A stretch of DNA of 64,000 bases from Antedon mediterranea (Eukaryota > Animalia > Echinodermata). Positions 1 to 64,000 of this stretch are shown one piece after another (positions within the stretch are counted from its first letter, which is position 1; each line of letters opens with the position of its first letter). The notes beneath the pieces were generated by a model. It saw only the letters and a program-made list of their open reading frames with translations, did not search any database and was not told where the DNA came from. The DNA lies in contig NC_092670.1 in the NCBI RefSeq assembly GCF_964355755.1, forward strand, positions 30,616,388 to 30,680,387. Direction: 5' to 3'. The position numbers and the translations under genes were made by a program.

Positions 1-530
1 CATTTTTTCAAAATCATTTAGGAACTCTGTAACAGACAAGGTTGGTGGTCGATATATGTTAACTAAACGAAGAGATTTCGAGTTAGACGTAATATGCACA
101 TGTATAGCCTCAAATGATGCATATGTATGTACATCCGTTTTCAAGTTAACAACTAAGCTTGACTTAGACAGAATTCCAACACCACCCCCAGTTTTGTCCA
201 CCCTAGGGACATGCACAAAGCGATATCCTAGTGGAGTTAAATCTCCAATCACAAGATCATCATCTGGTCTTAACCAGGTTTCAGACACCGCCACTACATC
301 TAGATTATAGCTAACAACTAAGTCCACAAATTCATCACACTTGTTACGCAGTGAACGTGCATTTAGAACGCCAAAATTAAGATGTTCTTTTTCTATAGAC
401 CTATGCTTTTCTGTGGATTTAGTACTCGTCTCACCATTTCCAGATACTTGCTCCACTCCTTTTCTTGAGGCTTTGCGTTGCGTGGATCGAGCATTAAGTA
501 CACATAATTTTAATTTAGAAAAATGAGTAC
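1..530 (-). CDS. LINE ORF2, N-terminal apurinic-like endonuclease domain (runs off the window edge)
   Basis: Hand translation of the minus strand is open to base 1: LNFGVLNARSLRNK..VAVSETWL..RVDKTGGGVGIL..SFE..LVNIYRPP, which are APE endonuclease motifs of CR1/L2-type LINEs. No ATG is seen at the junction and the frame overlaps the ORF1 end. Confidence 0.9.
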
Positions 531-2168
531 TTATGGCGCCGTGTCCTTTTGCAGTCGGCGGACTGTGTCCAGGTACTGGCTCCACTCTTGGTGTATTTGG
601 TCTCTGTGGGGTTTTATTTGTAGAAATTGATGATTCTCCAATGGACGATTTGCTTCCGTTTGTCGTTGATACATATTCGCACGATGAAAAATCGACGACT
701 GTGGCTTGTGTATGTCAGGCACAGGTACAGACAAAGATTCGTCGCACGAATTTCCATTGATGTGGTTTATAACATTTTTGGCAAATGACCCAACTCCAAT
801 TTGGTTTAGGTGAGTTCCATCCGAAGACAGGTGTTTTGACATGATACAACTATTGTCAATAAAGCCCCAATTTCGCTGTCTAGCAACTGCTCGTATCTTG
901 TCATTGGCATCGTTTATACGCTTAGATTCTGTAAGAGATTCATGTTTTCGATGAATTATCGAGGAGATTGTTACTCTTCTCGGTTGTAAAGATTCTCCGA
1001 GAGATGATATTTTTACTGCAATAGTGGCTGGGTCATCTGAGGAGTTATTAGTTCCCGCGTGTAGAATAATTCTATCCACATTATGTTCTGTTGACAGTAC
1101 TGCTGCCTTGTGTGCAATGTCATCAGTTTTCGCGCCTCTCATTGTCTGACAGATTACGTTCAGATTTGTTGACCTGCTAAGTCGTTTTGGTTTAAACTGT
1201 TTTATCATCGAATCTCCAATAATCAAGATTTTTTTATCTAAAGCTGTATCAGAGTGTATCTGTTTGTGTTTGTTTCTATATTGGCTTAGTTGATCCTGGT
1301 ATGCAGCAGACGCAGATGATTTTGATTTGGTCAGTTTTGAAGGAGTAGAAGATGGCTGCCTGTTGGTAAGCTCCTCAAACAGATTATCAATCAATTGTTC
1401 AGTTTGTGTAATAGAATCGTTTGTGTTAGAAGAAACTTTCCTTGTTTGCGTTGTCGTAGAACTTGTGTGACTTTCCATTATTTGTTTTCTCGTCCTACGT
1501 TGTAGTTCAAAATCTGAGGTGTCGATGGCAATTTGCGTTCTTTTTAGTTCATATATTTCGTCTTTAGCTATGGATAAGCTACGCTCCGTTTCTGTAACTT
1601 GTTGACGTAATGTCTTTATTTGTTCTTCCTTGTTCATTGTCCGTTTTTCCCATAACCTCCAAGACTCAAAGTCAAGTTTCAGATTTTTGTTTTCCTTCTC
1701 CAATTTTTTCATTCTTTCATTAGATTTGTCGATATCAGCTCTAATTTTAGAAATGTCATCATTTTTTTTGGGACAGTGTATTTTTAGATGCCTTTGTTTC
1801 TGAGACTCAACCTCAGATTTTAGTGATTTGTTTTCTGTTCTGAGATTTTCATTTTCTGTTCTTACAATTTGTAGCTTAAGCTCATAGTTTTCTTCCATAT
1901 AGTTGACAATAATATTGTTAAACCTTTTATCAAAGGTTCCAGGATGTTGCTCATTTATTGAAGGGAATTCATCGCAGATTCTCAATAAGGTTGGCGGAGA
2001 ACAAGCAGTTTGTGAGTTTGGCTTAGAATCCATTTTTGTTAGTGTTGGAGGAGAATCAGATATGTCGATCCTCTCCATTTCTTTTTCCATATGTATACCA
2101 TTTGTATTAGCTTGGCATTTGTATATCTTCTTTTTTTCGTTTTTCTTTTTCTGTTTCTTATCAGCCAT
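531..2168 (-). CDS. LINE ORF1 with coiled coil and SGNH/GDSL esterase domain
   Basis: 545 aa intact ORF with a heptad-rich coiled-coil region followed by IIGDSM, LHAGTNN and DGTHLN SGNH blocks, directly upstream of the endonuclease ORF. Confidence 0.9.
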   Translation of the reverse strand: MADKKQKKKNEKKKIYKCQANTNGIHMEKEMERIDISDSPPTLTKMDSKPNSQTACSPPTLLRICDEFPSINEQHPGTFDKRFNNIIVNYMEENYELKLQIVRTENENLRTENKSLKSEVESQKQRHLKIHCPKKNDDISKIRADIDKSNERMKKLEKENKNLKLDFESWRLWEKRTMNKEEQIKTLRQQVTETERSLSIAKDEIYELKRTQIAIDTSDFELQRRTRKQIMESHTSSTTTQTRKVSSNTNDSITQTEQLIDNLFEELTNRQPSSTPSKLTKSKSSASAAYQDQLSQYRNKHKQIHSDTALDKKILIIGDSMIKQFKPKRLSRSTNLNVICQTMRGAKTDDIAHKAAVLSTEHNVDRIILHAGTNNSSDDPATIAVKISSLGESLQPRRVTISSIIHRKHESLTESKRINDANDKIRAVARQRNWGFIDNSCIMSKHLSSDGTHLNQIGVGSFAKNVINHINGNSCDESLSVPVPDIHKPQSSIFHRANMYQRQTEANRPLENHQFLQIKPHRDQIHQEWSQYLDTVRRLQKDTAP

Positions 2169-2489
2169 CGCCTAGTCGTATCAAAAAGCTATTGTAAACC
2201 GAGAGTCGATCAAGCGTGAAGACCAAAAACAAAAGAAAACAAAAGATCTTGACAGTCCTTTCAGTGTTGCGTAATAGCTTGCACTGGGCGGCGATTCCTT
2301 TGATCTGACAAAAGGCGCTAAAAATACGTATCAATCTTCTCAGTAAAATCAGTTTAAATTTGTAAAAACAGCTAACAGAGATATTAATTAAACTTTGATA
2401 TTTCTTGTAACTAAGGTCGAGATCTTCACGATCGTTGATAAGTTGATTCTTTACAAAAAAGTTTAATGTCAAATATTAAAGTAGACGGA

Positions 2490-3260
2490 ATTTATAGAGA
2501 TTATATAGGTAAATCAGTTATAAAGAAAGTAAACTCAAGGGTAAAATTTTTATATAGAAATAGAAAGTACTTAACTTTCAGAGATCTTAAGTTACTAGCA
2601 AATAGTTTGGTGTTATGCCTTTATGATTATGCTTGTAGCGTGTGGTACTCTGGATTAAAAAAAACATTAAAAGTTAAATTGCAAACTGCACAAAATAAGA
2701 CGGTCAGATGTATTCTTGGTCTTGAACCAAGGGATCACATTGGGGCTAATGAATTAAACAAACTGAATTGGCTCCCAGTAGACTTAAGAGTTAAACAGAT
2801 AAAACTTTGTCACATGTATCGTATTATTAATGGATTAAGCCCTACGTTTATGAATGATGGTATTAGTAGAGCAAATGTAATTCACCAGTACAATACTAGA
2901 TTTGCAACTCAATCAATTTATAGACCATATATAGGTAACCACTCCCAAACAACCTTTGTTAACACGGCAATAACGTCATGGAATCACCTGCCAAAATTGA
3001 TACAGTGTTCAGAAACCATCAATCAATTCAAAAGAAATATCAGGAAACATCTCAAAGAGGTTATGCTTGAAAGATTATAATTTATATTTATATTGTTACT
3101 ACATGTGTTATTGTTTATTGTAAATGTTTATTCTTATGGTGTTTTTATCCTTAAGGGCCACAATGGAAATAAGTTTGACCTTTGGTTACTTTTTTGTGTT
3201 ACCCTGAATTCATTCTTTGTATTTTTTTTATGTTGTGTTATTTTATGAATTCGAATAAAG
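2490..3260 (+). mobile_element. 5'-truncated CR1/L2/Crack-type LINE (RT C-terminus and 3'UTR)
   Basis: ORF 2466-3080 has post-RT motifs (LYDYACSVWY, LQTAQNK..RCI, LNWLPV, YNTR, SWNHLP, FKRNIRKHL). AATAAA lies near 3254. Confidence 0.85.
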
Positions 3261-3261
3261 A

Positions 3262-6200
3262 AGAGAATGGTCGATTTAATTTATTTGAGTAACCTACTAT
3301 ACGATCGTTTTTCGTGGGGGACCAACGTAACGGCTTAGCATTACAATACACTGACTGGAGCCTACCTGATGATCAATTTGAAAAACCAAGTTTCAACACA
3401 GATTTCAACTCCGATGCAGGTTTATTTAAGTTCAGCAGTTTTCGTATGTCTTCAGTGCTATCTATATTAAAAATCCGTTGATTAAGAACTGAGATTTTTC
3501 GATGTTTTTAGAGCAGCAGTATTAGAAAATTTTAAAAACCAACCGTTGTTTCACGCCCTCAATCAATCCTACTTTGATGAACGATATTTTGGTTTTGTTC
3601 ATTTAATTATAAAAAATAATTAGTGTATGCATAATAACAATGCATTGTGTACCTGTTTCATATTTTTTTATTTTTTTTTATTTCATACTTTGGGAGATAC
3701 CATTTATTTAAAAAGGGGTGTTTTTCACTTTTTTTAAATTGTTCAATGCAACTAAACTTTACTTCACCATAACGCCCAAAGTGGTGTATTTTTTTAGTTG
3801 ATTTATTACAAATAGGTAGTTCTAATGTTTAATAATTACTGGGGTATTATTAAAATCTACAAGCAGTGTTGCGAAAAACATAGGCATTTTTATATTAAAA
3901 AAAACATGGTATATATATAGTAAAAACATTTTATTTTCTTTGATTATTTCATTTGAAACGCATTGGTCAGAAAAATTCTTAATGTTTTATATAGTTCTAG
4001 TTGTGTTGTGAGAAAAAACTAATATTTTTAATTATAGATTCTGTAATTCCCAGTTTTAATGTCATTTTATCGGTTATATCCTCTGGAAATTTGAATAAAT
4101 TATCAGATCGTTGTGAATTTTAATCTTTGCAACAGATTACTCCTCTTTTATTTTGATGCTCCTCTTTCATTTGTTTACTTTTTTTATTTGCTAACCTAAG
4201 CAGATCCCACCTGCCCATCCACCACCACTTTCGACTACCACCCCCCCCCCCTCCCCACACCGACTATAACCACAAAAAGATAAACTGCAACACTTTGGTC
4301 GATCATCCACTATAGAGTGTCAAATGCATGCATTCAAGCACCACCCACACTGCCGCTACTATCGCCCCAATGAATAGACGGATTCAAACTCCTCCATCCC
4401 ACCCCCTCCCCCTTTCTCCAAGCCCCCACCCACCCAAAGTTAAAAATTGCAATGCAAAAGATAGGACATAAAGTTAAGTTTTTAGACCCTCGCCTTCAAA
4501 CCCTTAACTATTTAAAAGTCCTGGATCCACCACTTTCCCCTCCCCAAAATAGAACCAATCAAAAGTCAATGATATACTCAGGTATGTTAATGCTACATAA
4601 CAAATATTGAAGCCCTGGTGTGAAATTTCATTTCATTTAAGGTCAGCATGTAAAATATCACACTTTATTATTAAATATTGGTTTTAAATTCTATATTTTT
4701 TCACTGTGATGGTTGGATCCAGTATTAATTATTAATTAATAATTATCTGATTATTATTTAATTTCCCTTAGTTATGCATAGCAACAGTTACTATGGTAAC
4801 TAAAATTGAGATATTCTTTAGATTTTGCATATTTATCTTATACAAATTTAAATTTGTAGATTATTAGCAGGCATGCCTTATTTGCATTTTCAAATTACCG
4901 TTTCACAAGGTCATATTCGTAAGCACTTTCTTCTGTGATTATTTTTATTCATGAAAACCCCATATTTTATTTACAGCGGCCACCTCACTTAACGGACGCA
5001 CTTTGAAAAGCCTGTTTGTTCTTCCTATCTAATTAGTGCATTTGGTGCTTACCGTATAAGCAGCTGCGGGCACCTTTTTATACTAAAAATGAGATTTTTT
5101 TGTAAGCGGCCAATCGAAAAATGTGATAATTATTGCATGGACCTATGAATTAGAGGTCCATGTTTATTGTATTTCTTTATATATTAACTTTATTTTTAAG
5201 AGGTTTTAAAAACATTACTGTGAAGAGATGAGAAAACTACACAGATTTTGACCGACCATTTTTCATATGATAAAAGCTTTTAAAATTTGTCTGAAAATGT
5301 TAAAAAATACTAAACCACCTGATTATAAATAGTAATAGGCCTACAACAATTAGCTGGAAAATTGAGAGGCTCGTTTCGTTAAGAATATCGTATATAGCCA
5401 TAATACGTGATTTTGGCCCTTTATCGGCAGAACCTCTCGTAAGGGGTCACCGCCCGTAAGGGGCCACTTTCCAGGTCCCGAGGGTGGCCACTTACGGAAG
5501 GTTCAACTGTATTAAAAAAAACAATTATCCTTAGTTACGCATAGAAACAGGTTCTAAGATAACAACAATTATACATTTTGACATAACTTGACCCAACAAA
5601 TCACCCTTTCACAAGGTCAGACATTGTCTGGGATTCAGTAGGCCTACCGTAGATAAGTACATTTTAGAAAAAGTAGTAAAGCTATGTAATCAATTGGTTG
5701 TAGTCATGAAACCTCATATTAAAAATATTGAACTTAGTTACGTATAGAAACAGTTGCTACAATACACTATAGGTAAAATGTTGATGTCATTTGACCTCAA
5801 TATGTAAAATATATATTTTTTTTCATGAAAACTCAATATTTAATTTTTTTTTTTAAATATCCTTAGTTACGTAAACAGGTTTAAGATAACACGAAAGGTC
5901 AATTTTTTACCTTTATTCAGATTTTTCTGAGATTATTAGGATTCAGTATTTAAAGTAAATTTGGCAAAAAGTAGAAATGTAAAACTATGTAGAAAAAATG
6001 TTTTGTATTTATGAAAAATCCCTTATTTTTTAGAAATTTTCGCATAGAAACAGTTACTATGGTAAAATATTGACCTCATTTGACCTCAAAATGAATGAAG
6101 GTCAAGTTTGTCATTATTAGATGCAGTAGAAGTAAAATTGAGAACAATTACAAATGCAATCAATTCTGTATTTATAAAAACGCCATTTGTTACGTTTTTT

Positions 6201-7252
6201 TTAAATTAATTTCCTTAGTTACACATAGGAATGGTTGCTAAGGTAACACTATAGGTAAAAAATTAAAATTGTTGAGAATTTTTATGAACTATCTTGTGAA
6301 TTTTGATCAAACATTAATAGTTGTAGTAAAGTGGGGACCTGTCCTGTTTTGCATTCTGACCACTTTTGACCTCAAATGACCTATTTACAAGGTCAGATTT
6401 TTTGGGGGGTCTTTCTGTATCTCTTTACACAGAATAGATTTAAAAATTTATAAAAACCATTGACGCAATTATTTCAAAGTTTAACATTATTTTCCATCAA
6501 CTAAATATTTCAATGCAAAATACTGTTTTTCTGGCAATTAATTGAAATAAACCTGGCAACACATTCTCCTATTTTATCTAAACTATTCGTATGACTCTAG
6601 TAGCATTATGACAAGCCACATATACATTTTATTATTGGATTAGCCATATTTAAATTGTGTTTCATGTGTTTTGTTTGTTGATATTTTGTTTGTATTTTTT
6701 TGTATTTTTCGTATTTTCCTGGCAACACAAAACATATGTACGAAATTTACCCCATTTTTGTCGTGATTATTGTTGACAAACCTATTGACTATCAAATTAA
6801 AAAACCTCATTTATTTAAAAACACCACTTTGGAAGTTATAGGTACGTTTATGAGGTATACTTTTATAAAAAAAAAATATTTTTTAAAAACACCCCTTTTT
6901 AAAATAATGGTATCAACCAAACTTCATTTTGTAATTCTTTTTTTTTTACATTAAATGGAACTCAATACATGTTGTTTACACTGCTATAAACAAAAACTGT
7001 ATACTGTAAGTAATTTTGGTTAAAATAAGTATACAAGTTTGTACTTTTTTACTATAGAAAATCTGTGAAAAATGGCAAAAACATCAACATTTGGATAATT
7101 GACCGTTGTCATGGCAACGGAGGCTAAAAATTAAAATGAATGTTGTAGATATGCTTTTTATTGAAATGTCTATTCATGGTAAAAATTTGAGAGAAATCCA
7201 TTTTTTTACATCTGCCACCAAATCTTTGATTTTTACAGACAATGGCTCTTAA
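3262..7252. mobile_element. Probable old non-autonomous DNA transposon region (TTAA-ending, Kolobok/piggyBac-like)
   Basis: Diverged inverted similarity between ~3690-3800 and ~6815-6920. The right end ..ATGGCTCTTAA cuts the Gypsy pol at a TTAA. The left end is only weakly similar. Confidence 0.4.
4972..5511. mobile_element. Tc1/pogo-like MITE remnant
   Basis: The right end ..GGAAGGTTCAACTG-TA has repeated GGCCAC/TAAG subterminal motifs. The left end is only partial (GCGGCCACCTCACTTAACGG). Confidence 0.45.
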
Positions 7253-7734
7253 GTGCTTCCATTTTGCGATGTTTACGTAGAACGGAGTTGACATCCGGCA
7301 TAAGGGATGGTTGGGGTTTCGCATATCGTCCGACCTCGGCGAATGATGTAACCAGACGGTAACCACCACTATCTTTTTTTGACAAGGAAAGATGGGTTAA
7401 GGTATTCGACTTGGACACCGACGTCATCGGGGCGAAAAAATACTCCCACTTCCTCAAGCTCATCAAATTTGTCCTGTAGCTCGACCAGTTTATCTCTGGA
7501 GTCGAGTACTGAGGAACTCGACCCTACCTCTGAGGAGGCTGTACAGGTCCCATGTTAACAACAGCCTGGAATGGGCCAACAGAGCCGTTGTAGGCTTTAA
7601 TCATACAATCGAAAACAACATCGTATTCAGTAAGAATGGATTGGAATTGGGATTTCACTTTCAGTGGGAGGATATGGTCTGGATCTAACTTGACATAGTC
7701 AGAAAACGCGACAGAGGAAGGAGGCTTACAGGGC

Positions 7735-9450
7735 TTAGATGGCAACTTTTGGGGAATAGCATTTTTGGCCGACAATGGCACAAAGGTGGGTCGGACTTGG
7801 CAAAAATGTTCGTGTCGTTTGATGACCTGAGGTGTGTCGGTACAGTTTGGGATACGTACCCTTCCCGCAACAGTCAAACTTTGGACAGGTTCGGGGAAAC
7901 GTACCCTTACTATGTGGTTCGAGAGCAAACACGTCATCTTGTTGGATGAAGTCAGACGGAATCGCTACCTCGATAAATTCTCCCGGCCATATAGTGGTCT
8001 CCCCTTCAGGAGCACAAAGCACACAATCACAACGAACCGTGTTATGGTGAAGGCCCTGTACCTGGGAAACATAGATGTACGTGGTACCGTCACCCAATTT
8101 AATTTCCCGCTTCGCGGGTCGGAGGGCGATATCATTTAGCTTCATAAAAGGAGTTCCGGCAAGAATGTCGACGTCAAGTTTTCCGACAACGAGACCCTCA
8201 AATTTGAATTCCCTGTTGTCCCTTGTGAGAATAATTGTCGTTTCGCCTACGACCGGAAGTGGGGAAGATCCATCAGCCTGATGTGCAGACTGAGAGCTAC
8301 TTTTAATGGTGGCGCCAAGGGCAGTGGCAGCAGTAAAGGCAATCATTTTTCTTGTAGCCCCACTGTCGAGTATGATTCTGGCTGTGTGGTGTTGGTGAAA
8401 TGTGTCAAGGTATGGGGACTGGCGAACTTGGACTCGTAAAGCTGTCGACGGTGCACTATTATCACCAGGCTCATCCGAGGTGTTATCATCATCGATGATG
8501 CCAACGATTTGTCGGGCCTTAGCCATGTATTTCCTGTCTGACTCGGGCAAATGAGGGCATTCACTGAGGAAATGCTTGTCGTCCGATCGGCCGCTCTGTT
8601 TACAGATAGGACAGGACTTGTGTTGGGAGAACTGTGGTCGGGAGAATGACTTCCGAGGATTGGAATTTCGGCGTGAATCAGTGAAGCGGGGTGTGAAAGC
8701 TGAAGGAGAGCGAAATGTGGATGACCGAAAAGCACGCGCATCATCCGCAGTTCGTAACTCTTCTAAGAGAGAGTCTAAAGCCTGAGAAATCTCCGGTTTC
8801 ACTGACGCCAGAGTTCGAGTGCGGAGCTCAGTACCATACCTTTGCTTAACTAACTTAGGAAGGCATTTGTGGATGAGAGAGAGCCAAGTAAGAACTACCA
8901 AATTTTCCAACGAGGGTGAAAGTTCTTCGTCCTCCTGTATTTGGGCATCATGGTGGGAAATGCCCCCGTCTTGACGTAGTAAATTATCATGGACGAAAGC
9001 AACTAAGCGCTGATAGAGATCTTCCGGCCTTTCATTATCTTGTAAATGTATATAAGCAAAATCAATAAAATGGGCGCCGGTTGACTGGTGGAATCCATAA
9101 TGCAGTCGGATAGTCTGCCAAATTTGAGAAAGTGAGGAGGAGCTTTTAACAATGATATTCCGGGAAATTATAGGGCAAAAATTAGCGATCTGACCGAGCA
9201 TGAGTTCAAGGATAGTGAGTTTTTGTTGGGCGGTATAACGACGTGCAACAGGTACCTCCTCATTGTCGTCAGTTAAGCCGCGAAGGGGGGATGCCCTGGT
9301 TTTGGGACGCCAAACAGAACCATCTAGGAGAAATGGGGCAAAGTTTGCATCAAGTGAGAGTGTGTAGATAAGGTTTTGCTTCCAGTTTTCGAAGGTATTT
9401 ATAGTTTCATTCTTGGTTAAGCACCATTGCTTGGGTGCTCTAGTACCGGC
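7735..9450 (-). pseudogene. Gypsy gag-protease reading frame, frameshifted after the protease
   Basis: The ORF track gives 579 aa, but the first 8 residues come from an inserted MITE. pol continues in 7524-7937 and 7233-7466 with a stop and frameshifts. Confidence 0.85.
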
Positions 9451-10177
9451 GGCGCTACTGCAGTTTCGCACCACACCGTTATATCTTCGATTTCTTACCT
9501 AAACTTTCGTTTTTTACACTCGCAACAAAATATTATGTAACATGTTTATACGATTCGACCACTTACTAAGTAATTTTTTTTAAATAACAATACTTTTCAA
9601 AACATTTTAAACAATACTGAACTCGCTGTCAACACACTGCGAAATGTTCGCCATCTTATATTTATCACTTAATTGCCAGAATTTATGCTTCATTTTACCC
9701 CAAAAATTGTAGAAACTATAGAGGGCAGTGTTATAAAATCCGATTGAAAAGCAAGAAATGTTTTCAGCTGGCGAAATAATAAAGGCTAAATTAATATTTC
9801 ATTATTAGTATTATTATTCATATTTGAATGGTTCCTATCAATGTTTTATGTACGGACTCATATCGTCGCCCTTTTGATATGTACAGCTGGTTCTTTATAA
9901 AAACCACTTTTTGCAGTTAAAAAAAAAAACAGAAAATAAAACATACATTGATTTCTGGCAATTTTCTGATTCTAAAATGGCCACAGTTCGATCGAAGTAT
10001 TCGCGAAAAAAGGAGCTGTTTTGAAAGGCATTTTTTGTTATGATAAAGGTAATTAACGGTGGCTAAATCATGGGAACATGTTACATAATGGCCCAAAATT
10101 GTATGATGTGGGTGTGAGAAAAAAATTAAGCGAGAAATCGAAGATATAACAGTGTGGTGCGAAACTGCAGTAGCGCC
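9451..10177. mobile_element. Non-autonomous TIR element with 8-bp TSD (Merlin-like)
   Basis: ~46-bp TIR GGCGCTACTGCAGTTTCGCACCACAC(C/T)GTTATATCTTCGATTTCT. GTACCGGC is duplicated at 9443-9450 and 10178-10185. Confidence 0.85.
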
Positions 10178-11399
10178 GTACCGGCTATGGTAAGAAATGT
10201 ATACAGAAGTCAAGGTGTTGTCAGTTGCACGTGTGAAGCAACAGCCGATCGGCGCCTGTGAAAGCGTAGAGTATGTGATGATATGCTAGCTCGATTTGTT
10301 GGGCTAGGCTTACTAGATTGGGTAGGCTACTCACCAGTACTAGTCGAATAATGGTTGATGGGCTCGTAATCGTATAGCTGCCACCACGCCAGTAAGGCAA
10401 AAGGCACACCACAATAAAGACGACCGGACACGTATAATAAGATCTTTATTCGTCAAAGCCAATGAAATATCACAACAATAACATAACAACCAGCGGCCGT
10501 GATATATGTGTCAACCCAGATAGGGGGCGCTAGACTGGCGCTAATTTTAAATTTAAACAATAATTACTGCTACCAAATAATTAATGGCATGTGTTTATAA
10601 TAATAATTATTGCTTTCCTGGTACATTTTTAGGCTAGCTGGTGTGACTGAGTGACAGTCCTACAGCCTAGGCTATAGTAGATAGTATAGATAGGCCTTAA
10701 TAATATTAATACATTTGTATAATAAGGTTTAATATTTTGGCTATTAGCTCTCTTGTTTGGATTTGTACTGAAGTACTGTAGATTTAAAAATTGATTTATT
10801 TTTAAAGTAAAGTATACAGTTGCATCTATTGTTAATCAATATGACATCAGAACCAACAATGTTCCTCAAGCCTGTAGATATCTCAAGGCCTACAATCATG
10901 ACTACAAACAAGTCTTTTGTAGACCATGACAGTGACAAAAAAAGCAAAATAATATCGCACAGCGTTGTTAGGCCATACCGTCCTGGTAGACATCAAATTA
11001 AAAAGGTAGGTAAATAATCATAACCACCTCTTTAGAAAGTTTAATACACACTTCAAACAATGAAATGTGTTTGTACTCCCATATTAAAGAACAATGTTAG
11101 TATAAAATAACTGTCAAAACAAATAATTGTAATTTATTTTATTTATGCCTCTTTTCTTTATTAAATATTTCTTCAATCAACTATTTTTCCAGGTGTCAAT
11201 ATTTTATAATATTCAACATCCGACAGGTGTGGTGACATCTTGACTGGTAAATTCAAATGCTGTTTCAATTTTACATTGACATTACATATAAACTCAATTG
11301 GTCAAGTTGCTCTTTAAATATACATTGTCCCTTTGAGCATAGAATTTTTTCTTTTCTTTTGTGAGGTTCACTCACCTTTATTTCATTTCAAAACATAAA

Positions 11400-13090
11400 T
11401 AAACAATTTTATTATGTTTGTATATTATCTTTTTAAATATATACTATTTTCATTCATAGACATAAAGTTTCCCCTTACATCTTAAAAAAACTCTGCAAGA
11501 TATCATTTACACATTTACATTACATATAATCTGAAAACAATATCAATAAATATGGAAAATCAAAGGCAACTCAATAACCAGTTGCTTGTAGAGTATAGCA
11601 TTTACCATGCTATTTTTTGTTACACTTCTTTTTATTGTTTTTTCATTTTTTTCTCTTTTTTTCTGTTTTATTTCGTCTATTTACATTTTTGTACAAATTA
11701 ATTTATTTACAGTAACCTTCAAAATAAAAAAATCAATAAAATACATTCATGGTATACTCTTGTGTAAGTATATGTTTTAAACATTATCCATGAGTTTTTA
11801 CAGACTGACTTATTTAATTCTGACAATATTTTTATTTTATATATAAAATATAGAGCAATTGAGTATAACTTATTTTTTATGTTGCATTCGGACCCAAAAA
11901 CAAGTTCTTCAAAAGAACAGTTACTATTATCTAACTTTTTAAATATTTCATTGATTTTTTTTCCATAATAGGACATTGCTTTTACGTTTGAAAAACATGT
12001 GCTTATCATCCTCAGTTACATCACATAACTCACATTTTCTTAATATTCCATTTAAATTATATAATTGTAAATTTGTTGGTAAAATTCTAAGAAGTAATTT
12101 GTAATTAAGTTGTGCATATTTTTTGTTTTTCTCATTGTTTACTTTTCTTGACCAAATATCAAACCAGTTTGTAATTTCAATATCAATTTCTTTTTCCCAT
12201 TTGGGAATAGTAATAGGAGCAACAAACATACCTTCTATAAAACTTGAATATATCTGTTTTGTTTTCATCTGAAATATCTTGTTTATTATTTTATAATCAT
12301 CTGAATTTAATTTAACACTATCTCCATTATAATTTTTATTAAATCCAGCCAACCTTTAGGAATAGCTTGCATAAGTGTAGCGTATTCACTAAGCCAGTTT
12401 CTTTTGACATTTAATTTTGATAAAATTTCATGTGGGTTCATTAGTCTATTGATTCTTACTAAATCATTGATCTGATTGAAACCTACATTACTCCACGTTT
12501 TATAAAACAAAGTAGTGTTTTTACAAACAATTTCCTTATTACCCCATAGGTTTTCTTGTATAACATTATTATAAGATTTTGCCTTACTGTTTATATTTGT
12601 ATTAAATTCTGCACAACTTTTTATTACATTTGAATAAAATAAGGGCCTCTTAGCTAACAAAAACTGCCATTTCTTATATTCAAGTTTGACATATTAAACA
12701 CCATATATTCACTTCCAATCTTGTTTATATAATACAGTGGAAGTACTTTCCATTTTACATGTTTTCTACAAAGAATTCTCTTTACCCATGTGATTTTAAG
12801 TGTTTTAACTTGAGTAGAAAAGTCTGGCATATTAATGCCACCCTCAATTATATTACCAATACATTTTTTTCTTTTTATCTTTTCATTTTTTCCATCCAAA
12901 AGAAATTCATAAGACAATTGTGTTATCCTTTTAACGACACTTTCTGGCACATCAATTATGGATGCGTTGTATATTAATGGGGCTAAAAGCTAAACTTTTT
13001 AAAACTGTGACTTTTCCAAAAATTGTAAGATTCCTTGCTTTCCAAGAGTTTAATACTTTTTCAAGGTTTGTTAATTTTTTTAGCCCAGAG
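11400..13090 (-). mobile_element. 5'-truncated, frameshifted Tx1/L1-clade LINE
   Basis: Consecutive ORF pieces: SWKARNLTIFGK, EGGINMPDF, LWGNKEI, WEKE..W, LPTNLQL, and a zf-RVT-like CELCDVTEDDKHMFF. An A-rich 3'UTR follows. Ends are approximate. Confidence 0.85.
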
Positions 13091-13579
13091 CATAGAATTT
13101 AGTGAATTTCAAAAATGTTTGTCCTGGTTTTATGCATAATAAAGCAAACCTTTGACTGGAACTTATTTTCCTACGAAATATTCATATATTATCAGTGGTT
13201 AACATTTTTTAAATATAATAATTTTGATGCTCATTTTTGATGCAGATTGAAATAAATTTTTTGACCAATATTGTTTAATCTCAGGTGATCATCTAGCAGA
13301 CTTTAAGAAAATCAGAAGCTGCAGCACATCAAAATGCTACAATGATTAAAATCCAGTCTTTAGAAGAGAATCTTTTTCAGTGTAACTTGTGACAAAACAG
13401 TATAGTAAGATTGCAGAGACTGGCCACAGAATATATCTAAAAGAACAGAAGGTCAAAGACTTGGTCAGTACTACGTATACGCCTTTAAAATTATGTCTAA
13501 AACATACAATACTATAAAAATTAATGTTATATTTCTTTTATATACTTTATATAGCGAACTACTTTGAATCAAGAGATAA

Positions 13580-13675
13580 CATTTGGATCTATGTACCAAA
13601 ATGGACGAAGTATTAAGGAAAAATAAAATTCCTCGACAGCAGTACCACAGAAAGGGTTTTGTGGGAAATCATGAA
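13580..13675 (+). pseudogene. Short DNA-transposase-like remnant
   Basis: 13601 onward translates to MDEVLRKNKIPRQQYHRKGFVGNH, which resembles the RQxYH..FVGNH motif I recall from invertebrate Transib/Chapaev-related transposases. Confidence 0.4.
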
Positions 13676-15974
13676 GTCACATCTTACTTTGATTTCACCT
13701 GAGATCCAGCATGAAGTAATAATAGTTTGCTATTTCTCAGTTAATTGTTACAGTATTGTACATCTTACGTACAGTATAATTTATGAATGGTAGTGTTTTT
13801 TTTTTTTGTTATTGCTAGAACAATGATTTTGTAAATATTAACAATTGGAATATGAATTGTAATTGAATTGAATTTTTTGAAAGGTATGTTTTGTTAATTT
13901 GGTTTATACATTATTGATTGATAACGGAAATTAATGTTATTTACTGATTCAGATTTTGATTGCATATCAAAATAATAATAAATATACAATACAAATATGA
14001 AAGAAATATGCATTTGTTATAATTAAATATCTAATGTCACAGTACTCTATAGACTATAGCTTCTTTCTATTATTACAGTATATTACAGATCTTTGACTAA
14101 GACAGGCTAGGTAGGCTGCTCTAGGCCTTTAAACAGCTGGTGATGGAGCCTAGCCTATAAATAATATAGGCCTAGCTATGCCTGTAGCCTGGCCTACTCT
14201 GTTCTCCCCTCCAAAAATGAATGATTATTAAAAAATCTTAGGCCTAGGCTAGGCCTATTTTTAATTAGGACCAGGAACAAGTAATTAATCAGCTTTATAA
14301 CAGGTCAGCTGTCACTCAGGCCCCTGAACAGGCATGTTTACGTGTTAAAAATAAACCGCCATTAGTCTTGCACAGCTGGTTTTAACCACGCAAGGGGGCC
14401 TGGACCTAGCCTATTATAAGCTAGCATAGGAAAAAATCCAGCCAGGCTATATGAATACAAACCTTGTTAAAACATTCAAGGATAACTAAAGTATCCAACT
14501 AAATCAAAGAATTCAACAGAAAAAATTATTTTTAAACTGATATGGAAAACAACATTTATACCTACTTTTTAAATGTATCACTTGAGAAAAAAAACTGGCG
14601 TTGGATGTACAATTTTGGTTAACTTTCAGTGACATTACCTCTTAAAATCCACGTGATAAAACGACGAAAACATGTTTTTTACCTTCATCCAGGGTTGTTC
14701 TAATGAATATTCATTATTTTTTTGGCTTTCGCGGTCTTTATTTGTTTTTATTGGCTATTGAAGTACAGTCGTTTTATGCTTGATCGCTTCCGGGTTCCTC
14801 GTGTGGTTTGTATACAATGTTTTCGGAACCGTTACTCTACAGAAACGCTATGAAACGTTTGGGGCGCTACACTTAATTTATATTATGAAACAACTGTTTT
14901 AGTACAGTTGATCATTTACGAACTACTAGGTTTAAACAAGGTAATAACCTATCTATCCCAAAAGCCCGTACTATGGCTGGTCAATTTAGAATTTCGTTTA
15001 CCGGCACAACATTTTGAAATAATTTATCACTCGACATAAAAAATAATACATCAAAAATTAATTTCGTAAAAAATATAACTGAACTACTATTATCGAGATA
15101 CTGATTAATGCTGGCCCACCTCTTTCTTTTTGTCATTATTGTGTTTTTCTTACATTATTGTATAATTATAATTATTATCAAAATCGTTTGCACTGAACAG
15201 TATTATATTTGTTAATCAGGTGTAAACCATTGACTAGCGAAAGCTATTTGTTTATACCGTTTTGCCTTTGGTGAATAAAGAATTATGAAATACCTGGGTA
15301 GATTTAGTTTTCCCTGGCCAAGAAAACATCCATTTTCCCAATGGGTGAAATCAAAGTTTACTCCACACTAATTGATGGGGTAAACTAAGCATATATTTTT
15401 ACAGTGTATGTTTATAGAAAAGCATTAAAATATTACCCGGTTTTAGGCCAACATGTTATTGAAACATTCATCAGAAAAATTACAATTTTTGCAGATTACA
15501 GTAACTAGGACACAAAAACTATTCACACATAAATATTCATAACACTGTGTCAAACAATGTGGTACAGTCAATTAATATTTTTTATTTGTTTGAAATCTTT
15601 AACACAATTTGATTTGTCCTATTTTTTACAGGAGCAGTTTGAAAAAAACCCAAATCAAAGGATTCCACAAATGAGGAAGCAATTCCGGCTGTCAAAACAT
15701 ATCTATACAACTCTAGAGACAAAGAAGGTGGAAGAAAGGCCAGGCAGCTCAAGCAAACTACTGTTGTCTAAGACTTAAGTGACATTGAAGATTAATGAAT
15801 ACATACACTAATGAAATGTCATTTCATATATTCGATTGGGTGTATTGAAAAATAATGAATTGAAACCGCAATCTTACTGTCTACATTCTTTTTCATTTCG
15901 TTTTACACAAAATACACAGGTCTGGTCCCATCTGTGTAAGCCAAAGTAGTTAAATATTATGCTCTTTCCAATAT

Positions 15975-16232
15975 GTGACCCACATGGATTCCCCAGAGGA
16001 ATACATTATTGTACCTATATGCTTTCTGATGTGGCCTCCATGCGGGTTGTATATGGGGTATGCTGGCAACACAATACGATGCCCATATGATGTCAAATAT
16101 GGGCCAAGGGGGCTTTCCAATGTGGGACCCATATGGTTCTTGGGTGCAAAAAAGGTGGAATCCCATATGGGAAACCCATATGGTACCCATAAGTTGTACT
16201 ATATGGGTCTCATATGGGCTTTCTACCCGGGG
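15975..16232. repeat. Small MITE-like repeat built from CCCATATGGG palindromic motifs
   Basis: Repeated CCCATATG/CATATGGG units. The overlapping short ORFs on both strands are artefacts of the repeat. Confidence 0.5.
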
Positions 16233-17519
16233 AAGAGCGTACAAAATCATGTTCAGTACCGCTCTGCTTAGCACTGGCACAACAACATCGAGAGAAAAGG
16301 GGTACAGTATACTCTGATCTTCACTGAGAGCGTACATCAGCAGACAGTGTGTTTTGCAATTATGACGTCATAAGCTCAGGCATGCATCATGAATATTCAT
16401 GATATATGCACGCCATCTATAGTTTCTGCCCTAACCTAATAGAAAAAATATAATGCTTTTTGGGGCGGCCCTGAAGCGGCCCATAATTAGCCCGGATAGG
16501 TACCCTGAGAGAGTATCTTGTTTATTTTAATTCATGCAGAGTAGCTAATGGATGTTCGGACGATAGGGCCGTCACATTCTTAGCTGCATCTTTAAAGAGA
16601 CCAGTACTAGGTGTTTGAAAATGTTAAAAGCAGAAGCGTGACTTACCTGGAATTTCGTCCCTAGGACGTCGGTTTGAAACTGCTGAGTAAGCTAACAATT
16701 ATTGAATGCTAATAGAATATTACGTAGACAAATGGTCATCACATGGAAGCAGTAGGGAACCCAGAGGTTAGGGAAGGGATTTCTAGAGCAACCCGTTCTC
16801 AAGCAATAATCAACCCTAACAGTCCCAGCATGTCTATAACTCCCCAAACTTCCCAATCCTTCAAGACAACATTTCAAAAATGTTCCTAATATCAAACACA
16901 CAGAAGCCCACCCCCACCCCCACCCCTACCTACAAGTAAATTTACAGTAATACCCCTGAATAAATAATTAAACAAGTAATCAAAGTCCTCTTCAGTCTCC
17001 GATGCTGGCAAATAAATAAATTACAAAAGATAAAAGTTAAAATGTTTCTGCGACTGTTGAACTACTTTCACGCCTCCCGTACAACCAGCAACTAATTTAC
17101 TGTAATTAATGTCTCAATACTTTAAGTATGATGCAACTGCTCTGCTATTTTTACCAGTTATTCACTTCTTTTCTTTCTATATACAATTACAATTAATCGC
17201 CAGTAATCTCAAGTACAGCTTTAATTTATAGTATTCCTTCCAACTCACTATTTCTTTTACTTTGTGTATACACAATTACTTTCTTCTCCTATACGCCTTC
17301 ATTTCCCATACTAATTTTCTCCTATCCTCTCCTTGCTTAACATAGCACTTCTTCTCTGTCTCCACCAATCAGAGACCTCCACACCATCCTTCTCTGCAAC
17401 ACAATACTCTGATACACTTGCTTTACACAACAGCTTCCTAAAACTAAAAAAAGGTTCAAATAATGAAAACAAAGAGAAAGTTACTAGCACAATATATATA
17501 CAACTTATGTCATTTGTGA

Positions 17520-18080
17520 CACTAATATCTGTGGTTATGTTTTGCTTTGGTGTATTGAACCAAATCATATTACGTTTGCGCGTTGTTGTTTGTTTGGTGT
17601 GTCTTAGTTAAAGTTTAACTCATGAGTGTATCCGCGCTGTGTAAGTGCTTCCTGGTATGGTGCTATAGCTGTAGTAATTCATCATCAGATTAAATATTCG
17701 ACACAGTTTGTTTATAGCTAATGGAATGGTCTGGATCATTGAAGACGCGAATGATTGCCCTCGCGGTGCACATACATGGCGAATTATTTGAAAGGCATAA
17801 ACGTACCTGCTCTCAAGTCTAGCGTTATATCAAGGTAAGTCATTACTTTACTATTAGTTTCTATGGTCAAATTCAAACCATTTTCACTAAATACCTTGCA
17901 TTTGTCTTTCTTGATTGATTCAATCTTCCGTGGCGATTCTTTAAATACAGCTTACACGATCACCATCATCACGATATAAACCTATATTGTTGCCGTATCT
18001 CTGCGACAGTAATTGTGATAGTATGTATGATGCTACGTCTCCATTAAAGCTTCCCGTGGTACAGATTCCTATTCTTCTTC
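17520..18080 (-). mobile_element. Penelope-like element (Naiad/Chlamys-type) RT remnant
   Basis: Hand translation with frameshifts: IGLYRDDG..PRKIESIKK..VFSENGLNLTIETNSKVMTYLDITLDL..YVHREGNH..PYQEALTQRGY..RKRNMIWFNTP. Confidence 0.8.
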
Positions 18081-18177
18081 GCTTACATCATAATGATCAG
18101 TTTTAAAGAGTTCATCCTAACTTTTTATCAGAACTACTCCAACTGTGCTGTGCAATAATATTGATGTATGCTAATTG

Positions 18178-18979
18178 AGTAGCAGAGTCAATGCAGAGTA
18201 TAACATACAGTAGATGTGTCAATGCAGAGTATAACATACAGTATCTGTGTCAATGCAGAGTATAACATACAGTAGCTGTGTCAATGCAGAGTATAACATA
18301 CAGTAGCAGAGTCAATGCAGAGTATAACATACAGTAGCTGTGTCGATGCAGAGTATAACATACAGTAGCTGTGTCAATGCAGAGTATAACATACAGTAGC
18401 TGTGTCAATGCAGAGTATAACATACAGTAGCTGTGTCAATGCAGAGTATAACATACAGTAGCTGTGTCAATGCAGAGTATAACATACAGTAGCTGTGTCG
18501 ATGCAGAGTATAACATACAGTAGCAGAGTCAATGCAGAGTATAACATACAGTAGCTGTGTCAATGCAGAGTATAACATACAGTAGCTGTGTCGATGCAGA
18601 GTATAACATACAGTAGCTGTGTCAATGCAGAGTATAACATACAGTAGCTGTGTCAATGCAGAGTATAACATACAGTAGCTGTGTCAATGCAGAGTATAAC
18701 ATACAGTAGCTGTGTCAATGCAGAGTATAACATACAGTAGCTGTGTCGATGCAGAGTATAACATACAGTAGCAGAGTCAATGCAGAGTATAACATACAGT
18801 AGCTGTGTCAATGCAGAGTATAACATACAGTAGCTGTGTCGATGCAGAGTATACCATACAGTAGCTGTGTCAATGCAGAGTATAACATACAGTAGCTGTG
18901 TCAATGCAGAGTATAACATACAGTAGCTGTGTCAATGCAGAGTATAACATACAGTAGCTGTGTCAATGCAGAGTATAAC
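18178..18979. repeat. 31-bp tandem satellite, left array (~26 units)
   Basis: Unit CAATGCAGAGTATAACATACAGTAGCTGTGT, near-identical copies, no spacers. Confidence 0.97.
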
Positions 18980-19412
18980 TATGGAAAGCCAAACCCGCCA
19001 AAAATACATAATACATACCATCCACCAATAATTAATTCGTACAAAATTCAAACCATCCAATATTATCTCATGCAGTTCAATGAAAACTTAAACCATTCAC
19101 CTAGTATCTACACCATCCAATACAATGTGTGACCATCTACCACTAGCCCAAACGACAATACGCCGAACAAACTACCCATAACACAAACCATCTAAAGAAT
19201 GTTGAGCCCAGGCAGCAATAATTGAATTAATCTAACGTTAATACAAGTATATATTAGCCAACTCATTTATCAACATTTCATGTTGTTCATGAACATTTCA
19301 AACAAAGCATCTTAATTATAGTTCATCGAATTCTAATTCTAATACATTGCCTGTTTTATACACCGTTCGTCTGTTTAACAGTTTAAACAACTGTTTTGCA
19401 CACGATACGCCC

Positions 19413-19705
19413 GTTCGTGAGTTCAAACCATGATATTTGAAGCATCGACTTTCCAAACAGCGATTTTTCGCACCGAACGTATTTTCTTGAGTTAAAGTGG
19501 TTGCATTTCAATCACTTACTTTTGATTGGCCAGTATTACACACCGTTCGCTTGTTCGTGATTTCAAACCATGATATTTGAAGCATCGACTTTCCAAACGG
19601 CGATTTTTCGCACCGAACGTATTTTCTTGAGTTAAAGTGGTTGCATTTCAATCACCTACTTTCGATTGGCCAGTATTACACACCGTTCGCTTGTTCGTGA
19701 TTTCA
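19413..19705. repeat. ~139-bp tandem duplication
   Basis: GTTCGTGA.TTCAAACCATGATATTTGAAGCATCGACTTTCC.. occurs at ~19413 and ~19552. Confidence 0.85.
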
Positions 19706-19774
19706 TGTGATAACATTTCATTCGACAACTTTTCAAACGTTAGTTTTTGACTCTGCTTACGTATATGTCAGTTG

Positions 19775-21488
19775 GGTTCTAGGACACCTACCCCCTAGAC
19801 AGTTACCCCCCGGATGTTTACCACCCGGACAACTACCCCCTTAGGACAACTACCCCCTTAGGACAACTACCCCCCCGGACAACTACCCCCCGGACAACTA
19901 CCCCCTTAGGACAACTACCCCCTTAGGATAACAACCCCCCGGACAACTACCCCCCGGACAACCACCCCCTTAGGACAACTACCCCCTTAGGATAACTACC
20001 CCCCCGGGTAACTACCCCCGGTCAACTACCCGCCGATCAACTACCCCCCCCCCCCCATCCAAAAGTAGACAAATATATAGGACCGGTTTCTGTAAAAATG
20101 AAATCATCTGTTTTTAACGGGTGTTTCGAAAATAGAGACCCGAGACCAGAGACCTGACACGAGACCCAATACGAAAAGGGAGACCTATATTTGGGTCTCC
20201 CTTTTCGTATATTAGGGTCTCCCTTTTCGTATAGTGTGGTCTCTCTTTTCGTATAGTGGGGTCTCCCTTTTCTTATAGTGGGTCTCCCTTTTCGTATATT
20301 TGGGTCTCCCATTTTGTATATTTGGGTCTCCCTTTCGTATAACTGGGTCTCCCTTTTCGTATATTTAGGTCTCCCTTTTCGTATATTAGGGTCTCCCTTT
20401 TCGTATAGTGGGGTCTCCCTTTTCGTATAGTGGGGTCTCCCTTTTCGTATAGTGGGGTCTCCCTTTTCGTACGTGGGTCTCCCTTTTCGTATATTTAGGT
20501 CTCCCTTTTCGTATTGGGTCTCTGGTCTCTGGTCTCGGGTCTCTAGTTTCGAAACACCCGTTTTTAACCGATTATTCTGTTTAACAGCACGCTAGACCCT
20601 AGATGCGCTAGATTTAAAGTACCGTATTTATTGAAAAAACGGCCTGGGCTGTTTATTGTTTAGGTGGTTTTTAGGTGGACATTTATTGGAAGAAAGTTGT
20701 TTATTCAATGGGAGGGGGTATAATCTAATGGAAATAGACGCCGATTATTCCATTATGATGTTTCATGGGAGTGACATGGTCACCGTTTATTTGAGGGGAA
20801 TTTATTTAAAGATCGACGTTTATTCGGTGAGTGAACATTGAGGTCAAATATCAAAAGTGATATTATTCTTCAAGTGTACAAAAATACATATATGACAAAT
20901 TTGAGACAAAAATTAATTCTTTTAAGACCAGTGGTTATCGAAGCATTGTCCTGACGAAAAAATTATTATTATTATTAGCGAACCCAGTCTTTACAGTAAA
21001 TACAGGGAGTACTATATAATACGTTCGACTATCCTATGATCATGTGTGACAATCTTCAGTTTATACCAGGCTATATTTATGTTCAATCTTTTACTTTTGT
21101 TTGCAATAATGAATAGTAATTCGTCAAAGTAACGAATTAAAATATAGTTATTAATTCCTATTATACACTGTTGCAGAGTCAGGTTGTTGAATGGTCTGGG
21201 TGGTTAGGGTATTCTAAAGGGATAGTTTTCTGGGTGGTAATTGTCCGGGGGGTAATTGTCCGGGGGGTAATTGTTCCTAGGGGGTAATTGTCCGGGGGGT
21301 AGTTATCCAGGGGGTAGTTGTCCTAAGGGGGTTGTTGTCCTAAGGGGGTAGTTGTCCGGGGGGTATTTGTCCGGGGGGTAGTTGTCCTAAAGGGGTAGTT
21401 GTCCTAAGGGGGTAGTGGTCCAGGTGGTGGTTGTCCGGGGGGTAGTTGTCCGGGGGGTAAATGTCCAGGGGGTGAATATCCGGATACG
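19775..21488. mobile_element. MULE-like non-autonomous element with GGACAACTACCCCC subterminal arrays
   Basis: Inverted arrays of 16-17-bp units at 19775-20045 and ~21230-21488. GTCAGTTG is duplicated at 19767-19774 and 21489-21496. Confidence 0.8.
20119..20559. mobile_element. MULE-like MITE with 9-bp TSD
   Basis: TIR GGGTGTTTCGAAA.TAGAGACCCGAGACCAGAGACC. GTTTTTAAC flanks both sides. Internal 21-23-bp repeats GGGTCTCCCTTTTCGTATA. Confidence 0.88.
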
Positions 21489-21863
21489 GTCAGTTGATAT
21501 ACTATCTTTTAATTTTCATACTTTCCATAGTCAGTTCTGTACATCATTCGCATTTACGCATGTAAAGTGTAGATATTCCACTCGACAAGTTTTAAAACGG
21601 TAGTTTTTTTTTTATTGTTAAATTGTAACTGTTGGGCTCAACATTCTTTAGATGGTTTGTGTTATGGGTAGTTTGTTCGGCGTATTGTCGTTTGGGCTAG
21701 TGGTAGATGGTCACATATTGTATTGGATGGTGTAGATACTAGGTGAATGGTTTAAGTTTTCATTGAACTGCATGAGATAATATTGGATGGTTTGAATTTT
21801 GTACGAATTAATTATTGGTGGATGGTATGTATTATGTATTTTTGGCGGGTTTGGCTTTCCATA

Positions 21864-22349
21864 TTTAACATACAGTAGCTGTGTCAATGCAGAGTATAAC
21901 ATACAGTAGCTGTGTCAATGCAGAGTATAACATACAGTAGCTGTGTCGATGCAGAGTATAACATACAGTAGCTGTGTCAATGCAGAGTATAACATACAGT
22001 AGCTGTGTCAATGCAGAGTATAACATACAGTAGCTGTGTCAATGCAGAGTATAACATACAGTAGCTGTGTCAATGCAGAGTATAACATACAGTAGCTGTG
22101 TCAATGCAGAGTATAACATACAGTAGCTGTGCCAATGCAGAGTATAACATACAGTAGCTGTGTCAATGCAGAGTATAACATACAGTAGCTGTGTCAATGC
22201 AGAGTATAACATACAGTAGCTGTGTCAATGCAGAGTATAACATACAGTAGCTGGGTGAATGCAGAGTATAACATACAGTAGCTGTGTCAATGCAGAGTAT
22301 AACATACAGTAGCTGTGTCAATGCAGAGTATAACATACAGTAGCTGTGC
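21864..22349. repeat. 31-bp tandem satellite, right array (~15 units)
   Basis: Same unit and orientation as 18178-18979. Confidence 0.97.
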
Positions 22350-22434
22350 CCATACATACTAAAGAAGTCAAACTGCTTTTCATCTTTCTTTGATTTTGTA
22401 TTAGGTGAACAAAAAAACTATCTGAAAGTGACAA

Positions 22435-22530
22435 AACAAGGCCTAATACATGGCTGCAGTCGCGTACGCAAATTTGAGTTAGTGTTTACCGACCAACCTA
22501 CCGACCGACCGACCGACATAGTGAGCTATA
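22435..22530 (-). mobile_element. Short HINE (Helentron-associated) copy, partial
   Basis: CAAGGCC..TGGCTGCAGTCGCGT..(GACC)n..GACATAGTGAGCTATA, the same family as 23765, 28523 and 52261. Confidence 0.65.
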
Positions 22531-23764
22531 AAAACACTACTTATTTCAAATAAATAAGACGTTACGTTTAATACAAAACGATACCGTAACTAATCCATCA
22601 CTACTCAACTATTGTAAATTGCCTGATCAAAAATATATTGAGAGTTATTACAATTACTCTAGTAGCTAGATCAACTTTCGTATGCACTTTGAGGTCCAGA
22701 GAATTTGACTTCAAAAATTGGGTTAGGATGGTCAAACAATCATTTTTGGCTTGGTTACACATTTTGAAAATGTGGCGAAAGGTCAAAAGGTCAGGGTGTA
22801 AAGTTATAATACCAAACACCAATAGGTCCTTAAATCTCGACAACCACTGGTACAGCAAGGTAATTTTGGTCTCAAATTGATCGGAAGGTATACATTTATA
22901 TTCAGTCTAATGGGACAATTTAGTCAAAAATGACCGGAAATGCCATTTCTGACATTTGACCCACTACAGAGGGCATGTATGTATCTCCGTAAGTACTGGT
23001 CGTAGACACTTGAATTAGGTCCAAAAATGTTTGCAATATACATTTATTTATTTGTTGCACATTTTGAAAAATGTTACAAAAGGTCAAAGGGTCAGGGTCA
23101 AGGGTTATATGAACAAACACAAATAGGTACTTGTATCTTGGCAACCACTGGTCGCAGCAAGTCAATTTTAGTCTCAAAATGTTGAGAAGGCATGTATTCA
23201 TATTCAGTCTAATGAGACATTTTAGTGAAAAATTATCAGAAATGCCATATCTGACCTTTGACCCACATACCAGGGCATCTTAATATCTCTGTAAGTACTG
23301 GTCGTAGAAACTTAAATTTGGGATCAAATTGTTGGAAATATACATATTTACATTCATTCTAACAGAAAATTTGGTGAAAAGATGATCAGAAATACTATTA
23401 ATTACTAATGTTTCAAACAAAATACATACCTCTACACAACTTATTCTTATATAAATGGTATGCAATAATAATAGGAATTACAACAAATCCTTTACTGTTT
23501 GTAATTGTACTTTTGCTTATAATAATGCTAGAAAATATTGTAGACCCCCCCGAGGACGATCAAGCATTGATAGAAACGTCGAACTCAACAGTTCTTTTCA
23601 GAATGCTAGAAGTTAACTTACCGTAATTATCCAAATAAACGACATATATTGTTCAGAGGGGTGTTTAGGGGGAGGGATGTTTATTCGGTGGAGGCGTTTT
23701 TTGTTTGTTTTTGGTGTAATATGGTAAAAATATATGTATATCAAATAAATACACCCTAGATATA

Positions 23765-23874
23765 AAACAAGGCCATATAGATGGCTGCAGTCGCGTACTC
23801 ACGTGAGTGTTTACCGACCGACCAACCAACCAACCGACCGACATAGTGAGCTGTAGAGTAGCGACGCGACTAAA
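23765..23874 (-). mobile_element. Short HINE copy
   Basis: AAACAAGGCC..GCAGTCGCGT..(GACC)n..ACGCGACTAAAA, with subterminal inverted AGTCGCGT. Confidence 0.7.
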
Positions 23875-24201
23875 AGTACAACACAATTAATATTGTAATA
23901 AGAATAACTGGAATAAACCTCCTTCATCCGGGTGCGAGTACAATCATGATATTGAAAAAATATCGGAGACAACTATAATATACCAATTCATTGTCATCAT
24001 TCTGTATATAACACTGTTGTATAATATTGTTGAATGTCACCGACAAATTATACATAATTTATACACGTCTGTTCCCAGTGTACATAATAAAACAATATTT
24101 CTGGAGATTTATTATCAATACCACTAGAAACTTAGGTTTTTTTATTTTTTAAGTACTAAATGCATTGACAATAAAAGCATCAGAAGTGTATTTTAAAATC
24201 A

Positions 24202-27200
24202 CTAGATGGCACGCTCGCTTCGCTCGCGTACCATCTAGGGGTGCTCACAGATGGTTCTCGAATACAGTAGAATCCACGGACGGGGACTTTTTTGGGACAC
24301 TAAACAAAAACGGAAGTGTCCCCCTAATTGGGGTATTCAGAAATAGAGACAACAAAACCAATACTGGATTCCATAAAGGACAATTAATTTATGTGGATTA
24401 AAGAAATTAGGGAGAAATGGAAATGTATGTACGGGAATTGGGCGGCACGTGGTGGTGGTGATGGAACCGCAGTAATAAAGTTGATTATATTGATATATTA
24501 AAAGAACCAAACTAAATAAATAGACCTAGACATTCTGCGAAATGGAAATCGGAAATTCAAGCTCCTATTCAGTGAAAAATTAAACTGTAGTCTACCTAAA
24601 TATTTAGGGCAAATCATCGGTTGTGGTGTTGAAATTCCGGTAAACATTTGTGTGAACCAAACTGGGTCGAATTTCTGTCATGAGTACTGATTTGTTGGCC
24701 TGTGATTTATGACGCCTAAGGGATCTATCTAGACTTATTTTTTAGAATAATGTACGTACCTGTCAGATACAATTGTCTTGTGTCGTATAATAAATAAGTA
24801 CTGTAATAGTTACTGAAGTTACTATTACAATCTCGTCAATGAAAACACGAAAATGTATATGCACTTACTTATGAAAACGTATACAGTATTATACTCAGTT
24901 ATTGAAACAGTAGGTTTAAAAAAGTTTCGTTTGTCTGTAAAATGATGTAATCAAGCTGTTTACATGAGTCTTAATTTATAAGCACATCAATAATAAAATA
25001 GTTTATCTATCCTGTAATTGGCGAGATTATGGTCGCTGTTGAATGAAATAAAGCCAATCGGTATCATATTTGTACAGAAACGTTTTCGCGGCCGAAGGGT
25101 GTAACCTAAATTCGTTGTATTATCGTCAAGAACTAACTGTAACTAAACTTACATAGAAAGTAGGGTATCATAAATTTGGCCTTAGCACTCGGGGGAGTGG
25201 CTAAGATGAAGTCCGTGGGACTACTAAATATAAATTGTAATGAACCTCGAGGGACATAAATAGGAATATTTCATGTTTCATTATCAATGTATAATAAATG
25301 GAAACTGTTTACCGATTCAAATAATAGAAATTGGTTTTTAACATTTTCCGAACCTATTGCAAGTTTATTCTCAAAGGGCCCATATATTTACCTACCGTAT
25401 GTGTTAAACCAAGGGCTCATAAATTTACCTACAGTACTTGTGTTAAACCAAACTCTGGCAGACTGAGAGATTGGGATGTTCCATTCATCGCAAATCAATA
25501 CATTTGTATAATCGTATATTAAATCTATCAAAATAGTATTTTTTAAAGAAAATCGGCCTGTCTTCAACATTATGATGGTGTACTCTAGCAATCTATCAAA
25601 ATAGTATTTTTTAAAGAAAATCGGCCTGTCTTCAACATTATGATGGTGTACTCTAGCTGTTCAACCGGTTTTCAGCTATTAAAAACAATTATCTTAGGAG
25701 GAGATAGGAAAATGCGAAGCCTCCTCGCTATGTAACATTAGGGTTGAGGGATGGGAAAGCGGATAGGTACAAAGAGGAACAATTTTTAAATATATTCTTT
25801 ATCCACTGAGTAACGAAATATTTTGTTCATGTTTTATAGGCCTATAAATAATATACCTCTAAATACAGTAGGCCTAAAACATTTGCGATTTAATACTTTT
25901 TTTTTTTTTCTCTTTTGTGGCGTTAACCACTATTTATTCATTTCATTTCATCAACAGATTAATACAATTATTTCTAATAATAATAATAACTATTCATTGT
26001 TATTCTTACTTTTGTTTGGTTTGGTGTATTTATATATATATATATATATTTTTTTATTTTTATTTTATCAACGTTACTGTTCTTGGAATCAGAGCATTAT
26101 TTCTTTTCTGTTATCCACTTTTTTCATAATTTTCTAGTATTTTTTTTGTTCTATAATTCTCAACATCTAACATTGTGAACACTTAACTAATAAATGTACT
26201 GTATGAGATACATTTACTAATGTTGTATAGTTATTTTCGGTAGTATTTTTGACATACAATTCATTTATACCCTATATACAGATTATATACATTATTTTAA
26301 AATACGAATAAAAAAAACAAAAACAAAAATATTAAAAATGCTTTTCTTACTCCTGTGTCTAGTTTTATGTCTCATGGTTATATTTGTTTGCTTATCTTCT
26401 CGTGCGTTACTTATGTTGCGTTACGTTTCTTTTTTGTTTTCAATATTAATTTATACAATTTTTTTTTTTTTTATTTATATTTCATATAAGGTAAAATGAA
26501 ACTGCCTATGTGTATTATACAACATTATTATGTAATATATTTTAAATAATCAGATTCACATCAATATAAATTATAATAGGTGGTTAAGGTAAGATCTTTT
26601 GTTTTTTTCCGCCATAAAAAGACGAGACAATGATCCGGTCCATTTGTTTACATTTTTCAAAGTATGTGCCTTGTAAACGCTGAAGCATCCAATAGAGAAC
26701 ATGTGGTCTACATATTTGTTTCCTGTACCTAGTACAATGTTTCGATAATTTGCCTCGATCCCAAATTTGTGCATGGTGTAAACGTTAATATATTCCCATA
26801 AGGGTTTTACTTCAGTGCATTCATAAAAGAAATGGGCATCATCCTCTACTACGTTGCATTGTAGGCAAGTATCTGTGTTGCTTATTTTCCATTTTAACAG
26901 CCTTCTTTTGGTAGGTGTTATACAATGCAATAGTTTGATGTTCAACTGTTTAAGTTTATTATCTTTAATATCTTTAATTTTTCTTTTCCATGTTACAGAC
27001 CAATCGTTCTCCATGTTAAAATATGTTTCCCATTTTGTTTTACTTTTGGATGGTTCTAGACATTTTTCCTTAATAAAGAAAGAACATATTTGTTTGCTAC
27101 TCATATTCAAACATCGAACGTGTGTTGTTTTTGAGTGCTTTTGGTTTTTATCCCTTAAAAAGATTTTCTCTTTCCATTCTTTTGGAATTGCGTTTAATAC

Positions 27201-28186
27201 AATTTGCCATTCAGCAATCCAGTTTGATTTATACCTAAGCATATCTAGTAATTCATTTGCGTTAATGAACCTATTCTCAATTACAATATCCTTAATATTT
27301 CGCACACCTGACCTTACCCAGTTTAATACTTTGTTAAAACTGTCACTGTCATAATCGATTGAAATATTAAAGTACATGTCACGATACACCACTACGACGT
27401 TTATATTTTTGGTAATTATTAATTAATACAAACGTTGAGAAGGAACTGTCAGTATAAAGTTTATTTGTATATCTAACAGTAGAGCCTATCCACAGTCTCA
27501 GTAATAAAGTTTATTTGTATATATTTTTATATTACATCTAACAGTACGAACATTCACAGTAAGAAATGTTCGATTCAAATGAAAAATAGTTAATAGGTAT
27601 TTACAGTATTGTCAAAGTATTGCAAGTTTATTCTCAAAGGGCCCATATATTTACCTACCGTATGTGTTAAACCAAGGGCTCATAAATTTACCTACAGTAC
27701 CAAACTCTGGCAGACTGAGAGATTGGGATGTTCCATTCATCGCAAATCAATACATTTGTATAATCGTATATTAAATCTATCAAAATAGTATTTTTTAAAG
27801 AAAATCGGCCTGTCTTCAACATTATGATGGTGTACTCTAGCCGTTCAACCGGTTTTCAGCTATTAAAAGCAATTATCGTAGGAGGAGATAGAAAAATGCG
27901 AAGCCTCCTCGCATTTTTTTGGCGGGTATTTTTCAAGATGGACATCCATTAGACAGTGTATACCACGATCGGAAAACACCCCTATTTGGGGCAAATCGTT
28001 GAACCTAAATTCGTTTTAATCGTCAATAACTAATTATCTAACTCAATTTAATTAGTAAACAGGGTTACATCAGGCGGTTAAAATCAGTACCGAAAGTACG
28101 AACCAACTTTACATACCATCGAGTGAAAATTCTAGAAGTAAGGCGCGATTTACCGAATTTTGCCCTTACGTAAATTTATATATAGA
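24202..28186 (-). mobile_element. Non-autonomous Helitron, copy H1
   Basis: On the minus strand it begins TCTATATATAAA and ends in the hairpin GCGAGCGAAGCGAGC..CCATCTAG. It sits between A and T with no TSD and is near-identical to 30015-33269. Confidence 0.9.
25900..27321 (-). mobile_element. 5'-truncated Tx1/L1-clade LINE inserted in Helitron H1
   Basis: ORF 26571-27392 has zf-RVT-like CLQCNVVEDDAHFFYEC. Poly(A) at 25900-25909, TSD AAAGTATTAAA on both sides, and the empty site is visible in H2 near 30873-30883. Confidence 0.92.
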
Positions 28187-28522
28187 TGACACAATCATAC
28201 TACAACACACTACAGTACACAAGGGTGTTTTCAGGAAAGCTGGACATATTGGAACTATGTATTGGCATATATATGCAAAAGACAGTGTTGATTGCTGACA
28301 AATTGTAGTTACAAACAAACAGATGACAAATTGTGTAATCGTGTCTCATATAGTGTCTCAGGATAATGATGTATCATTGTTTTATATCATTATACTGGCA
28401 CATGGAGAGGATTCGTTAAATGGAGCCTGTGACAGTGTCACTTTTATTCTAAAAGACAGAAACATTTTAAATAAACGCTCACCCCTCCCTTCGATTTAAA
28501 CGCCCCGCCACATGCATATACA

Positions 28523-28630
28523 CAACAAGGCCACATACATGGCTGCAGTCGCGTGCTCAAATTTTAGTTAGTGTTTACCGACCAACCGACCGACATAGTG
28601 AGCTGTAGAGTTGCGTTGCACGCGACTAAT
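28523..28630 (-). mobile_element. Short HINE copy
   Basis: CAACAAGGCC..GCAGTCGCGTG..(GACC)n..CACGCGACTAA. Confidence 0.7.
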
Positions 28631-30014
28631 AATTGTATCACAACACATTTCAATGACTACCATAATCTACAATTTACCAAGCATTTTTGTATCACTTTTT
28701 GATAATAATTGTGCTGTATTTTTTTTTCTGCTGTAGGTAGTATTTATCTGATTATACATACCATATTACACCAATAAAAAACGAAAAAAAAACTTCTGAA
28801 CAATAAATGCCCGGGGCGTTTATTAGGATGAATTCAGTAAGTTACTTTAGCATTCTGAAAAGAATTCTGTTGGGCTCGACGTTTCTATCAAAATGTTTGA
28901 TCATCCTCGGGGTCAAAAATACTTTCTAGCATTATTATAAGCAAAAATACAATTACAAACAGTAAAGGATTTGTTTTAAATCGTATAATGAAACAATTTA
29001 AAGCATAAGTTATTGCAAAACATTACTGTCCAAGGATAAGTTGTGTAGAGATATGTTATTTGTTTGAAACAATAACATTATTCATTAATAGTATTTCTGG
29101 TCATCTTTTAACCAAATTTTCTATTAGAATGAATGTAAATATGTATATTTCGAACAATTTGATACCAAATTTAAGTTTCTACAACCAGTACTTACAGAGA
29201 TATGAAGATGCCCTGTAAGAATAAGTTGTGTAGAGGTATGTATTTTGTTTGAAACATTTAGTAATTAATAATATTTCTGATCATCTTTTCACCAAATTTT
29301 CTGTTAGAATGAATGTAAATATGTATATTTCCAACAATTTGATACCAAATTTAAGTTTCTATGACCAGTACTTACAGAGATATGAAAATGCCCTGGTATG
29401 TGGGTCAAAGATCAGAAAGGGCATTTCTGATCATTTTTTACTAAAATGCCCCATTAGACTGAATATGAATGCATACCTTCTGAACATTTTGAGACCAACA
29501 TTGACTTGCTGCGACCAGTGGTAGCCAAGATACAAGTAGCTATTTATATTTCTTCATATAACCCTTGACCCTGACTCTTTGACCTTTTGTAACATTTTTC
29601 AAAATGTGTAACAAATAACAAAATCTATATTTCGAACAGTTTAAGACCAAATTGAAGTGTCTACGACCAGTAGTTACGGAGATACATACATGCCCTGGGT
29701 TGTGGGTCAAAGGTCAGAAATGGCATTTCCGGTCATTTTTTTACTAAAATGTCCCATTAGACTGAATATAAATGTATACCTTTTGATCAATTTGAGACCA
29801 AAATTACCTTGCTGTGACCAGTGGTTGTCGAGATTTAAGGACGTGTTGGTGTTTGGTGTTATAACTTTCACCCTGACCTTTTGACCTTTCGCCACATTTT
29901 CAAAATGTGTAACCAAGCCAAAATTGATTGTTTGACCACCCTAAACCAATTTCTGAAGTCAAATTCTCTGGACCTCAAAGTGCATACGAAAGTTGATCTA
30001 GCTACTAGAGTAAA

Positions 30015-33000
30015 TCTATATATAAATTTACGTAAGGGCAAAATTCGGTAAATCGCGCCTTACTTCTAGAATTTTCACTCGATGGTATGTAAAGTTGGTT
30101 CGTACTTTCGGTACTGATTTTAACCGCCTGATGTAACCCTGTTTACTAATTAAATTGAGTTAGATAATTAGTTATTGACGATTAAAACGAATTTAGGTTC
30201 AACGATTTGCCCCAAATAGGGGTGTTTTCCGATCGTGGTATACACTGTCTAATGGATGTCCATCTTGAAAAATACCCGCCAAAAAAATGCGAGGAGGCTT
30301 CGCATTTTTCTATCTCCTCCTACGATAATTGTTTTTAATAGCTGAAAACCGGTTGAACAGCTAGAGTACACCATCATAATGTTGAAGACAGGCCGATTTT
30401 CTTTAAAAAATACTATTTTGATAGATTTAATATACGATTATACAAATGTATTGATTTGCGATGAATGGAACATCCCAATCTCTCAGTCTGCCAGAGTTTG
30501 GTTTAACACAAGTACTGTAGGTAAATTTATGAGCCCTTGGTTTAACACATACGGTAGGTAAATATATGGGCCCTTTGAGAATAAACTTGCAATACTTTGA
30601 CAATACTGTAAATACCTATTAACTATTTTTCATTTGAATCGAACATTTCTTACTGTGAATGTTCGTACTGTTAGATGTAATATAAAAATATATACAAATA
30701 AACTTTATTACTGAGACTGTGGATAGGCTCTACTGTTAGATATACAAATAAACTTTATACTGACAGTTCCTTCTCAACGTTTGTATTAATTAATAATTAC
30801 CAAAAATATAAACGTCGTAGTGGTGTATCGTGACATGTACTTTAATATTTCAATCGAAGTGACAGTTTTAACAAAGTATTAAATCGCAAATGTTTTAGGC
30901 CTACTGTATTTAGAGGTATATTATTTATAGGCCTATAAAACATGAACAAAATATTTCGTTACTCAGTGGATAAAGAATATATTTAAAAATTGTTCCTCTT
31001 TGTACCTATCCGCTTTCCCATCCCTCAACCCTAATGTTACATAGCGAGGAGGCTTCGCATTTTCCTATCTCCTCCTACGATAATTGTTTTAATAGCTGAA
31101 AACCGGTAAAACAGCTAGAGTACACCATCATAATGTTGAAGACAGGCCGATTTTCTTTAAAAAATACTATTTTGATAGATTGCTAGAGTACACCATCATA
31201 ATGTTGAAGACAGGCCGATTTTCTTTAAAAAATACTATTTTGATAGATTTAATATACGATTATACAAATGTATTGATTTGCGATGAATGGAACATCCCAA
31301 TCTCTCAGTCTGCCAGAGTTTGGTTTAACACAAGTACTGTAGGTAAATTTATGAGCCCTTGGTTTAACACATACGGTAGGTAAATATATGGGCCCTTTGA
31401 GAATAAACTTGCAATAGGTTCGGAAAATGTTAAAAACCAATTTCTATTATTTGAATCGGTAAACAGTTTCCATTTATTATACATTGATAATGAAACATGA
31501 AATATTCCTATTTATGTCCCTCGAGGTTCATTACAATTTATATTTAGTAGTCCCACGGACTTCATCTCCACTCCCCCGAGTGCTAAGGCCAAATTTATGA
31601 TACCCTACTTTCTCTGTAAGTTTATGTGCTTATAAATTAAGACTCATGTAAACAGCTTGATTACATCATTTTACAGACAAACGAAACTTTTTTAAACCTA
31701 CTGTTTCAATAACTGAGTATAATACTGTATACGTTTTCATAAGTAAGCGCATATACATTTTCGTGTTTTCATTGACGAGATTGTAATAGTAACTTCAGTA
31801 ACTATTACAGTACTTATTTATTATACGACACAAGACAATTGTATCATAGGCCCCGTTTCTGCTGCCAAAAATATACCGTATATATACGGTATATTTTATA
31901 TACGGTATATTTTTTGGCAGCAGAAATGGGTCTCATAAAAAATATACCGTATATATATGCGGTATATATACCGCATAAATATCCCCATCGTTTGTGGATA
32001 TTATACGGTATATTCCAAAATATACCGTATATTTCGTACCCCGTTTCTGCTGCACTCAAAATATACCGTATATGTGACCCGGCCCATGACACGAGGTCAA
32101 AAACTAACAGAGCGTGACGCGTTTGTTTGGTTTTTCTGCTGCATTGACACACACGTGTATAATAAGCAAGCAACAGATCAAAATATCACTGTGGACTGAA
32201 GAAATAACTATTTTTGCAATTCGATTGTGGGGAGAAGCGAAGGTTGGGGGGAGACTACATGGCAACAGAAGAGATACCGAGATTTACAATAGTATCTCAA
32301 ACAAAATAAAAGCAGAATTTGTGGTAGACTTAATAACGCCAAAGTTATCGGCAAACGCCGTCGTCTTCTTTGCATAAATGTAGTCAATGCCCATTCTACA
32401 TTTCTAGATTGTTTGTGCGATGTAAATTCGGTGCCACTTCTGATCATTAGATTTAAAATAGAAAGCAATGCTAAGACGTTTTGAGAAACCATCATTGTTT
32501 TGTTTTTGTCATGTAACCTCACTACACGAGACTCTAGGTCAATCCATACTTCCGTCTCACAAAATGCATTTTGGGTATATGAAAGCCAACTTTTTTTACA
32601 GCCCACCCACGAAGTATGTGCAGCGGAAACGGTGCACGAATTTCATATACGGTATATTTATACGGTATATTTATACGGTATATTTGGGATTGGCAGCAGA
32701 AACAGGGCCTGACAGGTACGTACATTATTCTAAAAAATAAGTCTAGATATATCCCTTAGGCGTCATAAATCACAGGCCAACAAATCAGTACTCATGACAG
32801 AAATTCGACCCAGTTTGGTTCACACAAATGTTTGAATTTCAACACCACAACCGATGATTTGCCCTAAATATTTAGGTAGACTACAGTTTAATTTTTCACT
32901 GAATAGGAGCTTGCATTTCCGATTTCCATTTCGCAGAATGTCTAGGTCTATTTATTTAGTTTGGTTCTTATAATATATAAATACAATCAACTTTATTACT

Positions 33001-33269
33001 GCGGTTCCATCACCACCACCACGTGCCGCCCAATTCCCGTACATACATTTCCATTTCTCCCTAATTTCTTTAATCCACATAAATTAATTGTCCTTTATGG
33101 AATCCAGTATTGGTTTTGTTGTCTCTATTTCTGAATACCCCAATTAGGGGGACACTTCTGTTTTTGTTTAGTGTCCCAAAAAAGTCCCCGTCCGTGGATT
33201 CTACTGTATTCGAGAACCATCTGTGAGCACCCCTAGATGGTACGCGAGCGAAGCGAGCGTGCCATCTAG
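30015..33269 (+). mobile_element. Non-autonomous Helitron, copy H2
   Basis: A|TCTATATATAAA ... CTAGATGGTACGCGAGCGAAGCGAGCGTGCCATCTAG|T. Internal ~300-bp duplication at 30290-30595 and 31045-31415. Confidence 0.9.
31849..32709 (+). mobile_element. PIF/Harbinger deletion derivative with Myb/SANT-like ORF remnant, inserted in H2
   Basis: TIR GGCCC(C/T)GTTTCTGCTGCCAA with ATATACCGTATA subterminal repeats. ORF 32114-32377 reads LWTEEITIFAIRLWGE..LHGNRRDTEIYNSIS. The element is absent from H1 at ~24762. Confidence 0.8.
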
Positions 33270-33726
33270 TACAATCAAATTAAGCTTGGAGGGTTTTTTT
33301 TATTGTCATTTAAGAAGCATTTTACACAGCATTTTGTTGTGAATTATGAAGGTCAGCATTACTTTTATCAGCTTCTAGCACCCTTTGTATTACCAAGTAG
33401 TAGAGACAGTCGTGACAATACGTTTATCATCCGCTGAATACAATGTTTCATGGTCTGCTGCTTACGAGTTATGTATACTGACGTATCTATATTAGAAAAA
33501 GGGGATTATCTAAAAAATGCTACTATTAAATAATGGTCAGCATAACGAACCATTATCTGCTGTTTGAGAGAATACAGTCAATACACAGTACAACTGTATA
33601 TGTTTGTTTTTACTTTTTTCCTTTCAGTAATGGATTTAAACAACAACTAATGCATAGAATCATATTTTGATAAAAGTCTGCAAGAAATCTTAATTTTAAC
33701 GTATTTGAAAAAGGAAGAGCTTAATC

Positions 33727-33952
33727 ATGAGTCTAACTAATGATCAGTCCTCACCATGGCCCGTGAATGTGGATCATCTTGACGACAATGATAAGATTGC
33801 CATTGTAGGCATTGGATGCAGATACGGCGACGATGTTGCAGGACCACAAGAAATGTGGAGGATTTTGAAGGAGATGAAAGACAGTACAGCATCTCATTCT
33901 ACTGAGCGATTTGACAAATCTAGTCTATTTTGCCATGACAAAACTAGGAAAG
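33727..33952 (+). CDS. PKS-like gene coding exon 1 (KS N-terminus)
   Basis: DKIAIVGIGCRY..EMWRIL..ERFD. Phase-1 donor AAAG|GTAAAC. An upstream acceptor TTTCAG at 33627 suggests a non-coding 5' exon. Confidence 0.88.
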
Positions 33953-34624
33953 GTAAACTGTAAGGCCTATACAACAGTTGTGATAAATTAAATGAAAAGC
34001 CATCCGTTAATGTTTAATATTCATTAACTTTGTCTCACAACTAGACAATCTGGAAAACTTTATTTGAGAATTTGCCAGTAGGATTAATGTATATTTTTTA
34101 AATGTCATTTTCAAAGCGACAGGCAAAAGGAATCATCACTTTAAGCATGGTTACAGAATTGTTATTTTTATAGAAATCACAGTAGTGTTGGTGTAGGTTA
34201 TTTTGGACATAGGCCTACATACATTTTACTTACTTCTTACAACAGCTCCCAGGTGATGTTACTCCTATATGTCTCCAGATCTCCTCATTTCTTTTTTTGT
34301 CAAATCTGGTGTTATTGCCGAGGGGTCTTATTTCTTAGGCTTGAACCCCTACTCCAATCTGTTGTTGTTATTGCCTATGTTTCTGTACCATAAATGAATG
34401 CAAGAGAGAGGACTGTATAAAAGATTATTGCTGGGTTTTCTTGGCTACATGTTTGTTTTTTAGAATGAAATTAATACAGAGCGCCAACATTCTCACTGAA
34501 TGTCCCAATTCTATCTGTTATATCCACCTTATCTCATGATGATGCTTCCTAAATAGTTTGCCATCTCTACACTTTTACAGTTTATGCATTGATGGTGATG
34601 TCGAATTTTTCTTCTTTCTCCTTA

Positions 34625-35464
34625 AGCCCCTTTCTCACAGATGTGTCTGCAATATACCGGTACAGTGCTGGCGTCGTGCCGGTATCGTTACCGGCATATA
34701 CCCATTCTCATCGGACTATCGTGCCGGAAATATAACGATATATACCGGCTTTCTGTGAGAAAGGAGTCGGGCATATTCGGCCAATAAAAAGTCTCTGACA
34801 AAATAATTATTGAGGGCGTCATTTATTGTTATTATTTTTGTCTAGGGATATATGGCGGCGAATGTTAGGTTACAGATTATTATCTTCCTTTATAGAATAT
34901 TTATGCAATACATGCTATGTACAGTATATTGTGCATATATTATACAGGTACAGCAATTAATTAGCCGTCAATCGGCAATCTGTAAAACACCTTAGAAGGC
35001 TGTACAATTTACAAGGCGACGAAGGGTCAGGCTAGTTAGGCACCAACAAAGAGCTACTAGCCTATAAGTATATGGCCTAGACCTAGGCCTGCTATAGATT
35101 ATGCTACAAATTTATTCTTGTCCCCTTATTTTAAGCAGCTCCCTTATCTCATTATCCCTCCAGTTCGACATTATTATTGTTAATTGAATTGAATCTGCGC
35201 CAAAGTGATACACTTGACCGCGCAAGGTGTCTGAAGCCTCGACAGGGAACCCCGGAATATAACGGCGTTACGTTCTCACAGAATGCCCGTCTGGCATTGC
35301 GGGGAATATCCCTAGAATATTACTAGGTCTAAAGCAGGTCATGTCGATACCGGTATGGTGCCGGCATGATGCCAAGACGACCCGTTCTCACAGAAAACCA
35401 TACCGGCATGGTAATGGTATATTCCCGCAATATTCCTGGCACTCAGCTCTGTGAGAAAGGGGCT
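34625..35464. mobile_element. Harbinger-like MITE
   Basis: TIR AGCCCCTTTCTCACAGA with flanks TTA / CTA. Confidence 0.8.
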
Positions 35465-36333
35465 CTATTGACACATTTCAGTATTTGAGACGTTTAGCGT
35501 CATGCCTGGTCTTTTGAAGCATTCGTTCCAATGATGTATTCCTCTCTCAGGATCTTCTCTTTTGGCTGTGTAGTATGAGATGTCGTCTTTATATGCCATA
35601 ATGAGACTCGTGTTCGTACACTTCCCCGTTGTACCCAGTTTCTACATTGAACCATTTCTTGTTTTCAAAACGCGTCCTAATCTTACAGGCATGCACTCTA
35701 CATGCATTTCAAAGCTCTTCCTAATTGCCCGGTGATACCATTTTCATAAGTATTGCATATATATGTCGAAATCTCTTCCATTGGTATGGAATCGAAAGCT
35801 TTGCTTAAATCGATGAAAGCAAAATAAGCAGGGTTGTTTAATTCACATAACTTTTCCACCAGGGATATCAGGTCAGTGGATGATATGTTCTTTCTATAAC
35901 CATGTTCTTATAGGCCCATCTGGGGTGGATTGCTATAAAACAGTCTTTACTGATGGTCTTAACTCCCTGATTAAAGCGGGCTTTATCAGATAAACGGTCT
36001 TACTAAAGCCAACCCCTGTTAGACCATTGCTATAAAACAGTCTTAGATAAGACCGCGTAAAGTAAACGATTGAGGTAATGTTCGTCACGCTTGTTCAATT
36101 CACAATCATAACAGTACGTACATTTCTACGTGAGAAAATCTATTCCAGGCCTATATAAGAATCAAATCACCGTTATTATTTAATTTAACAATTAAAACTC
36201 GTTAAATTGGTTGTCTTTCACGATCAATAATACGTAGGCCTATAAGCAACAAAAAGATAGGTTTAAGACTTTTTTAAGACTCCTTTGAGTAGGCTTTAAT
36301 TTTAAAGACCGTTTACAGGTTATACCGTGGTAT

Positions 36334-39300
36334 TAGTCCAGTCAATCTAGTGATATTTAGAGGTAAACCCACCACAAATTGCAATAGTAACGAAACATTA
36401 ATTTTTTCATTCCAAATGTAGTTTATAATGACATATTAAAAGTCACCAAAAATTGAAGCATTGGAACACATTATTTTTTACGTAATCTCAACAACTATAT
36501 AGTGATTTTATTCCATAAATATTTTGGGGTAGGGGGTAACATTTATGCCCATAACTTGTGGTTTTATAATCCAATCTCAATCATCTTGATATCAATGTGT
36601 AGAATATATATTTTTTTCTAATATGCAATTTACAAAAACAAAATACAACATTTATTTATATAACTAGAGGTCAAAAGGTTATTGACCTTTTACAAAAACT
36701 CATTTTTTTCCTTAAAAAAATGATTAACTGTTATATTGTGCCATAATTGTATATGCATTTAATCAAAATTGTGTTTTATCTGTACCTATCGATATATAAA
36801 ATAGCAAACATGATGTTAACTAGAAGAATTTTAAAAGTAATGATGTACTATTCTTATTGAAATTGATTCTTGATCAAATGTAATGTAAACAATTTTGGGG
36901 TAGGGGGTAGCGTTTATGCCTATAATCCATTGTTTTATAATCATATCTAAATAGCTTTAGTACCAATGTGTAGAGTATATATATCCTACTAATAATATAC
37001 ATTAAAAAACAATTAATAACAGTTATACGTAACTAGAGGTCAAAAGGTCATTGACCTTTTACAAAAACTCAAATGTTCTTAAAATAGCGTAAAACTAAAT
37101 TATGTTTATATATATTATATTTATATTTTGGAAGTATTTGGTGCAAATAATGTTTTTCTTGTACCTATTGTATCGTCATGAAATAGGAAAAATGATACTA
37201 GCTAGAAGAAAATTGAAATTCATTAGCGGAATGTACTATTGATGATTAATTAATGAGTCTTGATAATTTGGAATCAACTCATGATTTACTATAGATAGAT
37301 TTTTGATAATTTTAGTATCAACGAATGTACGTAATGAGAAGTATTTTATCTTCGCAGGGTTGCGTCTTCTCTCCTCTCTTGTATATTATATACACGGATG
37401 GATGTCGGAGCGAACAGGACAATCTTTTCAAATTTGCTGACGACACTGTCTTGCTGTCTCTCCTTCAAAATTCACAGGACGGTCATGGTTCCGCATTAGA
37501 TGGTTTTATCCAATTTTGTGGAAACTCCTACTTGGAACTCAATGTCACCAAAACCAAGGAGATAATTGTAGATTTTAGGAAGGAGAAAGGACGCAGCCCT
37601 CTGGTATCCCCCACAAATGACGAACCAGCGATATTGTCCATTCCTTTAAATACCTAGGTACTATATTTGAGGACAATCTCAGCTGGGAATTAAATACAGA
37701 GGCAATAGTAAAGAAAGGACACCAGAGACTTTATCTGTTAAGGAAGCTGAACCATTTTAATGTCAATAAAGTAATTCTCATGGTTTTTTATAATTCCTTT
37801 ATTGAGAACGTTTTAACTTTTTTCCTTTATATGCTGGTTTTTTAGTCTTAGGGTCAAAGAGAGAAACTCACTACAAAGTTGTTAACTTAAGTTCTAAATT
37901 AATAGGTTGTCAACTTCGTAGCTTGTCTTCCTTCTGTGACATGCACACTCTAGAAAAAAGTAGAGCTATTCTAAAAAATGTTAACCATGCCTTGTTCAGT
38001 GATTTCGAGCTCATGCCTCATGGGCGTCGCTTTCAATGCCCGGCATGTAGAACAAACTGGAAAAGAAATTCGTTTTTGCCAGTTGCCATCCGACTCTTAA
38101 ATTCTTGAACTTTGACTCTTGTTATATTATACTGTATATTGTGATATTTTTGTATATTTTGTAAGATCATTTTAATCCAGACCTTTTTATTTGAATTGCT
38201 CCGTGTGGGATGATATTGTTTAATCCTTCAACTAGAAAAGGACTCACAACTTATATGTCATCAGTATCACTTTCTTGTTCGGGTATTAGTACAGTGCAAT
38301 GCCATTGCATTCACCACATGTAGTTCTAGTTACCCCTGAATGCTTCAAGGAGATACTCAGGCTCTGGCTTTAAGTCTGTGTGTAGAGGAACCATGTTTCC
38401 ATCATCTGATCTTCCATCCCCAATCATCGGTACACATATCAACCCCACTCCATTGCTAAAAGATAACTTGAACTTGAACCTGATGTTAAGTACCTTGGTT
38501 GTGGTACGATTATGAAGTTGGCAATATGCGAGGTTGTACTTGTAGATGGGATGGAGTCAAAGGCATTCCACGTTGTCCAGGTAGTCCATTGTACAGACGC
38601 ACTAAACCATTTTCTCTAGCAACCACAATGTCATCCTTTGTAGCTTGTTTGCATTTGAAGACTACAGCATAATGTCAGAAATAAGTGCAATTACAAGCTT
38701 TTTTTAGAGCCACTTGTTTTCCAATTCCGAAAACTCTGGATGTTGTGTCACCAGTATCGCATGAGCAAACAGAAGGTTATCACAGATGTCTCTCAAATGT
38801 ACTGTTTGAACCAATTTGATAGTCCAGCATCTCAGCTCCAGTCTAAAGAATATCACAAGATGTTTTAAATGCTTGACTGCAGAGGAGCACTAGTAGATCC
38901 GTGTCATCGGATAATGACAGCTGTTTTCCTGTTTGCTGATTCAATGGTTTTTTGTACTATCCGAAAGAACATCTGCATCAGCAACTGCATTCACTCATTG
39001 CCATGTTGTTCAAATACTAGTTACGAAGATTTATAAATTGTTGTTTGTTACAGAAAGTGATCCTATTTTGTGGAACATGTCACTGGTAAAATGTACAGGG
39101 ACACTACCACCTGACCCGCCTTACCATGTGCGCCGTCTTTGGTGGACGAGCCGCTTTCATAATTATCAAAGACTATGCAGAGCAATATTTTCTACAGATC
39201 TCTACACTATTCCATATGAATGCTGTACAGTAGAGCACTACCAGTAGGCCTACTGGACATCATTCAGTGAGTTGGATGTATTAGACTTTTCAGAAGAAGT

Positions 39301-40434
39301 TGTTTCCACGTGGCATCATGTTGGTTTATTAGCTGAAAGTATTGTAAGTTGGTAGTTTCAAAAAGTGGTGGTGGATAAAAAAGTCACCTCGAGTCTCCTC
39401 TGGAACTGTAGGATTGATGCACACATATGACTTTATTGCCAGGATCTTGAATACATTGGAAGACTTTCTGGCCAAAATATTCAATGCTTAATACCACATT
39501 GCTAATATTCCGAGTCACCTGCAGTAACTCCCGTGTCAATGGTATGAAGTCTCTGAGTCGTAACCAAATGGATTTTTCAATTGCCATTGTGTTCCTGACG
39601 TGTGGCCATAAGGTCTTATGTTGGCCGCTGCTGCTTTCGAGTAACGCCCTGATACTATTACAAGGCATTACATACATTTCAGCGCAGATTTGGTCTGGAT
39701 GTACGCATTCCTATATTTTCTTGTCAAACCTCTTGTTTTCTTTGAGGCTTCTCATAGAAACTTTTCCAATCACCTGCAGGTCTGTTGACAATCCAGCCCA
39801 GATGGTCCGAACGTCATACAACATGGAGGTCATTGTCAAACTGCTGTTGAATATCTGTGTATTTCTACTGGTTAAAAAATACTTATACATTCCAATATAA
39901 ATACTGTAACCATGGCAACACAAATGCCAACTGGAAAAAATGGAATGTAGATCATCCAGAAGCAACAGGAACGGAGATGTCACTCATCTGCATCTTGAAC
40001 TGGTCATGTGTATCGCGTTGGACTGAAATGTTCACCCCAGGGAATCCCTGTGTGTATACCATTGTTGTTTACAGCGAAAACAACATTTTTAGCCAAAATT
40101 GACACATTATGTTGTGTTTTTCCGCAAAATTGACATTCTAAATAAAATGGTATGACTATAAGTTTGATATCACTGAATAGGAAATTTAATAAGCTTTCGG
40201 ATGACATAAATCCCACTTGTATATAATGTATTTTAAATGGTTAAATATATGTAATTAATGGGGCATATTAATTTTGACTTAAAATGACCTTTATTGACCT
40301 CTGACCCCTTGACCCAATGCTTGGATTTTCGGTGACTTTTAGTATGTCATTCTACAAATTATATCGAATTCAAAAATACTAGCTTTGTTACTATTGCAAT
40401 TTGTGGTGGGTATATCATTAGATTGACTGGACTA
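36334..40434 (-). mobile_element. Academ-type DNA transposon with decayed transposase
   Basis: TIR TAGTCCAGTCAATCTA..CCCACCACAAATTGCAATAGTAAC with 3-bp TSD TAT. Minus-strand remnants at 38220-40080 (ADADVL, DDTDLLVLLC, GIGK, DWGW). ~370-bp internal tandem duplication at 36520-37230. Confidence 0.8.
37340..38215 (+). mobile_element. Rex1/Babar-type LINE 3' fragment inside Academ
   Basis: QGCVFSPLLYIIYT, KFADDT, LELNVTKTKEIIVDFRK, KYLG, QRLYLLRKL, RTN..RNSFLPVAIRLLN. Frameshifted. Confidence 0.88.
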
Positions 40435-40620
40435 TATAGCAATGGTCTACTTGCTACGTTACGAATTATAGCCGTCTAAGCGCTAAGACCTGTTTATAGA
40501 CCGCTTATAGTAATCCGCCCCTGCTGTCTAACTCTATTGTGTATGATTCTTTCATAGCTTAGCAGCTGTATTCATCATCTGTGATATTCCCCTATAATTT
40601 CCACACTTACTTGAATCTCC

Positions 40621-41437
40621 TTTTAGTCGCGTGGAAGCGACTCTATAGTTCACTATGTCGGTCGGTTGGTCGATCTGTCTGTCTGTCTGTCTGTCGGTCT
40701 GTCTGTCTGTCGGTCTGTCTGTCTGTCGGTCCGGTATCACTATGCGTTTTATCGCTTTCTGACCTTATCTTGATATCAGTTTAATCTAGCTAGGTCAATT
40801 TTTCACAGTATATTCCTTATGGCCAGGAATCAATGTGGTTATGTTTTCACGGTGCGCAATAAAAAATTACGCGGTCTACGCACGATTTAACGAAATCACG
40901 TTTGTAATCATATCTTCACAACCATGAATCACAATTAAATAAAATTTGGTACTCATAAATTTCAGGGCATAAATCATCATATGGCAATACAATTACGTGC
41001 GTAGCGCATGTAACGCATGCGTACGCGCGCTTAAAATTTTCTAAATTTATTTTCGATGAAATGAGAGTAAGTTTCAGGCAATTTTAAGCGTTTATAAAAT
41101 TGCCATGAGTGCGCATATTTTTGCGCGCGCACTGCGCGTTAAATGTTATTGCGCACTCTTTTTGCCCGATTTCTGTTTTCTTGACTTACTTTTCAACTCG
41201 AAATTACGTTATACGAGCACGTCAAAAGTGACAGGCTACGCACGTGTAAATTAAAAAAATATAAATGTTTTTAAACATTTCAACATTTTTAAACATGTTC
41301 AGTAATTTCGGTCAGTATAGTTCACTATGTCGGTCGGTCGGTCTGTCTGTCTGTCGGTCTGTCTGTCGGTTTGTCGGTCTGTCTGTCGGTCCGGTATCAC
41401 TATGCATTGTAGCACGCGACTTAATGGCTGTTGGCCT
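40621..41437 (+). mobile_element. Long HINE (DINE-1-like Helentron derivative)
   Basis: 5' T-run, subterminal inverted AGTCGCGTG/CACGCGACT, two (GTCY)n microsatellites, 3' stem GGCTGTTGGCC. Confidence 0.82.
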
Positions 41438-41831
41438 TTTTCTATAATACTGTGATAATTACAGTTTTTGCAATCTTCCGTTATTTCACCCTTACGCCAA
41501 AAAATCATCTTCCCCTGGAGTTTTTCCATTTTTCATTTTCTTGATAGTTTCTTCTAATTCATCAGTGGTTATCTTCGACACCTTTCTCTTTTACAGTACT
41601 TCCTTCTTCTTTGATTATCTCATCTGGTTTTACATTAATAAGTACAGTATTGAAATATTTAGTCCATCGATTAGTGATGCTTTCTACTGATAAGATTGTT
41701 CCACTTTCATCCTGTATGTTGTGTTTTTCTGTTTTTTTTTCTTTCTGTAAAAGACCATACAACCGCGTTTTGTTTTTGTTTTCTCTTAGTTGGTCTCCTA
41801 TTTGTTTCTCTATTTTTCTGTTTTTGCTCAG

Positions 41832-42644
41832 TTTTTAGTCGCGTGGAAGCGACTCTATAGTTCACTAAGTCGGTCGGTCGGTCTGTCTGTCTGTCTGTCG
41901 GTCTGTCGGTCTGTCTGTCGGTCTGTTTGTCTGTCGGTCCGGTATCACTATGCGTTTTGTCGCTTTATGACCTTATCTTGATATCAGTTTAATCTAGCTA
42001 AGTCAATTTTTCACAGAATATTCCTTATGGCCAGGAATCGATGTGGTTATGTTTTCACGGTGCGCAATAAAAAATTACGCGGTCTACGCACGATTTAACG
42101 AAATCACGTTTGTAATCATATCTTAACAACCATGAATCACAATTAAATAAAATTTGGTACTCATAAATTTCAGGGCATAAATCATCATATGGCAATACAA
42201 TTACGTGCGTAGCGCATGTAACGCATGCGTACGCGCGCTTAAAATTTTCAAAATTTATTTTCGATGAAATAAGAGTACGTTTCAGGCAATTTTAAGCGTT
42301 TACAAAATTGCCATGAGTGCGCAGATTTTTGCGCGCGCACTGCGCGTTAAATGTTGTTGCGCACACTTTTTGCCCGATTTCTGTTTTCTTGACTTAATTT
42401 TCAACTCGAAATTACGTTATACGAGCACGTCAAATGTGACAGGCTACGCACGTGTAAATTAAAAAAATATAAATGTTTTTAAACATTTCAACATTTTTAA
42501 ACATGTTCAGTAATTTCGGTCAGTATAGTTCACTATGTCGGTCGGTCCGTCTGTCTGTCGGTCTGTCTGTCTGACAGTCTGTTTGTCTGTCGGACCGGTA
42601 TCACTATGCATTGTAGCACGCGACTTAATGGCTGTTGGCCTTGT
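41832..42644 (+). mobile_element. Long HINE, second copy
   Basis: Near-identical to 40621-41437, same orientation. Confidence 0.82.
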
Positions 42645-43017
42645 TTTTCAACTTCTCTCCCAAATAGTCTTCTCTGGTTTCTTTAGTACCATTTTTTTTA
42701 AATGAGCCTAAAATGTATTTTCAGATTTTCAAGAAATTTACAATTGTTATTTAAATGTATCAATTAACACAATCCCATACAAGTAAAAACCAAATGTATA
42801 GTTTTAGAGAAAAAAAAATCGTATTTATTCACGACGTCACATACACGATACACGAGAGAGAGAGTTGGTAGGCCGCGCGATAGTCAGTTACTATTCAACG
42901 GTCTGGAAAGCTATACGAAGCGTTGAACTAATACTAATTTGTATTCCATGTCAAATGCTGTTTAAATATAGTGCCCTAAAATATTCTTCCAAACTAACCT
43001 TTACTAGGCCCCGGTGG

Positions 43018-43354
43018 CGATATTTCTTTTCGTACATAAATTGGGGACCCCTCGTGAAACGTCACAAAATAAACATGAATATTCATTAATCATATCCATA
43101 AGGTGTGACGTAAGAATTCAGCTAACTACAATTCGCTAGTGCAAACGATTTCTGTCGAGCCGTCTGTGTAGTCGAGTGGATAAGACTATGGACTTTACAT
43201 GTCGATGTATCGGGTTCGACTCCCATGAGCTACTTCTTTTACTTTATAGTGAGAGAGAGAGATTATTTGGAGGGTTAGGTTTAGTTATATTTAGGAAGTA
43301 GTTCGGCTATCTTTCACATGGGGTCCCCAACTTATGTACGAAAAAAAAATCGCG
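43018..43354. mobile_element. Small TIR element carrying a tRNA-like sequence
   Basis: Inverted ends TTTTCGTACATAA(A/G)TTGGGGACCCC..GTGAAA. CCCCGGTGG occurs on both flanks. Confidence 0.7.
43157..43232 (+). pseudogene. tRNA-derived sequence (Pol III A and B boxes)
   Basis: TAGTCGAGTGG (A box) and GGTTCGACTCC (B box) at tRNA-like spacing. The acceptor stem is not convincing. Confidence 0.55.
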
Positions 43355-43651
43355 CCCCGGTGGAGTCGATCCAACCGTTGATTTTGTTTACCGTATATTA
43401 TAATAACAACATTTATTCAACATAAACAGACAGTTTACATTTGTATGGTCAAGACACACAGAAGCCAAAGTGTCTTTTCTTTGTAGTCCCTAAGCATAAA
43501 ACATAGACGGACGCATTACAATTACAAAAAAATGACATTTTGATCCGCCGTAGTTAAGATTTAGTTGTCATAGAATCACATTGGTTGGTCTGAGCATTAT
43601 TGTTTATTCCACTACAAATTAACTAGGTATTGAAATGTTTTGTTGTTCTAG

Positions 43652-45021
43652 GTGGAGTTCAACACTTTGATCCGCAAATGAGAAATATTCTTGAGGTTGT
43701 ATGGGAATCGATTGAAGATGCTGGTATTCCTGCATCGAAACTTCGTGGCTCCAACACTGGTGTGTATATTGGGGTGACGGATAATGAGTATTATACGTTG
43801 GCTGGGTTACCTTTTATCAGTCAATACACATATCCTGGAACCAACTCGTACCTGATCTCTAACAGAGTTTCGTATGAGTTTGATTTAAGAGGACCACGTT
43901 TTCCAATCGACACCGCCAGTTCGTCGTCATTATATGCTGTACAAATTGCTTGTGATGCTCTAAGAAAAGGGGATTGTGACACAGCAATTGCCGGTGGCGT
44001 AAATATCAATCATAATCCTACAGTTACACTTGGTTTCTGTCAAACTGAATTGCTTTCCCCTGAGTCGACAGCGGATGACAACATCCAAAGTGATGGTATG
44101 ATAATTCTTAAGTCACTAAGCCAAGCAAAAGCAGACAATGATCGAATTTATGCAGTGATTCAAGGTGATGCTATCACAAATTATGATGGAGCACCAGTTA
44201 TTGCAAATCTTAGCCATGATGCCCAAATTGATCTCGCACATAAAGTAAATAAAGCAGTAAAAGTTGACTTCAGTGATATCGCATACATCGAAACTTGTGT
44301 CACTGAAACTAAACTAGGAGACAAGACTGAAGAAAATTCCATTGCCAAATCCATGGGTGAACGACGTTCAGAAGTCGAAGGCGTTGCTGAAATAGGAGGA
44401 GTTATCATAGCAGCATTGTTATTACATCATCGAGACATTCCTGGCATTGTGCAATTCAAACATAGTCCAAATATGCAATTTCAAGATTTGAAACTAAGAG
44501 TTGCTACACCTAACATCCCTTGGCCGGTTGCTTCGACTCTCTCTGTAGGCTGTAGCTCATTCGAAGTCAATGGTGCTAACACACTTGTGTTTAAAGCTGC
44601 ACCTGTGCCTAAAGTACAGTACGTTCATCAAATCGAACCATTGTCGTTTGAGTCATATAACATGTTGATGATCTCGGCTCATTCACTAGAAACACTTCGT
44701 CAAAGATGTATCGACTGGAAAGACTTTTTATCAAATTTAACAGGATTGGAGTCTTTTAAAAATATGTTATACACGGCAAATTTGAGAATTACTATTCACA
44801 AAGAGAGAGCAGTTTTTGTAGCAAAGTCGAGTTATGAGTTTGTGAACTTACTGCAAAAGAAATTAGTCGGAGAAAGCTCAGATGCTATAATTGAAGGCAA
44901 AGCAAAATATGATAAGTCCGTTAACCGAACAGTTTTTGTTTTCTCTGGCAGTGGTACTCAGTGGTGGGGCATGGCGAGAGAATTAATCAATACACAACCT
45001 ATATTCAAAAAAGTCATAAAG
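43652..45021 (+). CDS. PKS-like gene coding exon 2 (degenerate KS, KS-AT linker, AT start)
   Basis: DPQMRNILEVVWESIEDAG, SNRVSYEFDLRGP, DTASSSSL, DRIYAVI, ISAHS, VFVFSGSGTQWWGMAREL. Acceptor TTCTAG (phase 1), donor AAG|GTAATT (phase 0). Confidence 0.93.
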
Positions 45022-45194
45022 GTAATTAGTTTTCAGATATTACTGAAATATACATAGCAAAACCGAGAGGTTGGCGGTTGAAATCATATATTCAAAATTA
45101 TAATTAATTATCACCGATACAATGTTTAAAAAAATAAAAAATAATATATTTTTACCCACTTCAATATTAATAAGATAATATAATTATTTTATAG

Positions 45195-45291
45195 AAGATA
45201 GATGGTTTTTTAGAGAAGACTGGTGGAAAATGGTCGCTTATTGAAATGTTAACAGTAGAAACTGATAAAAACAGAATCAAAGGTGATACAG
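45195..45291 (+). CDS. PKS-like gene coding exon 3 (AT)
   Basis: TTTTATAG|KIDGFLEKTGGKWSLIEMLTVETDKNRIKGDT|GTAAAC, phase 0 in and phase 1 out. It matches the 'D..L....WSL...L' AT segment. Confidence 0.85.
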
Positions 45292-46019
45292 GTAAACATT
45301 TTTGTTACTCTATAATACACCCCTATGTTGACTCTTGTTGTCATTTGAGTGATTTTCTTTAGATTAGTATATATTAGTTTGAATAATTAATGGGAACAAG
45401 ACGTGGAATTTTGTTATGGCTGCCTATGAATATTTTATTTTTTTGTTAACACAATTCATAGTTTTGTTATATATCTATGTAGGGTGCATGTCATATTATG
45501 TCCACTCGGCTTCGCCTCCTTTTAAATAATTTTAATAAAAAGATCATTTCTGAATATTTTTAATCCTTTTATTTTAGCGTCCAGTATACACATCCACGTC
45601 AAATAGTGAAAATGGGACAATAAGTGTTCCGAGAGCCGTATTGATCGTTTAAGTTAGCCAGAGCCTTTTTAGATAGGCTATAAATAGAAAGTTTCCGAGC
45701 ATTTCGAGCGACGCGAGTTCTGACTTCCGTGTTTTATAGGCTGTCTAAATTTCCCTTTTAACGGATTTATATTAAATTATATTGTTGTTTTGATTTATTT
45801 CTGTTTATTAGGAACATTTATATTAAACAAAGACCACAACAATAGCAATTTTAGTTGATTATGGATTCATTTATTCGAATTCTAAGATAAACGTCTAAGA
45901 CAAGTGTTAACGTAAACAAAACGAGTCATACGGCGAAAACAAGAAAGTGAAAACTAACTATTTGTTAAAATAGCTAACATTAATTTGCATTTTTTAAATG
46001 AAATTCTGAAAATGCTATA

Positions 46020-47980
46020 ATTCAATTCAATTCACATTTATTTTCGCATCCTTTATAAATACAGTTTCATAGCATAAATGATGGCAAGGATCCTGCATAG
46101 AGAAGTTTACACTTCTGTTTTCGCAGGACCCTTTTACATAAAAAACATAAAACAATAAACACAACATAATAGATACAAAATAAAAACAAACATTTCCTAT
46201 ATACATTTAAGAGTTGTTCATCATCAAAAAGCGATAGTGTTTTACTAACATGATTATTTATACATTTTTTCTTAAAAAAGAAGATATTCAGTTTATTACT
46301 TCCAGTAAAATCTTTCTTTATATATTATAGCAAAAGTATGAATACATATAGGCCTAATATAAAACAGGCTATGTGTGTATACTCGCACACACCAACACAA
46401 CGCATAATATATGCATATATATTTTATGAGTGAAGCATTTTAAGTTCTGTAATTCGATAAAATGTCTCTTTTGACATATTTTTTTAGTATTTTATAATTT
46501 TTGTTAACAATATCTAAGTGATTTCTACAGAGCTCGTTCCATAGTTTCGGTCCGTGTATACTGATAAAATGTTGACCAGACGTTAACCTATAGAGTATGG
46601 TTGTTTTACGCTACAAATATTTCGAAGACTATGGGTAGTATTTTCGTTTCTTTTGAATATCATTTGATTAGTATACCAGATAACACTTGTTCAGAAAGTG
46701 TATTGGAGAAAATGTTATCAATTAATGAAGATGTGTTGTTTTGTATTCTAGTGGGTCTTGAAATCGATGGGTAAAAGGAATGTGACATCATTACTACTTC
46801 TAGAAAATTATTTACAAAATCAGTCGATGCATGCTTAAGTAAATTAATGTTAAAATCACCCATAATGTGGCATGATTTTCCCTCGATATCAATAGTATTA
46901 AGAATATCGTCTAGTGATCTATTAAAAAGTTCTATATTGGAATCGGGAGGTCTATACCAACAATCGTATTGTTACATTTTCTTTTCAATTAGTTTAATAA
47001 AAATACATTCACAAGATTCAATAAATAGATCTTTTCTTTCTTTTTTGTCAATTGTAGCAGAAACAAACATACCAACTCCCCCTCCTTTACGGTTCTTCCT
47101 ATCTAATGCGAGGAAGTCATAGCTCGGTAAATATGGTTTGCACGACGTATTGTTTAACCATGTTTCCGATATACCTATAACTGTAAAGGAGTGGTTGATT
47201 AAGTTTAGGTATGTAGTTAGTTCATCAATGTGTTGATTGACACTTCGAATATTATAGTGAAGAAATTAGTAGCCAATATTTTTTAATTTCTTCACAGATT
47301 CATTCAAGTCATATGGACTCATATAAGAACATGTCTCAATAGCATTTAGCTTGTTTCTGAGACTATATTCAATGAATTCGTCATGGTCATTATTACCATT
47401 ATCAATAGATATTGGATTAAATAGTATATCCATTGGATTTGATATTTCGTTTTCATCACCGTTATTTTTATTGTTATCCATGCTTTGATTTTGTATGTTT
47501 ATTGATTGTATTTGTCTATAAAAAACTATTTTAATTAATATAATTTATAATACTATGCTTATGTCTACTGCTTAATTTCAGTTACAATAACTTTCTGAAT
47601 TTGTGTTACCTTACAATTGTTGAAATTTGTGGTAACATGGTCTACCTCTTCCTGTGTTAGCTTTTCTGCGAGATAGAACTACAACGTTTTCAACTTTGAT
47701 AGACCTAGAACGTTTTCAACTTTGTTTAGTCTTATATGCATTTTCAAAGATTTCCAGATATAAACTTGGGGTTATTTTATAAGGAGTTGAATATAAGTGT
47801 ATTTTGAGCGAAAGTGCGTTGCGCGTAGGCCTAGGAAGACTCGGCAGGGCTGGAATACTCGTTTCCTTAGGCGACGAGAACGACGGAAGATGTGCTTCAT
47901 CACTGGGCTCTCGAGTGTAGTTCTTGTTAAGTGAATGATTCAGAATCTTAAAATTTGGGCTTGTAAATTTTAAAATAAAG
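46020..47980 (-). mobile_element. Internally deleted CR1/L2-type LINE in PKS intron 3
   Basis: Endonuclease motifs (NIRS, GISETWL, RKGGGVG, MGDFNINLL, PTRI..SLIDNIF) are joined almost directly to the ORF2 tail (HGPKLWNEL) and a (TTGAA)n tail at 46020. The RT core is missing. Confidence 0.78.
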
Positions 47981-48329
47981 TAATAAACTTTCATTTTTCT
48001 TAAAATTATGAAGAATAGGGTGAAGTGTGGTCTGAATGCCTGGACTCAGTGTTGAATTGGTAAAATACTGAAAAATCAGTAAATTAATTAGGCCTAGCCT
48101 ATTTAATCAATGTACAGTATATAATTTAATATTTTTAGGAATAGAGCTAAACATACTATTGGGCTTACTATTAATCTCCTAATAACTCTGTTAATGTCAC
48201 ATGTCACTAAAATTGATTTAAGTATAGGCTGAAAATGTTTACTTCGTATCGGAGCTAAATGAAATTTCACGGTTCTTCCCTGCTTTTTATTATAATAATG
48301 GAGCAATAAATGAAATACAAGTACACACC

Positions 48330-49080
48330 AAATTAACATTTAAGTTTTAATATTATCACAAATTTCACCTTAAAAATCAGACAACAAGTTTTCTACATCA
48401 ACTTACTATCTTCTCTAAACCTCTTTTTCACACCCTAAATACCCTAAACATTTTTGACATTAATAAATTGCAAACTGCCCTCTTCATGTTTAGGTACTCA
48501 AATAACAAACTACCATCCACTTTCAACGGTTTCTTCACTAAAAATAACGAACTACACAAATATAACACTAGGAACGCAAACAACTACATTTCCAAAAACT
48601 ATAGCAGTAAGCAAATACTTAACTCTATACTACATACCGGTCCCCTACTTTGGAACTCTCTTAATCCGTCAATAACTAATAGCAAAACAAATAATACTCT
48701 AAAAATAAACTACAAATCTTATCTAATATCAAAATATAAAGTAAATTAATTATTTTGATCATATTAATAACTTATATAATTAAATTTAATTAGGCAAATC
48801 ATATAAATACAGTTTGTCCTTCCTGTCGTCCTTGTCGTGTTTGTATCGTCGTACATGTCCGTCTCTGTCTGTCAGTAGCGTACCATCACTTTGCTTATTA
48901 TTATCATTTTTAACTTTTTTATTCTTTCTGGTGGATCCAGGCTTAAAGCCCCTTGGGGTTTAAATGGTATTCTCCAGGCATAATGCAACTATTATTTACT
49001 TAATTTCCAACCACTTGTATCTTTTATATTTTGTATATGTTTGCATTATGTGAATAAATTTGAACTTGAACTTGAACTTG
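48330..49080 (+). mobile_element. CR1/L2-type LINE 3' fragment
   Basis: ALFMFRYSNNKLP..HKYNTR..GPLLWNSL, followed by AATAAA and a (TTGAAC)n tail. Confidence 0.8.
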
Positions 49081-49794
49081 TGCTAGGCATAATCTTCAAG
49101 ATTTTTTATTACTGTAGTCCTATTACCATTATTTATTTGCCAATTTTAAATGTATATTTAAACTTTATTAAACTACCGCACAACCAACCGCCACTTGAAC
49201 CTTTAAATAAGTAAATTGAGCAAGTTAAAGTTTTTAAAAAATAAATTTCCGTTTGGTAATACATCTGTAGAAGATATCCTTAATTACAGTATTATTAGTG
49301 CTGTTTCACATATGCCGGAGGTAAATTAATATGACCATGAAAATGTGTTGTTTATTTAATGCTATTTGTATTGAAGTATGCAGAACAACCCTCTGTGGTC
49401 TGTAAATAAAAACAACATTCAATTAATAATAATCATTATTTAATTATATTTATATATTTATTCTTATTTTCTTAGGCCTCCCTAGGTCTATAAATTAATA
49501 AACAACGCGCGTCCGACAATGAACACGCGCCAATAATGCACGCACTACCCAACTATTATATGCTAAAGCCTGGCTCTCCTACTGTACTACTAGGCCTAGA
49601 CTATAATATTGATTTATAAATAAAACAAAGAGGCTTTGTAGAGTTTTATGAATAAAAACAGCTTCCCCATATATTATGTGTTGCTCTTAATTTATAAAAC
49701 TAAATCTTTTATCTTATAGCGTAAAAATTGATTTTAGCTACAACCATGTGTTCCATTTTTAAGCAGTACAATACCCAAGAAGGCACATGTTTAA

Positions 49795-49985
49795 AGGGTC
49801 ATTCACACCTGTTCCGGCACGGTTCCGGTCAGGCGCCGGAAAATCCAATCGAACGTGAATGTTTCGTTTTCACGCGGTTACGCGCATATCGATTGGCGCA
49901 TAGCCGCGTGGAGCGTCGTGAAAACGAAACATTGATGTTCGATTCGCCGGATCGGAACCGTGCCGGAACAGGTGTGAAAGACCCT
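49795..49985. mobile_element. Near-fully palindromic Harbinger/Tourist-like MITE
   Basis: AGGGTC(A/T)TTCACACCTGTTCCGGCACGGTTCCG arms pair almost to the centre. TAA flanks both sides. Confidence 0.85.
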
Positions 49986-50532
49986 TAAGCAGCCATTTTT
50001 TTTATTAACTAATATTGAAAAGTCAAATATTCAGAAACTATAAAACCCACCTTCTGAAAAATTGCGTTGTTTTATTACAGCCTCAACAAATTAGACGAAA
50101 TTTTAACATTCGAATAGCCTAACATTGTTTAAAATCAGTGTCATTCACCCTTGTTTCACACAAATGTTATAGAATCGTCGATTAAAAAACAGTACCACGT
50201 GGTTCGTAGGTTGTCAAAGGTTTTCATGAATTATTCATTAGTAAATAAAACCAAAAGTTCCAATTGGCCAGTTTGCAAAAACGTAAGATTTATTTTTCAA
50301 AACAAAGTTTCTTCCGGTTAATTGTCCACGCTGTCTCGTGTGCAAAAACGATTCGCTGCCGATAGAGGGCTCACTACTTTTTGTCCCTGGTTAATTGAGT
50401 GTGTATAATCAAGCTTATAATTATAACGTTATACATTTTATATATAACAATTAGAAAAATATACTGTATTAAACTTATGCATCCGATTAATAAATGTTTA
50501 TTTTACCTTAATACTATATTTGCTTTAAACAG

Positions 50533-51464
50533 AAATTTCACAAGTCTGCATTTGTAGCGTTCAGATTGGATTAGTTGAACTTTACAAACATTATGGAGTA
50601 AGGCCGAGTGCCATCATCGGTCAGAGTGTAGGTGAGGTGGCAGCAGCCTACGCAGCTGGACTTTTCACTATGGAAACAGCAGTCAAACTAATATTTAAAC
50701 GAGGAAATATCCTAAGTAAAATAAGTGGCTCAGGAACGATGATGGCAGTTCATCATGACGTGGAAGTTGTCAAAAGAAAGCTAGACTGTACTCCAATAGA
50801 GATAGACATAGGAGCAATAAACAGCCCTAAGCAGATTGTATTGTCTGGGAAAACAGAGTTACTTATTGAATTTTCATCCCAATTAAAAAAAGAGGGCATA
50901 GTGACAAAATTACTAAATGTTAATAGTCCATTTCACAGTCGTCATCAAGACGATTTAAAGGAAGAATTTCTAAGAAATACTAGTTTCCTTCAGAAGCAAC
51001 CATATTCAGCTAATGAAACATCTGTTACTCCAATGATGTCAACTGTAACAAACCGTTATATTACTCTACAAGAAGCACATGACCCTGCTTACTGGAGTAA
51101 TATTCGCCAGATGGTGCGTTTAAAAGACGCACTAGATGATGTACTCAATAGCGGTTGCAATGGTTTTTTAGAAATAGGAGCTCATCCAACGTTGTCACCA
51201 GTTATTAAAGAAACTATAGCTTCGAAATCGATAAAACCAACGATTTACTTTATCACTCATTCTCTTAAAACACCACGTAATGTAAGTATCACTGCCGATG
51301 ATAATCTAAATTTCATTACATCGTTAGCACAGATGTTTGCAGAAGGTTACCCTGTTGATATGACACCATGCTTTCAAGAGTTTAATTGCATGGTGGAGTC
51401 ATTGCCATTGTATCCATGGCAACATATACAGAGTCCAGCAGCAACTAAAAATAAGGGACCATGA
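50533..51464 (+). CDS. PKS-like gene coding exon 4 (AT core, post-AT linker, stop)
   Basis: Acceptor TTTAAACAG (phase 1). EISQVCI..VQIGL..GVRPSAIIGQSVGEVAAAYAAG..KRG..GTMMAV..AINSP..LSG..SPFHS..FLEIGAHPTL..LPLYPWQH, then TGA. Confidence 0.93.
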
Positions 51465-51499
51465 TCGTGTATGTTAGCTTAAAAATGCTAGTTTGGAAA

Positions 51500-51730
51500 A
51501 TCACTGTTGGTGCTGTTGTTGATTTGCTGTTGCTGTTACTGGTAATGTTGCTGTTGTTGATATTTTTGCTGTTTCCGTTGCTGTTACTGTTAATGTTGCT
51601 ATGGCTGCTGTTGTTGCTGTTCCCGTTGCTGTCGCTATTGTTAATGTTTCTTCTGTTACTACGGCTGCTGCTGTTGCTGTTCCCGTTGCTGTCGCTACTA
51701 TTAATGTTGCTGTTGTTGCTACGGCTGCTG
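51500..51730. repeat. Degenerate (CTG/TTG)n low-complexity repeat just after the PKS stop
   Basis: Runs of GCTGTT/GTTGCT that produce spurious poly-L and poly-N/S ORFs. Confidence 0.85.
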
Positions 51731-52260
51731 TAAATTATCATCCCACTTTATGTTTTTGAGTTTGATAATAAAAGGTTATGATAATCCAATACATTGTCAG
51801 TGCGCCCTCAGGTAGCTCAATAATTACTGAATTTATATATAGATTATGGTTAATTCTGACATAGGCGAGCACAATGGAAAAACTTTCGGACAAATCTCTG
51901 CCTTGGATAACTACCTATAAAAGTTTTTATAACCAAATTTCTGATTTCATCGGTTGATTTTCAATTCAATTTCAATTGTACGTGGGTGGAGGTAATTTCC
52001 ATTTTTATAATAAAACAATTATACTATTTGTAATAGAATTCATTGCACTGTTATCTACAATTTACCAAGCATTTGTTATCCTTTTTTACCACTTTTCTTA
52101 TCAGAGGATTTTATTTGATCATAAATGTTATCATATTATTAAAACTAAAAAAATATGTATATGTATATACAAATATATAAACTGAAAGACACACAAATTA
52201 TGATAACAAACGTTTCATAAGTAAACAACTTTTTATTAAATATGCAATAGATACGGTAAC

Positions 52261-52973
52261 AAACAAGGCCATATAGATGGCTGCAGTCGCGTGCTCATTA
52301 GTGTTTACCTACCGACCGACCAACCTAGCAAACTGACCGAAATTACTGAACATGTTTAAAAATGTTGAATTGTTTAAAAACATTATATTTTTTTAATTTA
52401 CACGTGCGTAGCCTGTCACTTTTGACGTGCTCGTATAACGTAATTTTGAGTTGAAAGGTAAGTCAAGAAAACAGACATCGGGCAAAAAGAGTGCGCAATA
52501 ACATTTAACGCGCAGTGCGCGCGCAAAAATCTGCGCACTTTTGTAAACGCTTAAAATTGCCTGAAACGTACTCTTATTTCATCAAAATTAATTTTGAAAA
52601 TTTTAAGCGCGCGTACGCATGCGTTACATGCGCTACGCACGTAATTGTATTGCCATATGATGATTTATGCCCTGAAATGTATGAGTACCAAATTTTATTT
52701 AATTGTGATTCATGGTTGTGAAGATATGATTACAAACGTGATTTCGTTAAATCGTGCGTAGACCGCGTAAATTTTTATTGCGCACCGTGAAAGCATAACC
52801 ACATCGATTCCTGGCCATAAGGAATATACTGTGAAAAATTGACTTAGCTAGATTAAACTGATATCAAGATAAGGTCAGAAAGCGATAAAACGCATAGTGA
52901 TACCGGACCGACAGACAGACAGACCGACCGACCGACATAGTGAACTATAGAGTCGCGTCGACGCGACTAAAAA
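52261..52973 (-). mobile_element. Long HINE, third copy (reverse orientation)
   Basis: Reverse complement of most of 40621-41437, but its 3' end matches the short HINE type (CAAGGCCATATAGATGGCTGCAGTCGCGT). Confidence 0.82.
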
Positions 52974-55900
52974 TATGCAGAAAATAATGTAAACATATAA
53001 TATGAGTTCTGTAATTGTTTTTTTATGAAACATTGAATGAATAAAGGTGGTGGTTAACCACAAAAGATAAAACAAAAAACTAAAAAAATGAACATATACC
53101 TCGAATAAGCACCTCCCTCAAATTAAATCCGTCTCCCCACCTCCGCCCTATAAGGGCCCTACCAAACAATCAAGCAATAAACACTATACTTTAAAAAGAC
53201 ACTGTGAAACAGAGTAGGTTTAGTTTTACGAATTTCAAGCATTTTCAATAATGGCAACCGACAGAAAACCTACAAGGAGAACGTCCTTTTAAAACCGTTT
53301 TACCCGAGTCATTACACTTTCTAGAGGAGAAGCGAGCAAAGCGAGCTTACCCTATAATATTTGGTATATATATAAACATAATTTGTAATGGAGTATCTAA
53401 TATAAGATTTTCCGGGATTAGGATGTGAGAGAGATAGACTACTCCCTGGACAAATATTTGTCTTTAAAATTATATGTCCCATACCATTTAACATTGTAAT
53501 ATCCCTTTACAGCTTAAATTAGAAGGATAACAAAAACGAGTAACGAATTTCACACTAGAGTAAGTGACTGGTGTTAAATTTAAACGTATAACGTAGGCAT
53601 ATTAGGTACAATGCCCATACTCTTATCGAGTTGCGTTGATGGAAAAAAATTCGTAAAACACCAATAGGAAAACAATATTTTAATATTGTTTCTATTTTTA
53701 ATCGAGCAACGGTGGGAAGTCCTATATTGATGTTATATGCATCCGCTATTACGGAGGCCAAAGTTAGAAATAATATAGGTCAAATAGTTTGTTATGTATC
53801 TCAAAATTATAGTGTTACGGGCTGATTATACAGTAACGGATGTAATACAGCGGTATTAGGCTTTGATCAGTTGATGTATTTGCAATTTTCTTTTCATAAA
53901 GACATTCAGGCCCACATAAAATGATGGGAGATAAATAATATTATTTTGTTTATATATTATAGTGAACTTGATTTACTGACATATCTCCTGGTCATTGTCC
54001 TCAAAGGGGACATTGCCGATTCTTATCTTCATGTTCTATGAGGTAATGTGGTCTAGATAAAATTAACAGTACGAGCAATCACATAATAACTGCTGACAGG
54101 TGCTTTTAACAAATTTTATCCGACATCTTTAATATTCAAGTCAGTCTACTTTAAAAATGACATACTTTGGAAGTTTGGAAGTGGCCAACTTGAGGTGGTT
54201 TGATATTTTCGAGTCGGTCGCTTACGAGAGATACGGTCAACCATCTCATTTCCAAACATTGTAGGAGGAGGCATATTACATTTAAAAATATGTATAAACT
54301 GTGAAAAACAACACTGATTAGGGGAGAACAAACAGCATTTGAATGGAAGAGGTTTGACTGGCGCGTCGCCCTCAGTCGTCGGTTTATGATTTTGCGGATA
54401 CACATGCTTGATGAATATTTAGTTCAAATACATTATTTACAATACAGTTTATACAATATAAACAGAGGCGGTTAATTTGACTTTCTAAAATATTAAACAA
54501 TATCATAGTACGGTATATAAACAAGTAGGCTAAATGTAGGCCTAATGTACATTTACAACAAACACACGTCACACAACATCCTTACCCATATACCTATATA
54601 GTTCAAATTCATGTAAATGCACAGCGTTTGTTTGTTTTGGGTTTTTCCTGCACTTATAAGAATTTAGTTGAAGTGCTTGTTTTGTTTCTTTCTGGAGGTT
54701 CAGACTTAAAAGGCCATTGTGTTGAAATCTCCACGCACAATCAAATGTATTATTATATAATATTTATCATTACAAATGTATTTATTATATGTTGTGTGAA
54801 GTAAACTAAACTGAAACTAAAGATTTATCAAATATGCAGTCTATTCTATAAGATGAACGGACTGTTTTGATAAATAAAGCATCAGTTTTCACGTAAGCGA
54901 TTTTTAACTATATTGACTTAAGCAAACAGATTCATCCCAGATGAGAAGGCTAATAACTAATATCTGACATATCTCGTGGCTGATATGAAATAACGTTACA
55001 GAAGAATACTCACATGTTCAGTAAGTACACACTGCTTTACCATGATTTTACCTTAGGCTTTCCATTATTTAATCTACGATAAAGGAATGCTAAGCCTAGT
55101 TGTGATAACTTTGTCGATTTTTGAAACAAAATGTTGACAGGTGATGCTACCAATCTTTGCCAAAACATGTTACCTTGATTTTGTCAATAATATCATATTC
55201 AAGTGCCGGCAGATTGGGACTGCTAACCAGGAAACATCGATTTACTTACCAATAGCTAGCACCCAGCGAAGAATTGATTTTGTCGTTCTATCCGTTTAAC
55301 ACCTAAATGCGATTTATTTCACCTGTTCTTACACGCTGTTCACTTTCATCCCATAGCAATAATATAATATTTAGTTTAACCCATTTCTCTTATTGATGAA
55401 CAGTATACATTTCTGAGAGGTACTAATGGTTATAGGATACCATTTAATTGGGTCAAGATAATGTTACTTTTTCTATCAATATCAAATATCGGAAAATTGA
55501 GGGAATTAACTAAGCTTTGACTGATGACGCCACAATTATACAATGTGATCAAACGAACTGCAATGTAATCTAAATAGTAAAAATTGAAATCTCAAAAGCA
55601 TGCAAATGGTCTCACCCTGCTGTTTAGCTAGGCATAGTCCCTGTCGAGCTAGTAGTACTAGTAGGGCCGACTGGGCCTAGAGTGTAGGGCTAGCCTATGG
55701 CTAACTAATATTAGCCAATGATATACTATCCTAAACCTATATAGCCTAATATTGTCAAGAAAAAAGAACTTTTGCAAAATTAAATATTAATATTAAATTA
55801 TTAAAATTTAAATTTGCAATTATATACAGCCTAGCGCAAAGATCACCACACACTGGACATCATGGTTCATCGTTTTGCTATTTTGTGACCTAAATCAATG

Positions 55901-56454
55901 GATTCAACTACACAGCCTACGTCTATCCCTGCGCTTAGTAGCAGTAACACGAGGGTGAGCGTAACCATGGAGTAATTATTTCTCAATAGTGTAACTTAGT
56001 GAATTCATGGATCATCTTGTTTTCCAGGATGTGGATACCAAATGATGAATATGCCCTTAACCTCTTTATTTGAGATGACCCCTTAAATAATTGTTTGGTT
56101 GCTAGGCTTTCTGGAGGAAAACAAATTGATCGTATCCTAGCTTCTGTAGGCCAAAATGCCATCTGATTAAAATGTAGAGTCTGAAATTGCTGATTACCGG
56201 CGTGATATTTGCGGGCAATGTCAAGAGTTGCTAATGAAAATATAATTTTTCTTTCAGGTAATCTAATATTTATATTTTATTCTTTAAAAAAAAACGTCGA
56301 CCATAGATTTCCCTACAATTTGTGTTGGTCAACATGGGCAATTAAACTTGCTTTTTTTGCCTAATACTTGGTAGGCCTATGTGTACTGAAGAGACCAATT
56401 ATAGTTATTATAATTATTATCATAATTATTGCAGTGTCCATAAAAAAACTAAAA

Positions 56455-56885
56455 AAGACCAAGATTCAATGTTCGGACACAAAGATAAGACCTTTGCAAT
56501 ATTCGGATACACAAAGATAAGACTTCTATAATATTTAGACACACAACCAATAATACATCTAAAATGTTCGGACACACACCGATAAGACTTTTGCAATGTT
56601 CGGACACACAAAGATAAGACTTTTGCAATGTTCTGACACACCAATAAAACTTCAGCAATGTTTGGACACACAAAGATAAGACTTCTATAATGTTCGGACA
56701 GACACCGATAATACAGTAATGTTCGAACACAAGAATATAAGACTTCTGCAATGTTCGGACACACACCGATAATACTTCTGCAATGTTCGGACACAAAAAT
56801 GTAAGACTTCTGCAATGTCCGGACACAAACCGATAAGATTTCTGCAATTTTCGGACACACAAAGAAAAGACTTCTACACCGAGGA
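56455..56885. repeat. Degenerate ~32-34-bp tandem repeat
   Basis: About 13 units related to GACTTCTGCAATGTTCGGACACACAAAGATAA. Confidence 0.85.
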
Positions 56886-58581
56886 AACGTGCAATCACAT
56901 ACCAATGAAACTACAGTAATTTTTGTATAGAACTAAAGAGGAGGCCACGAACTGCAATGCAATCGGACATGCAGATGAGGCTACTAACATGATAATACAA
57001 AACAGAAGAGAACTTCAATGTTCGCACAAACTTAGAAGCTACTTCAATTCAATGTCCGTACAGACTACATGCTAGAACAATCTTAGACCTGATTTCCGTA
57101 GATTTACCAATCACAACATTGCTACCTCTGGACCAAACTTCGTCAAAATGGTTTAAAAGGTTTGATTCACATTAAAAAAATCATTTAAAATATAAGTTAT
57201 CTGTATATTAATTTTATTTAATATTTGCTCCTGTGTGATGTGTTTATATACATTTGTAGTATTGACTTATTCTGTCTTTGATATATGAAAAAAATGTGTA
57301 CAGTACCAATATTTAACTGCACATTTCGGATTCTACTGAAATATTCTGAGAAAGTAATAAGAATTCTACTGCAATGTTACCGCGACGAATTTTTCTCTTA
57401 GTAATAATGCATATACTATTGATTTAGTCATCGACAATTCACACTTCCTCAAGATACCTCTATACTACCCGTTGCGTTGTCCAGTCGATGTCCACTACCA
57501 CTATTCGCATCTTCATAAACACCTACACTATATCAACAATACAGCCACAACTTTAACACAATGCGTCTTTCGTTTCTTTCTGTCTTGCGTCAATATGTAG
57601 GGCCTACGTTGCGTTTCAATACTCTGTGATACATAAGTCCTACTTAAAACTTTGTTTATCTTAACTCCACATTCGCCCACTATTTAACAACATAACACGT
57701 TTGAATCTTGAAATTAATTTCCTTTGAGGAGAAATTTTATTGCCATTCACCAGAGATTGAAAGTTCAAGGAAATTCCGATTGAATGTTTAAAAACAACCC
57801 ACGACACTACAGTAAGCCTACGTAACAGGAGTACAATGCAGGTGCAGTTTTTCCCGTTATACAAATAGAACAACAACAATAATTTTGCTACAGCATAACT
57901 ACCATGTAGCGAGTAAGACATTTAAAAGTGCGTTATCAGAGGCACTGATTATATTGAGTTTTTTTATATAATAATGTAGGCACTTGGAATATCATTTTAA
58001 GTATATTATTGTTATTGTATTATGTTTATATATATTATAATCCACATATAATTAACTTAATAAGCCAAAGATCATTGCAATTGACCAAGTAGGCCGTTGT
58101 CTAGTGTCATTTTATTAAAAAAACAATTTGTAATCAAAATGTTGAATTACTACAGAGTAAGCTTGTTAAAGATAACCAAACGAGGTGTTCAACAGGAAGT
58201 TGTGAGCCGAGAAAACATTAAGCGCATTTAATGTCCTTAGCGTACGCTATCTTATAAAGCTAAGTCGCTAATGGATAGAATTGTAGGTTCTTAAAATGAG
58301 GTTTTTTAATTATTATTTATATAAGTCATCTTTTCAAATGTTACAGTCGGTAGTATTCAAACACACTATAATGATTTAACTAAAATACTTTTATTTCACA
58401 TGCCATAATAAGGCCCAGCGAGACCTGAAAATGAGTTGATTAGACCAGGGAGTTGTTTACAACTCCCTGATTAGACTTACATTGGATTCCACTGTACTGT
58501 ATAATTTTAGTTCGGAATGATGACATCACTATTGGACCACAATCTATCATGGTAAGTGATTGGATGAGTGATTATACATAC

Positions 58582-58778
58582 CTGGGCATACGAGGCACGC
58601 GAAATGTTAACCAACAACTGTATTTTCGTTTCACGCGGTGAAACACGGCTGCCTGGGGCTGATTGTCGTCTGCCTGTGTTGTTTGTCGTTTTTTCACACG
58701 GGGACAGAACGTCCAAAACAGCCTTGAATTGATCTAGTTTTGTCCTCAAGGTGGCACTTTTGACACTTGGATGCTTAG
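58582..58778 (-). CDS. Candidate internal exon of an unidentified gene
   Basis: Acceptor TTTCTTTTTCGTATAG and donor CAG|GTATGT. The 197 nt are open in one frame and richer in GC than the flanks. No recognised homology. Confidence 0.3.
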
Positions 58779-61000
58779 CTATACGAAAAAGAAAGAAGTA
58801 TAGCACTGGTAAATTAATACACTGCTGTCACCTTGAAAGAACAAATACCTCTGTCGTTTAAAAAAGAGTTAAAATGCTTATATTTGTATAGACTCACGTT
58901 TTCTAGAATTACAGCCGATTCTCGGTACTATATCTATTTCCAAAGTAGGCCTATCATAGGAATATTTGGTAATACAACATCACATGTATCTAGTAGTAAC
59001 ATAACCTTACATGATACAGGCACCACATGTGGTATACATGAGATACTGTATTACCAAATATTCCTATGATGTTTCGGAAATAGATAGTAGCCTATGTGAA
59101 AGAGATACAGCATTGGGAATCGGGTGAGAGTTGATGATTTCTTGATAAATGTTGTTCTCAATAGCATGCAACCACATACATTTTCGATAATTAATTACAA
59201 ACATTAAACAAACTATTTCAATTCAATTCAATTCACTTTTATTTCAGAACAAAGTCCATATCATAACACATAACAATTTCAGTACATACGTAGGCCTATG
59301 CAATTTAAGATTATGTTTTACAGCAACCATGTCAATTTTATCTGGTGGGGTTCATTTTGAAACAAACATGAGAAGATAAAACTTGCCATGGTGTTAATCA
59401 TGGTGGGTAAAAGATCTGTCACGATGCGGAAGGTGGTTCTATTTGCTAAATGTATGTGACCGGACATCTTTGCTCACTTGGCCAAAACAGTATGTTATAA
59501 TGTTATGTTTAAATATTTCATTTAAGTCATATTTAAAGAATCAAATTCATAGTAGTATAGTCATTGACTTATCATCACACGACATGACGAAATTGAAGGA
59601 TGAATTAAACATCTGCATTATAAGCATCTTAATGTTTACCTTCATATTGGAGCAAAACAAAAGGTATGGACATTATTTTAAACAAATATTATCTAAAAAC
59701 TAAGTACATATCCTTCTATAATGGTTAAGAGGTGATTTAGATAGATCACGTTTGGAATACCTGTGAGAGAAGTTAGTCACGTTCACTGCTCATCGCATAC
59801 ACTGTATAAAACTCGAATAAACTTTAAAGTAAACAAAAAGACAAAAAAAGTGGATATTATTTCCTAATCTAAACAAAATATCACATTTGTGACGTAATTT
59901 CAACGAAGTGTTTTTATAACAATTAATGACATTTTATCAATAAATAAACAAATAAGTTTAGTTCTATTAACTATGAATATAGTTGGTTACTCTGATTGGC
60001 TAACAGCAACAAAAGCTGTCAATTTTCTTGTAATTGTTTGGGCGGGATAAGGTGAAGGACGCCTTCTGTTTAGCATGTTTGTAAAGTTACTATAAATAGG
60101 CTAACTAGTATCGGTAGTTGTATGGTTCTCTCCTCAAACCATGCCCTGTTTTATTTTCACACGTTAATAACAATTGATTTTAAAGATTCTTGATAACGGA
60201 TCTTAGGCTGCCTGGAAACAACTCATAAATTGTAAACTTTTAGGAACAATTATCTATTAATAGAAAAAAAGCTGCTTGGACTCGGCCAATACAATCAACA
60301 TACAATATGCTCAACATTATTGAAAATACCTGTATATTATGAGGGAAATAGATACTTATGAATGTATTATGATAATAAGTAAATAATGATTTTTTTTTAC
60401 AAGAACAACATATTATTTAACATAAACACAATTATATTAATGATAACTAATAACTATAAATAAGATAAGATGTTTTCAAATGGTAGATGGTGATAGGTTG
60501 GTGTTGATATTATGCTTGTAAAATACATAAACGAAACGAAACATTGTTACACAATAATTATTATCAGCATCTTTTACTCTGTAGAATTAGCAAAGCATGT
60601 TACAGCGAGTCATGAATTATGATATTATAAGTACTTTGAAAACCACAATATAAATCTTACATAAAACAGTTCACTGTTTAACCACAAACAACAATTACAA
60701 ATTATTGTATTCACCTTGGATTTGAATGACATATTAAAAACGATGTAACGGAAGAAATTAATCCACTTGTCAATGCTACCGGTTATCGCCTTTATATTAA
60801 ATTTTATTCCCCTTCTTTAAATAGATTCATAGGATTCCCCAATGTTTTCTGTATTCTCCATACACTTTTTTTATTTTTATTATTTACGATCAAATTTACG
60901 ACGATGTCATTGTGAAAAACTCATTCTTGTAAATGTAAGAACAATTTCGACAGTCACGAAGTTATGTTTAGTGTGAGAGTGGGACAATATTGTATTACAA

Positions 61001-61049
61001 GGGAAGAGTTAAATTACAATTTAATTTAATTTGTAATTTAACTCTTCCC
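61001..61049. repeat. Short near-perfect hairpin
   Basis: GGGAAGAGTTAAATTACAA ... TTGTAATTTAACTCTTCCC. Confidence 0.8.
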
Positions 61050-63324
61050 TGGTATTACCCTAACACCACTCCTCTGCTCCAAGTTGCACGCACGTGTCTA
61101 CCGATACGTGTTCATACTGTGTATGATTTTGTTTTTATTTTTAAATAAATAAAACAAGAAAATACTATATAATAGTATTTTCATGTTTTATTTATTTTTA
61201 CAATTTTGGCATAATTTTACAAATTTGTGAAAATCGAATCAAACGAATTATACACCGATTTAATTGTTTTTATTACGTTTAATTTACCGTAAGCCCTACA
61301 TTATATTGCCGTGGGTAAATTACATCCCATTCATTCTTCAGAAAATAATCCGTATTTGTAATGCAAATCGGTTCTCTTTATTAAGTAGTTTTGGTTTTCC
61401 AGATATCTATATTTTAATCATTGTTTTTCCTCAAAGTGAACATATTAAATGAAAAAATGTTCTTGTGTAAAAGATAAGTATACACTTGATATTAATGTTG
61501 CTTTTGGTTATGACTAATTGTTTTTAATTTTTTTTTACTAATTTGATTCCTCAAAAAGTAGTCTGTAGTATTTATTTAATTTATCGTTTAAATGTAGGCC
61601 TACAAATTCAAAATCTTCTGTTTTTAAGGCTTTCTTTCTTTTAAAAGCGTCAACCTGCTTCGAAAATCTAATAATAGTCAGAATGTTCATATCTGGTGCT
61701 AATTGTACGGTAAAACACATTAAACATATACAAAATATGATGTGATGCATCTAGCAGAAACGGTAAGCGGAAAACAAATTTTAATATCTTATTTTTATCA
61801 TGACCATTTACAGTACACAAAGTTCGAAGCGGACGGGCGGCGTTTGAGCGGAAACTTGTTCAGGATAGATACAGATTATAAGAAAAGATACGCTTGTATG
61901 TGTAGTACAGTATAAACATGAATATAAATAGTTATAGCCGCATTTAACAGACACACTGCTCAAAACGAATCCTATTATGTACCGTAGTCATCGAAGAATG
62001 GGTTCTTAATATTTTTATAATAGATAATTCAACGGAATTTATTGAATTATAAACTTTATTGTATTATATTATTTCCAACACACATCCAACTGCGATGGCC
62101 AATTACAAGCTGTCAAAGAATATGATTGCTTAGGTATAGTGTCGGTGTTTCTGGCCCTTTTAGCCACAAAGTAAAGTGATATTTCGTGTTCGTATTTCTA
62201 GGAAATTATAAACAAACAATATTATAATAAGAATAAGAAATGTTTTTTATTTGTTTTATAATCACTTTATCAATTATTATAAAAGTATAAATTGTTTATA
62301 TATACTGTGTATATATACAGTAATACCCTGCACATGATACACAAATAACCAATACATGGTTAGAAAGCACTTAATTAAAATCGTAATTGCGATGACTGTT
62401 TTGTCTAAACAAAAGGATTATTATTTCATTTTGAAAAAATAAATAAAATATTGATATGAATTAATTAATAGGCTGTTCTTTGTAGAAACAAAAAAAGGTG
62501 AACAATAAAAGATATTTGAATTATTCTAATATAAAGTACGATATTTTGGTAACATTTAAGTAACATAAACAAGAAATAATAATTAAATCGTAAAAAGAAA
62601 CGTAAACAAGGCGTAAACAGTAAGAAAGAATGCATATACTTGTAAAGCGTTAAAGATTTATTGTCCCCCCAGAAATTCTTAAAAAATTTCTGTTTAATAT
62701 GCCATTTTAATGTCACTAATTGTTATCCACTTTGACAAAAAATTAGATCGAAAAAAAAAAGTGTTTACCTATTTAATTTAACCATTTATTTTGTAATGTT
62801 ATAGCCTAAGTGAAAACATTACTTTTTCCAGTTTTTTTTCTACAGAAATTATTTACTTTAATAAAGCTACAAAATAATCTATTCAAAGTCTGATTTTATT
62901 AATCTTTATTTTGCATGTTTTGGGGGGCCAATACATCTTTAATATTTTAGTAACATTCATAACACGTTTCGCTCTAAAATTTTAGAAATATAAACTAAGA
63001 AACAACATTTTTAAAGTGAACGTCATTAAAAAAAACAACAAACATTTTTTAAAACATTGAATATTACGTACTTTACCAATACGCATTGAAACCAACACAA
63101 TACGTTTATTATAAGGAGATATCGATTGGATAACTTCCGTCAAAATACATTCAAATTAATTCAAAATGATAAAAACAGAAGGTCTAAATTATTAGTCAAA
63201 CGATATTGTCTTTTCGTTGAATGGCATTCGAATTTGATTTTTCTGCCATCTTACAGTATTGTTATTGGTCAGATGTTTGGCCCTATACTCTTATGTAATT
63301 TGTACTTAATATTTGAGAGGAAAT

Positions 63325-63390
63325 TCTCGGGTTTGGCTCGAACCTACGACCTCCATATCACTCATACCTGTAGACCACCGAGTTTTCGCT
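63325..63390 (-). repeat. tRNA-derived SINE-like head
   Basis: Minus strand TGGTCTACAGG (A-box-like) and GGTTCGAGCC (B box). Confidence 0.4.
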
Positions 63391-64000
63391 GATGGCTAGA
63401 GGTTAGACTCAAGCACAAGTGAGCAGTGCGTACTGCACACCAACATGGTTGTAGCCTAATTGTATTAACTACTGTGGAGTAGGCTCAACTCTTGTATACT
63501 ACTATTCAACTCCCTGAGCCAAAGCTCTCCACATTAATTAAATACAAATTACAATAATGTTATTATACAATAACAATATTGGAATATTATTTGTATAAGA
63601 AATTAGATTATATACGTTAAAGAAAGAGCCTATTCCGAATTATTATTATTCTTTGCAAAGTTATATAACAAGTAATTGTGGTCAAGAAATAGTAATAGTC
63701 ATCACCCATGGTGTATAAGAGGTTATGCACGTACGCCACGCCACCCTCCTTATACTCTGCACATTTTATTAATATTAGTTATAATAGGTCTACATTTATA
63801 CAGAATTTAAATATAAAAAAGGTCTTAATAATAATTTGAATTATTAGGTGATCATTTAGAATAAAATGATCACCTATTGTTATTGTATGAAATCTTTATT
63901 ATTAATTTTAATTCTAAAACGTGCTACTAATTTATTTGTGTATTTATGTCATAAATAATTATTGAGATAAACATTATTTAATTAAAATTAATAATGCTCC

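What the first reader, a model, noticed from the sequence alone, without database searches (positions are those of the whole stretch)
33727..51464. Stand-alone dead-KS / intact-AT didomain derived from an animal type I PKS
Seen: four GT-AG exons with compatible phases (1,0,1) give one uninterrupted 874-aa ORF containing only KS, linker, AT and post-AT linker (LPLYPWQH), then a stop. I recognise no DH, KR, ER, ACP or TE sequence in the remaining 12.5 kb. Known: animal FAS/PKS, such as the sea-urchin pigment PKS (Pks1) type it resembles (SNRVSYEFDLRGP, VFVFSGxGTQWWGMAR), are cis-AT multidomain iterative enzymes, and free-standing trans-acting ATs are described from bacterial trans-AT systems. 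Inference: this paralog may act as a trans-AT, a loading or editing partner, or a heterodimerising regulator of a full PKS. That would be an unusual arrangement for an animal.
Basis: partly seen in the sequence, partly recalled or inferred. Interest (0 to 1): 0.88.

Follow-up and report, generated by a model that had tools for sequence, protein, structure and literature searches.

The report
Crinoid PKS reduced to its acyltransferase
A feather-star copy of a polyketide synthase gene has a destroyed chain-building domain and stops right after a largely intact acyl-loading domain; it likely survived as a free-standing helper enzyme for its sibling synthases, which would be unusual in an animal, but its expression is untested and it may already be dying.

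Summary
Observation confirmed: four GT-AG exons give an open 874-codon frame, KS-linker-AT-post-AT linker, then a stop. No DH/KR/ACP/TE remnant lies anywhere in the 64 kb. Correction: the gene belongs to a crinoid expansion of Pks2-like (TE-bearing) PKSs, sister to an Antedon mediterranea PKS that lacks a TE, not to pigment Pks1. The KS has lost Cys-His-His and evolved neutrally (58 of 186 conserved columns changed; paralogs 1-4). The AT is much better kept (11 of 98; p=0.0001) with Ser, His and Arg present. About 8 indels are all in frame and no stop arose (simulated chance 0.0015), so selection kept the frame open to reach the AT. The closest analogue is bacterial PfaB (pseudo-KS plus AT). 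It is not a classic trans-AT system: all 11 crinoid relatives retain their own AT. Against current function: splicing is unshown and needs one of two exon-1 donors; one contig from a second sample carries a frameshift; the AT is relaxed relative to paralogs.

The parts
33727..33952 (+). Exon 1 (aa 1-75): start codon and KS N-terminus; ends at donor AAG|GTAAAC (phase 1)
   Evidence: ketoacyl-synt E 1.8e-6; tblastn to P0001 residues 6-83, 62%
33953..33965 (+). Two candidate donors: 33953 keeps the frame; 33960 (ACT|GTAAGG) gives a stop after aa 83
   Evidence: Sequence. Which is used is untested
33953..43651 (+). Intron 1 (9.7 kb, repeat-filled); holds no trace of the 27 KS residues missing at this junction
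43652..45021 (+). Exon 2 (aa 76-532): degenerate KS, KS-AT linker, first AT strand
   Evidence: a paralog contig starts at the same acceptor (X1 record 1)
43918..43920 (+). KS catalytic Cys replaced by Ser165
   Evidence: DTACS in 32 of 34 relatives (1 NTACS, 1 gap)
44296..44298 (+). KS first catalytic His replaced by Cys291
   Evidence: xEAHGT in 34 of 34 relatives
44371..44376 (+). Site of 16-residue deletion that removes the KS second catalytic His
43969..43969 (+). 1-nt loss in a G run seen in one contig of run X1 (second sample); would stop the frame after aa 191
   Evidence: table 4 (depth 7.3, 257-base contig, 1 other difference)
45195..45291 (+). Exon 3 (aa 533-564): AT helix
   Evidence: 72% to P0001 596-627; a paralog contig is spliced across the same intron
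50533..51464 (+). Exon 4 (aa 565-874): AT core, post-AT linker LPLYPWQ (51402), stop
   Evidence: Acyl_transf_1 E 1.9e-37; pLDDT 84; PKS AT fold
50622..50627 (+). AT motif GQSVG: His595 replaced by Gln, catalytic Ser596 kept
   Evidence: Gln at this place in 14 of 491 motif matches among 503 held proteins, including an Asterias rubens PKS
50700..50702 (+). AT carboxylate-binding Arg621 kept
   Evidence: role per PMC12895367
50934..50936 (+). AT catalytic His699 kept (SPFH; family NAFH)
51462..51464 (+). TGA stop, 13 residues after YPWQ; likely created by a small frameshifting deletion (ACC ATG A read as CCA TGA)
   Evidence: origin of the stop is inference

Best explanation
This is a truncated crinoid duplicate of a Pks2-like polyketide synthase whose ketosynthase is dead and unconstrained while its frame and acyltransferase were kept, and it likely works (or worked until very recently) as a free-standing acyltransferase that would move acyl groups on or off the carrier domains of sibling synthases. 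Shown: architecture, loss of the KS triad, neutral KS, partly conserved AT with Ser-His dyad and Arg, open frame, sister relation to P0001, absence of a TE in the P0001 protein record. Inferred: transcription, use of the in-frame donor, catalysis, action in trans. The siblings have their own ATs, so plain malonyl supply would be redundant. I therefore favour an editing or release role like PfaB, most likely on the TE-less sister P0001. Starter or extender loading with changed specificity is the next option.
For: Changes on the window lineage at invariant vs variable columns: KS 0.31 vs 0.30, AT 0.11 vs 0.21; the intact sister P0001 shows 0.00 vs 0.11 and 0.03 vs 0.16. Conserved columns changed: KS 58 of 186, AT 11 of 98, p=0.00014; nine paralogs have 1-4 of about 187 in KS. 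Terminal branch window/P0001: KS 0.475/0.032, linker 0.50/0.41, AT+post 0.246/0.125, with P0001 as sister in all three trees. The drop in divergence falls inside exon 2, at the KS/linker border, which argues against exon-level gene conversion. About 8 indels are in frame ((1/3)^8 = 0.00015) and there is no stop (simulated P 0.0015, mean 6.1 stops expected). Conservation ends at the structural end of the didomain: 0 of 9 crinoid-invariant residues changed up to YPWQ, 3 of 5 after it, which suggests an old truncation. The AT part folds with pLDDT 84 as a PKS AT. His595, replaced here, is described as protecting the malonyl-enzyme from hydrolysis and is also replaced in PfaB (PMC12895367). An excised animal KS-AT didomain acylates a stand-alone ACP in vitro (PMC6334511, passages).
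Against: Splicing and expression are not shown. The frame depends on the donor at 33953 rather than 33960. One contig of a second sample has a 1-nt loss at 43969 that stops the frame after aa 191; it is a single contig at depth 7.3 in a homopolymer, platform unknown. The AT is relaxed relative to paralogs (11 of 98 vs 14 of 882 pooled, p=8e-6; vs P0001 4 of 98, p=0.10), and invariant vs variable columns in the AT differ only at p=0.07. It carries a one-residue deletion beside a conserved YW motif and F761L. No orthologous didomain was found among annotated proteins of 542-2280 aa (weak searches). No AT-less partner was found. Arg621 is kept, unlike PfaB, which argues for malonyl binding rather than long-chain release. 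TE-less animal PKSs work without such a helper (Pks1, medaka PKS; PMC11414698, PMC4604110).
Confidence: 0.5

Rival explanations
1. The gene did serve as an AT-only protein but is now a young or polymorphic pseudogene; the window shows an allele that has not yet been hit.
For: Frameshift in a second sample. Relaxed AT. Loss of 27 residues at the exon 1/2 junction leaves a competing out-of-frame donor. The family has other truncated members (P0002, P0018). A neutral spell of 2% amino-acid change leaves the frame free of stops 29% of the time.
Against: A neutral spell long enough to explain the AT excess (5-8% change) leaves no stop only 5.4-1.3% of the time, before counting frameshifts. A second copy, about 6-8% diverged, shows no gap over 324 coding bases and a further in-frame 12-nt loss.
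Confidence: 0.27
2. Selection acted on a full-length KS-dead PKS (AT-DH-KR-ACP working with an active sibling); the remaining exons lie beyond the window, and a recent frameshift at the end of exon 4 killed the gene.
For: The stop appears to come from a small frameshift, and a donor-like GTATGT follows at 51469. Introns of 5-10 kb occur in this gene, and only 12.5 kb downstream can be seen. No whole genome was held.
Against: No downstream remnant in 12.5 kb. Residues just past YPWQ that are invariant in 11 crinoid PKSs have changed in 3 of 5 cases (P 0.011 at the AT rate, 0.18 at the neutral rate), pointing to long release. The count is small.
Confidence: 0.13
3. The product is a non-catalytic partner that poisons or tunes a full PKS by heterodimerising or by binding ACP.
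For: PKS dimers form through the KS (established knowledge). AT pocket residues have changed (M509S, H595Q).
Against: The KS is unconstrained along its whole length, including S158R next to the catalytic loop and three deletions of 7-27 residues. The exon-2 model is poor (pLDDT 67, models 46-67), although it lacks the first 76 residues and has no control. AT Ser, His and Arg are kept.
Confidence: 0.07
4. It is an ordinary pseudogene, neutral since duplication; the open frame and conserved AT are chance.
For: Lineage-specific, long branch, no orthologue found.
Against: KS and AT rates differ at p=0.00014. No stop (P 0.0015) and about 8 of 8 indels in frame (0.00015).
Confidence: 0.03

Closest known systems
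PfaB of gammaproteobacterial PUFA synthases (PMC12895367; abstract and parts 1-3 of 7 read)
   Same: Stand-alone polypeptide of pseudo-KS lacking Cys-His-His, a linker and an active-site-intact AT; fast-evolving KS'; His of GHSxG replaced; works beside a synthase that has its own AT.
   Different: Independent origin from an intron-bearing animal PKS. Gln rather than Tyr before the Ser. Keeps the malonyl-binding Arg and motif I Gln that PfaB lacks. No pfa cluster. Function untested.
Echinoderm Pks2-type PKSs (S. purpuratus Pks2, P0299; spicule formation, PMC4604110 passages) and their crinoid-expanded relatives (P0001, P0238, P0239, P0242, P0002, P0240-P0245, P0018)
   Same: Parent family: 63-70% identity to P0001 over exons 2-4; same intron positions where they could be seen.
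   Different: Parents are cis-AT iterative enzymes KS-AT-DH-KR-ACP(-TE) with an intact KS. The crinoid 1:1 counterpart of Pks2 appears to be P0292; this gene sits in a separate crinoid expansion.
Trans-AT PKS systems of bacteria and algae (algae: PMC4661987, abstract only)
   Same: Free-standing AT predicted to act on ACPs of another polypeptide.
   Different: No AT-less partner among 11 crinoid relatives; the AT is still fused to a KS relic.
Pigment PKSs SpPks1 / CrPKS (PMC11414698, parts 1-2 and passages)
   Same: Echinoderm iterative type I PKS with shared generic KS and AT motifs.
   Different: They carry GM(L)MD and no TE. This gene has GVTD at what I read as the matching position, and 8 of 11 crinoid relatives have a TE motif.
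Trans-acting enzymes of C. elegans nemamide synthesis, such as PKAL-1 (PMC8363725, passages)
   Same: Animal precedent for enzymes acting in trans on a PKS/NRPS carrier domain.
   Different: PKAL-1 is a ligase, not a PKS-derived AT.

Membership tests
Trans-AT PKS system | Free-standing AT polypeptide with Ser-His dyad | tested here: met
   At sequence level: Ser596, His699, Arg621; no downstream domains in the window
Trans-AT PKS system | Partner PKS modules lack their own AT | tested here: not met
   11 of 11 crinoid PKSs retrieved keep GHSVGE and xAFHS; P0002 has Arg to Gln but no ACP. The set is what three searches returned, not a whole-genome census
Trans-AT PKS system | Transfers acyl groups to a partner ACP in trans | not testable with these tools
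   Needs an in vitro assay
PfaB (pseudo-KS/AT) | N-terminal KS' without Cys-His-His | tested here: met
   C165S, H291C, second His deleted
PfaB (pseudo-KS/AT) | AT with GxSxG in which His is replaced, and motif III His | tested here: met
   GQSVG and SPFH; PfaB has GYSMG and TAMH
PfaB (pseudo-KS/AT) | Malonyl-binding Arg absent | tested here: not met
   Arg621 is kept
PfaB (pseudo-KS/AT) | Descent from, and clustering with, pfa PUFA synthase genes | tested here: not met
   Nested among crinoid PKSs, sister to P0001 with support 0.999. No PfaB sequence was in the tree; the placement rests on 63-70% identity to P0001
Pigment Pks1 / CrPKS | GM(L)MD motif in KS | tested here: not met
   No G[LM]MD in the window protein or in any animal relative held
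Pigment Pks1 / CrPKS | Family lacks a TE | tested here: not met
   TE motif in 8 of 11 crinoid relatives; Pfam TE in P0238 and P0299
Pigment Pks1 / CrPKS | Groups with SpPks1 in a tree | not tested
   No Pks1 sequence came back from the searches
Pks2-like deuterostome PKS | KS-AT groups with S. purpuratus Pks2 and TE-bearing relatives | tested here: met
   Deep nodes are weakly supported (0.59-0.78); it is not the 1:1 orthologue
Pks2-like deuterostome PKS | Complete KS-AT-DH-KR-ACP-TE with active KS | tested here: not met
Pseudogene | Disabling stop or frameshift in the coding frame | tested here: inconclusive
   None in the window allele if donor 33953 is used; one in a contig of a second sample
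Pseudogene | Neutral change across the whole gene | tested here: not met
   Neutral in KS, reduced in AT; amino-acid proxy, not codon dN/dS
KS(Q)/KS(S) decarboxylating loading module (features recalled, not from a call) | Both KS histidines kept and an ACP in cis | tested here: not met
   Both His lost; no ACP

The most novel reading that the evidence does not exclude
An animal has re-invented PfaB: after duplication one sister (P0001) lost its thioesterase and the other kept only a retuned acyltransferase that releases or edits the sister's product in trans, making a two-protein polyketide synthase in a crinoid.
Probability: 0.2. Interest if true: 0.8.

Novelty: new variant of a known kind. 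Interest (0 to 1): 0.52.

Why it matters
Animal PKSs are treated as self-contained single polypeptides. A PKS-derived AT working in trans would show that animals can split these enzymes into cooperating parts, converging on bacterial PfaB, and would give a testable route to product release or editing for TE-less animal PKSs. Even if the gene is now dying, it is a clean natural case of domain-level decay: one domain neutral, the frame held open, the next domain constrained. It also points to an apparently unstudied crinoid expansion of Pks2-like synthases. I found no such didomain described in 9 searches of the held library; subscription papers and supplements were not seen.

Tried and rejected
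No whole genome was held, so there is no partner census and no view beyond 64000. Run search: no RNA holder listed; this is no evidence on expression. Laying X1, X2, X4, X5 on 33200-53000 was swamped by repeats; 15 of 242 joints were shown and none joined the exons. In one search all 6 joints were shown; the only exon 2-3 join carries P0001-type letters, so X1 probably contains RNA, but it also covers introns. The window-type sequence there appears in contigs of depth 3-7, one running from exon 2 into the intron, while paralog contigs have depth 31-106. Contig depth cannot rank genes, so I do not count this for or against expression. Search of 50% representatives returned only multi-module bacterial-type PKSs of 4000-8000 aa: uninformative. 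Searches for an annotated orthologous didomain found none; the near-length range of exon 2 (under 542 aa) was not searched. A hidden exon for the missing 27 residues was rejected. Exon-level gene conversion as the cause of AT conservation was rejected because the sister is the same in all three domain trees and the border lies inside exon 2. Enrichment of AT changes in the pocket: about 2 of 13 canonical positions (list recalled, mapped by eye) against 0.11 overall, so no enrichment is claimed. The exon-2 fold lacks the KS N-terminus and has no intact control: weak. No complex prediction was run; the spliced protein cannot be submitted and enzyme-carrier pairs score poorly. Codon dN/dS could not be computed because no paralog coding sequences were available and the variant tables were cut (40 of 173 rows). 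Earlier-findings look-ups by place and by sequence were blank.
Full report
Observation. Exons 33727-33952, 43652-45021, 45195-45291 and 50533-51464 have GT-AG ends and phases 1, 0, 1, and give 874 residues and a TGA. Pfam finds only KS, KS C-terminal extension and AT. The post-AT parts of 25 relatives find nothing in the 64 kb window by tblastn (best E 0.20) or as a profile (best E 0.39), while the KS-AT control profile recovers all four exons. No whole genome was held, so nothing beyond 64000 was seen.

Family. The best matches are crinoid PKSs: Antedon mediterranea P0001 (63% over exon 2, 70% over exon 4), then P0002 and Anneissia japonica P0018. A search with P0001 returned a crinoid expansion and the wider deuterostome group that includes S. 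purpuratus polyketide synthase 2. In a KS-AT tree of 35 sequences (window, 32 animal, 2 unnamed bacterial-type outgroups) the window gene is sister to P0001 (support 0.999) on a branch of 0.41 against 0.12. Eight of 11 crinoid relatives have a TE motif, and none of the animal relatives has the GM(L)MD motif that marks pigment Pks1/CrPKS (motif from PMC11414698, parts 1-2 read). Pks2 has a TE and is needed for larval spicules (PMC4604110, passages). P0001 ends after its ACP, without a TE; this rests on the annotated protein.

The KS is dead and neutral. Cys165 is Ser, His291 is Cys, and the second His lies in a 16-residue deletion. A further 27 residues are missing at the exon 1/2 junction and are not in intron 1. 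On the window lineage, invariant KS columns changed as often as variable ones (41.5 of 134 vs 38.5 of 127), against 0.5 and 13.5 for P0001 (half counts are columns where the direction was ambiguous). By a second count 58 of 186 conserved KS columns differ, against 1-4 in each of nine paralogs.

The AT is constrained but not pristine. Eleven of 98 conserved columns differ (KS vs AT p=0.00014); paralogs show 0-4 of 98 (pooled p=8e-6; P0001 alone p=0.10). Invariant vs variable columns within the AT differ only at p=0.07. Ser596, His699, Arg621 and Gln568 are kept. Changed are M509S at the oxyanion-hole position, H595Q before the Ser, NAFH to SPFH, T628I, A658G, F761L and a one-residue deletion near 752. 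Gln before the Ser occurs in 14 of 491 motif matches among 503 held proteins, including one sea-star PKS. Exon 4 folds as a PKS AT (pLDDT 84.4, pTM 0.81; TM 0.78-0.80 to Lsd14 and DEBS), though a good alignment would give that for a recently dead AT too.

The frame was held open. About 8 indels relative to P0001 (2, 7, 2, 16, 1, 1 residues in KS, a net 2 in the linker, 1 in AT) are all in frame; I left out the junction gap and alignment-end artefacts. Neutral simulation of the KS to 29% amino-acid change left no stop in 0.15% of 2000 runs (mean 6.1 stops; assumed mutation model, started from the present sequence). Divergence falls at the KS/linker border inside exon 2, and P0001 is sister in separate KS, linker and AT trees, so exon-level conversion does not explain the pattern. 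Conservation also ends where a KS-AT didomain ends: 0 of 9 crinoid-invariant residues changed up to YPWQ, 3 of 5 after it. The simplest reading is that selection needed translation through a useless KS to reach linker, AT and post-AT linker.

Results against current function. Exon 1 has two donors seven bases apart. The one at 33953 (AAG|GTAAAC; same intronic hexamer as the exon 3 donor) keeps the frame; the one at 33960 stops it after residue 83. No spliced read of this gene was seen. In run X1, a different sample from X2-X5, a 257-base contig of the window type (depth 7.3, one other difference) lacks one G at 43969, which would stop the frame after residue 191. In sample S2 a second copy, 8 of 134 and 27 of 324 bases different, shares four of the deletions and has a further in-frame 12-base loss, at about half the contig depth; whether it is open throughout is unknown. 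A whole-gene neutral spell of 5-8% change, enough to explain the AT excess, would leave no stop in only 5.4-1.3% of runs, but a spell of 2% would in 29%, so recent death cannot be excluded.

Mechanism. All 11 crinoid relatives retrieved keep their own AT motifs, so this is not a trans-AT system in the strict sense, and plain malonyl supply would be redundant. The closest architecture is PfaB: a stand-alone pseudo-KS plus AT that sits beside a synthase with its own malonyl AT, transfers long acyl chains and sets the final product (PMC12895367, abstract and parts 1-3). That paper notes that the His of GHSxG protects the malonyl-enzyme from hydrolysis and is replaced in PfaB; it is replaced here too. 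Unlike PfaB, the malonyl-binding Arg is kept. An excised animal KS-AT didomain does acylate a separate ACP (PMC6334511, passages), and enzymes acting in trans on an animal PKS/NRPS are known from nematodes (PMC8363725, passages). I therefore infer an acyl transferase or hydrolase acting on sibling ACPs, for editing or release, with the TE-less sister P0001 the first candidate. Every step after the sequence evidence is inferred.

Novelty. Nine library searches and a term search of an animal PKS survey (PMC10764717, passages) showed no animal pseudo-KS/AT gene. Supplements were not read and most subscription papers are not held. Algae have free-standing ATs (PMC4661987, abstract). The scan's own notes held nothing on this genome or sequence and one mirror-image stand-alone KS in another animal.

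Verdict. Real feature, new variant of a known kind. Odds: functioning stand-alone AT 0.5, recently dead AT-only gene 0.27, killed full-length KS-dead gene 0.13, non-catalytic partner 0.07, plain pseudogene 0.03. Interest 0.52; 0.8 if the PfaB-like partnership with P0001 holds (probability about 0.2).

Noticed in passing
window 43804-45335 (contigs of runs X3, X4, X5): A second degenerate copy in sample S2, about 6-8% diverged, shares four deletions of the dead KS, has an extra in-frame 12-nt loss at 44284 and about half the contig depth; a hemizygous paralog or a very divergent allele.
   Followed up: partly
P0001, P0002, P0018: Other members of the crinoid expansion are incomplete as annotated: P0001 lacks the TE; P0002 has Gln for the AT Arg and lacks KR, ACP and TE; P0018 lacks the KS N-terminus and the C-terminal domains. 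Suggests birth-and-death evolution, or annotation gaps.
   Followed up: partly
window 51469-51474 and 51500-51740: A donor-like GTATGT lies 5 bases after the stop, followed by a GCTGTT-type simple repeat; first AATAAA at 51767.
   Followed up: partly
window 1-2171 (- strand): LINE-like element: a 546-codon frame with a GDSL/SGNH esterase-like domain (E 3e-6) followed by an endonuclease frame (E 8e-8) that runs off the window.
   Followed up: no
window 7735-9498 (- strand): 587-codon open frame that looks by eye like gag plus aspartic protease of an LTR retrotransposon; no Pfam hit at E 0.01.
   Followed up: no
window 37316-37657 (+), 46660-46971 (-), 26571-27422 (-): Retroelement fragments: RT in intron 1, endonuclease in intron 3, zf-RVT upstream.
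   Followed up: no
window 40621-41441, 41833-42646 and 52332-52937: An ~820-base repeat is duplicated in intron 1 (95.5%) with an inverted ~610-base copy just downstream of the gene; very high copy in the runs.
   Followed up: no
window 18178-18979 and 21866-22348: 31-base tandem repeat arrays, 96-98% alike.
   Followed up: no
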